From Macrostomum lignano (Eukaryota), in assembly GCA_002269645.1 (NCBI GenBank), contig NIVC01000260.1:659171-723170 (forward strand): 64,000 nt of DNA. The letters run 5' to 3'. The notes below the pieces were generated by a model. It saw only the letters and a list, made by a program, of their open reading frames with translations, had not been told where the DNA came from and did no database searches. The position numbers were made by a program, and so were the translations under genes. This document shows positions 1-64,000 of the stretch, piece by piece; within the stretch, counting starts at the first letter, position 1; each line of letters opens with the position of its first letter.

Positions 1-340
1 GTCATATTCAAACTCAGAGGTCATATCAAGACTCAGAGGTCATATTCAAGACTCAGAGGTCATATTCAAGACTCAGAGGTCATATTCAAGACTCAGAGGT
101 CATTCAAGACTCAGGGATCATATTCAAGACTCAGAGGTCATATTCAAGACTCAGAGGTCATATTCAAGACTCAGAGGTCATATTCAAGACTCAGGATCAT
201 ATTCAAGACTCAGAGGTCATATTCAAGATTCAGAGGTCATATTCAAGACTCAGAGGTCATATTCAAGACTCAGAGGACATATTCAAGATTCAGCGGTCAT
301 ATTCAAGATTCAGAGAGTCATATTCAAGACTCAGTCATCT
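1..340. repeat. 20-bp tandem minisatellite (GTCATATTCAAGACTCAGAG)n, running off the window start
   Basis: Period-20 repetition is directly visible. Confidence 0.95.
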
Positions 341-1065
341 CCAAGACTCATATAGCAGCTTCAAAAGCCTTTTCAACAGTGGAGGACACAAAAACAGGTG
401 TGATTGTCATAGGCACAGGCAAAATTAAACCCGATATGAACAAGGCATTGGGAAAAAAAGGCTCACCCATCCTGCAGTTGTCAGTTACATGTAAAAGCTG
501 CTATGCATGCAAAATTACATTATAATTTGGACAAGCGAAGTCAGCTGGAAGAGTGGCGGCCACTTTGTGCTTTTGGCGTCGCAACAGCGGGGACCGCCGC
601 TTCCTCTGAACCCGCTGTTATCCCCAACCAAGTCTCCCCTTCTCTCTCCCCCCGCTCCGCCGTCCCTAAACCCCTCCCATCGAATGCAGATCCGAATGTT
701 CTCTCCGCAACACTTCTAAACACTTCTTAATCTCTTCAGTAGCCAACCAGCACATCCTTCCTCTGTTGTGAGCATCCAATCGGAAAAAGATGGGTTCGAT
801 GGACACCTACATCTAGCAGTGCCGCTACAGTCAGCTTGCTGGGGCAGTTGCGCACAATCTAACATTGCACCACAACGGGTGTCTGTTACAGAAATGCGAG
901 TCGAAAAAAACTACTACTTCCGCATAGGGAGAGAGAGGGGGGGAGGCGGGGGGGGGTCCGCCAGCCACTTTGCTTCGGGTGGTGCAGCTTGGGCTGGCGG
1001 TAGTTAAACTTCTGAAGCTCAGATCGGATCAGAAATGCAGACACACACAACAGACACACGCACAG

Positions 1066-1075
1066 AGATCAAAGG
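1066..1075 (+). promoter_or_regulatory. Perfect TCF/LEF consensus site AGATCAAAGG about 400 bp upstream of the Hox3 ATG
   Basis: Exact match to the canonical TCF HMG-box motif; function untested. Confidence 0.35.
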
Positions 1076-1463
1076 CCAGTTAGAAGCGGCCCGACAAAAA
1101 TAAGCCGTATTATTTTTCCTTGTCTCCCTCTCTCTCTTTTTCTCTTCTGGACACGCCGCCGCCGCCCGCTTCTGAAGAGTGTTGTTGGCTAAGCCTGGAC
1201 TGGACCCATATGCAGCGAGGGAAAGGGATATTTCGGAGAGGCTCCACATCCCAGCCAACCAAAGCGCCGCTCTCCCCTCCCCATTGCCCGCCACCCCACA
1301 GATCCCACCGCCGCATTAGCCCCTGGGGCGAAGAGGAGAAACTCCCCAATCTCTAGAGGTCTAATTGCCAAAATAGTGGCGGCGGCTCTGCAACTCCGAA
1401 TTCTGCAACTGCGAACATTTCATCGTCAAAGTCTCGAGTTTTATTGCGTCCAAGTCAGACATC

Positions 1464-1773
1464 ATGACAAATGTCCACGGACACCAACAGCAGCATCATC
1501 ACCAGCATCACGGAGTCAGACAACAGAACGGAGGCGGAGTTGGAATGCTGCATCACCCGATCTATCCATGGATGCTGGAGACTCGGCACAACTCCGCCAC
1601 GAACAAGTCCACCGCTGCTGCACTGTCCAGAGCTGCTGGACAGTCTGGCAAGGCTGCTCCAGCTGTCACTGCAGCCACCGCTGCCGCTTCCACTGCTGCA
1701 GCAGTCGCCAGCGACGCGAGTCACCAGCACCTGGTTGGGCAGCTGGACTGCGGAACAGCGTCTGCAAGCGGAG
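1464..1773 (+). CDS. Hox3: Hox3-class homeobox gene, coding exon 1 (hexapeptide exon)
   Basis: IYPWMLETRHNS resembles Hox3 IFPWMKESRQN. The GTGAGT donor at 1774 (phase 1) is phase-compatible with the acceptor at 8101. An additional upstream exon cannot be excluded. Confidence 0.85.
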
Positions 1774-2084
1774 GTGAGTCTGGCTTCATCATCATAACTA
1801 TAACTTGGTTATTGCTATCTGCCTAACACGAGGGGCAGTGAATTTATGGCATTGCTCCACCTATATACGAAATTACTTTATAGATCGACGCCACTGAACT
1901 ATATATATATGGACTAACAAATAAACATACATTTATATATATCCATGCATAAAGCTTCGATGCACAGCTCCCTTACCATAGCAACTGCAGCCGTGTCGTG
2001 TGCAATCGGACTCTAAAATATATATTATCCTTTTTTTCAATAATCTACAGCTGATTGGTTGATGCAAAATGAATGGAATTGATG

Positions 2085-3062
2085 CAGCGATGAGTGATTC
2101 TCCGAGTGACATTTTTTACTAGGAGTGATTCTCCGAGTGACATTTTTTACTTGGAGTGATTCTCTGATGACATTGTTTACTTGGAGTGATTCTCTGAGTG
2201 ACATTCTTCACTAGGAGTGAATCTCCCAGTGACATTCTTCCCTAGGAGTGATTCTCCGAGTGACATTTTTTACTAGGAGTGATTTCCGAGTGACATTGTT
2301 TACTTAGAATGATTCTCTGAGTGACATTCTTCCCTAGGAGTGATTCTCCGAGTTGGACATTTTTCTCTAGGAGTGATTCTCCGAGTTGGACATTTTTCTC
2401 TAGGAGTGATTCTCCGAGTTGGACATTTTTCTCTAGGAGTGATTCTCCGAGTTGGACATTTTTCTCTAGGAGTGATTCTCCGAGTTGGACATTTTTCTCT
2501 AGGAGTGATTCTCCGAGTTGGACATTTTTCTCTAGGAGTGATTCTCGAGTGACATTGTTAACTAGGAGTGATTCTCTGAGTGACATTGTTAACTAGGAGT
2601 GATTCTCTTAGTGACATTCTTCCTAGGAGTGATTCTCCGAGTTGGACATTTTTCTCTAGGAGTGATTCTCTGAGTGACATTCTTCCCTAGGAGTGAATCT
2701 CCGAGTGACATTCTTCCCTAGGAGTGATTCTCGAGTGACATTGTTTACTTAGAGTGATTCTCTGAGTGACATTCTTACCTAGGAGTGATTCTCCGAGTTG
2801 GACATTCTTCCCTAGGAGTGATTCTCCGAGTTGGACATTCTTCCCTAGGAGTGATTCTCTGAGTTGGACATTCTTCCCTAGGAGTGATTCTCTGAGTTGG
2901 ACATTCTTCCCCAGGAGTGATTCTCTGAGTTGGACATTCTTCCCTAGGAGTGATTCTCCGAGTTGGACATTCTTCCCTAGGAGTGATTCTCCGAGTTGGA
3001 CATTCTTCCCTAGGAGTGATTCTCCGAGTTGGACATTCTTCCCTAGGAGTGATTCTCTGAGT
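2085..3062. repeat. 31-33-bp minisatellite (AGGAGTGATTCTCCGAGTTGGACATTYTTYYCT)n in Hox3 intron 1
   Basis: Visible tandem units; explains the spurious LGESLLEKNVQ-type ORFs. Confidence 0.95.
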
Positions 3063-3749
3063 TGTTCTTCCATATAGCATAGAACAAGTAACTCTCGTCA
3101 GTCTCTCTGCCGCATCAGCTCCTCAGCGGAGGGCGGCGACTCCGTGTGCTCAGTTAAGCTTTCGAAGCGCGAACAGTTGCACTCCCTGCACCGCACCCTC
3201 CAAGAGAGACAACCAAAGCCGCTCATTATATCCCCAGCACAAAGTATTTCCAGATCCCCTTGCCCCCCCACCCCAAACAAGCAGAAACCCAATGCAATTC
3301 CAAGCAGAAAATCCCGGAGCTCTAGGGTCCAGGAGTATTTGGGCAGCAATAATTTATAACCTGCAGCTGGTTACCCCCGGCGGGCAGCGCACAATCCCTC
3401 ATCGGGGGGGGGGGTGGGGTCGGCCACCTTATTCTCTCTGTCAAGTCCGCAACGACAACAAGGCTCCAGCAGCCAGGAGTTGGTATAACACAGGGTCATA
3501 AATTTTCACTATGAACAACGCTTCCGCACACACTGCCCCGAACAGGGGGTGCCGCTTCCCCCGGGCCGGGTTTCGGGGCTTGGAGCTGCTGTGGCGGCGG
3601 CAGCTTCCCAATTCTTCCCAAACAATGAGAGACTAAGCCAGGGGCAATTATTTCTTAGCATAAATAGACTGATTCTGCTTTGTACAAAACTGTAATTTGG
3701 AATCTTTTTATGCAAATAATGAATCTATTTCAAAGCTTGTTGGTTGATT

Positions 3750-3925
3750 AGAGAGCGCCAGAACAAGGATTAGAGAGCGCCAGAATAAGGATTAGAGAGC
3801 GCCAGAACAAGGATTAGAGAGTGTCAGAACAAGGATTAGGGAGCGCAGAACCAGGATTAGAGAGCGCCAGAACAAGGATTAGGGAGTGCCAGAACAAGGA
3901 TTAGGGAGCGCCAGAACAAGGATTG
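3750..3925. repeat. 22-bp tandem repeat (AGAGAGCGCCAGAACAAGGATT)n
   Basis: Visible period-22 units. Confidence 0.9.
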
Positions 3926-4147
3926 TATCCTAGTCGGGACGCAAATTTATGTATTATTTTGTTAATTAAATTCTAATACAGTATGATAGTTTGTATTGTT
4001 TGTTTTGAGAATCTTTATCTCCCGTACTCTAAACTTTATGTTTTATAATATATTAGGTAAGGAATTAATAATTAATTATTTTTAGCTGGGGGCTCAACTA
4101 CAATGGGGGACCCATCTAGGGGAGGTAAAAATGGCCAGGGACCCCTT

Positions 4148-5290
4148 ACCGGCGCTAAAATTTGGCGCTTAACCGGCGCTAATATTTGGCGCTCAATTGG
4201 CGCTAAAATTTGGCGCTTAACCGGCGCTTAAACAATAATAATAATAATACCAACACTAATAACAATATTCAAATAGAAAAGCGTAGAACGGCCAGCGCAA
4301 AAACTACGGGACGCTCCACAAAATGATTGAGATCCCTCAGATTTTGTCTGAAATCGTTGGATCCGCTCGAACCCGAAGGAATGCAGGAGAGAAAGTCTAT
4401 TAATCTTCCCAAGGACAAATGATAGATGATGCTCCAGTTTTGCATAATTTTCGTAAATACCCCCACGCTGCTTGGCCAAGGAATTTGCATGAAGAATGAG
4501 CGCTAGAGCTGGAAGGCGGGAGAGCACCTATGTGGCTAGTGTAGGCTTGAGTAGGGCTTGGTTGTGCTCAAAATCCTCAAAATGATGGAGATGGGATATC
4601 CTTTCCAAAGCGATCTACCGAGGCATAAATGTCGGGTGCATTGGCTACGGCTCTTCATCTTTATAATAGTTGGCTGCCCGCCCAGCTTCCAAGATTGATG
4701 ACCCACCCTGCCGAACCCCCCCCCCCGAGCATGCACAGTGTCTCCTTTCAAGAGAGAATTCCCCAAATACAGTGTCAAGAATTTTGTAATTGAGGTGTCA
4801 GCCGGGACCATATTAGATTAATTTTATCATTACAATTTTTTGTTGCAGAATTTCTATTTCATACAGATCATAGGAAAAATGGTGCCAAATTTGCCATTCT
4901 TTAGGACATGCTCTTCATGATCTTCAGTCGCTAGAGATAGCAACCTCCGGTCCGCTAAGTCTCCCTATCCGGCCCTCGGGTCCTTTGAAACTTTACAGTA
5001 GCAATCCGGCCCGCTCAGGGCTTGTTTCTTTTCTCAGCTCTGTCGTTTTCTCTCTTCTCTATTCCCTCTCCTTTCCTGTCTCAAACACTGGCCCGCTCTC
5101 TCAACTAGATTTTAGCGCCAATTTAGCGCCACTGTTAGGATTTTTGCGCCAAGTTAGCGATACAGCCGAGATTTTAGCGCCAATTTAGCGCCACTGTTGA
5201 GATTTTAGCGCCAATTTAGCGCCACTGTTGGGATTTTAGCGCCAATTTAGCGCGACTGTTGGGATTTTAGCGCCAATTTAGCGCCACAGA
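4148..5290. repeat. Two oppositely oriented clusters of GGCGCTAAA/TTTAGCGCC motifs (4148-4230 and 5108-5290); possibly subterminal repeats of a decayed DNA transposon
   Basis: The motif clusters are reverse complements of one another; no clear TIR or TSD found. Confidence 0.45.
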
Positions 5291-5762
5291 CTATATTTTT
5301 TGTTTTTAAGTTGTGTTCTCACACTCACCAGTTTAGTTGACAAATTAAATTAGTTGGCCGCCATGCCTACTCCTTATGGCCACTGCGTCCGAGGTGGCAA
5401 ATTGTCAAATTAGGACTCAAGAAACAGTCCAAATGAATCTCATTATTACATTTTGCTATTTTTTAAGCTGTGGCCTGTAAAGTCGAGCTATTGGAGTTCC
5501 GAAATAGCTTATGAATGGCAGTAGAAATACTATGCTGCACACACACACACACACACACACACACTGACCCCGCACATTGATTGCCACACAATGGCACTGC
5601 CTTCTCCACTAGCGTTAATGCGCAACCCAAGTCCCCTATCGATTCTTCCCATACGGAATTAAACCCAGCCCCAGACAATTCCCTCTGAGAACTGACTGAA
5701 TCCCCGTATCGCATGGTGACTATTGCACACTGCCGCTCCTATACTCAACTTGGAGTGCGGCC

Positions 5763-5772
5763 CCTTTGATCT
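5763..5772 (-). promoter_or_regulatory. Second perfect TCF/LEF consensus site (CCTTTGATCT) in Hox3 intron 1
   Basis: Exact reverse complement of AGATCAAAGG. Confidence 0.3.
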
Positions 5773-5879
5773 GTGGGTAAATGCTGCACCTGCATGCTAC
5801 ATTGATATAAGCAAGCACTGTGTCCTGTGCTGGACTGTGTTGACAGCAATTGTTTGCAGGTTTTTGGTCTGCAATTGTT

Positions 5880-5975
5880 GCCTGCTTGATAATGTACACG
5901 CAGGAATGCACTCATACCCATGCTCACACGGGGTGTACAGCGGCTCTTTGGCTTTCCAATCGTCATGACAACCCA
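5880..5975 (-). mobile_element. SINE family B body fragment
   Basis: Reverse complement (GCCGCTGTACACCCCGTGTGAGC..TATGAGTGC) matches 13571-13620 and 57333-57380. Confidence 0.55.
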
Positions 5976-6496
5976 CTGGCTGACCAATTTCTGTGCACAC
6001 AAGACGCGAGTGAGGTGACTGTGGCATCCTTCTTGTCAGCGGTAGACTCTGCAGCCACGCTTAGCAACTAAACTCAGAGAAACGCCAGAAAAATATCTTG
6101 AAGAATTAAACAAAGCAGCTATAGCTCGTAAAACAAGCGCCATAAATATTATGATGACGTCAGCGCTATGCAACCACACAAACCCAAATTTGAGACAAGC
6201 AACTTCTTTCTTTGACAACGCGCAGAGGAAAGCAGACTTATCTACGAAATAACCATCCACTTTCTAGACGAGATTTATATTTATTGCCAGTCAAATAAGT
6301 CTTTCGCTTAAATGAAAACTGATAAAAAACAAGGCCCAGACGCTGTTTCATAGAAAAAGTGGCCCGCCACCCTCACGGAAGTTTACAGAATAAAATATAA
6401 TATGAGGCAGAGCCCAGCTTCCCGACCAGGGCGCTCAACATCTTCTTGACTATGGAGTTGGAAGCACCCTCTGCAACCGTCTGCGTGTAACTCTTG

Positions 6497-7330
6497 ATGG
6501 CGCCTCTGCTCACACCAAAAGAGGCGCCAATCCTCACACCAAAAATGGCGCCAATCCTCACACCAAAAGTGGCGCCAATTCTGACACCAAAAGTGGCACC
6601 AATCCTGACACCAAAAGTGGCGCCAATCCTCACACCAAAAGTGGCGCCAATCCTCACACCAAAAGTGGCGCCAATCATGTCACCAAAAGTGGCACCAATC
6701 CTGACACCAAAAGTGGCGCCAATCCTCACACCAAAAGTGGCGCCAATTCTGACACAAAAAGTGGCGCCAATCATGTCACCAAAAGTGGCACCAATCCTGA
6801 CACCAAAAGTGGCGCCAATCCTCACACCAAAAGTGGCGCCAATTCTGACACAAAAAGTGGCGCCAATACTGTCACTAAAAGTGGCGCCAATCCTGTCATT
6901 AAAAGTGGCGCCAATCCTGACACCAAAAGTGGCGCCAATCCTGTCACTAAAAGTGGCGCCAATACTGACACCAAAAGTGGCGCCAATCCTGTCATTAAAA
7001 GTGGCGCCAATCCTGACACCAAAAGTGGCGCCAATCCTGTCACTAAAAGTGGCGCCAATACTGACACAAAAATGACGCCAATACTGATACGAAAAATGGC
7101 GCCAAGCCTGACACCAAAAGAGGCGCCAATCCTTACACCAAATGTGGCACCAATGCTGACACCTAAAGTGGCACCAGTCCTGATACTAAAAGTGGCGCCA
7201 ATCCTCACACTAAATGTGGCGCCAGTTCTGAAACTAAAAGTGGCGCCAGTCCTGACACTAGAAAGTTGCGCCAATCCTCACACTAAATCTGGCGCCAATC
7301 CTGACACTAAAAGTAGCGCCAATCCTGACA
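6497..7330. repeat. 24-bp minisatellite (GGCGCCAATCCTGACACCAAAAGT)n in Hox3 intron 1
   Basis: Visible tandem units; the PKVAPILT ORF is an artefact of a period divisible by 3. Confidence 0.95.
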
Positions 7331-7749
7331 CCCTCGCGAGCAAGGCGATGTATTTCCACAGCGAAGTCTACCTCCTGCGGCACAGTCTTGAACGCCATGT
7401 TCCGGCCTCCCTGCCCGATGACTGACTGTCTGCAGTGAAGCCAAACACTGAAAACGTTTCACCATGTTGCAAATGGGCGCCATGCTTTCAGCCAAGTCCA
7501 TTCCAAAGCAACAAAAAAGTTATTTTTTTGGCTGAACTGCCTGTGACAGCCGCGTGAATCCATTCTTTTAAAGAAGATTACGGTGACAAAGAAACAGAGT
7601 ATTTCGATTAACACGCTTTTTTACAACTGAAACTTTTTTGGAATCTTTCCTGCTCTTTATAAGGCTTTTAAAAGGAATGTAATTACAAAATTTAACAACC
7701 TGCACTTCTATTCACAACACAAGCCTTGCTTTGCTAAAAGCGGAGATTC

Positions 7750-8068
7750 TACTAAGGGGAGATTCTTCTGAGGGAAGATTCTACTGAGGGGAGATTCTAC
7801 TAAGGGTAGATTCTATTGAGGGGAGATTCTACTGAGGGGAGATTCTACTGAGGGGAGATTCTACTGAGGGGAGATTCTACTGAGGGGAGATTCTACTGAG
7901 GGGAGATTCTACTGATGGGAGATTCTACTGAGGGGAGATTCTACTGAGGGGAGATTCTACTGAGGGGAGATTCTACTGAGGGGAGATTCTACTGAGGGGA
8001 GATACTACCGAGGGGAGATTCTATTGAGGGGAGATTCTACTGAGGGGAGATTCTACTGAGGGGAGATT
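7750..8068. repeat. 16-bp minisatellite (CTACTGAGGGGAGATT)n ending about 33 bp before the homeobox exon acceptor
   Basis: Visible period-16 units. Confidence 0.95.
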
Positions 8069-8101
8069 CACAAGCCCCAACGCCCCGCCCCTACCCCGCA
8101 G

Positions 8102-8357
8102 ACGACTTGGGCGCATCAAAGCGAGTTCGCACGGCCTACACGAACGCGCAGCTGGTGGAGCTGGAGAAGGAGTTCCACTTCAACCGCTACCTGTGCCGGC
8201 CACGCCGCATCGAGCTGGCAAGTTCGCTGAATCTCACGGAGCGGCAAATCAAAATTTGGTTCCAAAATCGGCGAATGAAGTTCAAGAAGGATCAGAAAGT
8301 TCGAGACACGGAGCTGCAGGCGAGGCGGATGGCGATGGGATCCGATTTGATTAAGGA
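8102..8357 (+). CDS. Hox3: Hox3-class gene, exon 2 (homeodomain)
   Basis: [61 protein letters not shown] has PG3-typical residues (RTAYT.AQLVE, KDQK). Acceptor CCCCGCAG ends at 8101; donor GTGAGT starts at 8358 (phase 2). Confidence 0.92.
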
Positions 8358-8374
8358 GTGAGTGGCTGGGCGGC

Positions 8375-9095
8375 CCTAGGTTCATGGGGAATTGATCTCA
8401 GGCGCCTAGGTTCATGGGGAATTGCTCTCAGGCGCCTAGGTTCATGGGGAATTGCTCTCAGGCGCCTAGGTTCATGGGGAATTGCTCTCAGGCGCTAATG
8501 ATCATGGGGAATTGCTCTCAGGTGCCAAGGTTCATGGGGAATTGTTTTCAGGCGCCTAGGTTCATGGGGAATTGTTTTCAGGCGCCAAGGTTCATGGGAA
8601 TTGCTCTCAGGCGCTAATGATCATGGGGAATTGCTCTCAGGTGCCAAGGTTCTTGGGGAATTGTTTTCAGGCGCCTAGGTTCATGGGGAATTGTTTTCAG
8701 GCGCCTAGGTTCATGGGGAATTGCTCTCAGGCGCCAAGGTTCATGGGGAATTTCTCTCAGGCGCCAAGGTTCATGGGGAATCGCTCTCAGGCGTAAATGT
8801 TCATGGGGAATCGCTCTTAAGCATCAATGCTGTTAGGAAATGAATAATTAAGATGCCAAGGCTCATGGGGAATTAACTAAGATGCCAAGGCTCATAGGGA
8901 ATTAACTAAGATGCTGAGGCTCATAGGGAATTAACTAAGATGCCAAGGCTCATGGGGAATTAACTAAGATGCTGAGGCTCATAGGGAATTAACTAAGATG
9001 CCAAGGCTCATAGGGAATTAACTAAGATGCTAAGGCTCATAGGGAATTAACTAAGATGTCAAGGCTCATGGGGAATTAACTAAGATGCCAAGGCT
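8375..9095. repeat. Two related minisatellites, 30 bp (GGCGCCTAGGTTCATGGGGAATTGCTCTCA) and 29 bp (GATGCCAAGGCTCATAGGGAATTAACTAA), filling Hox3 intron 2
   Basis: Visible tandem units sharing the core GGYTCATRGGGAATT. Confidence 0.92.
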
Positions 9096-9130
9096 CATTC
9101 AAATTCTTCAATTCACTCCATCCCCCGCAG

Positions 9131-9383
9131 GGAAAAGTTCAACAGCCTCCACAGCATCAGCGGCATTCCCGTGCAGACAGAGCAGCTGCTCCATCAGCAG
9201 CATCCTCAGCACCATCAGCATCAGCAGATGCTTCAGCAGCAGTCTGGCATTGGATTCCACGGCGGAGGCGTCGCAGAGTCCGCAGCTGCAGCCGCCCAAC
9301 AGTCGATGTTCTTTGAGCAGCAGTTCAGTCAGCAGAACCCGATGCCTCAGCAGCAGCTGCCCTGCCGCAGTCCGTTCGTGTGA
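9131..9383 (+). CDS. Hox3: Hox3-class gene, exon 3 (Q/H-rich C-terminal tail)
   Basis: Acceptor TCCCCCGCAG ends at 9130. The phase-2 join gives E-EKFNSLHSISGIPVQTEQLLHQQ...PFV*, with the same codon style as exon 1. Confidence 0.75.
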
Positions 9384-9639
9384 ATTGACCCGCGCAGCCC
9401 CACCAGTCCCTCGGAACCTGGGAATTCCAGCCAGCCACACCCTGCTCTCTTAGTCTCAAGTAGTCCAGCACGATTGTATTGCTTTATTTTCTATTACTGA
9501 TATCTACATTATCTACCTGTTATCCCTACTGCTTCTAGTAGGGAAGACTTACAGGCTCGTGAATGAGAGCCAACTGTGTTTAAATACTTGACCCGAGCGT
9601 CCCTGCGGCACCCCCCCCGTCCGAGTGTGGACTCTTCCT

Positions 9640-10010
9640 TAGTCTCTCCACCTCTATCTCCCTTTTTTATCTATCGTCTACTCTCCTCTATCTACCCTCT
9701 CTTATCTAGCATCTAGCATATACCCTCCTCTATCTACCCTATCTTATCTAGCATCTAGCATCTACCCTCCTCTATCTACCCTCTACTCTCCTCTATCACC
9801 TTTTTTATCTATCGTCGACTCTCCTTTATCTACCCTCTTATCTAACATCGAGTCTCCTCTATCTACCCGCTCTTATCTAGCATCTACTAATCTCTATCTA
9901 CCCTGTCTTATCTATCATCTAGCATCTACTCTCCTCTATCTACTCGATCTCTTATCTAGCATCTACTCTCCTCTATCTACTTTCTCGTGGCTCCCTCTCT
10001 TCCTATCTCC
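9640..10010. repeat. Pyrimidine-rich low-complexity (TCTATC/CTAC/TCTAGCA) repeat
   Basis: Degenerate short-unit repetition. Confidence 0.8.
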
Positions 10011-10519
10011 TTCTTTGCTTTCCTCTCTCCATCTTCCAGTCTCCCGCCTGTCCGCATGAGCAAAGTTACAGTATTTGAACATTTTGCACAGGTGTTGATC
10101 CATGCACACGCAGCTACACTCGTATTTGACATACAATTGCGGCACAGTACATAGTAGAGCAGGATCGGTGTGCATTTTTTACAACTTAAACACAGCCAAC
10201 TTACTTGGCTTGTATTCTACGTGCAACAAATGCTAGGAATTGTACATTCGCCCCAGTATCAGAACTGTTTTTAATCTGTGTATCAAAGCGTTAAAATATA
10301 TTAAAATACTCCATGCCCTTTGTTTAACTGTCTGCCCAGCCATGCTTGCCTCTCTATAATTGACTTACCGAACTCTATGTGCGCATAATGTATTCAATTT
10401 AGTAAACTATGCATTGGATTCTAAGACCTATTGCTTCTTTGCAAATTCAAAATAGAATTCAACTTTTATTGCGGATAATTTTTTTGCAATTTATAAAGAC
10501 GACAGACTTTTACTTGCAA

Positions 10520-11345
10520 CTTCAGTCACACCTGTGCTCAGGGACTATAAATAACAGGTATAGTTCAGTCACACCTGTGCTCAGTGAGTATAAATAACAG
10601 GTATATCTCAGTCACACCTGTGCTCAGTGACTATAAATAACAGGTATATCTCAGTCACACCTGTGCTCAGTGACTATAAATAACAGGTATATCTCAGTCA
10701 CACCTGTGCTCAGTGAGTATAAATAACAGGTATATCTCAGTCACACCTGTGCTCAGTGAGTATAAATGACAGGTATATCTCAGTCACACCTGTGCTCAGG
10801 GACTATAAATAACAGGTATAGTTCAGTCACACCTGTGCTCAGTGAGTATAAATAACAGGTATATCTCAGTCACACCTGTGCTCAGTGAGTATAAATAACA
10901 GGTATATCTCAGTCACACCTGTGCTCAGTGAGTATAAATAACAGGTATATCTCAGTCACACCTGTGCTCAGTGAGTATAAATAACAGGTATATCTCAGTC
11001 ACACCTGTGCTCAGTGACTATAAATAACAGGTCTACCCTGTCTAATCAACCATATTGCTCAGGGAGTATAAATAACAGGTATATCTCAGTCACACCTGTG
11101 CTCAGTGACTATAAATAACAGGTATATCTCAGTCACACCTGTGCTCAGGGACTATAAATAACAGGTATAGTTCAGTCACACCTGTGCTCAGTGACTATAA
11201 ATAACAGGTATATCTCAGTCACACCTGTGCTCAGTGACTATAAATAACAGGTATAGTTCAGTCACACCTGTGCTCAGTGAGTATAAATAACAGGTATATC
11301 TCAATCACACCTGTGCTCAGGGACTATAAATAACAGGTATATGAG
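10520..11345. repeat. 43-bp tandem array (TCAGTCACACCTGTGCTCAGTGAGTATAAATAACAGGTATATC)n
   Basis: About 19 near-identical units with period 43 and no unique spacers. Confidence 0.95.
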
Positions 11346-12024
11346 TTGCAACTGTGGAAATTTAACAAGACAAATGTAACAGACTCGGTTATTTTAACGA
11401 TGTCCTCGGCAAGTATTCACAAGTGCAAGCAGACACAAGCATATATATAATATTAAAATGATATTAATACAGTTTATTTGACGATAAAGACAATAAATAG
11501 CAAACACACACAATAATAAATAACTTTGCAAACCACTGACACTCAGTGTGCCAAAAATTGTACTATAAACTGCAGCGAATCATTAAACATTACCTAAAAA
11601 TTTATTGAAACAATTAGACAGAAACAAAAACAGAAAAAACAGACACGTCTGTTCCAAAAACGTTCGCTTTTGAAAAAAATTAAAAGAAAAATTTCCGCTC
11701 CAACTACACTACTTACTACTGGCGTGAATCAGTAGTAACCTAAAAATGTCAAAGTTTACAGCTGCAAACAACAATTAACGGTAATAATATAACAGATTGG
11801 TAATAAAAACACACCAATTCAGCTAACGCAAACAAAGCAACAATATTGTTGTGAAATGTTTAAGCAGGCCGATTAGATTATTATAATATTCAAGGAGTAA
11901 TTTAAACAAGTTTTGCAAAGTCTACAAGTGCCTGTCCTGCAACTGTCTATGGCCGAAATCTCAGTTTCAGCGTTAAAAGACAAACGGTTGTAGAGGAACC
12001 TGTAATCAGTGCCTTGTCACTTGT

Positions 12025-12312
12025 AGGGATTCTAGCCTAGTGGTCAGAGCGTCGGACTCACGACTGGAAGGTCGGGGGTTCGATTCTTGACCCATGAAGA
12101 ACAACTTGTGTACTTGAGCAGGACAGCTGTAAAATGGGTGCCAGCATTAGCTGGGGTAATTGAGGGTGTGTGGCGACTCCCTCCAGTCCTTGGACTGAAC
12201 AGCCGGACGCAGCCTTCAGATGGCTGAGCTGTCGGTTGCACATCTGGCCCAATTCGACAGGTGTAATCAATCATTATTATGAATGTAACTATTGTATATG
12301 AGAGATGAGACT
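12025..12312 (+). mobile_element. tRNA-derived SINE, family A
   Basis: A-box-like TAGTGGTCAGAG and B-box GGTTCGATTC; body shared with 24365-24527 (CATTAGCTGGGGT.ATTGAGGGTGTG..GGCGACTC). Confidence 0.75.
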
Positions 12313-12514
12313 CTCCGCTTTCCAATGACCCCTCCTAACTTGTTGAATTTCAGGCCTTTAATAAACACTTCACACAGCTTTTGAGCTCTCTTGACCGGCC
12401 ACATGTACACTACAGTTTCCAGTAGGGCCTAACAGACAGAGACACAATCAGCACAGGAATACATAATTAATCTGACATATTCAACAATAACTCAAAAATC
12501 AATAAGGATTAGTC

Positions 12515-13129
12515 CTAGGGCAGAGCGGAGTCAGCTGAGTGGTACTGCTGCTGCTGCTGCTGGTACAGGCAGGAAACAACATCGGCTGCTGCGGCGGCGG
12601 CAGCAGCGGCGGCGGCGGCAGCGGCGGCGTCAGAATCCGGCGACACACCGGCGGCACCGGCTGCCAGCTCCGGCTGGTGCTGCAACGGCGAAGATGAATA
12701 ATCTTGCTGATGCTGGTGCTGTTGCCAGGGCAACCCGTGATGCTGGGCGAGCTGCTGGTGGTGCAGCTGCGGCGGCGGCTGCTGCCCAGGATGATGCTGG
12801 AGATGCGGCTGCATCGGATGCTGCAGTTGGTCGGGCATGAGAGGCTGGGGCTGCTGAGGCTGCCAGCAATAATCGTAGGCAGCAGTAGTTTGCTGCCAGC
12901 AGCTGTCCAGAGCCTGATGCGGGTGCTCCATCATTGCGTGCGGCTGCGGAGGCTGCTGCTGCGGCGTTGTTGGCACCGCACTGGCGCAGGTGCACAGCAG
13001 GAACTCCAGCTCGTCGGAGCAGGGGTTGTGAAAAGCGGCCAGGCTGCAGTGCACCTGCCGGTACTCGGCAGCGGCGTCCGAGCTGGCTGCAGCGGCGGTG
13101 CGCAACCGGCAGGCAGCGGCGCATTGAGC
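12515..13129 (-). CDS. ARNT: ARNT/tango, last coding exon (end of PAS-B/PAC plus Q/H/A-rich transactivation tail)
   Basis: AFHNPCSDELEFLLCTC matches ARNT TFQNPYSDEIEYIICTN; acceptor TTTCCCAG in phase 0; TAG stop at 12515-12517. Confidence 0.85.
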   Translation of the reverse strand, partial: AQCAAACRLRTAAAASSDAAAEYRQVHCSLAAFHNPCSDELEFLLCTCASAVPTTPQQQPPQPHAMMEHPHQALDSCWQQTTAAYDYCWQPQQPQPLMPDQLQHPMQPHLQHHPGQQPPPQLHHQQLAQHHGLPWQQHQHQQDYSSSPLQHQPELAAGAAGVSPDSDAAAAAAAAAAAAAAADVVSCLYQQQQQQYHSADSALP

Positions 13130-13154
13130 CTGGGAAATTGATGGGGACTTGATG

Positions 13155-13174
13155 TCAGTGTCTGTCTGTCTGTG

Positions 13175-13205
<31 letters not shown>

Positions 13206-13312
13206 GTGTCTGTCTGTCTGTGTGTCTGTCTGTCTGTCTGTGTCTGTCTGTCTGTCTGTGTGTCTGTCTGTCTGTCTGTGTGTCTGTCTGTCTGTGTGTC
13301 TGTCTGTCTGTG

Positions 13313-13365
<53 letters not shown>

Positions 13366-13395
13366 GCGTGTCTGTCTGTCTGCGTGTCTGTCTGC
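13155..13395. repeat. (TCTG/TGTG)n microsatellite in ARNT intron 2
   Basis: Tetranucleotide repeat. Confidence 0.97.
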
Positions 13396-13509
13396 CTGCA
13401 TATTTACATCCCGGCACAGCTCTACTACAGAGTTGAGCTAACATTTGCTACTCGCTCACAATGGCTGCCTGTGCGCGGCCGCATTCATCAGGGGCTGTGC
13501 CGGGATTCA

Positions 13510-13625
13510 CAACCAAGAGGGCCGACCAGCAAAGGCACAGAGAGTGCACATGCCTGACGATTAGACAGTCAGGGCCGCTGTACACCCTGTGTGAGCGTGT
13601 ATGAGTGCGTGCCTGCACTAACCGC
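13510..13625 (+). mobile_element. SINE family B body fragment
   Basis: GAGGGCC.ACC..CAAAGGCACAG..AGTG.ACATGCCT.ACGAT..AGGGCCGCTGTACA shared with 57270-57380. Confidence 0.6.
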
Positions 13626-13699
13626 TGCCAGCTCTGCTTAACTTATCGGATGCTGGCGCCATCAGCTAGGAAGAGTAGCAACAAACGCAGATGCCTCAC

Positions 13700-14322
13700 C
13701 TGCCCTCGGCTGGCTGCAGCAGCCACAGCGGCCGCCCGGAGCCTGGCCCGGTCCCCGGGAGCGGCCAGCTCGGACAGTGGCCGGCCAACCAGATCCGCCG
13801 GCCGGTGGCCGAGAACAGCTGTGACGCGCTGATCGCAGAACGTCACCACGGTGGGATCGGGACCTTCGCCGCTATCGGCGCCCTCAGCAGGCTGGCCAGC
13901 GGGCGGGCCGATTCGCAGAACGAACTCGGACTGAGACTGGCCGAGAGCGCCCATCATGAGCATGAGCTGCTGCTGTTGCTGCTGCTGCTGCGACTGCGGC
14001 TGCTGATGCGGCAGATCCGGAGGCAGCGCGGTCGGCTGCAGCCTGGCCAGAGCCACCAGGCAGTGCGGCACCGACGCGCCGGAAGCGTCTCCGACAATAT
14101 CGTCCGATTGCTGATGATGATGCTGCTGAGAGGCTGGCCACTGTTTCAAATAGCCGGACACGTGGGCGATCACGTATTGCTGACCGTCAGCTGATGGGGC
14201 CAGCATAGTCCGCTGGCGCTGGCGCTGATGAGGCGGCTGCTGCGGATGTTGCGCATCCGGCGGGCAGATTCGCATCCGGCACATAAATGAGCGCCTGGCG
14301 CCCATAGTGCTGCGCATGTGGG
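13700..14322 (-). CDS. ARNT: ARNT/tango coding exon 2 (end of PAS-A, linker, PAS-B)
   Basis: MGARRSFMCRMR, HVSGYLKQWP, HCLVALARLQ and TFCDQRV..VLGHRPADLVG match ARNT motifs; acceptor TTTTAG in phase 1; donor CAG|GTGAGG in phase 0. Confidence 0.88.
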
Positions 14323-14454
14323 CTAAAATTGTGAGCATTTGCCGATATGTATAGAAATTTACATTTATCATAACTAAGTAATTTTGCTCTCCATACCGTA
14401 TGACTTTTAATACAGTGGACTAAAAACAAAAAACTAACCAATTCCGTAAAATTA

Positions 14455-14720
14455 CGTTTGATACACATCACATAAGGAACTACCGATATGTATCGAAAAC
14501 AACTTTATGGAATAAAAAAGCTAACTGATTATGTATCGATTTTTATGGAATAATAAAACTACCGGTATGTATTGATTTTTATAAAATAATAGATTTACCG
14601 ATATGTATAGATTTTTATAAAATATTATATTTACCGATATGTATCGATTTTTATAAAATAATATGTTTGCCGATATGTATCGATTTTTATGGAATAACAA
14701 AGCTACCGATATGTATCGAA
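14455..14720. repeat. Degenerate 37-40-bp repeat built on TACCGATATGTATCGATTTTTAT in ARNT intron 1
   Basis: Motif recurs about 7 times. Confidence 0.8.
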
Positions 14721-14752
14721 ATTAAAAAATCTGCACTTCCAACAGCCCTCAC

Positions 14753-15398
14753 CATGGTAGCCATCCTTCTTCACCGTGCCAGTTTTCAGATCCAGCACCC
14801 TAGCAGCGGCCGGATCAGCCGAGGCCAGCTGGTCACGAACTTTCTCCCTGTCGTCCGGGTGCAGCAGGTCGTACAGCGGTCGCTGATAGCATTCAGCCTG
14901 GCTGAGGCCGAGCACGAGACTAACGGAGTCGCTGACGTAGACCAGCCTGCCCGTGTCGCACTGGCACACGAACAGGAACCCGTCTGCGGCTTCCAACACA
15001 AGATGCTTCAATTCCAAATCGCTTAGAAATGACGGCTTATAGGTGCCGTCCACTCCAGTGTTGCCGGTGCCCCGCAGGCCGCGCATATGCGCCACAGCCA
15101 TGCGCAGAATGGTCAGCTTGTCCGGCTTGCGCGCCAAGTTCGCGCAACTGGGCACCATGTCGCACAGTTCGCCAATGTACGCCGACATTTTGTTGCGCCT
15201 GCGGCGCTCGATCTCGCAGTGACTCTCGCGAGCGTAGCGCTCCTTGTCCAGCGTCTCCTGGTCCCGAGGCCCGCCGCCGCCGCCACGACCACCCGGTGCA
15301 CAGCCGGTGGCTCCTCCGGCTCCGTGCATGACGAGGCCAACATTTGACGAGGAATTGCTGCTGCCCTCGCTGCTGGCGCTATCGTTCGAGTCCTCCAT
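14753..15398 (-). CDS. ARNT: ARNT/tango coding exon 1 (bHLH + PAS-A)
   Basis: [58 protein letters not shown] is diagnostic of ARNT; donor G|GTGAGG at 14752. The full spliced CDS is 1884 nt (627 aa). Confidence 0.95.
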
Positions 15399-15835
15399 AG
15401 ACAGGCTTCAGCTGTAAGGTCGGGTTCCGTTCATGGACTGCTATATTATATAAGTGTGATTTCAAGCACCTGGACTGGAAACCTTTGCTAGTTGAAAAAA
15501 TGGCACAGAATATTTAGGAATACCTAATGAATTATTCATTAGCTGATTAGTCAACCACAATTGAGACTTTGACCAAAAATCGAAATTAAAAAGATTGTGA
15601 TTTTGTACAGAAGTATGTCACAACTTTATACCAGTTAAAGCTAAGTAAATAAAGTTACAAAAGAAGTAGAGATTGGTTGAGATCAAAATTTTTGGGATCA
15701 GTTAGGCAGCATTAAGATGCTGTCCTTCTTCTACTTAGAAGCCTTATTTTATTTCCATAAAGATTTTATTCATTATAGTTTGCTGCAAAAATTATAATCA
15801 ATAGAACTTGGTTGGTCTAGTTGAAGCCACAGATA

Positions 15836-16255
15836 CTAGAATAACTAGATGGGCCACTCAGCACATTTGCATGTAAGCTACTTTCAGCTCAGTAGTAAGT
15901 TAAACTGAAGCATTTTAATGCATTTATTGGATCTTATCCCCCAGCTTAAAAACCCTCCAACCGCGCCTTTCCACACTACCCCCCCCCCCTGCACACCCCA
16001 ATTTTTATTGCCTTTCTCGGAATCCCAGCCTAAAGCTGCCATGTACATTTCAGTGGACTGGCCAATGTACATTATTACTGAACCAATTAGCAAGTTGTTT
16101 ACGCCTGCAAGCTTGGGCTTCTAAACTTATCAAAGTCATTTCAGCTGCCTTTAATTTTATAAAATAGCTTATGTATTCTTCTTTGCTACTGAACTGAAAG
16201 TAGAAAGCTGTTTTACTAAGTATACATGCTTGAGTGGCTCATCTAGTTATTTTAG
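15836..16255. mobile_element. MITE with about 24-bp TIRs (CTAGAATAACTAGATGGGCCACTC) flanked by TA
   Basis: Terminal inverted repeats; a second copy lies in opposite orientation at 48052-48376. Confidence 0.75.
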
Positions 16256-18531
16256 TAGCAATTTCAATGACAACTATATATGAAAACAATTGTGTATAAC
16301 AATAAGTTAGATAAGATACACAACAGAATTCTATTATAAATTTGTCTTTTAGATCAATTTGGGTAAACACTTACATGATTTAGTTTATAGAAGCATGCAA
16401 TAAATCCAAAGTCAATTTAAATTATAATACAAGTTGTTAAAACTGTTGACAAGAAACTAATAATAATTTTCTTTATGAGATAGATGACTTCATACTTTTT
16501 TGTCATCTTAGCTAATAAAAGCCCAGAACTTTAAATTGAGAGTTTTAAGTAATTTTAACCTTGGGATTTTAGGATTTTGGAATCTTTAATCATGGGAGAT
16601 AGTTAAAGTCCTTATTTAGAGGAAAAATACAGAGAGAGCATTTAAGCAAATAAAGTATTTAGCTTCTAGCCTTTGTAGTAGCCTACAAATTTGTTTATTA
16701 TTTTTGTCTATTGTAAGTCAAACACTTAGTTGTTAGCAAATGAAGTGACTAGTAGACAAGAACAAGAATAGACAAACTGACTGTCATATTCTTGTATACC
16801 TTGATATTAATCATATGATTTATAATATTGAAACAATTTTTAGCTCTATTGGCAATGAGAGTAAATAGATATTTTATTTTAAATAGGCTAAGTATTACAT
16901 TCAAAAAATGCATAAGTATAACTACTAGATAGATATGCTCACTGTTTAGATATGTTAAACAGTATGTCTGTTTCTAAAATATGAGCCAATTAAAAGAATT
17001 GCTAGTGCACTTATTAAAAGTTGTTTAATTTCTTTGATTATATAATACAATTAACCATAATCAAAGAGGCAGTATAATAGACAAAATGCTTATATTTAGC
17101 TTTTTTTGTAAACAAATATGGCGGTAAAAAATGGTAATAGAAAAACTGCCTAGATACCATAATATATTGCATTTTAAAAGTTAAAAAGTGGGGGCTATGG
17201 CCCTTTGCCCCTCCATTCTAAAGAATAAAATCCCAGGATTTTGATTATGCTTAAAGCTTAGGATTCTAAATCCTGGGATCATACTTGTTGAGGATTTGAA
17301 AATAGGGTTTGACTATTGGGATCTTGATCCCAGTTTTCAAAAATTCAACCATTTATTTTTGAGTAATAGTGTTTACAGCTGAGCTACCTATCAAATAAAA
17401 ATCATAATCCAGTTGTCTTGCTTTGATTTAATAATCTTAAAGATGCAGGCTAGTGAGAAGGCTAGAGCTGTAGAGATACAAAACTGAAACTGTTGGCAGA
17501 TCATAAGGAGATTTCAAGTATAATAATATATGTGGAACTATATGCATATGATATTCACAGACTAATCTAATTATTATCTTACAACTTATGTATAGAGCCT
17601 AAAGTAATAGAGGCCAATTCTTCATTATTTGCAATCCTAGTGCTATAGCTTGCTAGATAGGAGTCAAATCATTGTTTATTTGAACTTTCCCTCTATCTTT
17701 AGGCCTAACCTAGCTAAAATCAGAGGGTCTTGACCTTGCATAGATAAAAAGCCCTTCTATGTAAAAGACCTTATTCTCAGCACTATTAAGATACCTTTTA
17801 GATGCTTAGCATAAGAGTAATAGCAGAACTATATATACTTTATGCAGTCCTAACCTTCAAAACTCATTGGCCATAGTTGGGGTTAGAGCAGTGGGACCTT
17901 GCTATTAGATTATAACCTAAGCTAACTATTTCTCTATCTAGGGCTAAAGCCAATAGTTAATGCCTTTAGGAGGGAAAGGTCAAATCCCCTGCTACCTTAG
18001 GCCTAGTATCAGTACCTCAGGCTATAGGCCAAGATGGAATTCTTGCTCAGGGGTAAGAAAATGCACGCGCACATTTTTGGAGCAGCGCGCAAATGCGCAT
18101 GCCAGCTGTAAAAAAAGTCATTTAATGCAGATTATGGCAGGCCCATGCACTAAAAAATGAAATTTCTAGTTTTTCAATTCTTATACTGACGTACATTAGA
18201 AAGTTGTACTTTAAGTGTAAAGTAGCTTGAAAACTATAATTTTTAAAGAAAATATTCTTTAAAGAATAATATAATATAATAATATAAAATAAAGAATATT
18301 CTTTAAAGAATAAAGAAAATATTCTTTAAAAATTATAAGAGTTTCACTAAACTTTAAAGTAACTATTTTTGCTAAAAACTATTATTCTTTGTTTTACTTT
18401 TGTTTAAAATTTTCCGGCGTAAAAACAACCTTCTAGACTATGAAAAATAAGAGATCTTGAGCGCACATACATTACATGGCACATAACCATGTGAATGCAT
18501 GTAAAAGTCAAATCCTATCTATCATGCTTGG

Positions 18532-18667
18532 GCGCAACCTTGGGATTCACTCGGCCGTTTCTATTGGCAACACACACATGTATGTCGCTATTGGACAGAA
18601 AAGTAGTCACATAACATACATGTGTGTGTTGCCAATAGAAACGGCCGGGTGATTCCCAAGGTTGCGC
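18532..18667. mobile_element. Small hairpin element/MITE with about 54-bp arms
   Basis: GCGCAACCTTGGGA.TCAC.CGGCCGTTTCTATTGGCAACACACACATGTATGT is inverted; homologous copy at 58346-58503. Confidence 0.7.
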
Positions 18668-19290
18668 ACATATGCTATCTATGATTCTGCGGCAAACAGC
18701 TTCTTTGCAAGCACAAATGATGGAGCGCGCACACACCTTTAAGAGTGCACAAATAGGCTCCTTTTTAGCACACAATCGTGCATAAATTTGACAAGCGCTC
18801 ACAAATGCGTAACAACTTTTGTGCAAAAATTCTATCCTGGGCTATAGGCCCTAGCTCTATAAGGTATTATTCTCTAGATTACATTATAATCAAGTGTGAT
18901 TTTCCCGAGCTGATACTAGTATATAAAAAGTATATCTATTATATTAGCCTAGGCTCCTCTAAATATCATATTTATTTAAAGCTTTTTGTTAGCAAATTAT
19001 TTTATTCATACTTTAATTTTATTATTGAAAGCCCTTTAAAATCAGATTAAATAGCTTTATAAAACAAAATTTTATTTAAAAAGATTAAAACTTCTTTAAT
19101 CCCAGAATCCTGGCCCAATTACCTAAGGCAATTTGTTGAGATCCCAAGATTGGCAAAGTTTAGGATAGGCTATCTTCTTGAATCGTTTGTTTAATTCCAA
19201 CCCCCACCCCCCGCCACCCTTAAATAGAGGGCAAAATAATTCCGGAAATAATTAAACAAACGATTCGAGAAGATTGCCCTAGGATATCCC

Positions 19291-19640
19291 AATACAATAC
19301 AATACAATAAATACAATGGCCACCGGCCACAAGTGGTCAGGAAAGGGGGGGACATTGTCAAAAAGCACGCTTAGCTGCGCAGTCTCTGATGAAGGTAGCG
19401 CCATTGATCTGATCAGGCGCCCTGGCATCTTCTGTCAGACAGTCGACGAACCTCCGGGTCCGCGCCTGCCCCCGCCGGAACGGGCCCTGCTGCGTGTACA
19501 GCAAGACCTCCTGCAGCGGCTCCAGGCAGTAGGACTTGGCGCGAATGACGTGGCCCGCCAGCTTCAGGCGGCGCTGTCGCAGGGTCACGCTGGGAGGGCT
19601 CAGCTTGGCCCGCTGGTAGAGAGCCTGGTTGGTGACGTGT
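19291..19640 (-). mobile_element. 5'-truncated RTE-like LINE 3' end with (ATTGT)n tail
   Basis: TLRQRRLKLAGHVIRA..RRGQARTRRFVDCL resembles the RTE C-terminus (RRLRxxGHVxR..RGRP) and is followed by a short tandem tail. Confidence 0.75.
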
Positions 19641-21814
19641 TAAGAATCTTAATCTTAAGAATCTTAAGAATCCTAGGATTTTTTAAGTTTAGGAACCCAG
19701 GATTGGCAAAACTTGGGATTTTTAAAGTCTCTACCTTGTTCTGATGCTTAAAAAATAAATAGGCATAGGATTCAAGTTTAGTGCTGCAATTAAAAAAAAA
19801 ATAGGTTGAAGCTTTATAGGCCTAGTACAAAAAAACTAAATTTGCACCTAGGATAATATTTTAGGTGCAATTGCACCTAAAATTTTACACAATGCATTTA
19901 GGTATTAGGTTTGGGATAGGGCCTAAGTTATTTAGATTTAAATTAAAACACAAAATTGAAAATTTTGAAATTTTGGTGGGTGGGTAGTACTGTACTACTT
20001 GTACCCTTCTTTTTACAATAACAAAAGCTCAGATAGTGTGCTAATTGCATTATCAATAACATTATATTATAACTATTGCTTATTTGTAATCATAGTGTAG
20101 TTATGTAGTCATGTAGATGTAGTAGAAAGTAAGAGTAGAGTATTAGTTAGTATTCAAAGTTTTGGAAAAAGAGGCATTGTAACTTCTTGTATATTGGAGC
20201 CCTTTAAACCCTGAGAGAGGTAATTATGGGTTAAAACATTTTTAATCTAATAGCTAATAAAATTTGCACAATTTTAACACTAAACTAAAACTACTCATAC
20301 GACACTAAGCGAGCTAGAACGTAAGGCTGTCAAAAAAAAGTTTTTCAACGACGTTTCCGCGAAACGGCAGACTAAAGGTTTAAACTAAGTATGTTTACTA
20401 TTTTGTTGTAACCTAACAAAGTTGATTTTGTTAAGTTCTTGTGAAATTGTAGTAAAATAAAAATTGTTTTTTGTTTCATATTTGTAAGAAAGGTCGAAAA
20501 ATATATTAATAAAAATCAAATGCTTATAATTTTTCCGGCCTAACCAGCACATCAAAATAGAATCTTTTAGCCCGGCCCGTGGACACTACTAGCCAGTGGC
20601 CAATCCAGGGGGAGGACAAGGGGGTTATGTCCCTCTCAGCTGGAGCCAATGTTTTTTCTATAAATAAGTATCTTTGCCAATTGTTTTAGCAATCTGTGTT
20701 TCCGTTTTTAATTTTTGACGAGGCTTAGTTACCAGGCTGTATTATGTGTGACGAATAAAGGCGGGAAGACGGTTTGTGTAGCGGTGATATACAAATAATA
20801 AAATAAATACATACGAGGCGACAAAAACAAAGCACTTAACAGTAACATAAGCGCGATAATTAATACGTATAGAATATTGTTAAAATAAATTAAAGAATAC
20901 AAGTAGTACGGTATGAATGCGAGATAAGGAAATACGGTACACATATACACATAAAGGGTACACACTTCTACGAACTACACACTGTCACATATGTTTGCCC
21001 ACTCGTATGTGTCACAAGGGACCACTTTAGTATAACAGGACGTAAACAACTAGTCTTTTGTGTAGTAGTCCTTGGACGTAAAACTCAAAGATCGTGTAAA
21101 TTTTTTAATCGATTTCCTGAAAAAATACAGTGGGGAGAAAGGGAAAAATCATTTTTCATTAGAAAATCAATGATTGCATTTGATCTGGCGCATGTGAATA
21201 TTACCATAATTACTTTAATTTAGCATGCACGTCAACATGTTACACTGTTATATTTTATATAGTTTTTATGCAATGGAAGTTTCACTTTTCACAGAAATAT
21301 TGATTTCTTTTTATTTCATATATTTAGCCCCAGAAAAATCGAAGTTAGTCAACAGACGTATGACGTCACGTTTTCTAACGAAGATTTCATATAATGTATC
21401 AATAGAAGCAGATAGTAGTACGGATATAGGTCGCATTTAATTGACGCGCATTTATCCTTTAGCTCTACCATCTGCTCATTCTCATTGTCATTTGTCAGCT
21501 CCTACAGTATTAACTACCATCTCTTCAGCTGGAGTGCTTGTCAGTTACAATGTATTCAGTTTTGCAGTAGACTGACATCTCACTTTCCTCAATAGCTGCT
21601 TCTTTCCGGTACCAATCTAGCGATGAACGTTTGAACAGCTGCCTGGCAGGCATGTACATGTGTATGTATGCTTCATACGCGGTTTTCACAGCAACTAAAA
21701 ATTTGCTACAGAATTCTTCCAGGGCTTTTGTTTGACAGTAGCAGTGTGTTTCTCAGCTTTCTCAGCATATTGGCAGGATTGTGATTATATGGGCTAAATA
21801 GTCATCGGGAGTCA

Positions 21815-21882
21815 CTACTTGACCCAGTCGGCGCTCGTCTCGATCTCCGCCTCCACCTGAGCTTCGGTGAACAGCAGCAGGC
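21815..21882 (-). pseudogene. Orphan 3' fragment of the CTL-PAN gene family (LLLFTEAQVEAEIETSADWVK*)
   Basis: 1 mismatch to the conserved family tail over about 62 nt; no upstream homology (abuts TATATATA). Confidence 0.85.
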
Positions 21883-22913
21883 TATATATATAGCATCATG
21901 TATGTTTCATATGCTTATGTAGACGGCGTTTACAAATTTTTTTTTCTAATAAAACCATTGTAAGTATTTACATCGTAGATTGTACAACGCCCAATTGCTG
22001 ACGTCGTCACGAGCTTGCCTGGGCTGCCTTTCGTTTTGTTGATGCCTTTCGTTTCCCGCAGCCTGACGCTCTACTTGACCTCGTGAGGACGGCGTTGTAA
22101 CTTGGAAGCTGAGGAGGCGCACTCTTGGCCTGCTGCCTTCAAGATCGGTGACGACCAACACGGGCCTCTATCGTCGGGCCAAGTTGTGATTGAGTCAGGG
22201 ATGTGTATAGAAAGCGAACGTACATTAAAGCGATACCATTACTCAGCAAAGTATTTGTCATAGTTCAATGCTACTATACCCGTTCAATAACTGCCAATAG
22301 AACAAGGAATAAAACCATTACATTACTTTATTTATACTTTATTTATTTACTTTACTTTATTTAACCAGGTGGCATCGAGAATCTCTCCATCATTGCCAGC
22401 AACCAGCCACTCACCGAGTGCCTATCAGAGAAAAACAATTCAGTCACGTCAAATTATTGCCAAAGTCGTTAGTTAAATAAAGAATATTACGCAAATTTTA
22501 GCAGCCGAAATTCTTTATTCTTGCTCTTCAAGGCATGACTGCATTAATTTTGAGTAATAGCGTCCATTTACCACAGAAAATGAAACGTTTATTATGAAAC
22601 AAAAAATATTTTTAGAATAATAATCAGAACAGTAATAAAAATATAAGGATGCTGGTTCCAACCTCCAGATTTGAGTTCCAAAATATAGGTCGCTATATGC
22701 TAGTAGACACATACCGGGATACTGGTACATGCACTTATAACTGATGACTATCCGACTATGACTATGTAGATTAAATATTGGCCTAAAACTAAAGATCTGT
22801 CTTCATCACATTTACCACAATTTTATCCAAAGCTTCTGACGTTTTGCGTCATATACAAGCATAAAAGTTAGCATTGTAGGAGTCCTTAAATAATTGTACT
22901 ATCCAAGATGTGC

Positions 22914-23633
22914 TCAGTGCACGCTGAACTTGACCCAGTCGGCGCTCGTCTCGATCTCCGCCTCCACCTGAGCGTCGGTGAACAGCAGCAGGCGGCAGGC
23001 TCTCAGCTTGCTGTTGTACAGCATGTGTCTGCAGCTGGCCGCACGCATGCCGGCTGCAGTGCACCTCATGGCGCTGCTCACATTCGGCACATCGCTGAAG
23101 CAGTACACAGAGTGGTGCAGCTCTCGCTTGAAGTCAGCGGCCTTCCAAACTCCGGTAGCAGGGTGCCGGGCTGTCTCACTCACAAACTCGCACACGAAGC
23201 CGAGAACAGAGTGGCACCTTTTGTCACCAAGAGTGACATCCCTCCTGATGCGCAGGCAGTTTTCTCCTGTTGAGCCAGTAGGATTGTATGATAAGTACAT
23301 GGAGTTGTCATCCGGGAGCAGGCCGTTGCCGTTGACCCTCTGCCAGCCGGCCCTGCTGCCGCCTCTCTCATCGGCCAGGTCGCTCACTCCGATCCACAGG
23401 TCGCAGCCGCAGTTGGCACTGGAAATATTTCGACCGAGTAGCAGCTTGATGGAGTCGTGCGAGTTGACGAGCTCGCCTCCGATAGATTTGCACTGCTCAT
23501 TTGCTGAGCACCAGGTGCGGCTCTGAACTGTGCTCACGAATAGGCACTTGCCGGCCTCGAGGTGGAACGGAGCGGGGCACGGCTGAGCTGAAGCCCAGAG
23601 CAGTTGAGCACTTAAAATCAGAAGCACTTGCAT
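22914..23633 (-). CDS. Secreted C-type lectin domain + C-terminal PAN/apple-like domain protein, copy A (intronless, 239 aa)
   Basis: Signal peptide; CP..F...GKC, W..A...C...GGEL, LWIGVSD, C..C...FVCE CTLD pattern; C-terminal C-x11-C..C.H.LYN....CRL PAN-like pattern. Confidence 0.88.
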   Translation of the reverse strand: MQVLLILSAQLLWASAQPCPAPFHLEAGKCLFVSTVQSRTWCSANEQCKSIGGELVNSHDSIKLLLGRNISSANCGCDLWIGVSDLADERGGSRAGWQRVNGNGLLPDDNSMYLSYNPTGSTGENCLRIRRDVTLGDKRCHSVLGFVCEFVSETARHPATGVWKAADFKRELHHSVYCFSDVPNVSSAMRCTAAGMRAASCRHMLYNSKLRACRLLLFTDAQVEAEIETSADWVKFSVH

Positions 23634-24364
23634 TATATTGTCGCTAAATGTTGAGCACAGACAAAGAGCACGCAGTTACCAAAAAAACTCTTCCATCGTA
23701 GACAGTCGGGAATTTACGAGTATCTGATTTGCGACCAGTCCGTCCGCGTTGCTATGGCATAAAAGTTTTGTTACATCAGCCTTTTAAAAGCCACTTACAG
23801 GTGAGTAAGCAGAAGCCAGCGAACAAATAAATTCCTACGCAAATATCGATGCTTGCAAAACAAGTAAAGACGCTCAAAGCGCTTTTCTTCCTTTTTATTT
23901 ACCTTTCTGTTGTTGCTAAAGCTCTCAGTGCATTTGTCATGAAGAGAATGCGATTCTGCAGTACTCCGTGAGCTGTCTAGCAGTCCTAAAGAGTTGATCA
24001 TTTTCTGTTGATTTTTATATGTATGAAAAAACTGAAACTTAAATACCCAGTCGACGAGTTTCCAATAGTCTGGCTGGTCTGGATGTCTAGTGTCTACTGT
24101 TTTTTTTTTGTTTAAGCTCGCCATTGACAGCCCTTGGTTTCTACAGTTTAGCAATGGTTCACCAGCACTTTTTTGCGTAATCCCTGAGCAGATGACCCCT
24201 AATCTCCGAGCACTTCTGCAGTCGTCTCTAAGCAGTTTTCACCGATCCAACTGAGACCAAAACAACTCCAAAGTTATATGGCATATTTTTCAAAAAATTA
24301 AAACCATTTCAATTGTTTCCAACTTTGTAATTTAAGTTTGCTTTACCGTCTTCTTAGGTTGTGC

Positions 24365-24527
24365 GAGTTATACTAGTGGTTAGAGCGTCGGACTCAACAA
24401 CTTGAAGGTCGAGGGTTCGATTCCCGACTCCACTGGAACAATTTGCGTCCTTGAGCAAGACACTTAACTCTGCATTGCTTCATTTCACCCATTAGCTGGG
24501 GTTATTGAGGGTGTGTGTGGCGACTCG
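24365..24527 (+). mobile_element. tRNA-derived SINE, family A (second copy)
   Basis: A and B boxes plus a GTCCTTGAGCAAGACACTT central box; homologous to 12025-12312. Confidence 0.75.
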
Positions 24528-24604
24528 ACATATTCTATTCCAGTTTAAACAACTTTAAATTTCTCCATCCTGCGTCGTAACTCTGGCACGACTCCCTCCA
24601 GTAC

Positions 24605-24606
24605 GC

Positions 24607-24686
<80 letters not shown>

Positions 24687-24735
24687 CACAGACAGACAGA
24701 TAGACAGACAGACAGACATACTGAAGGACAGACAC

Positions 24736-24786
<51 letters not shown>

Positions 24787-24790
24787 GTTA
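24605..24790. repeat. (GACA)n microsatellite
   Basis: Tetranucleotide repeat. Confidence 0.97.
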
Positions 24791-25525
24791 TACGCAGATA
24801 CATGTAAGATGGACTGACTGCAAAAACCGACATGGAAATATTCGCAGCCTTTATTGCTAAAATTTGAGCGAATGCTATTAATCCTGGAGCGGAAAACCCT
24901 GGTCAGGCTGCATGAAAATAGGCAGCTGAAACCGGAGCTTAAATGTCAATATATGAACCTGAAATAAGTTAATAACATTCGCATTGTACGAGCGTATTTC
25001 TCCCATCAGTCCATCTGCATAGACAAACAAATCGCCTTCGGAATTCTGAGCAGGCAAGCAGGACCGCCCCAGTTCAGCTCTAAATGCAAATGGAAAACTG
25101 AGCATGCTGCTCACTCACTCTACGTGCCTTGGGAGGTTGGACGCCATTGGCCGAAAGCAGGCACGGCAATCTTCAGTTTTTTATTTTCTTTCAGACACTT
25201 TTTACTAGTAGTTATTATCAATTCTCAGAAAAACAAGCCAAGCAGTTCGCAGATCAAGTGAAGCAAAAGCTTCTGAAACTTGCTTGCTTGTGGGAGCACC
25301 AGAATTTACTAGTAACTCCTCAAGCTGCGACAGACCTCGAATTGAATTGTTGAACTTCCGGTCTTAAACTATTGAACGATGTTCAGGCATCAGCTTTGTG
25401 AGTAGTAGCGTTTACAGGCAATCTGCAAATGTACAGTAACTCTGACTGTCAAATTTATATTGAACAGCTTGCGAATAAGTTTAGCCACACAGAAATATTA
25501 CTGAACAAGCCCATCAACACTGCAG

Positions 25526-26059
25526 GTGATGATGGGGCACACAAAGGCTGTTCAGTTTCTAATTGTCTGTGCGCTTGTTTTTCTGCTCGGCTCGCATCTG
25601 TACAGTCTGGCATCGGGATCTGGAATAAAATATAGCCCTAGCAACATCCGGGTCTCGAAATCTAAAGCGTTTGGGGCCTCTTCGATAATTGTCAAAGCGA
25701 CTGGCTCCCAAACCTCTGGTGTCAGAGCGACTGGCTCCCAAGCCTCTGGTGTCAGAGCGACTGGCTCCCAAGCCTCTGGTGTCAGAGCGACTGGCTCCCA
25801 AGCCTCTGGTGTCAGAGCGACTGGCTCCCAAGCCTCTGGTGTCAGAGCGACTGGCTCCCAAGCCTCTGGTGTCAAAGCTTCTGCAAACCACACCTTTGCC
25901 AACAAAGCCTCACTAAAGGCCGCTGAAAGCTCCCAAATCACCCAATTTCCAAAAGCCGCCCAGACCGCAGCAGCGGACAGTCCTTTACGATCAGGCGTCC
26001 CAACAAAGCGAGCAACGCAAAAAACGACCTGCTTCAAAGTGAAATTTTTGCAAAAGGCG
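25526..26059 (+). CDS. Putative FkbM-like methyltransferase gene, exon 1: N-terminal TM/signal anchor plus Ser/Thr-rich stem with a 30-bp coding repeat (VRATGSQASG x about 6)
   Basis: Hydrophobic FLIVCALVFLL segment; donor GCG|GTGAGT at 26060 in phase 0. The link to the downstream exon is inferred. Confidence 0.55.
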
Positions 26060-26434
26060 GTGAGTTTCAGGTGGTGCGTTACTCGTGGCGAGGACCAATA
26101 GACTTTAAAATATGATCGTATTGGTGAAAATATTTAATAGGAACACGTCGTGCTCAAGCGACTCAAAGCTCTTTCATTTCAAAGTGAAGATTTTCAAAAA
26201 GCTTCATGGCTTGCGAGCAGCTTTAAAAGAGCTCCACTTGAAAGATCCATGCTTTTTTAAATTGCAAACTACGAGGTAAACCAGCTGGCTATGTTGTGGC
26301 TAGACACCACAAATTAGGGGTCGAGAGACTTTTTTACGTCAGCGAGCCTGATTGCAATCTTCACAAGGACAACCCAAGTAACATATACAGGACGCAACAC
26401 TCGAAATCGATGGTAAATGTTTTGAAGGCAACTT

Positions 26435-26650
26435 TTCGCCGAAAAATACACTAGAGAGATGGGAGGTTTTAATTTTCTTCTGCACAAAAATTGTTATTGC
26501 TTTCGATAGGAGGCAGATCCAGTGTTTATCTTTTGATATGTTGTGCCTTTCTTATTGCTCTATCGATATTTATAGAGCTTTTTGTTCAGAAATAGTTTTA
26601 AAGGCAGGTTTCACCGGAAAAATACACTACGGAGATAGGAATTTCACGAT
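26435..26650 (+). repeat. Dispersed repeat shared with 62445-62615
   Basis: GAAAAATACACTA..GAGAT.GG..GCACAAAAATTGTTATTGCTTT.GATAGGAGGCA.ATCCAGTG is shared. Confidence 0.75.
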
Positions 26651-27217
26651 TTTCAACACTAAAACAGTGATTGGGTCTCTCAACAGTGTCAGAGAAAGTT
26701 CTAATCACACTATTTTGTCCCTCACATGCTGCTCTAACGACGCATTAATCGATTTTTCATGTTAAATTGGTCTGTTCACTTGAAAAAACGTTTAAAATAA
26801 TGACAAGACCTGAGATGAATGTCCTTGTATCTTCATAGCAGCATAACCCTGCTCAAGTGAGCTGAAATCTTGCCAATAAAACCGCTCGAAGCCAGCTCAC
26901 TCGTCGCGAATGGGCGTTGACACCTTCCGGCTGTATCCGGATGCCCGTAGCACCCTGCGACTGAGTTAAGTCAGTTTTTTTAAGCTGGCTTTTCTCTGAA
27001 AGGTAAAAACATTTTGAAGACGATTAGGTAATTCTTTTGTAGTTCAGCTGTTAGTTACGCATCTCTGTTTTAAACGCATTCAAAACAACTCTCGACACAA
27101 AGTCAGATTTTGGTGCACAAAGCTTTCAAGCGTAGAAATTCGATCAGATGTGCATCAAGAGTGCACGCGTACCCTTCAGACACCCCCCTCACCGCAATTC
27201 AATTTTGAATTCTGCAG

Positions 27218-27714
27218 CACTCCATCCGCCTCTTCGCCTCGGTGGCAGCGAACGGCTTTCAGGACAGAGTGCGGGTGTACTGGAACGCCCTTGATCTGAA
27301 GAGCAACCTCAAGATGAACATGCTCCTGCCCAGCGATTGTAACATTGGAGGTGGCGGCCTCGCGAGCAAAGGCGACTCCAGGATAGCTGATTCGATCGAC
27401 GTGCGAACGGCTGCTTCTCCGGCGTTAGCGAGCTCGTTGTGAAGGTCGACATGGAATCTCAGGAGTGGCTGGTCAAAGCTACCGGTGCCAAAGTCTTCAA
27501 GCGCTTCAAAGTGTCCGTGCTCATGATGGAGTGGGTGGGCACGCAGCGACACCACTCGGATAAAGCTCCCGGCATCATCGACTTCTACAAGTCCCACGGC
27601 CTGCGGCCGCATACCCTGAATGGCAACCGGTTGGTGCGACTGGGCGAGGACTTTAAGTCGTGGCCGTGGGACATCTTCTGGGCAACGAAGGAGTTCGCAG
27701 CCAAGAAAATCTGA
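27218..27714 (+). pseudogene. FkbM (Methyltransf_21)-like catalytic exon, frameshifted near 27395-27440
   Basis: SVAANGFQDRVRVYWNAL..CNIGG..VVKVDMESQEW..VLMMEW resembles FkbM motifs (N..+.V..NAL; KxDxEGxE; MEW). The two halves are in different frames, and SAM motif I (DxGANxG) was not found. Confidence 0.6.
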
Positions 27715-28077
27715 AGGTCCTTCTTTGAATGCTCGAACTCTTTGCATTACTATTTTTTACATTGGCTGTTATAGAATATCAACTAATACTCATAAAATCT
27801 ACTTTAGTAAGTGTACTGACTCAGACTACACTTACTAAAGTGAGTGAGTGAGTAATTACTGACTAACAATCTGCGCAATGATCAATTCTAAATTGCTCAA
27901 TCTTCAATTCTCAAATAAAATCGGTTATGGCGTAATTAATTTCTCAGTGAGCCAGTATCGTCTCCAATAAAGTTTAGACTTATTAACCTTACATGTAGGA
28001 TCACCCAAATCTAAAACATAAAAGAATCATAAACCATAAAAACGTCATGTCAAACATAAAGAACCGTCATGTCAGTA

Positions 28078-28182
28078 GTACATGAAACTCAGTAGTATAT
28101 GAAACTCAGTAGTATATGAAACTCAGTAGTATATGAAACTCAGTAGTATATGAAACTCAGTAGTATATGAAACTCAGTAGTA
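28078..28182. repeat. 17-bp tandem repeat (GTAGTATATGAAACTCA)n
   Basis: Visible period-17 units. Confidence 0.9.
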
Positions 28183-28782
28183 GTTAGGGCATTATTATAT
28201 TTAAGTTTTATACAAAGACTATTTTACACAAATTAACAAAATTAGCAAGTTTACAAATATTCAGACAGCATTCTTACGTCGCAGAACAAAATGACAGGAG
28301 TGTCCTCCGTCACACAGGCAGCTCAAAACTTCGTCTGCAGTAGAAGCGATGGAACCGAGTCCCCATTCACAAACACTGCACCAATACTGCTCAAGTTTGC
28401 ATGCTCTCAAGTTACGCGGATTTGTGTCCATGTTACCAGTCGTTGAATGCTTTGTTGCTTACGATTGCCAACAAGTAAAGACATGGTGACACCACTAGGA
28501 AACAAATTTTTGTGCGTGTGACCAGACGATCCTCGGGTATAGTACTGTAAATGTACAAAGGCATTTGCATTAAACTTGCATTGCATTGTGAATTGTGAAT
28601 TTTTAGTCCATGAAGACATTTGCAGGGCACCTGGCGTGAAATCAGGTGATATTTTTCGACATGACATTCTAGATGATTATTCCATCTTAGCTACTGTTAA
28701 TAGTCACTGAATTTATAATTTAGTCCTCAGGCTCTAAACAAAGGAGAGCCAATAGGATATGGTGAAAAGAATTGCTAGCAGT

Positions 28783-29489
28783 ATGAATCAGAGCTTTGTG
28801 CCCTCTGGTATTGCTGCTTCTGGGCTGCTTGAGCAGTTGCGAGTTGCTGTTGGTGCGGACCCAGTCCTGCCCCAGCCCATTCAGCATCGAGTTTGGCCAA
28901 TGCCGTGTTCTTGAGCACAGAGAATCGGCGATGCGCATCGATCGGTGGCGAGCTGCTCAACTCGCACAGCTAGCTGGCTCTGCTACTGCCGACACTCGCC
29001 TGCGACTGCTGGGTCTGGCTCGGAGTGTCCGACCTGGCCGATGAGCGAAACACGAGCAGGTCTGACTGGCAGCTGGCCAGTTTCAACGGCATCCTGCCGC
29101 TGGACAATTCGCTGTGGGCATCGGCTGAGCCTGATAACCAAGACGGCAACCAGGACTGCGTTGCTGTGTTGTCTTCTTCAAGTTCTGAATCTGGCTGGGT
29201 TAGTCTGAGAGTTTGTCGATAAAGCAACACTGAGGTCTCCGTCAGGCCAACTGTGGCAGCGGACTCCGTTCAAGCGCAGCGTAACCCCAGCTCCGAGTTC
29301 TGCCACGCTGACCTGCTGCAGGTGAAGAACGCAATGCACTGCGTGACAGCTGGCATGCGTGCGGCCAGCTGCAGACACGTGCTGTACAACAGCAAGCTGA
29401 GAGCCTGCCGCCTGCTGCTGTTCACCGACGCTCAGGTGGAGGCGGATATCGAGACGAGCGCCGACTGGGTCAAGTTCGGCTTGCACTGA
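28783..29489 (+). pseudogene. CTL-PAN family copy B, disrupted (internal deletion, frameshifts, in-frame TAG at 28971)
   Basis: Homologous blocks CPSPF, CASIGGELLNSHS*, WLGVSDLADER, EPDNQDGNQDC, and EFVD in another frame; intact conserved tail. Confidence 0.85.
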
Positions 29490-30869
29490 GCAGTCATGAG
29501 TCACTTCTGAGTACTGATGGCTGATCTCAGCAATGAAGGACACAGGAAATTTTAAAAAGCAAATTGATAAACAATTGATATCTGAGTTAGTAGTGGAGCA
29601 GTGCCTGATCTTCTTAATTTATTGTTTGTAGGCTAAGGTCAATCATTTACGAGTGCTTAAGAGCTGAGACAGTATCCGTTGGCGAAGCCTGTTTTTAAAG
29701 GTCTGAATCTTCGTTGGAGTAAAACGCATTTTTCATTGCTTTTTGTAAGGCCGTTTCAGTCATCTGGACGCTCTGATATGCCAGCGGCCCAGGCTCGATT
29801 CACGAATTGGAAGAATTGCAAAGCTTAGCAAGCATCTGTTCATCAGCGATTCAATATTTATCCGACTCTTGCTTCAATATCCACCAAGCAATGCAGTTGT
29901 CTTTCCAGTGTAAATACCCGCGAATAGCCGACGAACATGTCTGGGTCTGGTCTACGCTCGTAGTGCTTGTCAGGACTGGCCTTTCCGGAACAAAATGGTC
30001 AAAGCTTTGATGTTCCACTCTAAATGTTAGCAGCTCACAGAGAAAAGGAAGAACAATCTGAATCTTTTAAAATACCAAAAAAGAAGAGAAAATCATAGCA
30101 GTTTTTGCTGCTCTACTTTGGCTGCTCAAACAACGCAGCGATGCCTCAGTCAGGAATGTCCTTTCTATGATTTGACCATGAAAGATGTGATTCGAGAGAA
30201 AAGGGCCAAATGTATTTTGAATGAAGCTGCTACATCTCGGACTGTTTTTTATACCTTCGATTCACTGCCGAGCAGCATTTTGCCAAGCAATACTTACCAA
30301 GAGGAGTTCAACTCCCACTTTGCACTGCTACAGCCCGAATACCTATGCCTGTGTGAGACAGCTTAATGGTTAGAGTTGGGCTGACATTTTTCCTATTCAA
30401 AAAGTGGCTAATACATTTTGCTCCCCTCATGAACAGTCAGATATAAGCAATACGAGCTATACTTATTGCTCCTCGATTGCAGCTGCTCCTTATTTGAACA
30501 AGGCTAAGCATTGCAGATGAGAAACGCTAGCAGCTAGCTTCTTGAGACGAGAAATGCTTGTGTAAAACTAACAATCAACAGGTGCGATAGTTTAGTGTGG
30601 TTATTGGAGGCTGAAGAGAGAGTTTGAAATACTTTGCAAAAAGAAAAATAGCAAACTAGACTTTCTCCAATTGCAGCCGCTGGTGATATCATGCAAGAAT
30701 AAAGGAGGATGAAGCATAATTAAACAAACAATGTGTTGAATGCGATCGCACATAAGGTTTGAGATATATCGCACATAAGTACTGATTATTTTACTCATTG
30801 ATTCAAATGATACGATTTCCCGCAGTTCACTTGACACTAATAGATTTAGACAGCAATTCGTAACACTAA

Positions 30870-32400
30870 TAAGCACTGATTGACACCCCCATTCCGCTGG
30901 CCCCTGGCGACCAAGGACTTCAATCAAAGCGATGTCGCTCAGGGGAACCCGACGGCCTCGCCTGCAGCGCGGTTCTCCTCACCGGCGATGAGGAAGATCT
31001 CAGCTCGTCCCGTGTCCCCGAGGTACCGGGCGAGCAACGGGATGCTTTCGGGCCTGCAAACGTCGGGGAGAACCAGGGTTTCGGGCCGAGGTGAGTGAGC
31101 AGATAAAGTTTCATTGCCTGAGCGGCAGAAAGGGCACCAGCCTCAGGTACCTGGCCTTGAAGGAAGCGGTGGCGAGAGAAGCAGCCATGCCCTGAGAGGG
31201 AAATGCAAACTGCTCTGAGGTCTCTGCGGTCAAGCCTAAGGAGGGCTCTGCGCAGGAGGGGAGAGGGACATCCCGGCAGCACGGGATTGCCTGCAATTCC
31301 GGGTGTCGTGCCACCTGCGGAGAGGCTCGGAATCAGCCCAGCGCTTAACGCGAGAGTTGATCACCGAGGCGGGGATGGGGTCCCTGGGCCCCGGCCCCAG
31401 CAACGCGCCGGCGGAGCCAGCCTTGGCCAGCAAGTCAGCGCGCTCGTTGCCGAGGAAACCAGCGTGACCCGGGATCCATCTGAGCCCCATCTGATTGCCA
31501 AGCGCCAGCCCATTGAACTGGGCATTGTAGTCCAGGACAGATTTTGGGTTGGTGGTGCTGCGGCAGAGGGCCCGAAGGGCTGCTTGGCTGTCAGAGTGAA
31601 AAATCTTTGATGTTCCGCTGAGCGCTGAGCTGCCTTCGGCGCAGCTCTGCCGAACAGGAGCTGGCTCAGGAGAAGGGCGGCTGGGATCGACTCCATGAGA
31701 ATGTTGAGCCCGCCACACTCCTCGAGAGTCTTAAGGCAGAGGTCAGAGTGCGGGATAAGGGACCGTTTCTTAAAGACCCGCACCTTTTTTAACGCCTTCC
31801 CGACATACAGAAGGCGCCGGGTGCTCTTCACCCGCTTCTTCTTTGATATAAATATCCAGAGGAGGGGCACAGAGGAAGGCATTCATGCACTCAAAAGGAG
31901 CAGAGGGTGGAGCGCCCATAGTCATTTGGCAGGCTCTGCCCTGGATTTTGTAGAGAGCGTCGAGGTTACTCTTGACCCTCAGGCGGCTAGCCCAACTTGA
32001 GAATGAGATCACGAAAGGTCGCTGCAAAGCAACTCATGACCATGTTCCAGAGACCGGGGTATGAACCCCGCCCTGAGGGCCCCTTTTCTGGACAGGCGAA
32101 GTTTGACAGTGCGGTTCCGGGCCATGAACATCATCCACAAGGTGAGGGTGAGTGGCTTTGGAATCCAGTGCTCTGCCAAAGGCCTCAAAGATGACATTCA
32201 GATAAGAAACTTCTCTCGGTCGCGGATAAGAACCGAGCCATCAGGTCTCTTCACCACAGAGAGTTTAGAAAACGCGGTCCGTTCGTGAGAGCCTTTACCA
32301 CGCAGGCTACGGGAAGGAGAGGAGAGGGGAGAGGAGAGATCGGAGAGTGATAGAGACAAGGATGGAGACAGTGTTTCGAATTCGAAGAGTTGTTGATTTG
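30870..32400 (-). mobile_element. Decayed non-LTR retrotransposon (RT thumb + RNase H; I/R1-LOA-like group)
   Basis: KIQGRACQMTMGAPPSAP..PPLDIYIKEEA, then IFHSDSQAALRAL and LRWIPGHAGFLGNERADLLAKAG (RNase H); frameshifted, RT core absent. Confidence 0.85.
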
Positions 32401-33259
32401 ATTTAATAGCCAGAGAAATTTACTTGAGCTGCAGGATTTTCAGCCCACTACGAGTAAAATGGACGCATTGCCAATCCAAATAGCATTGTAGACAAACAGC
32501 AGCCCACTGACGGATGTGTGTTGACCGTCAATATGCTAGAGTTTAAACCCTGCTGTGGACTCTGGCGTCGACCTGAAACTGCGATAGACTTGATCGGCTT
32601 TAAAAAAAGTCAATAAAAATAAAACTTCATGCTTGGATGCATTAGGTAGTCAAATAAATGTAAAATCAAACCTATTAACAGCGGCTTATTGACATTGCAC
32701 ACGCAACTCTCTTCCAGAGCTCAGTTCCAGAGCAATTAAGATAGTTTTCCAGCGTTGCCATCCAAAATATCGAAATAAAATGAATGCAGCAAAGTCGAGA
32801 GAAGCAGAAAGCATCGTCACCTGAATTTACCAGACATCACTGCAGTGGAATCGCTAGCGACTTACAGACAGGAAAGCAACGAACAACAGAGAAGGCAAGA
32901 ATTAATGAGATACATGATTTTCAGTTTAAAGCGTAATCATAAACAACTGTCTAAGGACTCTGCACTCGTAATTTTGAGGTTTCTTTGCATTTATCAATAT
33001 CTCACCCTCTCTCCATCCGACTGGCAAGAGGGTTATCTATAACATAATCCACATACGTCAGCCGAACGTATATGTAGGTGAATATAAAAATACCCCTTTG
33101 TCAGTCGTAAAGTTGCCGGGGGTTGCCGCTCTCGAAGATACTTTTTCACAAAAATTTTCTCGAAAAAAGGACGCTTACTTGGCTAGAAATTCTGCAGTTT
33201 GAAATTGCTGATTCAGTGCTATCAAATTCAATGCTCAACCTGTTAACAGTAGGAATACC

Positions 33260-33935
33260 AAGCCATTATTCCGCCCGTCGAACTACCAAGGGGGGGGGGG
33301 AATTTCCCCTAAACAGAGCAACGCAGGCACACGAAATTCAAGAACACGGGCTAACTTTTTGTTGCGCACCTTCTCAAACATGAATCAAGTCGCCAGCCCT
33401 CCGGACCGTCGAGATATTCGACGATTCTGCCAGAAGGTCGGATTTTTCCCATAAGTGCTAGTGTATTCAGTACACCCCTGTGCGCCAATTAGCACTGCGC
33501 CTCAGTGCAGCCTTGCCCAGTCTCCAAATTTCATCAGCACGTCGACCACATGTGTCTGCATCAGTTCTGACTTTGTTGGTCACTGGCCTGCACCCAGGTG
33601 GAGCTTCTGGACCCTCAACAGCTGTGGCACCAGGTGACTATGGACACCCTGATGCGGATTTCTCTACGAGCTAGTTTCGCCGATCAAGCCTCGACAGTGG
33701 GCAAGAATCAACCGTCAGACATTCTCAGCTAGTCTCTCGAGCATTTCGTCATCACCTTGATGCCGTCGGCACCTTCAACAAATGACACCAGATGACTATG
33801 GGCACCCTGATGCTGATTTCTCTAGTTTCGCCGATCAAGCCTCGACAGTGGGCAAGCCTCAACTGCTGGACATCCTCAGCTAGTCTCTCGAGCATTCCGT
33901 CATCACCCCGACGCCATCGGCACCTTCAACAGCTG
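33260..33935 (+). mobile_element. Repeat-family X element, left arm of a 1.27-kb tail-to-tail palindrome
   Basis: Begins CGTCGAACTACCAAGGGG; near-identical to the reverse complement of 33930-34535 and to 45525-46815. Confidence 0.8.
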
Positions 33936-34535
33936 TGGAGCTTCAGAAATGTTAAGCGCATTATGAAAAATCACGCTCAGGTGTCCTTACTCACCTGGTG
34001 TCACCTGTTGAAGGTGCCGACGGCGTCGGGGTGATGGCTGAATGCTTAACTGACTAGCTGAGGATGTCCAGCAGTTAATTTTTGCCCACTGTCAAGGCTT
34101 GATCGGCGAAACTAGCTCGTAGAGAAATCCGCATCAGGGTGTCCATAGTCACCTGGTGCCACAGCTGTTGAGGGTCCAGAAGCTCCACCTGGGTGCAGGC
34201 CAGTGACCAACGAAGTCAGAACTGATGCAGACACATGTGGTCGACGTGCTGATGAAATTTGGAGACTGGGCAAGGCTGCACTGAGGCGCAGTGCTAATTG
34301 GCGCACAGGGGTGTACTGAATACACTGGCGCTTATGGGAAAAATCCGACCTTCTGGCAGAATCGTCGAATATCTCGACGGTCCGGAGGGCTGGTGACTTG
34401 ATTCTTGTTTGAGAAGGTGCGCAACAAAAAGTTAGCCCGTGTTCTTGAATTTCGTGTGCCTGCGTTGCTCCGTTCCGGCGCAGCAAAAAAAATTGTCAGG
34501 GGGGGGGAATTTCCCCACCCCCTTGGTAGTTCTAC
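33930..34535 (-). mobile_element. Repeat-family X element, right arm (inverted copy)
   Basis: Ends CCTTGGTAGTTCTACG; colinear with the 45525-46815 copy up to GAAGCTC. Confidence 0.8.
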
Positions 34536-34630
34536 GAGCTACTGTTAATGTGCTCTAAGGTGATTCAGTCGGTTCTATATATGAAGATAATATTCCAGAG
34601 ACAATTATTTTAGACTCAAAGCATCGCCAA

Positions 34631-35347
34631 ATGCTTGTGCTGCTGCTGCTGCTGCTGAGCTGCCAGCTGCTGCAGTCGCAGGCCCTGCCGTGTCCCGCAC
34701 CGTTCACCATGCAGGCCGGTCTGTGCCTGTTCGTGAGCACAGCTCACAGCCACAGCTGGTGCTCAGCCAATCGGCAGTGCGCATCGATCGGAGGCGAGCT
34801 CGTTAACTCGCACAGCTCCATCCTGACACTGAATCGCAGCGGCATCAGCTCATCCTGCAGCTGCCAGCTGTGGATCGGACTGAGCGACCTGGCCGATGAG
34901 AGAGGCAACAAGAGAGCCGGCTGGCAGAGGGTCAACGGAAACGGCTTCGCTGACCCTCCCTTTGATCTGTTTTACGAATACGAGCCGTCAGGATATGACG
35001 AAAACTGCATTCGAATGGACCATCTGGGGCTGCTCAGAGACGCCAACTGCAGCCATAACTATGGATTCGCTTGCGAGTACAAGGACCCCTCTGCTTACCG
35101 GAAGCTTGCCAATTGGAAGAAGGTGTCGTTCAAGAGAGCCACCTACAACACCGAGTACTGCTTCACCGATGTGCCGAATGTGAGCAGCGCCATGAGGTGC
35201 ATTGCAGCCGCTATGAGTGACGCCAGCTGCAGACACGTGCTGTACAACAGCAAGCTGAGAGCCTGCCGCCTGCTGCTGTTCACCGACGCTCAGGTGGAGG
35301 CGGAGATCGAGACGAGCGCCGACTGGGTCAAGTTCCGACTGCTCTGA
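34631..35347 (+). CDS. Secreted C-type lectin + PAN/apple-like protein, copy C (238 aa, intronless)
   Basis: Signal peptide, CTLD cysteine pattern with WIGL and an EPS-type loop, conserved tail. Confidence 0.9.
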   Translation: MLVLLLLLLSCQLLQSQALPCPAPFTMQAGLCLFVSTAHSHSWCSANRQCASIGGELVNSHSSILTLNRSGISSSCSCQLWIGLSDLADERGNKRAGWQRVNGNGFADPPFDLFYEYEPSGYDENCIRMDHLGLLRDANCSHNYGFACEYKDPSAYRKLANWKKVSFKRATYNTEYCFTDVPNVSSAMRCIAAAMSDASCRHVLYNSKLRACRLLLFTDAQVEAEIETSADWVKFRLL

Positions 35348-35940
35348 TTCGAATGGAAAGAATAACACAGATTTTAAGAAAATGAAAGAAAAGTTACGCT
35401 AAAGTTTCTAACTCTGTTGTCGCAATTTTTATCCAGAAGGAATTCGCTTTGAATGGAATCTGAGCTTTATAAACTATTTCTGCAAAACTTGAGAAACAAT
35501 TGAGTAAATTTCGAACATCTAAATACACAATGGCATTCCAAAAATGCATATTTTTTAGCGTTGATAAATTCATTTTTGCTAGGAACAATAATCATAGCCT
35601 AGAAATAAAATTTGCAAGTTGCCCAGACTTGCTTTGCTAGTAGTTACGATCTGGTTTATAGATTTTTTCGAATCCATAATGCTACGGTAACGAGCTGCAG
35701 TTTAGCAGGTAAGGGGGCACAGCTCAGGGAGAAAGCGGTGAGGCAAACCAGCCAACTCCAAGTAAAACGCATCGCATCTTAAAAGCATCGCATAAAAATT
35801 GTTAAAACGATTATATATAGATATACATGTAGCAAAGATTTAGCAATGAAGAGGCAAAAACAGTCGAGTGAGGCGCAGCAACGAAAGGCGCCCCCAGATC
35901 GGTCGACGTTCTTCCATCGTTTATTGTTGCAACTAATAAA

Positions 35941-36325
35941 CAGTAGAACTAGCAAGAGAGACTGCGCCGGCACACACACACCTAAAGCAAGAATCAAGTC
36001 GCAAACCCATGCACCGTCGAGATATTCAACGATTCTGCCAGAAGGTCGGGTTTCTCCCATAGGCGCCAGTGTATTCAGTACACCCCTGTGCGCCAATCAG
36101 TACTGCGTGGCCTCAGTGCAGCCTTGCCAAGCCTCCAAATTTTATCAGCACGTTGACCATATAAGCTACGTGCCTGCATCAGCTCTGGCTTCGTTGGTCG
36201 GAGCTTCTGGACCTTCAGCAGGTGGCACCAGGTGACTATGGACACCCTGTTGCGAATTTCTCTGGTTTCGCTGATCAAGCCACTGGGCAAAAATCAACTG
36301 CTGGACATCCTCAGCCAGTCTCTCA
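35941..36325 (+). mobile_element. Diverged partial copy of repeat family X
   Basis: Starts CAGTAGAACTAGCAAG; shares CCGTCGAGATATTC..GCCAGAAGGTCGG..CACCAGGTGACTATGGACAC. Confidence 0.75.
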
Positions 36326-36344
36326 AGAATTCAGTAGTCATCCA

Positions 36345-38870
36345 AGCGTTATAATATTGTTGTTGTTAAACGGGGTGCCATGCGGCGTGGACCTACCGAT
36401 CTACCGATGATACGAGAGCGTAATAGGGGTAGGTCAGAAGCGTATGCTAGCTGGGGCCATCTCAACATTGAATTCCTATGGGTTGCCTCACAAAGATGGC
36501 AGACCCATACGGCGGGGTTCAAAGGCGAAAATGTTGGGGGTCCTGACTGCGAAGCTGTTTATGATTTGCAAGGCTTGGCACCGCCAACCCACCTTGTGGA
36601 CCTGCTTCGATCTCCTCAGAGACCAACCACAGGCGTAACCTATACCCATCGGGCCAGGTCAGTTTCGCCATGGCGGGGTACCAACTTCTGGGGCTCATGC
36701 CTTCCAGGTGGCCCTTTTTTGGATGCAGCTACTGAGGCACAAGGCCTGACCAGGTGGTCCATTTGCCAGCTCCCATCGCAGGTAGGATCCGCTCGCCAAC
36801 TGGTAGGAGAAAACAGGCTGCCTGTCGCCAAGCTTGCTGATGCAGAGGTGATTCTCTAGCACGGCCACCGGGCAAAGCGGGTGTCCGACTTTTAGCCTTG
36901 GAAGCAACACTCGCTGCAGCATCGCGACAAACTGGTTCGTCTTGCCATAACTGACGGAGAGCACAACCGAAAGTGGCGTTGAAAGGCTGAGATGGAGATC
37001 GATAAAGCGGAGACTGGACCGCCGAAACACCCCCCACCTAGCAATCAGGCTCACAAGCCAGCAGACTCTACCAGGTTACTGCTCAAATTAAGCTGGATCC
37101 TCACAGACATCTGCAGATTCCGTCTTGGCCGCTGGCCCATTCTGTTTTGTTAGGTCCTCAGCACCACAGGCTTTGACTTAGCTGGACAGTGCACTGACGT
37201 GGACACGCTGACTGTTAAACGATCTCAGGCGGCATTCAACCAGGTGAGCCAGGTAGTTGGGTAAGCACCGACCAGTCGGATCGAACCGGGTTGGTCCCGT
37301 TCTCGCTGCAGTAACTGCGCCAGGACCGGACGGCCGCTGAGATCGGCCCTACGCGACTGCGGTGCGTACGGTCTGCTGCGGCGAGGAGGCCGGAGGCGGC
37401 GGTGCCGAGGGTGATCCGAAAATTCTGCAGGGAAAATTTGCACAGAGACATAAAAACTGAAAAAAATGAGCAACTCATTAGCAGCATCGGCAAACAGCTG
37501 ATAGACACCCTGGAACGGGAAACACCGTAAAAATTTTACGTCAAAACACGGACAGAGCAACGCAACAAACTACAGCAACCACATAAGCCGCGAGTCCTTG
37601 GAGACGCCTCGTCTCAGAATCCAACACGCCCTATCATTGTCGCACCTGACCCCCGGCCAAGGATTGGCCCGATCTCAAAACAGCCGGCAAGATAACCACA
37701 GCCTCCTTGAAATCGATGCAGTAATGCTGATAAACACCATTCGCGCCAGTCTGCCAGACAATGAAGCACCAATCGCGAATTCTATCAACGTCACAGAGCA
37801 CAGCCGCAGCACCTGAAGACGACGAGTCGGTCTCCATGGTAACACAAGCCCTCCGCGAAGTCTACAGACCAATACCGATGCAATGCTGCAAAGCCAAACG
37901 CCACCAGGAGAGGTGGTGCACCACGGAGGGGCCAACAAGAATCCTGTCATGAGGCCGATTCAGTTTGTCGAAAATGTCGATTAGAGGTCGGAGGAAAACT
38001 CTCCCGTGCCGAACAACTTGCGACGCCCAGTTTAACATGCCAATCAGCTTTTGTAAACTTGACTTTGACAGCCTTTTCTTCGAAGAGCAGAGAGATAAAA
38101 CGTGCAAAAAACTTTGGACCTTGTCGACAGGAAGACATCTGACCGCCAGCCACGCTATCGAATAAAATTCCCAGAAAGGTCATCCGCGTTGTCGGTGGAA
38201 CAACACTTGCTACGATTCAGTGAATACCAGCCGCTCCAGCAGATCGATGAGATGATTGTAGAACTTCCAGCAGCACTCTCCAGATCTCCACAAAAGACGA
38301 AGTCATCCATGTAGGTCTCTATGGCGTCGAAACCATGTTTCAACATCATAAAACGCACAGTTTGACTCAGCTCATGACAGTACAAAACGGAAGCCGAAGC
38401 CCAAAAGAGCATACAGGTGCACAGAATCTGCACAGAACAGTAGCCGATCTGTGATTTGCCGTGTGCTTCTTAAAATCCATCACTTTGAATTGCCGTGTAC
38501 TTCTGAAGCTGTTCTTTACACCATCGAGCACGAACCTGACTCGGTCCTTCGGCATCTCGGTCCCAGCCAGCTCTTCCCGTCAAACCACAAAGACAAGGTC
38601 GCTTGGCAATTCCGTTGAGCTCGGGCCCCTTTAGGGAAGTTCCTCCGTGGGGGCACATGGTGACCCGGCGGAGGACTTCGAGTCCTGTGCCCCCAAGTCG
38701 ATAAAGTCGCCAAACGACAGCGACTCGGGACTGACGTGCCTTAACCGCACAGGCCTTGTCAGTCGAACAACAGACTTCCTTGTCTCCTTGTCTCCGCTTC
38801 TGCAAGCATTCGTTGTTGGTGTCTTTCTTGTCATCTTGAGTACGAGTGTACATATTATGGCGCCTCTCTA
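36345..38870 (-). mobile_element. Decayed DIRS-order (Ngaro-like) tyrosine-recombinase retrotransposon: RT (internally deleted), RNase H, YR
   Basis: FVLDGVKNSF..NHRSAT, ETYMDDF, MTFLGILFDS, LQKLIGMLNWASQVV..RVFLR..LSWW, then YR-like GKTNQF..PLCPV..KRATW; multiple frameshifts. Subclass assignment is tentative. Confidence 0.8.
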
Positions 38871-40237
38871 GTGTACATTCTCTAGACTCTAGTGAGAAAG
38901 GTATTAAAAAGTATTATGATGCTTTTTTCTCGTATGTAATACATTGTAAACTAACAATTTATGTTGTATTAAAATAGGTATAATTCTTGCCCCTTATGTT
39001 ACTTATAATAGCGCCTTAAGTCTTCTTCAAGACAGGAAATGTGAGGGCTGATTGATGCATGGGGTGGCTGGGGACTCAGATAGGACTGATAGCAATTATA
39101 TAAGCAGACTTTTAAACAATGGAATGGAATGCCAGCAGCTTTTACATGTCGTTTTGGATATAGCTGCTGTTTATGGATCTTCAATTTTAGAAAAAAATAA
39201 TCCCATGAGAAAGGACTGGCAACGGAGTAAAAAATCTGTTCCAAGAGGACCGAAGGCGGACCCACAAAAACAACACCTGCAGGAGTTCTTTTGATGGTTT
39301 TAAGAGTGCAAACTGTACATTTACAGTCAGAATTTCTGGTTTTAGAAAAATAATAAACAATATTGATTGTCTGCTGGGAAAAAGACTTGTCAGAGTCCTA
39401 TCTGGGTCTTCCGGACTCATCTTTTCACACCGGGATGAGAGGTAAAAACGCGTTGCATGCACAACTAAATCAGAATCGCCAATAATGTTTGATTTACTGC
39501 GAGCTTGAGAGAAATTAGAAAGGAAGGTTCCGCAATCCACATTTTCATGACGCTGATTTTTAATAGAACTGGTGGACAAGGCAGTTTCCTCGCACACATG
39601 TATAGGGGTGATTCTCGTAATCATCAAACGGGGAACAATGGGGGCATGGGTATGACTCAAACGCACTGGAGGACGCGGTGCGCTAGCACTGCAAGAGTGC
39701 CCGGCACAACAGCAAAAGAACTGCTGGACAAGAAAGTCAAAAAAGGGATATTGCTGCTAATTGAAGTCTCAAAGCCAACCATACCAAGTTCAGCCTCGGA
39801 TGCATCAGGTGGCCAAAAGTTTTGGTAAAGTTTACCCTTCCACAGCGGATAATGGACACAGCAAATGCAACTCTTGCCAGCTCACGACTGTCAATAAACC
39901 CCGGATGTGGCGTCTTCCTACACAAATGTGGAAATAAAACTGTTCCCCAAAATCGACATTGCAAAATGAAGAAGAAAATGGAATAAGAGAGGAGAGAGGA
40001 TTGTATCTGCATCGTCAAGGGATTTTCACAGACATTGAGACAGTCAGATCGAGACACCCAACAGTAGAAGAAAGCGACAAGTGACTGCAGGCGGAATCAA
40101 ACTCTTGCAGCAAAGAATCGAACAACAACAAAAAGGCAAGAATTAAACTGCCATTAAATCATATAGAAATAATGAGCATTCCTACGAATTCTCGTGGCCT
40201 GAAATTTACGCTTTTTAGGTTCAGAGAGCATCGCCAA

Positions 40238-40957
40238 ATGCATGCGCTGCTGCTGCTGCTGCTGCTGAGCTGCCAGCTGCTACCGACGCAGGCCCTGCCG
40301 TGTCCCGCACCGTTCACCATGCAGGCCGGTCTGCGCCTGTTCGTGAGCACAGCTCACAGCCACAGCTGGTGCTCAGCCAATCGGCAGTGCGCATCGATCG
40401 GAGGCGAGCTCGTTAACTCGCACAGCTCCATCCTGGCGCTGAGTAGCAGCGGCATCAGCTCATCCTGCAGTTGCCACCTGTGGATCGGACTCAGCCAGCT
40501 GGCAGACTACAGAGGCAAGAGTACGGCTGGATGGCAGAGGGTCAATGGCAACGGCATCTTTCCGGATGACAGCACTCTGCTCAGAGGGCTGAGTGACAAC
40601 TATGAAGAATTCTGTCTAAGAATAAAACCTGATGGAAAGATCGCTACAAGAGAATGCTGGAAAAATTATGGATTCATCTGCGAGTTCGTGAACAAAACTG
40701 GACCCCAAGCTGATCGAACCTGGACGGCCGCCCGCTTTGACCCAGCGAATTACAACAACTCCTACTATTGCTTCGAAGATGCAAAAAACATTGATAGCGT
40801 CATCGAGTGTACAGCTGCTGGCATGTGTGCGGCCAGCTGCAGACACGTGCTGTACAACAGCAAGCTGAGAGCCTGCCGCCTGCTGCTGTTCACCGACGCT
40901 CAGATGGAGGCGGAGATCGAGACGAACGCCGACTGGGTCAAGTTCCGCCTGGTCTGA
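40238..40957 (+). CDS. Secreted C-type lectin + PAN/apple-like protein, copy D (239 aa); real start likely ATG 40238 rather than 40172
   Basis: AGCATCGCCAAATG start context is shared with copy C; signal peptide; one N-terminal Cys changed to Arg (GLRLF). Confidence 0.88.
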   Translation: MHALLLLLLLSCQLLPTQALPCPAPFTMQAGLRLFVSTAHSHSWCSANRQCASIGGELVNSHSSILALSSSGISSSCSCHLWIGLSQLADYRGKSTAGWQRVNGNGIFPDDSTLLRGLSDNYEEFCLRIKPDGKIATRECWKNYGFICEFVNKTGPQADRTWTAARFDPANYNNSYYCFEDAKNIDSVIECTAAGMCAASCRHVLYNSKLRACRLLLFTDAQMEAEIETNADWVKFRLV

Positions 40958-41231
40958 TTCGAAGGGAACAAACACACTACAGAGCAGATCGTACAGGTTC
41001 AATTGCACCTGTTTGTCCCTTATTATTTAAATAACTAAGATTAAATATCAAATTTATCACGAACTGTTGTCTTAATGAGCAAAAAGTACTAGCAAGTTAA
41101 ATAAACAATGGCATTCCAAAAAGCAGGTTTTATTTCAGTCTTCCAGTATTTCATTTTTTACGCACAGCAGATTATAGGCTCAGATACTAACTACATAGAT
41201 ACTACCAGATTCGTTTTTTTATGCGCACGAC

Positions 41232-41395
41232 TCCTGGGAGGGGCAGGAATCCCAGGAGGGGTGGGAATCCCAGGAGGGTGGGAATCCCAGGAGGAATGGG
41301 AATCCCAGGAGGGGTGGGAATCCCAGGAGGGGTAGGAATCCCAGGAGGGGTGGGAATCCCAGGAGGGGTGGGAATCCCAGGAGGGGCGGGAATCC
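41232..41395. repeat. 18-bp G-rich tandem repeat (GGAATCCCAGGAGGGGTG)n
   Basis: Visible units. Confidence 0.9.
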
Positions 41396-41754
41396 TTTTA
41401 GGGGCTTGCGGCATCCATATCGCGCGCTCGGGTGCCTACATATCGGTAAATACATATCCGGGCGCTACATATCGATACCTACATATCAAAGAGCGTACAT
41501 ATCGGGGCACCTGCGGGGCGCGTACATATCAGGGCGCCTACATTTCGGCGCTTAGCGCCATGCGCCGGCGGGGTGCCTGCGGCATACATATCGGGACGAC
41601 TTTGGGGTACGAAATCGGCACTTGGCGCCGCGCGCCTGCCGGTGCTTGGCGTCGAGTGCCGACCAGAGGCGAGATGGGTTGAAATCAACCTCACCTCCAA
41701 AAAGGGCCCTTAATAAGTCTCTAGTAGTGCTTTTTAGATCTCAAAAACCTAAAA

Positions 41755-43705
41755 AGATGTGTTTTAGGTCTGCAGGATCTACCTGTAGGTGTGTTTTAGG
41801 TCTGCAGGATCTACCTGTAGGTGTGTTTTAGGTCTGCAGGATCTAAATGTAGTTGTGTTTTAGGTCTGCAGGATCTACATGTAGGTGTGTTTTAGGTCTG
41901 CAGGATCTACATGTAGGTATGTTTTAGGTCTGCAGGATCTACACGTAGGTGTGTTTTAGGTCTGCATGATCTATAGGTGTGTTTTAGGTCTGCAAGATCT
42001 AAATGTAGGTGTGTTTTAGGTTCGCAGGATCTATAGGTGTGTTTTAGGTCTGCAGGATCTATAGGTGTGTTTTAGGTCTGCAGGATCTATAGGTGTGTTT
42101 TAGGTCTGCAGGATCTACATGCAGGTGTGTTTTAGGTCTCCAGGATCTATAGGTGTGTTTTAGGTCTGCAGGATCTATAGGTGTGTTTTAGGTCTGCAGG
42201 ATCTATAGGTGTGTTTTAGGTCTGCAGTATCTACATGTAGGTGTGTTTTAGGTCTGCAGGATCTACATGTAGGTGTGTTTTAGGTCTGCAGGATCTATAG
42301 GTGTGTTTAGGTCTGCAGTATCTACATGTAGGTATGTTTTAGGTCTGCAGGATCTACATGTAGGTGTGTTTTAGGTCTGCAGGATCTACACGTAGGTGTG
42401 TTTTAGGTCTGCAGGATCTATAGGTGTGTTTTAGGTCTGCAGGATCTATAGGTGTGTTTTAGGTCTGCAGGATCTATAGGTGTGTTTTAGGTCTGCAGTA
42501 TCTACATGTAGGTGTGTTTTAGGTCTGCAGGATCTACACGTAGGTGTGTTTTAGGTCTGCAGGATCTACACGTAGGTGTGTTTTAGGTCTGCAGGATCTA
42601 CATGTAGGTGTGTTTTAGGTCTCCAGGATCTAAATGTAGGTGTGTTTTAGGTCTGTAGGATCTATAGGTGTGTTTTAGGTCTGCAGGATCTATAGGTGTG
42701 TTTTAGGTCTGCAGGATCTACATGTAGGTATGTTTTAGGTCTGCGGGATCTACACGTAGGTGTGTTTTAGGTCTGCAGGATCTATAGGTGTGTTTTAGGT
42801 CTGCAAGATCTACATGTAGGTGTGCTTTAGGTCCGCAAGATCTACGTGTGTTTTAGGTCTGCAGGATCTACCTGTAGGTGTTTTTTAGGTCTGCAGGATC
42901 TACATGTAGGTGTGTTTTAGGTCTCCAGGATCTATAGGTGTGTTTTAGGTCTGCAGGATCTATAGGTGTGTTTTAGGTCTGCAGGATCTATATGTGTGTT
43001 TTAGGTCTGCAGTATCTACATGTAGGTGTGTTTTAGGTCTGCAGGATCTACACGTAGGTGTGTTTTAGGTCTGCAGGATCTACACGTAGGTGTGTTTTAG
43101 GTCTGCAGGATCTACATGTAGGTGTGTTTTAGGTCTGCAGGATCTACACGTAGGTGTGTTTTAGGTCTGCAGGATCTATAGGTGTGTTTTAGGTCTGCAG
43201 GATCTACATGCAGGTGTGTTTTAGGTCTGCGGGATCTACATGTAGGTGTGTTTAGGTCTGCAGGATCTACATGTAGGTGTGTTTTAGGTCTGCAGGATCT
43301 ATAGGTGTGTTTAGGTCTGCAGTATCTACATGTAGGTATGTTTTAGGTCTGCAGGATCTACATGTAGGTGTGTTTTAGGTCTGCAGGATCTACACGTAGG
43401 TGTGTTTTATGTCTGCAGGATCTATAGGTGTGTTTTAGGTCTGCAGGATCTACATGTAGGTGTGTTTTAGGTCTGCAGGATCTACATGTAGGTGTGTTTA
43501 GGTCTGCAGGATCTACATGTAGGTGTGTTTTAGGTCTGCAGGATCTATAGGTGTGTTTAGGTCTGCAGTATCTACATGTAGGTATGTTTTAGGTCTGCAG
43601 GATCTACATGTAGGTGTGTTTTAGGTCTGCAGGATCTACACGTAGGTGTGTTTTAGGTCTGCAGGATCTATAGGTGTGTTTTAGGTCTGCATGCAGGTGT
43701 GTTTT
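41755..43705. repeat. About 1.95-kb minisatellite of mixed 28/32-bp units (GTGTGTTTTAGGTCTGCAGGATCTA[TAG|CATGTAG])n
   Basis: Visible tandem units with two length variants. Confidence 0.97.
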
Positions 43706-44149
43706 TGTATGGGTAATCCATACAGAATTTTGGCGATGGTTATGCTACTCAACTCGGTGAAGACTTGCTCCTTGTATCAGCAATTTAGCAACAAACAATT
43801 TCTGCAAAATTTAAAAAGAAATTAGAATATCGTGATTTTGTTGGAATTTAGGTATAAGGCAGATCAGATCGGCTGGCTACATTTATCAAAAAATCTTAAA
43901 ATATTATTTAAAAACGATAATAGAGAATTTGAAAATATATATCATATCATAATTGAAAGTTTTTATGATATCCGGATTTTTTAAACTAAAACTAAACTAA
44001 ACTAAAAACTAAACTACTCGTATTTCAAACTAAAAAACAGAAGTTGATACTGTAGGAGCTGGCAAAATAGTTTATTGAAGTTCTGTTGAAAATTAGCGTA
44101 TATAGAGTTGCTATCGCATCAGGATCGTCAGCTGTTGCTAGCAGGTGGC

Positions 44150-44344
44150 TCACAGCCGGGAGCTGATGGCAGCCACAGCGGCAGCTGGCAACAGCAGCAG
44201 CCAGAAGAGACTGCCGAGTCGCTCACCGAAGTTGCAGAGGTCAGTGCTGCAGCAATAGACTTCGTTTCCATACCGGTCGATTCCCGGGTTGCAGTAGCTG
44301 GCGCAGAAGCGGTCCACAGTCCCGGTGCCAGTGTATTTGTACTT
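44150..44344 (-). CDS. Ly6/uPAR (three-finger) GPI-anchored protein, exon 3
   Basis: FCASYC..VYCCSTDLCN (CCxxDxCN motif) followed by a hydrophobic GPI signal; acceptor TTGCAG in phase 0. Confidence 0.85.
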   Translation of the reverse strand, partial: KYKYTGTGTVDRFCASYCNPGIDRYGNEVYCCSTDLCNFGERLGSLFWLLLLPAAAVAAISSRL

Positions 44345-44414
44345 CTGCAATTAGTCACACCGAATGATGAGGTGAATCATGAGCTGATCAAACTGTCTGA
44401 CAGGTTTAACTCAC

Positions 44415-44527
44415 GGCACAGGCGTTGCAGCCGCTAAAAACCCTGCTTTTGTTGCGATCGAATGTCTCGCTGCAGGATGTGCAGTTGTAGCAGTCCAGGT
44501 TGAAAGCATTGGCGCTGAGCGTCACAG
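44415..44527 (-). CDS. Ly6/uPAR three-finger protein, exon 2 (AVTLSANAFNLDCYNCTSC..GCNACA)
   Basis: Acceptor CCTTGCAG in phase 1, donor GCC|GTGAGT in phase 0; LxCYxC motif. Confidence 0.82.
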
Positions 44528-44593
44528 CTGCAAGGACGATTTGGTTTCCATAGAAACTAAGAAGCTAGATCAACCAGTCACTTCACTACTCAC

Positions 44594-44627
44594 CTCCGAG
44601 CACCAGAAGAAGCAGGGTGAAGCGCAT
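44594..44627 (-). CDS. Ly6/uPAR three-finger protein, exon 1 (signal peptide MRFTLLLLVLG)
   Basis: ATG plus hydrophobic run, donor G|GTGAGT in phase 1. Confidence 0.8.
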
Positions 44628-45524
44628 GGTTGCTCTAGTAGGGGCTTGTATTTTTCTTCTCAACAGAGGGGTTCGCTATGTGGCTTGTTAACATTTGCTA
44701 TTTGAGCTATGGACTGCATGGATGGGGCCAGTTTTTATGTTGTGGGTTGGCTGCCATGACAAAGCTGCTTAGAAAATAATTTATTAGCGGACAGAAAAAC
44801 TCTTAAGAAGAATAATTAGCAGGTTTGCCGCCTCACCAATCTGTCCACTGACTGCTGCACAAGCGTCAGCTCAAACTGAGTTAAAATTGAGCTGCTTGTG
44901 CCTTTTGGGTTTCTGCAATTCGCAACTTATTCTTGTAGGCAGGAGTGGGCCGGACGTCAGACCCAAACAGTTAAGCTCGATGCAGAGGAGAGGAGCCGCA
45001 GCGCTACGCTCGCAGACTAAAGTGATACCCATTGTAAGCCGTATGCCCAGGACAAGTAAATGCTCCTGCTCTGAGTTGGAGTAATTATGCCCAGAGCTAA
45101 GCAACCTTTTGTATGAATAAATATTTATCTCAAACTTCGAGCAAGCTCTCAAGCAACCGAGGCAGACAGAGAATGGATATGAAAATTCCTGTAACTTTTT
45201 TCAGGGTAAAAATAAGGAACGAAACCTCTCCCCCCTGTCCTCCCCTGTCCTCTCGAATAGACGACCTTCAAATGGAACACCGCCTCCAAGGCGAGCCATT
45301 GCCACCTCTATACTTTTCCAACAATGCGAACTCTCAGCCACTGCATCTTTTTTTGCTTGATGAGGCGCCTGCTATGAGTTTGCTCAAGTCTCACAGATTT
45401 TGTAGACGAGTCCATATCTTAGTTATACGTTCGTACAAGCAAGCGGTTGTGTCAATTTAAAAAAGATAAAATTCCAAGCGATAGGTAAATTACAGGAAAC
45501 TTTACAACAGAAAAGCCATTTTTC

Positions 45525-46815
45525 CGCCCGTCGAACTACCAAGAGGGGGGGGGGGAATTCAAGAACACGGGCCAAATTTTTGTTGCGCACCTTCTCAAAC
45601 ATGAATCAAGTCATCAGCCCTCCGGACCGTCGAGATATTCGATGATTCTGCCAGAAGGTCGGATTTTTCCCATAAGTGCTAGTGTATTCAGTACACCCCT
45701 GTGCGCCAATCAGCACTGCGCCTCAGTGCAGCCTTGCCAAGTCTCCAAATTTCATCAGCGCGTCGACCACATGTGTCTGCATCAGCTCTGACTTCGTTGG
45801 TCACTAGCCTTCACCCAGGTGGAGCTTCTGGACCCTCAACAGGTGGCACCAGGTGACTATGGACACCCTGATGCGGATTTCTCTAGTTTCGCCGATCAAG
45901 CCTCGACAGTGGGCAAGAATCAACCGCCAGACATTCTCAGCTAGTCTCTCAAGCATTCCGTCATCATCCCGACGCCGTCGGCTCCTTCAACAGATTACAC
46001 CAGGTGACTATGGACAGCCCGATAAGTATTTCTCTAGTTTCGCTAATCAAGCCTCGACAGTGGGCAAGAATCAACCGCCAGACATTCTCAGCTAGTCTCT
46101 CAAGCATTCCGTCATCATCCCGACGTCGTCGGCTCCTTCAACAGATTACACCAGGTGACTATGGACAGCCCGATAAGTATTTCTCTAGTTTCGCTAATCA
46201 AGCCTCGACAGTGGGCAAGAATCAACCGCCAGACATTCTCAGCTAGTCTCTCAAGCATTCCGTCATCATCCCGACGTCGTCGGCTCCTTCAACAGATTAC
46301 ACCAGGTGACTATGGACAGCCCGATAAGTATTTCTCTAGTTTCGCTAATCAAGCCTCGACAGTGGGCAAGAATCAACCGCCAGACATTCTCAGCTAGTCT
46401 CTCAAGCATTCCGTCATCATCCCGACGCCGTCGGCTCCTTCAACAGATTACACCAGGTGACTATGGACAGCCCGATAAGTATTTCTCTAGTTTCGCTAAT
46501 CAAGCCTCGACAGTGGGCAAAAATCAACTGCTGGACATCCTCAGCTAGTCAGTCAAGCATTCAGCCATCACCCGGACGCCGTCGGCACCTTCAACAGATT
46601 ACACCAGGTGACTATGGACATCCTGTTGCAAATATGTCAGGTTTTTCTTATCAAGTTTCAATAATGGGCAAACCTCAACTGCTGGACATCCTCAGCTAGT
46701 CAGTTAAGCATTTAGCCATCACCCCGACGTCGTCGGCACCTTCAACAGGTGGCACCAGGGGAGTAAGGACACCTGAGCGTGATTTTTCATCATGTTCTTA
46801 ACATTTCTGAAGCTC
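45525..46815 (+). mobile_element. Longest copy of repeat family X, with an internal 151-bp tandem array (about 45853-46750)
   Basis: Same terminus CCGCCCGTCGAACTACCAAG; ORF-track repeats are spaced exactly 151 bp (45853, 46004, 46155, 46306, 46457). Confidence 0.85.
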
Positions 46816-47339
46816 TCAATTTTTTAAGCACGGACATTGCTATGGTTAAGCTTGAACTCATGTTGCTGTATGTTTATATTATTATTACACATACTTTTAT
46901 ACATAAAATTATGCATATGCATCATTTAAAAAATGAAAAAACCGATTGAATTTACTGGCTTCTTAAAATAATGTGTGTGTTCGAAAGTCTTTCTGACTTG
47001 TGAGCAGAAGATAACAGGAATAAAAACTGTTATAGGGCACAAAGGTCATGGTACAATAAGTATTTTATGCTCTTTAATTGCCTACACTATTCAATGTTTG
47101 TGCGTTGTGCTAAAATGTATTCATATGTTGTCTATGGCAAAAACTCACTGTTTCTTTTACATTCCTGCCCGGCAAATCGGATAGAAATCCATAATCCTTA
47201 AGTCCATGTCTCCTCTAAGCCTCGATCTTGCCGATGCTGCTGATGCGATGCTGTTGATAATCAGAGTCTGATAAGGTTTGCTGATGAGGCATTACAATTT
47301 GCTGCATCGCTTGCTGCATCGGCAGTTGGGAAAGCGACT

Positions 47340-47535
47340 GAACTCTCATCAGGACAGGCTGAAACCCCTGAACTCTCATTAAGACAATCTTGAAGTTCTG
47401 GGACTCTCATTAGGACAAACTGAAGCCACTGAAGTCTCATTAGGACAATCTGAAGCTCCTGAATTCTTATTAAGACAATCTGAAGTTCCTGAACTATTAG
47501 TAGGACAATCTGAAGCCCCTGAACTCTCATTCGGA
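47340..47535. repeat. Degenerate 30-bp tandem repeat (ACTCTCATTAGGACAATCTGAAGCCCCTGA)n
   Basis: Visible units. Confidence 0.8.
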
Positions 47536-48051
47536 CTGGCGAACTGAAATGATCTTTAAAAAAACAATTTCGATAGTTTATATTAATAAAAATATCAACT
47601 TGCATAAGACAGACAAACCTCAGAACTTCAAAGGCTAAATAGCTATACATACTTTACTAGCAGGCATTTATAATTTTATTTTAGCAAAGCGACTATTGCA
47701 TCCTGTTTGTAATGTAGAGACAGAGAGAAGTACATTTTATGATGGCATCGGATATGATAGATAGAATGTATAATTTACACACAAGATGGCAATCAGGTAA
47801 CAGAAATGTTGCTGAATTATTTATTTAAAAATTAAAGCGCTTGCGGACATTAATATTCTACTGCAGTCTCTGATACACAGTCACAAAAATCATACACTCG
47901 GCGCGCTACTTGCAGTAATACGAGTAACTACTAGCAAAAAACACTGGTGCAATTATCAGATTAATTCATACACACTCAGTGCTTTTGCAAGTTATAAAAC
48001 AATAAGGCCAAATATTAATTACAGTAACCTGCGAAGTTAAAACAACATTTA

Positions 48052-48376
48052 CTAGAATACAGATAACTAGATGGGCCACTCTGGCATATAAGACTTAGCA
48101 AAACAGCTCTCTGCTTTCAGTTCAGTAGCAAATAAGAATACATAAGCAATTTTATAAAAATAAAGGCAGGTAATAAAGTACCGAGGAAGGTAATAAAAAA
48201 TGGGTAGTGGGGCAGGGGTGGACGTTCTGTGGGGAGTTTGAGGGTTTAAGCTGGGAGGAGAGCCAATAAATGAGCATTGGCTTTAAAAATACATTAAAAT
48301 GCTTCAGTTAAACTTACTACTGAACTGAAAGTAGCTTACACGCAAATGTGCTGAGTGGCCCATCTAGTTATTCTAG
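48052..48376. mobile_element. MITE, second copy of the 15836-16255 family (inverted)
   Basis: TIR ACTAGATGGGCCACTC / GAGTGGCCCATCTAGT plus shared internal blocks. Confidence 0.75.
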
Positions 48377-48604
48377 TTTCTGTGGCTAATGCTGAACACA
48401 TCAAAATCAGAACACAAAGTCTGGAAAGCACATCTGGCTCTGATTTCTAGGGGGACCCTTTGGCCCCCTGCCTGCCTACACCCAGGACTGGCAAACGCCC
48501 TGCCAATCAGGCCAGCAAATGAAAAACTACTGATTCATGAACGGAAGACGAAATGAAAGACAAAAGTTATATGAGTTTAGTTTAAATTGAATACATGCGA
48601 GAGC

Positions 48605-48610
48605 ACAAAC

Positions 48611-48665
<55 letters not shown>

Positions 48666-48724
48666 GGCAGACGGACAGACAGTCGGACAGACAGACAGAC
48701 AGGCAGACAGACGGACAGACAACC

Positions 48725-48756
<32 letters not shown>

Positions 48757-49022
48757 GGACAGACAGACGGACAGAAAGACGGACAGACAGACAGACACTA
48801 AGACAGACAGACAGACGGACAGACGGACAGAAAGACGGACAGACAGACAGACACTAAGACAGACAGACAGACGGACAGACAGTCGGACAGACAGACAGAC
48901 AGGCAGACAGACGGACAGACAACCAGACAGACAGACAGACAGATAGACATACACACAGACAGACAGACAGACAGACAGACATACACACAGACAGACAGAC
49001 AGACAAATAGACAGACATACAC

Positions 49023-49077
<55 letters not shown>

Positions 49078-49184
49078 CACAGACAGACAGACAGTCACTA
49101 AGACAGACAGACAGACAGACAGACAGACATACACACAGACAGACAGACAGACAGATAGACAGACATACACACAGACAGACAGAC

Positions 49185-49247
<63 letters not shown>

Positions 49248-49290
49248 CACACACAGACAGACAGACACACACACAGACAGACAGATAGAC
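48605..49290. repeat. (GACA/GACG)n microsatellite
   Basis: Tetranucleotide repeat. Confidence 0.97.
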
Positions 49291-49507
49291 ACAGCTCACT
49301 CACTTGCCTGTGGGGGGGGGGGGGGTAACTGGCCGGAAGCAGGCACAGCAATACTAAATTTTTCGAAAATTTCTCCAAAATGTGGAATATTTCCGGACAG
49401 TTATTTAAATCGGGCGCAGCAACAAAAAGCAAACGAAACAAAAGTAAAAAAACAAGTTGTTACTAGTAACTCTTAGAAATTCATAGAAAAGCACGCCAAG
49501 CGGCAGC

Positions 49508-49912
49508 TCACGGGTCAAGCGGCAGACTGTCCGGTTCGATGCTGATAACGCTAGCAAACGGCTCGCCAACCGGAATCCGTTTAGTAAAATAATATTTCTC
49601 AGAGAAGCCCTCAGTGAGCTCTGGATAGTAGCGATAGTTGACCATCATGCCGCAGGACTGGCTCAGCCCGTTCGGACTCTGATCGGCCTGCCAGCACAGG
49701 CGGTACATCACCGCACCGTTGCGGAGGTGAAAATTAGCGATAGGATCCAATGCGTGGCCCCGGTGCTTCAGCGCGAATAGGTAGCGAGCGCACAGCTTCA
49801 TCAGGGGCTGCTTCAGCTCCGAGACTAGCACTGGGGAGGTGATCCACTCTTGCGACTCCAGCGTCATTGACAGCTTGGTGTACAGGTCTTTGTTGTTGTC
49901 TACGTCGAATAG
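49508..49912 (-). CDS. MLYCD: Malonyl-CoA decarboxylase, last exon
   Basis: ALDPIANFHLRNGAVMYRLCWQAD.S..GLSQSCGMMVNYRY with the catalytic His motif; acceptor CCTCAG in phase 0. Confidence 0.93.
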   Translation of the reverse strand, partial: LFDVDNNKDLYTKLSMTLESQEWITSPVLVSELKQPLMKLCARYLFALKHRGHALDPIANFHLRNGAVMYRLCWQADQSPNGLSQSCGMMVNYRYYPELTEGFSEKYYFTKRIPVGEPFASVISIEPDSLPLDP

Positions 49913-49934
49913 CTGAGGTTTACAGGGGTGGGTA

Positions 49935-50520
49935 GACATGGGTTATCTAGGTAGATAGACGGATTATCCAGGTAGATAGACATGGACTATCCAGGTGGAT
50001 GGACGTGGATTACTTAGGTAGATAGACGGATTATCCAGGTAGATAGACATGGATTATCTAGGTGGATGGACGTGGATTATTCAGGTAGATACATGTGGAT
50101 TATCTAGATAAATAGATGTGGCTAATCGAAGCAGATAGACGTGATTATCCAGGTGAATAGACGTGGATTATCCAGGTAGATAGACGTGGATTATCCATGT
50201 GAATAGACGTGGATTATCCAGGTAGATAGACGTGGATTATCCAGGTAAATAGACGTGAATTATCCATGTGAATAGACGTGGATTATCCAGGTAGATAGAC
50301 GTGGATTATCCAGGTAAATAGACGTGAATTATCCATGTGAATAGACGTGGATTATCCAGGTAGATAGACGTGGATTATCCAGGTAAATAGACGTGAATTA
50401 TCCATGTGAATAGACGTGGATTATCCAGGTAGATAGACGTGGATTATCCAGGTAGATAGACGTGAATTATCCATGTGAATAGACGTGGATTATCCAGGTA
50501 GATAGACGTGGATTATCCGG
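49935..50520. repeat. 23-bp minisatellite (GTAGATAGACGTGGATTATCCAG)n filling the last MLYCD intron
   Basis: Visible units. Confidence 0.93.
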
Positions 50521-50570
50521 GGGAGCAGAAGTAGATAATCCAAAGATGACGAGAACGGAAAGCCGCCAAC

Positions 50571-50855
50571 CTGCATCATCTTGACGTGAGTCTCGTCAGA
50601 GAACAACGGCAGCAGGTCGGAGCTCTCAGGTCGAACATCGTCGAGAATTCTGGCGAACACCTCGTGCTGCAGGTGGCGATTGATCTGGCCAAACAGCCAG
50701 TTGTTGAAGCCGGGGATGGGGGACAGAGAGGAGAAGTGCTGCAGCTTGGGGTACTCGGCCTGCAGACGGTGCATGACCCGGCGGACAATGTTGCTGCCGA
50801 GGTCGATGCCGCTCAAGCCGTCAATGGGCCGGCTGATTGAGTAGAAGTTTGCCAC
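50571..50855 (-). CDS. MLYCD: MLYCD exon
   Basis: VANFYSIS..GLSGIDLG..HFSSLSPIPGFNNWL; phase 0/0 splice sites. Confidence 0.92.
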
Positions 50856-50894
50856 CTGCGAGAGTAGGGCATGGATGGGCAGAGTATTGTCACT

Positions 50895-53800
50895 GATCTG
50901 TTCCCTCAAAATCATTCATCTTGTTTCTTCAAAATCATCCATCTGGTTCCCTCAAAATCATTCATCTGGTTCCCTCAAAATCATCCATCTGGTTCCCTCA
51001 AAATCATCCATCTTGTTGCCTCAAAATCATCCATCTTGTTCCCTTAAAATCATCCATCTTGTTCCCTCAAAATCATCCATCTTGTTCCCTCAAAATCATC
51101 CATCTGTTGCCTCAAAATCATCCATCTGTTGCCTCAAAATCATCCATCTTGTTACCTCAAAATCATCCATCTGTTGCCTCAAAATCATCCATCTTGTTCC
51201 CTTAAAATCATCCATCTTGTTCCCTCAAAATCATCCATCTTGTTCCCTCAAAATCATCCATCTGTTGCCTCAAAATCATCCATCTGTTGCCTCAAAATCA
51301 TCCATCTTGTTACCTCAAAATCATCCATCTTGTTGCCTCAAAATCATCCATCTTGTTCCCTAAAAATCATCCATCTTGTTCCCTCAAAATCATCCATCTT
51401 GTTCCCTCAAAATCATCCATCTGTTGCCTCAAAATCATCCATCTTGTTCCCTAAAAATCATCCATCTTGTTCCCTCAAAATCATCCATCTTGTTCCCTCA
51501 AAATCATCCATCTGTTGCCTCAAAATCATCCATCTTGTTCCCTTAAAATCATCCATCTTGTTCCCTCAAAATCATCCATCTTGTTCCCTCAAAATCATCC
51601 ATCTGTTGCCTCAAAATCATCCATCTGTTGCCTCAAAATCATCCATCTTGTTACCTCAAAATCATCCATCTTGTTCCCTCAAAATCATCCATCTTGTTCC
51701 CTAAAAATCATCCATCTTGTTCCTTCAAAATCACCCATCTTGTTCCTTCAAAATCATCCATCTTGTTCCCTCAAAATCACCCATCTTGTTCCCTCAAAAT
51801 CATCCATCTTGTTCCCTCAAAATCATCCATCTTGTTCCCTCAAAATCATCCATCTTGTAGCCTCAAAATCATCCATCTTGTTCCCTCAAAATCATCAATC
51901 TTGTTCCCTAAAAATCATCCATCTTGTTCCCTCAAAATCATCCATCTTGTTCCCTCAAAATCATCCATCTTGTTCCTTCAAAATCACCCATCTTGTTCCT
52001 TCAAAATCATCCATCTTGTTCCCTCAAAATCACCCATCTTGTTCCCTCAAAATCATCCATCTTGTTCCCTCAAAATCATCCATCTTGTTCCCTCAAAATC
52101 ATCCATCTTATTCCCTCAAAATCATCCATCTTGTTGCCTCAAAATCATCCATCTTGTTGCCTCAAAATCATCCATCTTGTTGCCTCAAAATCATCCATCT
52201 TGTTCCCTCAAAATCATCTATCTTGTTCCCTCAAAATCACCCATCTTGTTCCCTCAAAATCATCCATCTTGTTCCCTAAAAATCATCCATCTTATTCCCT
52301 CAAAATCATCCATCTTGTTGCCTCAAAATCATCCATCTTGTTGCCTCAAAATCATCCATCTTGTTGCCTCAAAATCATCCATCTTGTTCCCTCAAAATCA
52401 TCTATCTTGTTCCCTCAAAATCATCCATCTTGTTCCTGTAGAGTGTTCTACCTCCCGTTAAAAAAGGAAAAAAGAAGATAATCGTATAATACTACTATAA
52501 GTAAGTAAGTACACGCATGTGCGCCTAAGCTTTGAATGAATCACGCTACCAGAAAAAGATGTTACCAGAATAATACGCCATGAGCCATTTTCCCCTTTTA
52601 GCGCAACACGTGAATTGTCATGATACTATTTTGGATCAAAAACTTGTCTATAAATACAAGCGATCTGAAGCGGTACCGGAGCCATTCTCCCCACGGAAGA
52701 GGAGCGCTCCGAAGAGGAAGCCTTAGGAGGACTTCCTGATCTACCAAGTCAATCGAGACTCGGTCGAGTTGTTGCGGTAAGCCTTCCTTATTTGCGCCCG
52801 TTGTGTTAGAGACGTCTCGCTCAAGTCTATTGAGACTTGAGTCTAATTGAGTCTGTTGAGACTCTTGAGTCTGTTTAGACTCCATTGGTTGCAGTCTCCA
52901 GAAGGACTGCCCCTGATAGATCTTAGAGGACTATCAGTGGTTTCCGGAGCTATACCTAGAGTGCATAGAGGCACTGCTAGAAGAAGGAGGCTTAATTTAG
53001 ACCGCAGTTTGGCGCAGGGTACCCATTGTTGCTACGAGGCCTCTGATTGGTCCTGACGGAAGATACCGGCCGGAAGAACTTATCGGAAGTACAAGAGGAA
53101 CCAGGACCAGAGCAACTGAAGAATCAAGGCGCCTGATCTACGAGATCTACTGACAAGTTCCTAGCGAGAACTACTCAAGAAATTCAAATCCGGATTAAAG
53201 GTAATTGAATACCTTCGTTTGACTTACTGGGTTGCCTAGCTGTTGAGCTAGAAGTGATTGTTCCTTGATTATCGAAAGTCGGGTAATAAGGAACACATCA
53301 GTTCCCTCAAAATCATCTATCTTGTTCCCTCAAAATCATCCATCTTGTTCCCTCAAAATCATCCATCTTGTTCCCTCAAAATCATCCATCTGTTGCCTCA
53401 AAATCATCCATCTGTTGCCTCAAAATCATCCATCTTGTTCCCTCAAAATCATCCATCTTGTTGCCTCAAAATCATCCATCTTGTTCCCTCAAAATCATCC
53501 ATCTTGTTCCCAAAAATCATCCATCTTGTTGCCTCAAAATCATCCATCTTGTTCCCTCAAAATCATCCATCTTGTTCCCTCAAAATCACCCATCTTGTTC
53601 CCTCAAAATCATCCATCTTGTTCCCTCAAAATCACCCATCTTGTTCCCTAAAAATCATCCATCTTGTTCCCTCAAAATCATCTATCTTGTTACCTCAAAA
53701 TCATCCATCTTGTTGCCTCAAAATCATCCATCTTGTTCCCTCAAAATCATCCATCTTGTTCCCTCAAAATCATCCATCTTGTTCCCTCAAAATCATCCAT

Positions 53801-55260
53801 CTTGTTGCCTCAAAATCATCCATCTTGTTCCCTCAAAATCATCCATCTGTTGCCTCAAAATCATCCATCTGTTGCCTCAAAATCATCCATCTGTTCCCTC
53901 AAAATCATCCATCTGTTGCCTCAAAATCATCCATCTTGTTACCTCAAAATCATCCATCTTGTTCCCTCAAAATCATCCATCTTGTTCCCTAAAAATCATC
54001 CATCTTGTTCCCTCAAAATCATCCATCTTGTTCCCTAAAAATCATCCATCTTGTTGCCTCAAAATCATCCATCTTGTTCCCTCAAAATCATCTATCTTGT
54101 TCCCTCAAAATCATCCATCTTGTTCCCTCAAAATCATCCATCTTGTTCCCTAAAAATCATCCATCTTGTTCCCTAAAAATCATCCATCTTATTCCCTCAA
54201 AATCATCCATCTTATTCCCTCAAAATCATCCATCTTATTCCCTCAAAATCATCCATCATTTCCTCAAAATCATCCATCTTATTCCCTCGAAATCATCCAT
54301 CTTGTTGCCTCAAAATCATCCATCTTGTTGCCTCAAAATCATCCATCTTGTTCCCTCAAAATCATCTATCTTGTTCCCTCAAAATCATCCATCTTGTTCC
54401 CTCAAAATCATCCATCTTGTTCCCTAAAAATCATCCATCTTGTTGCCTCAAAATCATCCATCTTGTTCCCTCAAAATCATCTATCTTGTTCCCTCAAAAT
54501 CATCCATCTTGTTCCCTAAAAATCATCCATCTTGTTGCCTCAAAATCATCCATCTTGTTCCCTCAAAATCATCTATCTTGTTCCCTCAAAATCATCCATC
54601 TTGTTCCCTCAAAATCATCCATCTTGTTCCCTAAAAATCATCCATCTTGTTGCCTCAAAATCATCCATCTTGTTCCCTCAAAATCATCTATCTTGTTCCC
54701 TCAAAATCATCCATCTTGTTCCCTAAAAATCATCCATCTTGTTGCCTCAAAATCATCCATCTTGTTCCCTCAAAATCATCTATCTTGTTCCCTCAAAATC
54801 ATCCATCTTGTTCCCTCAAAATCATCCATCTTGTTCCCTCAAAATCATCCATCTTGTTCCCTCAAAATCATCCATCTTGTTCCCTCAAAATCATCCATCT
54901 TGTTCCCTCAAAATCATCCATCTTGTTCCCTCAAAATCATCCATCTTGTTCCCTCAAAATCATCCATCTTGTTCCCTCAAAATCATCCATCTTGTTCCCT
55001 CAAAATCATCCATCTTGTAGCCTCAAAATCATCCATCTTGTTCCCTCAAAATCATCCATCTTGTTACCTCAAAATCATCCATCTTGTAGCCTCAAAATCA
55101 TCCATCTTGTTCCCTCAAAATCATCCATCTTGTTCCCTCAAAATCATCCATCTTGTTCCCTCAAAATCATCCATCTTATTCCCTCAAAATCATCCATCTT
55201 GTTCCCTCAAAATCATCCATCTTATTCCCTCAAAATCATCCATCTGTTGCCTCAAAATCA
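50895..55260. repeat. About 3.5-kb 22/23-bp minisatellite (CCTCAAAATCATCCATCTTGTTC)n filling an MLYCD intron, interrupted by a solo LTR
   Basis: Visible units; source of the many PQNHPSCSLKIIHL ORFs. Confidence 0.97.
52437..53300 (+). mobile_element. 864-bp solo LTR (TG...CA) with a perfect 5-bp TSD GTTCC
   Basis: GTTCC|TGTAGAG...ACACATCA|GTTCC; internal TATAAATA near 52648. Strand is inferred from the TATA box. Confidence 0.85.
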
Positions 55261-55279
55261 CTTTCCAGAAAGTGCAAAC

Positions 55280-55507
55280 CTTAACCCTGGCGGGATCCTC
55301 CACACTATCAGGCATGTGCTCAAACAGTGCTGGCACAATTTTCTCCATGGTGTCGGCCACATTCTCCAGCAGTGCGGCGTGAAGAATGACCAGCGGTTCG
55401 CCGGGCAGGCAGGGATGCGTGAACACGAAGCAGCGTTTGTAGGCGCCAACACGACGTTTGAGATCCTGCCAGCCAAGGATCGGGTGGACAGCCTCGCTAG
55501 CGGCCAC
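55280..55507 (-). CDS. MLYCD: MLYCD exon
   Basis: EAVHPI.GWQDLKRRVG.YKRCF.F.HP..PGEPLVILH; donor AAG|GTTTGC gives EDPARVK|VANFYSIS, aligning with human EDKNKITAAIFYSIS. Confidence 0.9.
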
Positions 55508-55914
55508 CTGACAGCGAGGTTAGGGTAGGGAATTCAATCGTGCTTAGTAAGTGATTATCTACTAATAAGTAGCAAGGAAGGAATCTGAAGCGAATCCTTC
55601 AAAAATCATTTATTTTCACATCTCACTCCCCAATGTCTCTCATCTCACTTCCCAAAAATCTCAAATCTCATTTTCTGAAAATCTCCCATCTCACTCGCCA
55701 AAAATCTCTCTTATCTCACTCCTCAAAAATCTTCCATCTCACTCTCCAAAAATCTCCCATCTCACTCTCCAAAAATCTCCCATCTTCAACATTAATTTTA
55801 GCGCCAAAGTTTAAATTATAAAAAACCTACTGTACATTTTGCGATGCCTACTAAAATAGCCTACCGATATGTAGTGCATAGAAGAAAATTCTAGAAGAAC
55901 ATAGAAAAATTCAC

Positions 55915-56205
55915 CTTCTCCAACAGCCTACTCGGCGACTCCCAGGTAGCCCGTTGCAGGTGAAACAGACCCGAGCTGAACCACACAGACAGCAGCTGTT
56001 TGAGCTCGTGGTCGATCACTGGGACAACAGCTGGAGTAGCTTCTACAGTAGATTTGCCAGTGAGTTTGCTCAGATCAGTGCGCATATTAACCATGAACTT
56101 CACTCCACCTTGGGCTTTGCCGAGCACGCGAAACAGCCCGGCAAACTGCGGCTGGGTGATGTGGCGCAGATTCTGCAGGCGTTGAATGCTCTCCACAGGA
56201 TTTGA
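55915..56205 (-). CDS. MLYCD: MLYCD exon
   Basis: GGVKFMVNMRTDL..LKQLLSVWFSSGLFHLQRATWESP..LLEK; phase 0/0. Confidence 0.9.
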
Positions 56206-56309
56206 CTGCGGGCAAGATGAAAATACGAGTATAATTGGCTGAGATTTAAGTCGATGCGTCATCATACACGCTATAAACTCAGTAAATAACCCTTACTCTG
56301 TCCGCTTCA

Positions 56310-56885
56310 CAGAAATCTCTCATCTCACTCCCCAAAATCTCTGATCTCACTCCCAAAAAATCTCTTATCTCACCCCCAAATCTCTCATCCCACTACCCAA
56401 AAATATCTCATCACACTCCCAAAAAAATCTCATCTCACCCCAAATCTCTCATCTCACAACCCCAAAAATATCTCATCTCACCCCCAAATCTCTCATCCCA
56501 CTACCCAAAAATATCTCATCTCACTCCCCAAAAATATCTCATCTCACCCCCAAATCTCTCATCTCACAACCCAAAAAATATCTCATCTCACCCCCAAATC
56601 TCTCATCTCACTCCCTCCAAAAAATCTCTCTTCTCACTCCCCAAAAATCTCCCACATCTCACTCTCCAAAAATCTCTAATCTCACTCCCTAAAAGATTTC
56701 CTATATCACCCCCGAAACCTCTCATCTCACTCCTTAGAAATTTCCCACATCTCAATCCCCAAAAATATTCCATCTCACTCCCCAAAAATGTCCCACATCT
56801 CACTCCCCTAAAATCTCTCATCTCACTCCCCTAAAATCTCTCATCTCACTCCCCAAAAATCTCTCATCTCACTACCCAAAAATGA
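56310..56885. repeat. Degenerate 20-22-bp repeat (CTCATCTCACTCCCCAAAAAT)n in MLYCD introns (also at 55600-55790)
   Basis: Visible units. Confidence 0.85.
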
Positions 56886-56934
56886 CACATGACACGCGTT
56901 GGGGCGTTATAAACCCAATAAATAAGCATCTTAC

Positions 56935-57063
56935 CCTGTCCAATGTAATGCCGATTTTGGTTGTCTCCGCAACGCCATGATCTGACACCAGCATGTTGAA
57001 GAATGTCTCCTTCTCAGCCAGACTGAGCTGCTTGTACGAGTCGCAAATTCTTTCGGCTATGCT
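56935..57063 (-). CDS. MLYCD: MLYCD exon
   Basis: SIAERICDSYKQLSLAEKETFFNMLVSDHGV matches the MCD N-terminal helical domain; CCGCAG acceptor and GTAAGA donor in phase 0/0. Confidence 0.8.
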
Positions 57064-57129
57064 CTGCGGAGTGAGGAACAAAGGAAACCAGCATAGACAA
57101 TGCACACGTACAGGGGGCTCCCTGTTGGG

Positions 57130-57420
57130 GAGGGGGCCGTAGCCCAGTGGTCTGAGTGGTGTCGCGCCGCGCTCTGATGTGCCAGCGGCCCAGGCTCGAT
57201 TCCAAGTGCAGTTACATTAATCTGTGGCTAAATTGGAATCTCGGCTTGGCTCTGCTCGTGCAATTAACGGCCTTGAGGGCCAACCCCCAAGGCACAGTGA
57301 GGTGTACATGCCTAACGATAATATAAAGTTATAGGGCCGCTGTACAATCCTGTGCGAGTGTGTGCCTGTGTGTATGACCTGCGTACGTATCCGCGCGCAT
57401 GTGTGCCCGCTCAGAGTCAG
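57130..57420 (+). mobile_element. tRNA-derived SINE, family B (head + body); head fragment also at about 29765-29800
   Basis: GGGGCCGTAGCCCAGTGG (A-box) and GGCTCGATTCC (B-box) followed by the body shared with 13510-13625 and 5880-5975. Confidence 0.65.
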
Positions 57421-57607
57421 AGAAATGGGCAGTAATGCCTCTCGCCTGTTGTATGACAATGTCTCTTAAAGTGCGCCACACATGTAGGGGGCACACAACC
57501 ACACAGCACGAATAATAGGTAGAATATTTGTCACTACAGGTATCAGTGAGCAGATCACTAGACAACAGGTAAAAATCAACATAAAGTCTCTAGGAATAGA
57601 AACTTAC

Positions 57608-57695
57608 ACCAGAAACTACTTCGCGACCTCGCTTAATTACTTTCATCAAGTTGTAGGTATCTTCCAGGATAGCTTTTAGAACCATCTTTTTGAGA
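57608..57695 (-). CDS. MLYCD: Probable MLYCD upstream exon (LKKMVLKAILEDTYNLMKVIKRGREVVSG)
   Basis: Strong GTAAGT donor in phase 0; RGREVVSG|SIAE resembles the MCD RGE.SG..A motif; not in the ORF track. Confidence 0.65.
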
Positions 57696-58345
57696 CTGAC
57701 ATGAATTATGCAAAAAGATTGATTGCATGCTAAACTTATATTTAGGTAAGATCTAGGTTTTAAACTTAAACTTTATTTAACAGTCAGATGAAAATTTGCA
57801 TTCTTGGAAATTTTTTGCATGCAATTTTCAAAAATCAAGGTGCACACAGACTAAAAATAAAAATAAACCTCCTGCATAATGACCCAGACTTTAGGGTTTA
57901 AACCTGGTTTAAGGATTAGTTTAATTTGAAATGCTTTTTTGTTTACTGATCAGGTAGCATTAAATAAATAGTTTCATAATACTAAATAGCTATTATAAGA
58001 AATAAATCATTTCATAATAAAAGTACTAATAATTTATGCTCCAAGAACTAACAGTCCATAATATGTAAATTATAGTAGTGGCAGTGTTATGCTACTCATA
58101 GTAAGCATGTGAGAAAATCACTATACTTTAATTTGCTATCTAAGGCAATGAATGGACTACCATGCTAACAAGTAAGCAACTACTTGACTAGGCCCATGGG
58201 ATTATACTCGTACTATAAAGTTGTCATAGCATGACTTCAATTATATCTTATCTTACAATGGCTTTATAAAATGGGCCCTATGACTTCATATACCTTCTCT
58301 TTGGAATTGCAGACCTTTGCAAATAGAGTAACCTAGTACATACAT

Positions 58346-58503
58346 GTGCAACCTTGCGAATCACTCAGCCGTTTCTATTGGCAAAATACACATATAAGTT
58401 GCTATTGGCTGAGAGCAGTCACGTGACTACTATTCCATCCAATAGCGACTTACATGTGTGTGTGTTGCCAATAGAAATGGCTGGGTGAATCCTTAGGTTG
58501 CAC
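58346..58503. mobile_element. Second copy of the hairpin element at 18532-18667
   Basis: Inverted arms GTGCAACCTT..GCCGTTTCTATTGGCA / TGCCAATAGAAATGGC..AGGTTGCAC. Confidence 0.7.
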
Positions 58504-60234
58504 CTAAGCATGACTTAGCAGATTCAATAAGTTCATAGCACATTTTTGGCTTGAAAAGCATAAGCTTATATGCAAGTGGCAGTTTAAATTTTCAAGACTG
58601 CTCCATATCATTGGTATTGAATACTAACAAAACCATAAGGGTAAACCACTCTATCTTATAATATTTAAACATCTAATAGAAATACTATTTTAATTTTAAC
58701 CATTTTTAATCAGTATATTTTAATTTATAATTATATTTTTTAATTAATTAGATAATTTATCTATACATTGAAATATCTAAATAATTTATTGTTTATTATT
58801 TATCTATTAATTGTTTAATCAATGGATAATTGGCAAATAGATTATTAAAATATACAAAAAATAGTCTTAAGGAAGGAAGATTTATAAAAATTAAATTATT
58901 TTAAATATACTTATACTGGTACTTCTGTTGTAGGGCTACTTTTCTTATTCCTACTATTGAATATCTTACTTGCTGCCACCAAGTTGTACTAGGGGTTATT
59001 CCTCTGTCTTTATGAATTGTCCTAAAGCTGTTACTGAGTTGTACTAGGGCTATACTTCTTACTATATTAAATGTCCTAATGTTGGTAGCTGCCACCAAGA
59101 CTATTCTATTAAAAAATTATAAGTTTATTAATTTTAGATTAAGTCTGAGAAATGTTTCTTAGAATTACTCTGAATATATATCTGAGTATTTGTCTGAGTA
59201 TTTATCTAAGCATTAGTCTGAGTATTTGGTCTATGAATTATTCCTAGAATATTATTTAGCCCTTACATGTCTTGTTCTTCTGTTCTTCTAGTAGCATTCT
59301 ACTAGTAATTTGGCCTGAGTAATATATTGGTCTACTAGTGTATATACTTTATGTATTTCTAGTCCTAAACATTACCGAGATCAGAGGGTCACAGCCTCTA
59401 GTTATTCTTGCATGTATCAATTTAGGATCTACTTTGTATTCTCTTACTACTTAACACATCTGCCTTTCAGTAGTATATACTGTATATGCCTCAGTCTATT
59501 TCACTTCACTTCTACAAATGAATTACTCGGAAGACAACTGCAAATATATTTGCTTATAATACTTCTTTCTTAGTATGATCACTTATTAATTTTTTGTTAG
59601 GAGCTATGCTCAAGCAAGTTGTTCTCTTCTTGGCTTGGATTGCGTCTATTTATACTAATTCTATGAGTGAGTTTAAACAAAATTTAATTTGTCAAGATAT
59701 TGTAGAAAATATATGCATTTTAACAAAAAGTGCTTCTTAGTTTTGGCACGAATTTAAAATGCAATGTATAGTTATTAAATTTGTAAAAAGAACTAGGAGC
59801 CCTACACATTTCTAATAGCATTAATTATCAAATATCATAATGCCCATTATTAAAAATGAGTTCATTATCTTATCACTTATTATTTTATTTTAATATTATA
59901 ACATAACACTGATATTGAATTTTATATTTTCTAGCAGACAAAATGACTGCCAATTCTATTTTTAGTTAGGATAGCAATCTAATGCCCCCTTCAGGGCACC
60001 TAAAAAGTAAGAAGAAAAAATTATTCATGCAAATCCATTAAAGGCACATTTTAAAGAACCAATTCTTTTTTTAGTTTTATAGGCCCTAAGTCACCTTCTT
60101 TGGGTAAAATTGTAATGGACAAAGATGTTTGCTATGAATCTCTTTTTTTAAAGTAATAAATGCACAAAAAAATCATGCCTTCACAAAGATAATAGGCATT
60201 TCTCCTCAGTCAAAAGCACTACCTAGATGGCAAG

Positions 60235-60630
60235 CATCCTCCAAAAAAGCACCCCCAGATAGCAAGCATTCCCCAATAGCAACAGCAAGCATCCTCCAAT
60301 AGCAAGCATCCCTTGATAACAAGCATCCCTCAATAGCAAGCAACCCCCAATAGCAAGCATCTCCCAATAGCAAGCATCTCCCAATAGCAAACATCCCCTG
60401 ATAGCAAGCATCCCCAAAGAGCAAGCATCCCCTGATAGCAAGCATCCCCAAAGAGAGCAAGCATCCCCTGATAGCAAGCATCCCCAAAGAGAGCAAGCAT
60501 CCCCTAATAGCAAACATCCCCAAAGAGAGCAAGCATCCCTTGATAGCAAATATCCCTAAAGAGAGCAAGCATCCCCTGATAGCAAGCATCCCCAAAGAGA
60601 GAAAGCATCCCCTGATAGCAAGAATCCCCC
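60235..60630. repeat. 18/36-bp repeat (ATAGCAAGCATCCCCAAAGAGAGCAAGCATCCCCTG)n
   Basis: Visible units. Confidence 0.9.
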
Positions 60631-61212
60631 AAATACTAAGAATAGGCCTACAAGTGAATCAAAGTGCAGTGGAATTAACTTTGGCATAAGTGAGAAAGAA
60701 GGGTTGTAAACTCTTGGCTTAGCTTGGCTTGCCTCAGCTTTATTTGATTTTAGAGATAGTAAACAAGAAACAGCTTGAAAATATATTCTATGGTCAAAAT
60801 GGGACTTGCTACTAGCTAATTAATGTTACAATGGTTAAGAAATCTTAATCAAGTCTTGTGTGCTTTTCTTCAACACTATTTTCAACTTGTGATATAATCT
60901 TAATCAGAATAGGAATTCAGTTAGTCAGTTTTTTTCTCTAGCATTCTAACATTCTTATAATGCATTTCAAGTCAAAAATCTGTTTGACCTTTGCAAAAAA
61001 TGTTTTTCGAATATTTAATCCCTTTAACATTGAGCAATTTCTTAGCCAAGATGCAATATGAAATGCAATATGAATATGCAATATGCAATATGCAATATGA
61101 AAGCAGCAATATGAAAAGCTTTTCCAGAATCAGAATCGGTTCGGATCTTCCAAGAAAAACAGCATATAACTATTTAATTCTGTTGAATGTTTGACTGCCT
61201 TAACAACCTCAC

Positions 61213-61250
61213 TTAGCACAATTTTTCACTTTCTTCTTGGCGATTGTCAT
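61213..61250 (-). CDS. Candidate first coding exon of MLYCD (MTIAKKKVKNCA)
   Basis: ATG plus AA|GTGAGG donor in phase 2, compatible with the phase-2 acceptor at 57695; no homology support. Confidence 0.25.
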
Positions 61251-63590
61251 TTAATAATAAAAACATTATAGCACGTATCTCCCTCTAGTTATGGAGACAA
61301 AAAGTTATACTTCACAAAATGGTTCTGGTTCTGGAACCAGAACAAGCAATACGAAAAGGCCCTAAGTAGGACGGTGAGGTGGGGCGGAGGAAGAATATTT
61401 ATGCTTGACTTGGCGGTTGCGGATTTTGAACTCGGGGTTTCTTCGAAACCGGTCGTCGTTGCGTTCGCACGAATTGAAGCCGGAAGATCGCGCAGATGAA
61501 TCACAACGGAAGTTTGCCTCCTGTTTTACTCCGACTGCCGGGGTCCTCAAATTCCGGGGGGATCGGTAGTCTCAGTCGTAGGCGGGCGGTCTTCGTTAGG
61601 CGCGAGCGTTCAGTGCGGGTTCTCAGACACCGTGAATTTATGTACCTCATATGCTTATTTCGTTACTAATAGTAGAGTAGCGCTGCCACCACCGTAATTT
61701 GCGTATTACGGAACGTTGGAGTCTTAGAGCTTGCTTCGAGATGAGACGGGGTTATTTTACGCCCCACGGGCAAATGACTCAAGATAAGCTATGACTTTTA
61801 ATTAATTGAACAACGAAATTAAGTTGGCTCGCCTAATTTATTAAAAGGCCGATTAAATTAGAGTTAGCTAATATTATTATAGTTCAACGAGTACCACGAG
61901 AGATGAGACGGTGGTGCCGCGAGGGCGACTACAAATTAGCAACTATTGTAATAAATGAATTCCCTGGTAGTACGCACAGGTAATGAATCCAATAATAAGA
62001 GTTAAACAAAAGGAAAGGAGGAGAAAAGGAGAAGGAGAAAGAGAAGGGTCCATTTAGCAGCCCTCGCATCATATTATTTATAATATTAAACAGAACATTT
62101 TGTGGCATCAAATGAACAGAAAAAGGAGAAAAAATAATTAAAATGGACCTTAAAGTCATAGTTATGGGCATACGAAAATTAACACTGGGGAGATGCAGGG
62201 CAAAACTAACAACGAACAGAAAAGGGGCTCAATGGCCAGAACCGGGGAGCAGAGGGTCAGAACCAGGGAGCGGGAGATGACGGAAGGGTGACGTCAGGGC
62301 AGCACCTTAAGGTGGACGGAGGAGGGCCAAACCCAGGACAACGGCAAAAAATAACGACCAGAAAACGGGATCCAAAATAAATTTCAAACAGTTAGTGTGA
62401 GGCTCAACCTACCACAACGGGAAACCTCGTTTCTTAGAAAAAATTAGAAGGCAGGTTTTCACGAAAAATACACTACACGGAGATAGGAAGTTTTCATTTT
62501 TTCAGCACAAAAATTGTTATTGCTTTTGATAGGAGGCAAATCCAGTGTTCATCTTTTGATAAGTTGTGCCTTTCTTATTGCTCTATCGATATTCATGGAG
62601 CTTTTCGTTAAGAAAATTAGGATTCTATGTGAATTTTTATTCTACGTACATTTGCACGTGTCTTGTGCCTAAAAACCATTGAAATGGCACAGCGCGGCTC
62701 TTTGGTTTTATGAGTCTATTTTATCATTCTTAGCTGACTGTGTAACAAATATTTGTAACAGAGATGATAAGATAGATTCATAAAAACCAAAGATTCGAGT
62801 TGTGTCATGCATTTTTATGAATTTTAGATACAGGAAATGTAGTTTATATAGTAATAAACTCACTGGTACCCCAGTCGCTCTTGCAGAAAATCCCTCGTGT
62901 CTCACAAGCTTTAAGATGAGGAAGAATATATTCTATACGCATTTGGTGTCAATGCAAATGTCTCACATTGTTTTGTGGCAGACGAAGCCACGCACAGATG
63001 ATAAAGGCCGGTTCCTCGGGTTAGACATGCATTCTCTGCTACTGCTGCAGCAATTCATCAGAGCAATCGGGTTTAACTGTAGTTAGCCACAGCGAATTCG
63101 TACCAGGAAAAAATTATGTGTACCTGTGTACCGCCTCAGTGCTTGCATTTGCTATTTTGAAACACTACAGTGCTTTCTATTCTGAAGAAACAGTGTAAAC
63201 CATTTGCTGCATTAGCGCGGTCGTAATTCCTACATCTATTGTATTGCATTGCATCCGTAGTAACGGAAAAACCCTGTGGAAATTCTGACGACTTTCCGTA
63301 TTTCCGCTTCAGCGCGCTTGATACCGATCTTCCTGCTTGGCTGTAGAAAAACTTCTATTGAATGGAGTACTGATGGAAATAAATTATAGCATTCGTGGGG
63401 AAACTCTTAAGCGATGACGACGACTTGAGGTATGGATCAATCGACTCAGTGAACCTTATCCTTGGCTGGGTTTTTCAATAAATAGTGCTTATACTGGGTG
63501 GAGCCCGAACGCGAAACAAAATTGCAGTGCCAAATATCGTGGTCGCAAAAATTTAAATATTTTTCTAAGTTAAAGAAGCAAAATGGCAGT

Positions 63591-64000
63591 ATGCAAAATA
63601 AAATCATTATAATTATGCTAACCCTGCTGCACAGCAGGCAGCTGACGCCAGTGCAGGCCCAGCTGACCGCGTGCCCCGCTCCGTTCAGCCTCGAGGCCGG
63701 CAAATGCGTGTTCGTGAGCACAGCTCAGAGCTCCACCTGGTGCTCAGCGAATCGGCACTGCGCATCGATCGGAGGCGAGCTGCTCAACTCGCACAGCTCG
63801 CTGCAGTTGCTGGGCAGCATGCCGAGTCTCAACTGCAGCTGCAACATCTGGCTCGGAGTGTCCGACCTGGCTGAGGAGAGAGGCACGAGCAGGTCGGGCT
63901 GGCAGCTGGTGAAAGGCAAGGGCATTCTGCCTCTGAATGACTCCCTGTGGCGAACAGGCGATCCAAACAACAGCGGAGGCAACCAGGACTGCATCGGGCA
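63591..64000 (+). CDS. CTL(-PAN) family copy E, truncated by the window end (not in the ORF track)
   Basis: MQNKIIIIMLTLLHSRQLTPVQA..CPAPFSLEAGKCVFVSTAQSSTWCSANRHCASIGGELLNSHS..WLGVSDLAEER..GDPNNSGGNQDC; open to the end of the window. Confidence 0.85.
   Translation, partial: MQNKIIIIMLTLLHSRQLTPVQAQLTACPAPFSLEAGKCVFVSTAQSSTWCSANRHCASIGGELLNSHSSLQLLGSMPSLNCSCNIWLGVSDLAEERGTSRSGWQLVKGKGILPLNDSLWRTGDPNNSGGNQDCIG

Follow-up and report, generated by a model that had tools for sequence, protein, structure and literature searches.

A 114-bp 3' coding segment is nearly identical among diverged tandem lectin genes of Macrostomum lignano, probably as a result of gene conversion

Results and discussion

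Four tandem gene copies in a 64-kb stretch of Macrostomum lignano DNA (the whole sequence analysed, called the window below) encode small secreted lectins, and close to their 3' ends they share a 114-bp segment, the tail, in which no two copies differ at a synonymous site. We consider it likely that the tail is a homology island whose uniformity is maintained by recurrent short-tract non-allelic (ectopic) gene conversion between these clustered paralogs. We infer this from the sequence of this one array. The initial annotation of the window had proposed either gene conversion or a nucleotide-level function. The first of these is supported by the mosaic structure of the genes, the tract edges, the dN and dS values, the GC3 pattern and an orphan tail fragment, whereas the second found no support where it could be tested.

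Organization of the lectin gene array

The genes of this family are intronless and code for a protein of ~238 aa that is composed of a signal peptide, a C-type lectin domain and a PAN/apple-like C-terminal domain. The following members were found in the window:

22914-23633, minus strand: gene A, intronless ORF of 239 aa with signal peptide, C-type lectin domain and PAN-like C-terminal domain
28796-29489, plus strand: pseudogene B, E-type, last ~73 codons intact
34631-35347, plus strand: gene C, 238 aa, 82% identical to the M. lignano protein A0A1I8H0J8 (P0001)
40238-40957, plus strand: gene D, about 239 aa with the Met at 40238 as start, ORF open from 40172
63612-64000, plus strand: paralog E, 5' part only, start approximate, gene continuing past the end of the window; its aligned residues are 96% identical to the C-terminal part of the M. 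lignano protein A0A1I8JSG6 (P0003)

The match to the C-type lectin family PF00059 scored 27.6-33.6 bits, which is above the gathering cut-off of 22.6, and the match to the PAN/Apple family PF00024 scored 13.7-16.4 bits, which is under the gathering cut-off of 21.4. The structure model of gene C, when built from a 26-sequence alignment, reached a pLDDT of 88 (a 5-sequence alignment gave 34 and was unusable) and displayed a CTLD fold matching the CRDs of DC-SIGN and CD23 with TM up to 0.82 and E about 1e-7 to 1e-8. In the C-terminal domain the model places a helix at 187-196, strands at 177-181, 200-206, 211-216 and 232-237, and four conserved Cys. According to this model the tail would correspond to the C-terminal half of the PAN-like domain, i.e., to three beta-strands and a short helix. 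It is the most conserved protein block of the wider animal family, and its motif C...CR.xL(Y/F)TDA...W.KF, the best conserved in the family, occurs in ~240-aa proteins of many sources. The diverged middle of the genes coincides with the region of the CTLD that contains the carbohydrate-binding loops (EPN/EPS/NPT position).

The first two thirds of pseudogene B contain frameshifts, a 24-bp deletion and three in-frame stops, whereas the protein encoded by its last ~73 codons is ~95% identical to the E-type protein P0003. Its middle is only about 67% like the E-type, and its 3' third is E-type. The tail is indeed present in this dead copy, as had been pointed out earlier; as an argument for special preservation, however, this is unremarkable, since the whole of the last ~73 codons is intact.

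The tail lacks synonymous differences in otherwise diverged copies

The tail comprises 38 in-frame codons and is followed by 3 variable codons and TGA. The 15-mer GCCAGCTGCAGACAC has exactly four exact matches in the 64-kb window (23025-23039 on the minus strand and, on the plus strand, from 29364, 35222 and 40832), the chance expectation being 0.12, and both these and the blastn positions confirmed the four locations proposed by the initial annotation. Searches with blastn and tblastn recovered only five tail copies in the 64-kb window, four full and one an orphan fragment of 66 bp:

22926-23039, minus strand: tail of copy A, 1 difference from C (position 16 G>A, Val>Met)
29364-29477, plus strand: tail of copy B (pseudogene), 1 difference from C (position 84 G>T, Glu>Asp)
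35222-35335, plus strand: tail of copy C (reference)
40832-40945, plus strand: tail of copy D, differing from C at position 73 (G>A, Val>Met) and position 95 (G>A, Ser>Asn)
21817-21882, minus strand: orphan fragment with tail positions 47-112, 66 bp, 65/66 identical (blastn, tblastn)

The alignment of the tails agrees with the earlier count of 1, 1 and 2 differences from C, all non-synonymous. Every difference is private to a single copy, and the G84T change of copy B falls on a third codon position, yet is non-synonymous. The observation that all four are non-synonymous nevertheless carries no weight as an argument, because non-synonymous sites make up 78% of the tail sites and the probability of 4/4 is therefore ~0.37 under neutrality, which is compatible with chance.

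In the tail dS was 0 for all pairs of copies, whereas it was 0.51-0.99 over the remainder of the gene and reached 1.2-2.4 in the middle, where dN amounted to 0.6-0.96. This comparison of tail and middle had been suggested as a check by the initial annotation, and it upholds the description of divergent paralogs that carry no synonymous tail differences. Variable columns numbered 4/114 in the tail in comparison to a mean of 60.7 per 114-column gene window, and 0/5000 permutations reached the tail value. The tail was scored by this permutation of window counts, a GENECONV-like run test being unusable there (too few polymorphic sites). Where two copies have the same amino acid, they share its codon in 39-82% of cases if the tail is left aside and in 100% within the tail (34-36/34-36 in the pairs among A, C and D), in line with the earlier statement that selection on the protein cannot freeze third positions.

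A related tail is present in a contig from an independent metagenome (L001), which is a more distant relative. The L001 tail, from a contig that need not be orthologous to the array, differs from the window copies at 12-14/114 positions, including 5 synonymous changes alongside 7 non-synonymous ones, whereas the window copies differ mutually at 0-3. In comparison to L001, dN and dS are 0.083 and 0.229 in the tail and 0.495 and 1.03 in the body. Both fall together, which implies that the tail is 'younger' and not more constrained. The same-codon rate in the tail against L001 is 0.87, and even if this value is taken as codon bias alone, 0.87^35 is < 0.01 per pair. Codon bias combined with protein selection cannot account for the identity of the tail.

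Two relatives were found by a protein word-index search, and the wide family by an exhaustive profile search that covered proteins only. In the contig collection no exact match was on record for the proteins A, C, D, P0001, P0003 and P0012, and two metagenome scans, one with the tail DNA pattern and the other with back-translated peptide patterns, revealed no relatives.

GC3 is 0.92 in the tail in comparison to 0.50-0.65 in the middle. Along the gene GC3 correlates with paralog identity (rho 0.70, P 1.5e-4; 0.63 without the tail), and no such correlation was seen for GC at positions 1 and 2. The correlation could alternatively be caused by stronger codon selection at conserved residues.

The copies are mosaics with pair-specific tracts and edges

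In addition to the tail, two conversion-like tracts were detected, and both runs were significant (0/5000 permutations):

C 34618-34880, D partner within 40227-40558, plus strand: second tract, C-D, 95.4% identity over 263 bp
C 35155-35210 (plus strand), A 23051-23106 (minus strand): third tract, A-C, 54/56 identical (96.4%)

The C-D tract spans -12 to +250 of the CDS, after which the identity is 54% up to the tail. Immediately upstream of the 56-bp A-C tract the identity of these two copies is 48%, and between this tract and the tail lies an 11-bp patch (35211-35221) with 5 differences. The left edge of the tail varies by pair: the near-identity of A, B and D continues for a further 12 bp upstream and is not shared by C. 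A sharp right edge falls on the same base in 5/6 pairs. Beyond the stop codon the similarity of C and D extends for about 20 bp, and A and B share another type of 3' end. Thus, the pairing of the copies changes along the gene, from C-D at the 5' end to A-C ahead of the tail and to A-B and C-D beyond the stop codon. The 114-bp limits represent the intersection of pairwise tracts that differ in length, and there is no single common boundary. Pairwise identity along the gene revealed no recent exchange in the variable middles of the paralogs, and their intergenic and UTR flanks were not alignable past about 20 bp.

The orphan fragment has the same orientation as gene A and is located ~1 kb downstream of it, outside any gene. 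It starts at a CTG repeat and ends with ...GTCAAG, followed by TAG, and blastn and tblastn detected no further remnant of the gene family in its surroundings. We rejected the idea that it is an alternative 3' exon or arose by target-site duplication, because the matching position of gene A lacks a GT splice donor and the tail of A runs normally to the stop codon.

Gene conversion as the most probable explanation

The pair-specific mosaic, the differing left edges, the joint drop of dN and dS, the raised GC3 and the orphan copy, which like the identity itself are directly seen in the sequence, support conversion. The process would be non-crossover repair, with protein constraint sustaining the island. 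Since the tail encodes what is predicted to be the most constrained part of the protein, the strands and helix of the PAN-like domain, purifying selection may have kept it similar enough between paralogs for heteroduplex formation; conversion would then have removed differences whether or not they were synonymous, and third positions would have been pushed to G/C by GC-biased repair. Rightward spread of the tracts would be blocked by the 3' UTRs, which beyond the next 12 bp are unrelated, and leftward the tract would decay into the far-diverged lectin loop region, whose divergence is probably maintained by selection and which would confine conversion on that side. The last homogenisation may have been very recent, as suggested by 4 private changes in 456 bp (≤ about 1% of the synonymous depth of the family).

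Against conversion it can be said that an island of 114-130 bp is short for efficient homology-dependent repair, that the right edge common to 5/6 pairs is also expected from a discrete functional element, and that nucleotide-level selection would likewise lower dN and dS together.

Alternative explanations

We consider it doubtful that the tail is a functional element at the nucleotide level whose bases are held by purifying selection, for instance a putative small-RNA target or trigger, an element for mRNA localisation or stability, or a 'recombination anchor' under selection. Such an element would fit with the sharp right edge, with all codon positions being equally frozen within the tail and with its sequence being carried by both pseudogene B and the orphan fragment. 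Gene A and the orphan are also opposite in strand to B-D, and judging from this layout read-through could yield antisense RNA; yet the 64-kb window contains no further antisense or partial copy. When folded on both strands, the tail had no excess stability in comparison to shuffled sequence (z from -0.19 to +0.67), two control segments folded beside it had z about 0, and a search of the tails with Rfam covariance models at E ≤ 1 gave no match. Moreover, the synonymous and non-synonymous changes in L001 indicate that the bases do change in the wider family, and no single element explains the pair-dependent left edge and the other pair-specific tracts. The earlier proposal of an RNA element found no support in these comparisons, with z values about 0 on both strands, the empty Rfam result and the 5 synonymous changes in the L001 tail.

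It is likewise unlikely that the tail is a selected family-wide handle, either a putative small-RNA target shared by the paralogs for co-regulation or mutual exclusion, or a recombination anchor. As an anchor, the tail together with the conserved 5' block could permit germline or somatic shuffling of the lectin loops, and in the handle reading the orphan and the inverted copy A would be putative sources of antisense RNA or of donor sequence. If true, this would suggest that a regenerating model animal controls its repertoire of secreted lectins in a coordinated manner or diversifies it.

Recent descent is a very unlikely cause. It assumes young copies that share the tail and the other blocks from their common origin. 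Focal hypermutation, or else strong diversifying selection acting on the lectin loops, would have made the rest diverge very fast, a scenario put forward for conotoxin-like families. The carbohydrate-binding loops of the CTLD are a plausible site of diversification and dN in the middle is high, but dS is saturated there too, so amino-acid selection alone would not suffice. In addition, the intergenic and UTR flanks are unalignable, and the blocks pair the copies differently, which one duplication history cannot yield.

An artefact, with consensus polishing from multi-mapped short reads having made the tails alike, is in our view highly improbable. Reads lying wholly within a near-identical 114-bp repeat are not uniquely placeable, the genome is highly repetitive and the window has many minisatellites. 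However, every copy retains its own private difference, and polishing makes no similarity where reads do not cross-map. The M. lignano proteins P0001 and P0003, which come from independent annotation, have the same tail peptide with 0-1 change (that of P0003 matches the window peptide save V25A), and L001 carries a related tail in an independent metagenome.

Finally, purifying selection on the protein with extreme codon bias and no sequence exchange is scarcely credible: no other protein block of the family is as well conserved as the tail and the tail codons are almost exclusively G/C-ending, but the same-codon rates (0.39-0.82 elsewhere, 0.87 against L001, 1.00 in the A/C/D tail pairs) contradict it, the non-preferred AGA (twice) and GCT are identical across all copies, and the sole changes seen are amino-acid changes, opposite to what strong protein constraint would give.

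Antisense ORFs of 121-130 aa that overlap the tail in 4/4 copies were also considered as a cause and rejected, because they belong to no Pfam family and the divergence outside the tail is dictated by the sense frame.

Comparison with known systems and implications

The near-identity of the tails is real, yet gene conversion, its most likely cause, is an ordinary process. Conversion of a part of the coding region is known in human red/green opsins, RH and yeast WGD duplicates, the pattern being low divergence in part of the coding region, high divergence elsewhere and non-coding flanks without detectable homology (PMC3924837). The flatworm genes resemble these systems in being linked paralogs with one near-identical block that includes synonymous sites, high divergence elsewhere, flanks without homology, a block that looks 'much younger', and GC bias. 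They differ from them in that the island is very short (114-130 bp), lies at the extreme 3' end, is common to at least four or five copies, one of them inverted, and is known here from the sequence of one array alone.

Takuno et al. 2008 (ref. 62 in PMC3924837) reportedly described the preservation of a pseudogene segment by gene conversion. Similarly, the dead copy B retains an intact, up-to-date segment while its rest decays; unlike in that case, B is well kept across the whole 3' third and not in the tail alone.

A hypervariable core next to a conserved flank is found in conotoxins with their prepro regions, immune lectins, MHC and the C-type lectin clusters of NK receptors. By analogy, the flatworm lectins may be compared with conotoxin and immune-lectin families as secreted, tandemly encoded binding proteins with variable ligand-binding loops, a constant scaffold and unusually high synonymous conservation in the constant part. 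Unlike in those families, synonymous divergence of the flatworm core is saturated and not merely dN-driven.

Short conserved 3' recombination anchors occur in antigen families, namely at the 3' ends of trypanosome VSG genes and at the C-terminus/3' end of Giardia VSPs. The nearly invariant block of ~100 bp at the 3' end of otherwise diverged coding sequences appears analogous. However, VSG and VSP systems have expression-site switching or RNAi-based exclusion, neither of which is to our knowledge known for these flatworm lectins, and in contrast to genes with such anchors the variable middles are without recent exchange.

Descriptions of gene conversion and GC-biased repair in flatworms are so far scarce, and full-text literature on Macrostomum and gene conversion yielded nothing relevant. 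The array is a small and clean case in which concerted evolution probably affects only the best-conserved block of a flatworm tandem lectin family. In practice, dating or trees of these duplicates based on the 3' end would be badly misleading, and within the tail short reads and polishing tools have no unique placement. A single tail probe or dsRNA would hit the whole family, which makes it good for knock-down and unfit for copy-specific work.

Organization of the lectin genes and their products

We searched the window with the 15-mer that opens the tail, the near-identical 3' coding segment, and found exactly four occurrences (0.12 expected), one at each site placed by the initial annotation. 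All four of its copies were in place, but two further family members had been missed, a 66-bp orphan tail copy and paralog E.

22914-23633 (-): gene A, uninterrupted ORF, ~238 aa; tail 22926-23039
~28796-29489 (+): pseudogene B, E type; tail 29364-29477
34631-35347 (+): gene C, uninterrupted ORF, ~238 aa; tail 35222-35335
40238-40957 (+): gene D, uninterrupted ORF, ~238 aa; tail 40832-40945
63612-64000 (+): paralog E, 5' part, start ~63612, cut by the window end
21817-21882 (-): orphan tail copy, 66 bp (tail positions 47-112), 65/66 identical

The A, C and D proteins each start with a signal peptide, followed by a C-type lectin domain (Pfam PF00059, 27.6-33.6 bits, cut-off 22.6) and, at the C-terminus, a cysteine-rich domain whose match to PAN_1 falls below threshold. 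In the structure model derived from a 26-sequence alignment (pLDDT 88), the predicted N-terminal domain superposes on the carbohydrate-recognition domains of DC-SIGN and CD23. The tail (residues 198-235 of C) is modelled as strands 200-206, 211-216 and 232-237 with a short helix, that is, as the C-terminal half of the PAN-like domain and not as a separate domain.

The first two thirds of pseudogene B contain three in-frame stops, and the gene also carries three reading-frame changes and a 24-bp deletion; the final ~73 codons are undamaged and encode protein ~95% identical to P0003 (A0A1I8JSG6). Paralog E matches the C-terminal part of P0003 at 96% of aligned residues. The UniProt model of A0A1I8JSG6 is a sodium/solute symporter fused to an E-type lectin, in which 29 lectin residues are skipped.

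The closest database relatives of the window lectins were Macrostomum lignano proteins, among them P0001 (A0A1I8H0J8; 82% identity to C); these matches, with that of E, assign the window to M. lignano or a species very near it. An exhaustive profile search returned 726 proteins at E<=0.001, many of ~240 aa and with the same architecture. In an alignment of 26 of these proteins the conserved columns (C200, C212, D219, W232, K234 and F235) were concentrated in the tail, within the motif C..FYFN....CR.xLYTDA.......W.KF. Two more distant M. lignano paralogs annotated as globin-domain fusions, P0012 and P0045, keep this motif in their tails (…CRLLLFTDSEVEEAVETSADWQK), with about two thirds of the residues identical.

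Synonymous identity of the tail exceeds that expected from protein selection

Alignment of the four regions revealed a 114-bp block that was identical but for four changes, each in a single copy, in agreement with the difference counts of the initial annotation. Relative to C, A has G16A (Val>Met), B has G84T (Glu>Asp, at a third codon position), and D has G73A (Val>Met) and G95A (Ser>Asn). The weight originally given to all differences being non-synonymous was misplaced, because 89 of the 114 tail sites are non-synonymous and four random changes would all be of this kind with P ~0.37.

Nei-Gojobori estimates for pairs of lectin copies.
Before tail, A-C: dS 0.74, dN 0.417
Before tail, A-D: dS 0.99, dN 0.414
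Before tail, C-D: dS 0.51, dN 0.349
Middle (lectin loops), all pairs: dS 1.2-2.4, dN 0.6-0.96
Tail, all pairs: dS 0, dN 0.011-0.034

Where two copies have the same residue, they use the same codon 39-82% of the time outside the tail and in 34-36 of 34-36 cases inside it. Variable columns numbered 4/114 in the tail, whereas 114-column windows average 60.7 (0/5000 permutations). The tail observation is real and highly non-random, and the identity is more than selection on the protein, which, as had been claimed, cannot freeze third positions. Codon bias alone is likewise insufficient: with the most favourable per-codon value, 0.87 (tail versus L001), the probability is still <0.01 for one pair and ~1e-7 for three lineages.

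L001 is an ENA metagenome contig encoding P0002, a protein 51% identical to C. Its tail shows 5 synonymous and 7 non-synonymous differences (dS 0.23, dN 0.083), and its body has dS 1.03 and dN 0.495. Synonymous positions of the tail do vary across the wider family. Since dN/dS against L001 is similar in tail and body (0.36 vs 0.48), the tail resembles a younger sequence and not one under another type of constraint.

The lectin genes are mosaics

C and D shared 95.4% identity along 263 bp that begin shortly ahead of the ATG and end at CDS position 250, and 54% from there to the tail; A and C were 48% identical in the middle and then 96.4% over 56 bp (35155-35210). Both high-identity runs were significant (0/5000 permutations of polymorphic sites). 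At the 5' end C groups with D; before the tail, A groups with C and B with the E/L001 type; and beyond the stop codon the groupings are A-B and C-D. The genes are mosaics whose segments conflict over relationships. A further 12 bases upstream of the tail (GGCATGYGTGCG) are almost identical in A, B and D and not in C, and the C-D similarity runs ~20 bp beyond the stop codon; the 114-bp limits are the intersection of tracts.

Copy C carries an 11-bp patch (35211-35221 (+)) that differs from A, B and D at 5 positions and is flanked by the tail and the upstream 56-bp tract, which both closely match A. Micro-conversion from a different donor, or a complex mutation, could account for the patch. There is also a second, small island of identical nucleotides (~20-40 bp, ...TGCGCATCGATCGGAGGCGAGCT...), at 34760-34800 (+) and in the matching parts of A, B, D and E; it is common even to the distant L001, and contains the A-ending codons GCA and GGA.

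The orphan copy stands alone in non-coding sequence ~1 kb downstream of gene A; nothing else of the gene remains nearby. Its first bases, directly after TATATATATAG, are the CTG-repeat part of the tail, and its last are ...GTCAAG, with TAG next; it is possibly filler DNA left by a repair event. No more partial or antisense tail copies were found within the 64-kb window.

Gene conversion and other explanations

Recurrent short-tract non-allelic gene conversion is the best explanation, and a probable one. Conversion would have been restricted to the block where protein constraint kept sufficient homology, and a heteroduplex could not extend rightward because the 3' UTRs are unrelated. Converted duplicates have been described as showing low divergence in parts of the coding region, divergence peaks at maintained differences, non-coding flanks that have lost recognisable homology, and a much younger appearance of the converted regions (PMC3924837). 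The window features all fit this behaviour, and the lectins would represent a new instance of a well-known process.

Conversion may also carry a GC-biased signature. GC3 was highest in the tail (0.92), lower in the 5' block (0.71-0.82) and lowest in the middle (0.50-0.65), and followed paralog identity along the gene (Spearman 0.70, P 1.5e-4; 0.63 without the tail), while the GC content of codon positions 1+2 did not track it. GC-biased heteroduplex repair could produce this pattern, as could stronger codon selection at conserved residues.

It is unlikely that the identical block has a selected role of its own, as a putative small-RNA handle or recombination anchor. The RNA element that the initial annotation had offered as one option found no support, the tail folding no better than dinucleotide shuffles on either strand (z -0.19 to +0.67) and the same as two neighbouring control segments; an Rfam search of the tails gave no match at E<=1. 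The four tails each overlap an antisense ORF of 121-130 aa; these ORFs lack a family match and were dismissed as the usual by-product of G/C-ending sense codons. As for an assembly artefact, a few genuine differences may have been lost to polishing, but the island itself could not have arisen that way. Each copy keeps a private difference, two independently annotated M. lignano proteins share the tail peptide with 0-1 change, and L001, from an unrelated assembly, has a related tail.

Repeats around the lectin genes

Repeats are very abundant in the window. Gene C is immediately preceded by an inverted repeat of ~510 bp (arms 93% identical), which has relatives in a 151-bp satellite and in a copy on the downstream side of C; it probably represents a transposon or satellite family. 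Degenerate retroelement fragments between the lectin copies matched RNase H (26.9 bits) and, weakly, a reverse-transcriptase thumb. The minisatellites include a 23-bp unit repeated ~190 times with strong strand skew and a 32-bp unit repeated ~63 times, among others.

33312-33822 / 33965-34474: inverted repeat arms
35982-36343, 45556-46144: stretches related to the inverted repeat
45836-46771: 151-bp satellite
31236-31718 (-), ~37860-38430 (-): retroelement fragments
50899-55260, 41758-43691, 2092-3064, 6498-7332, 10522-11342: large minisatellite arrays
25526-26101 (+): putative ORF, 191 aa

Six copies of a 10-residue unit, ATGSQASGVR, occur in the putative ORF and correspond to a 30-bp tandem repeat at 25690-25878.
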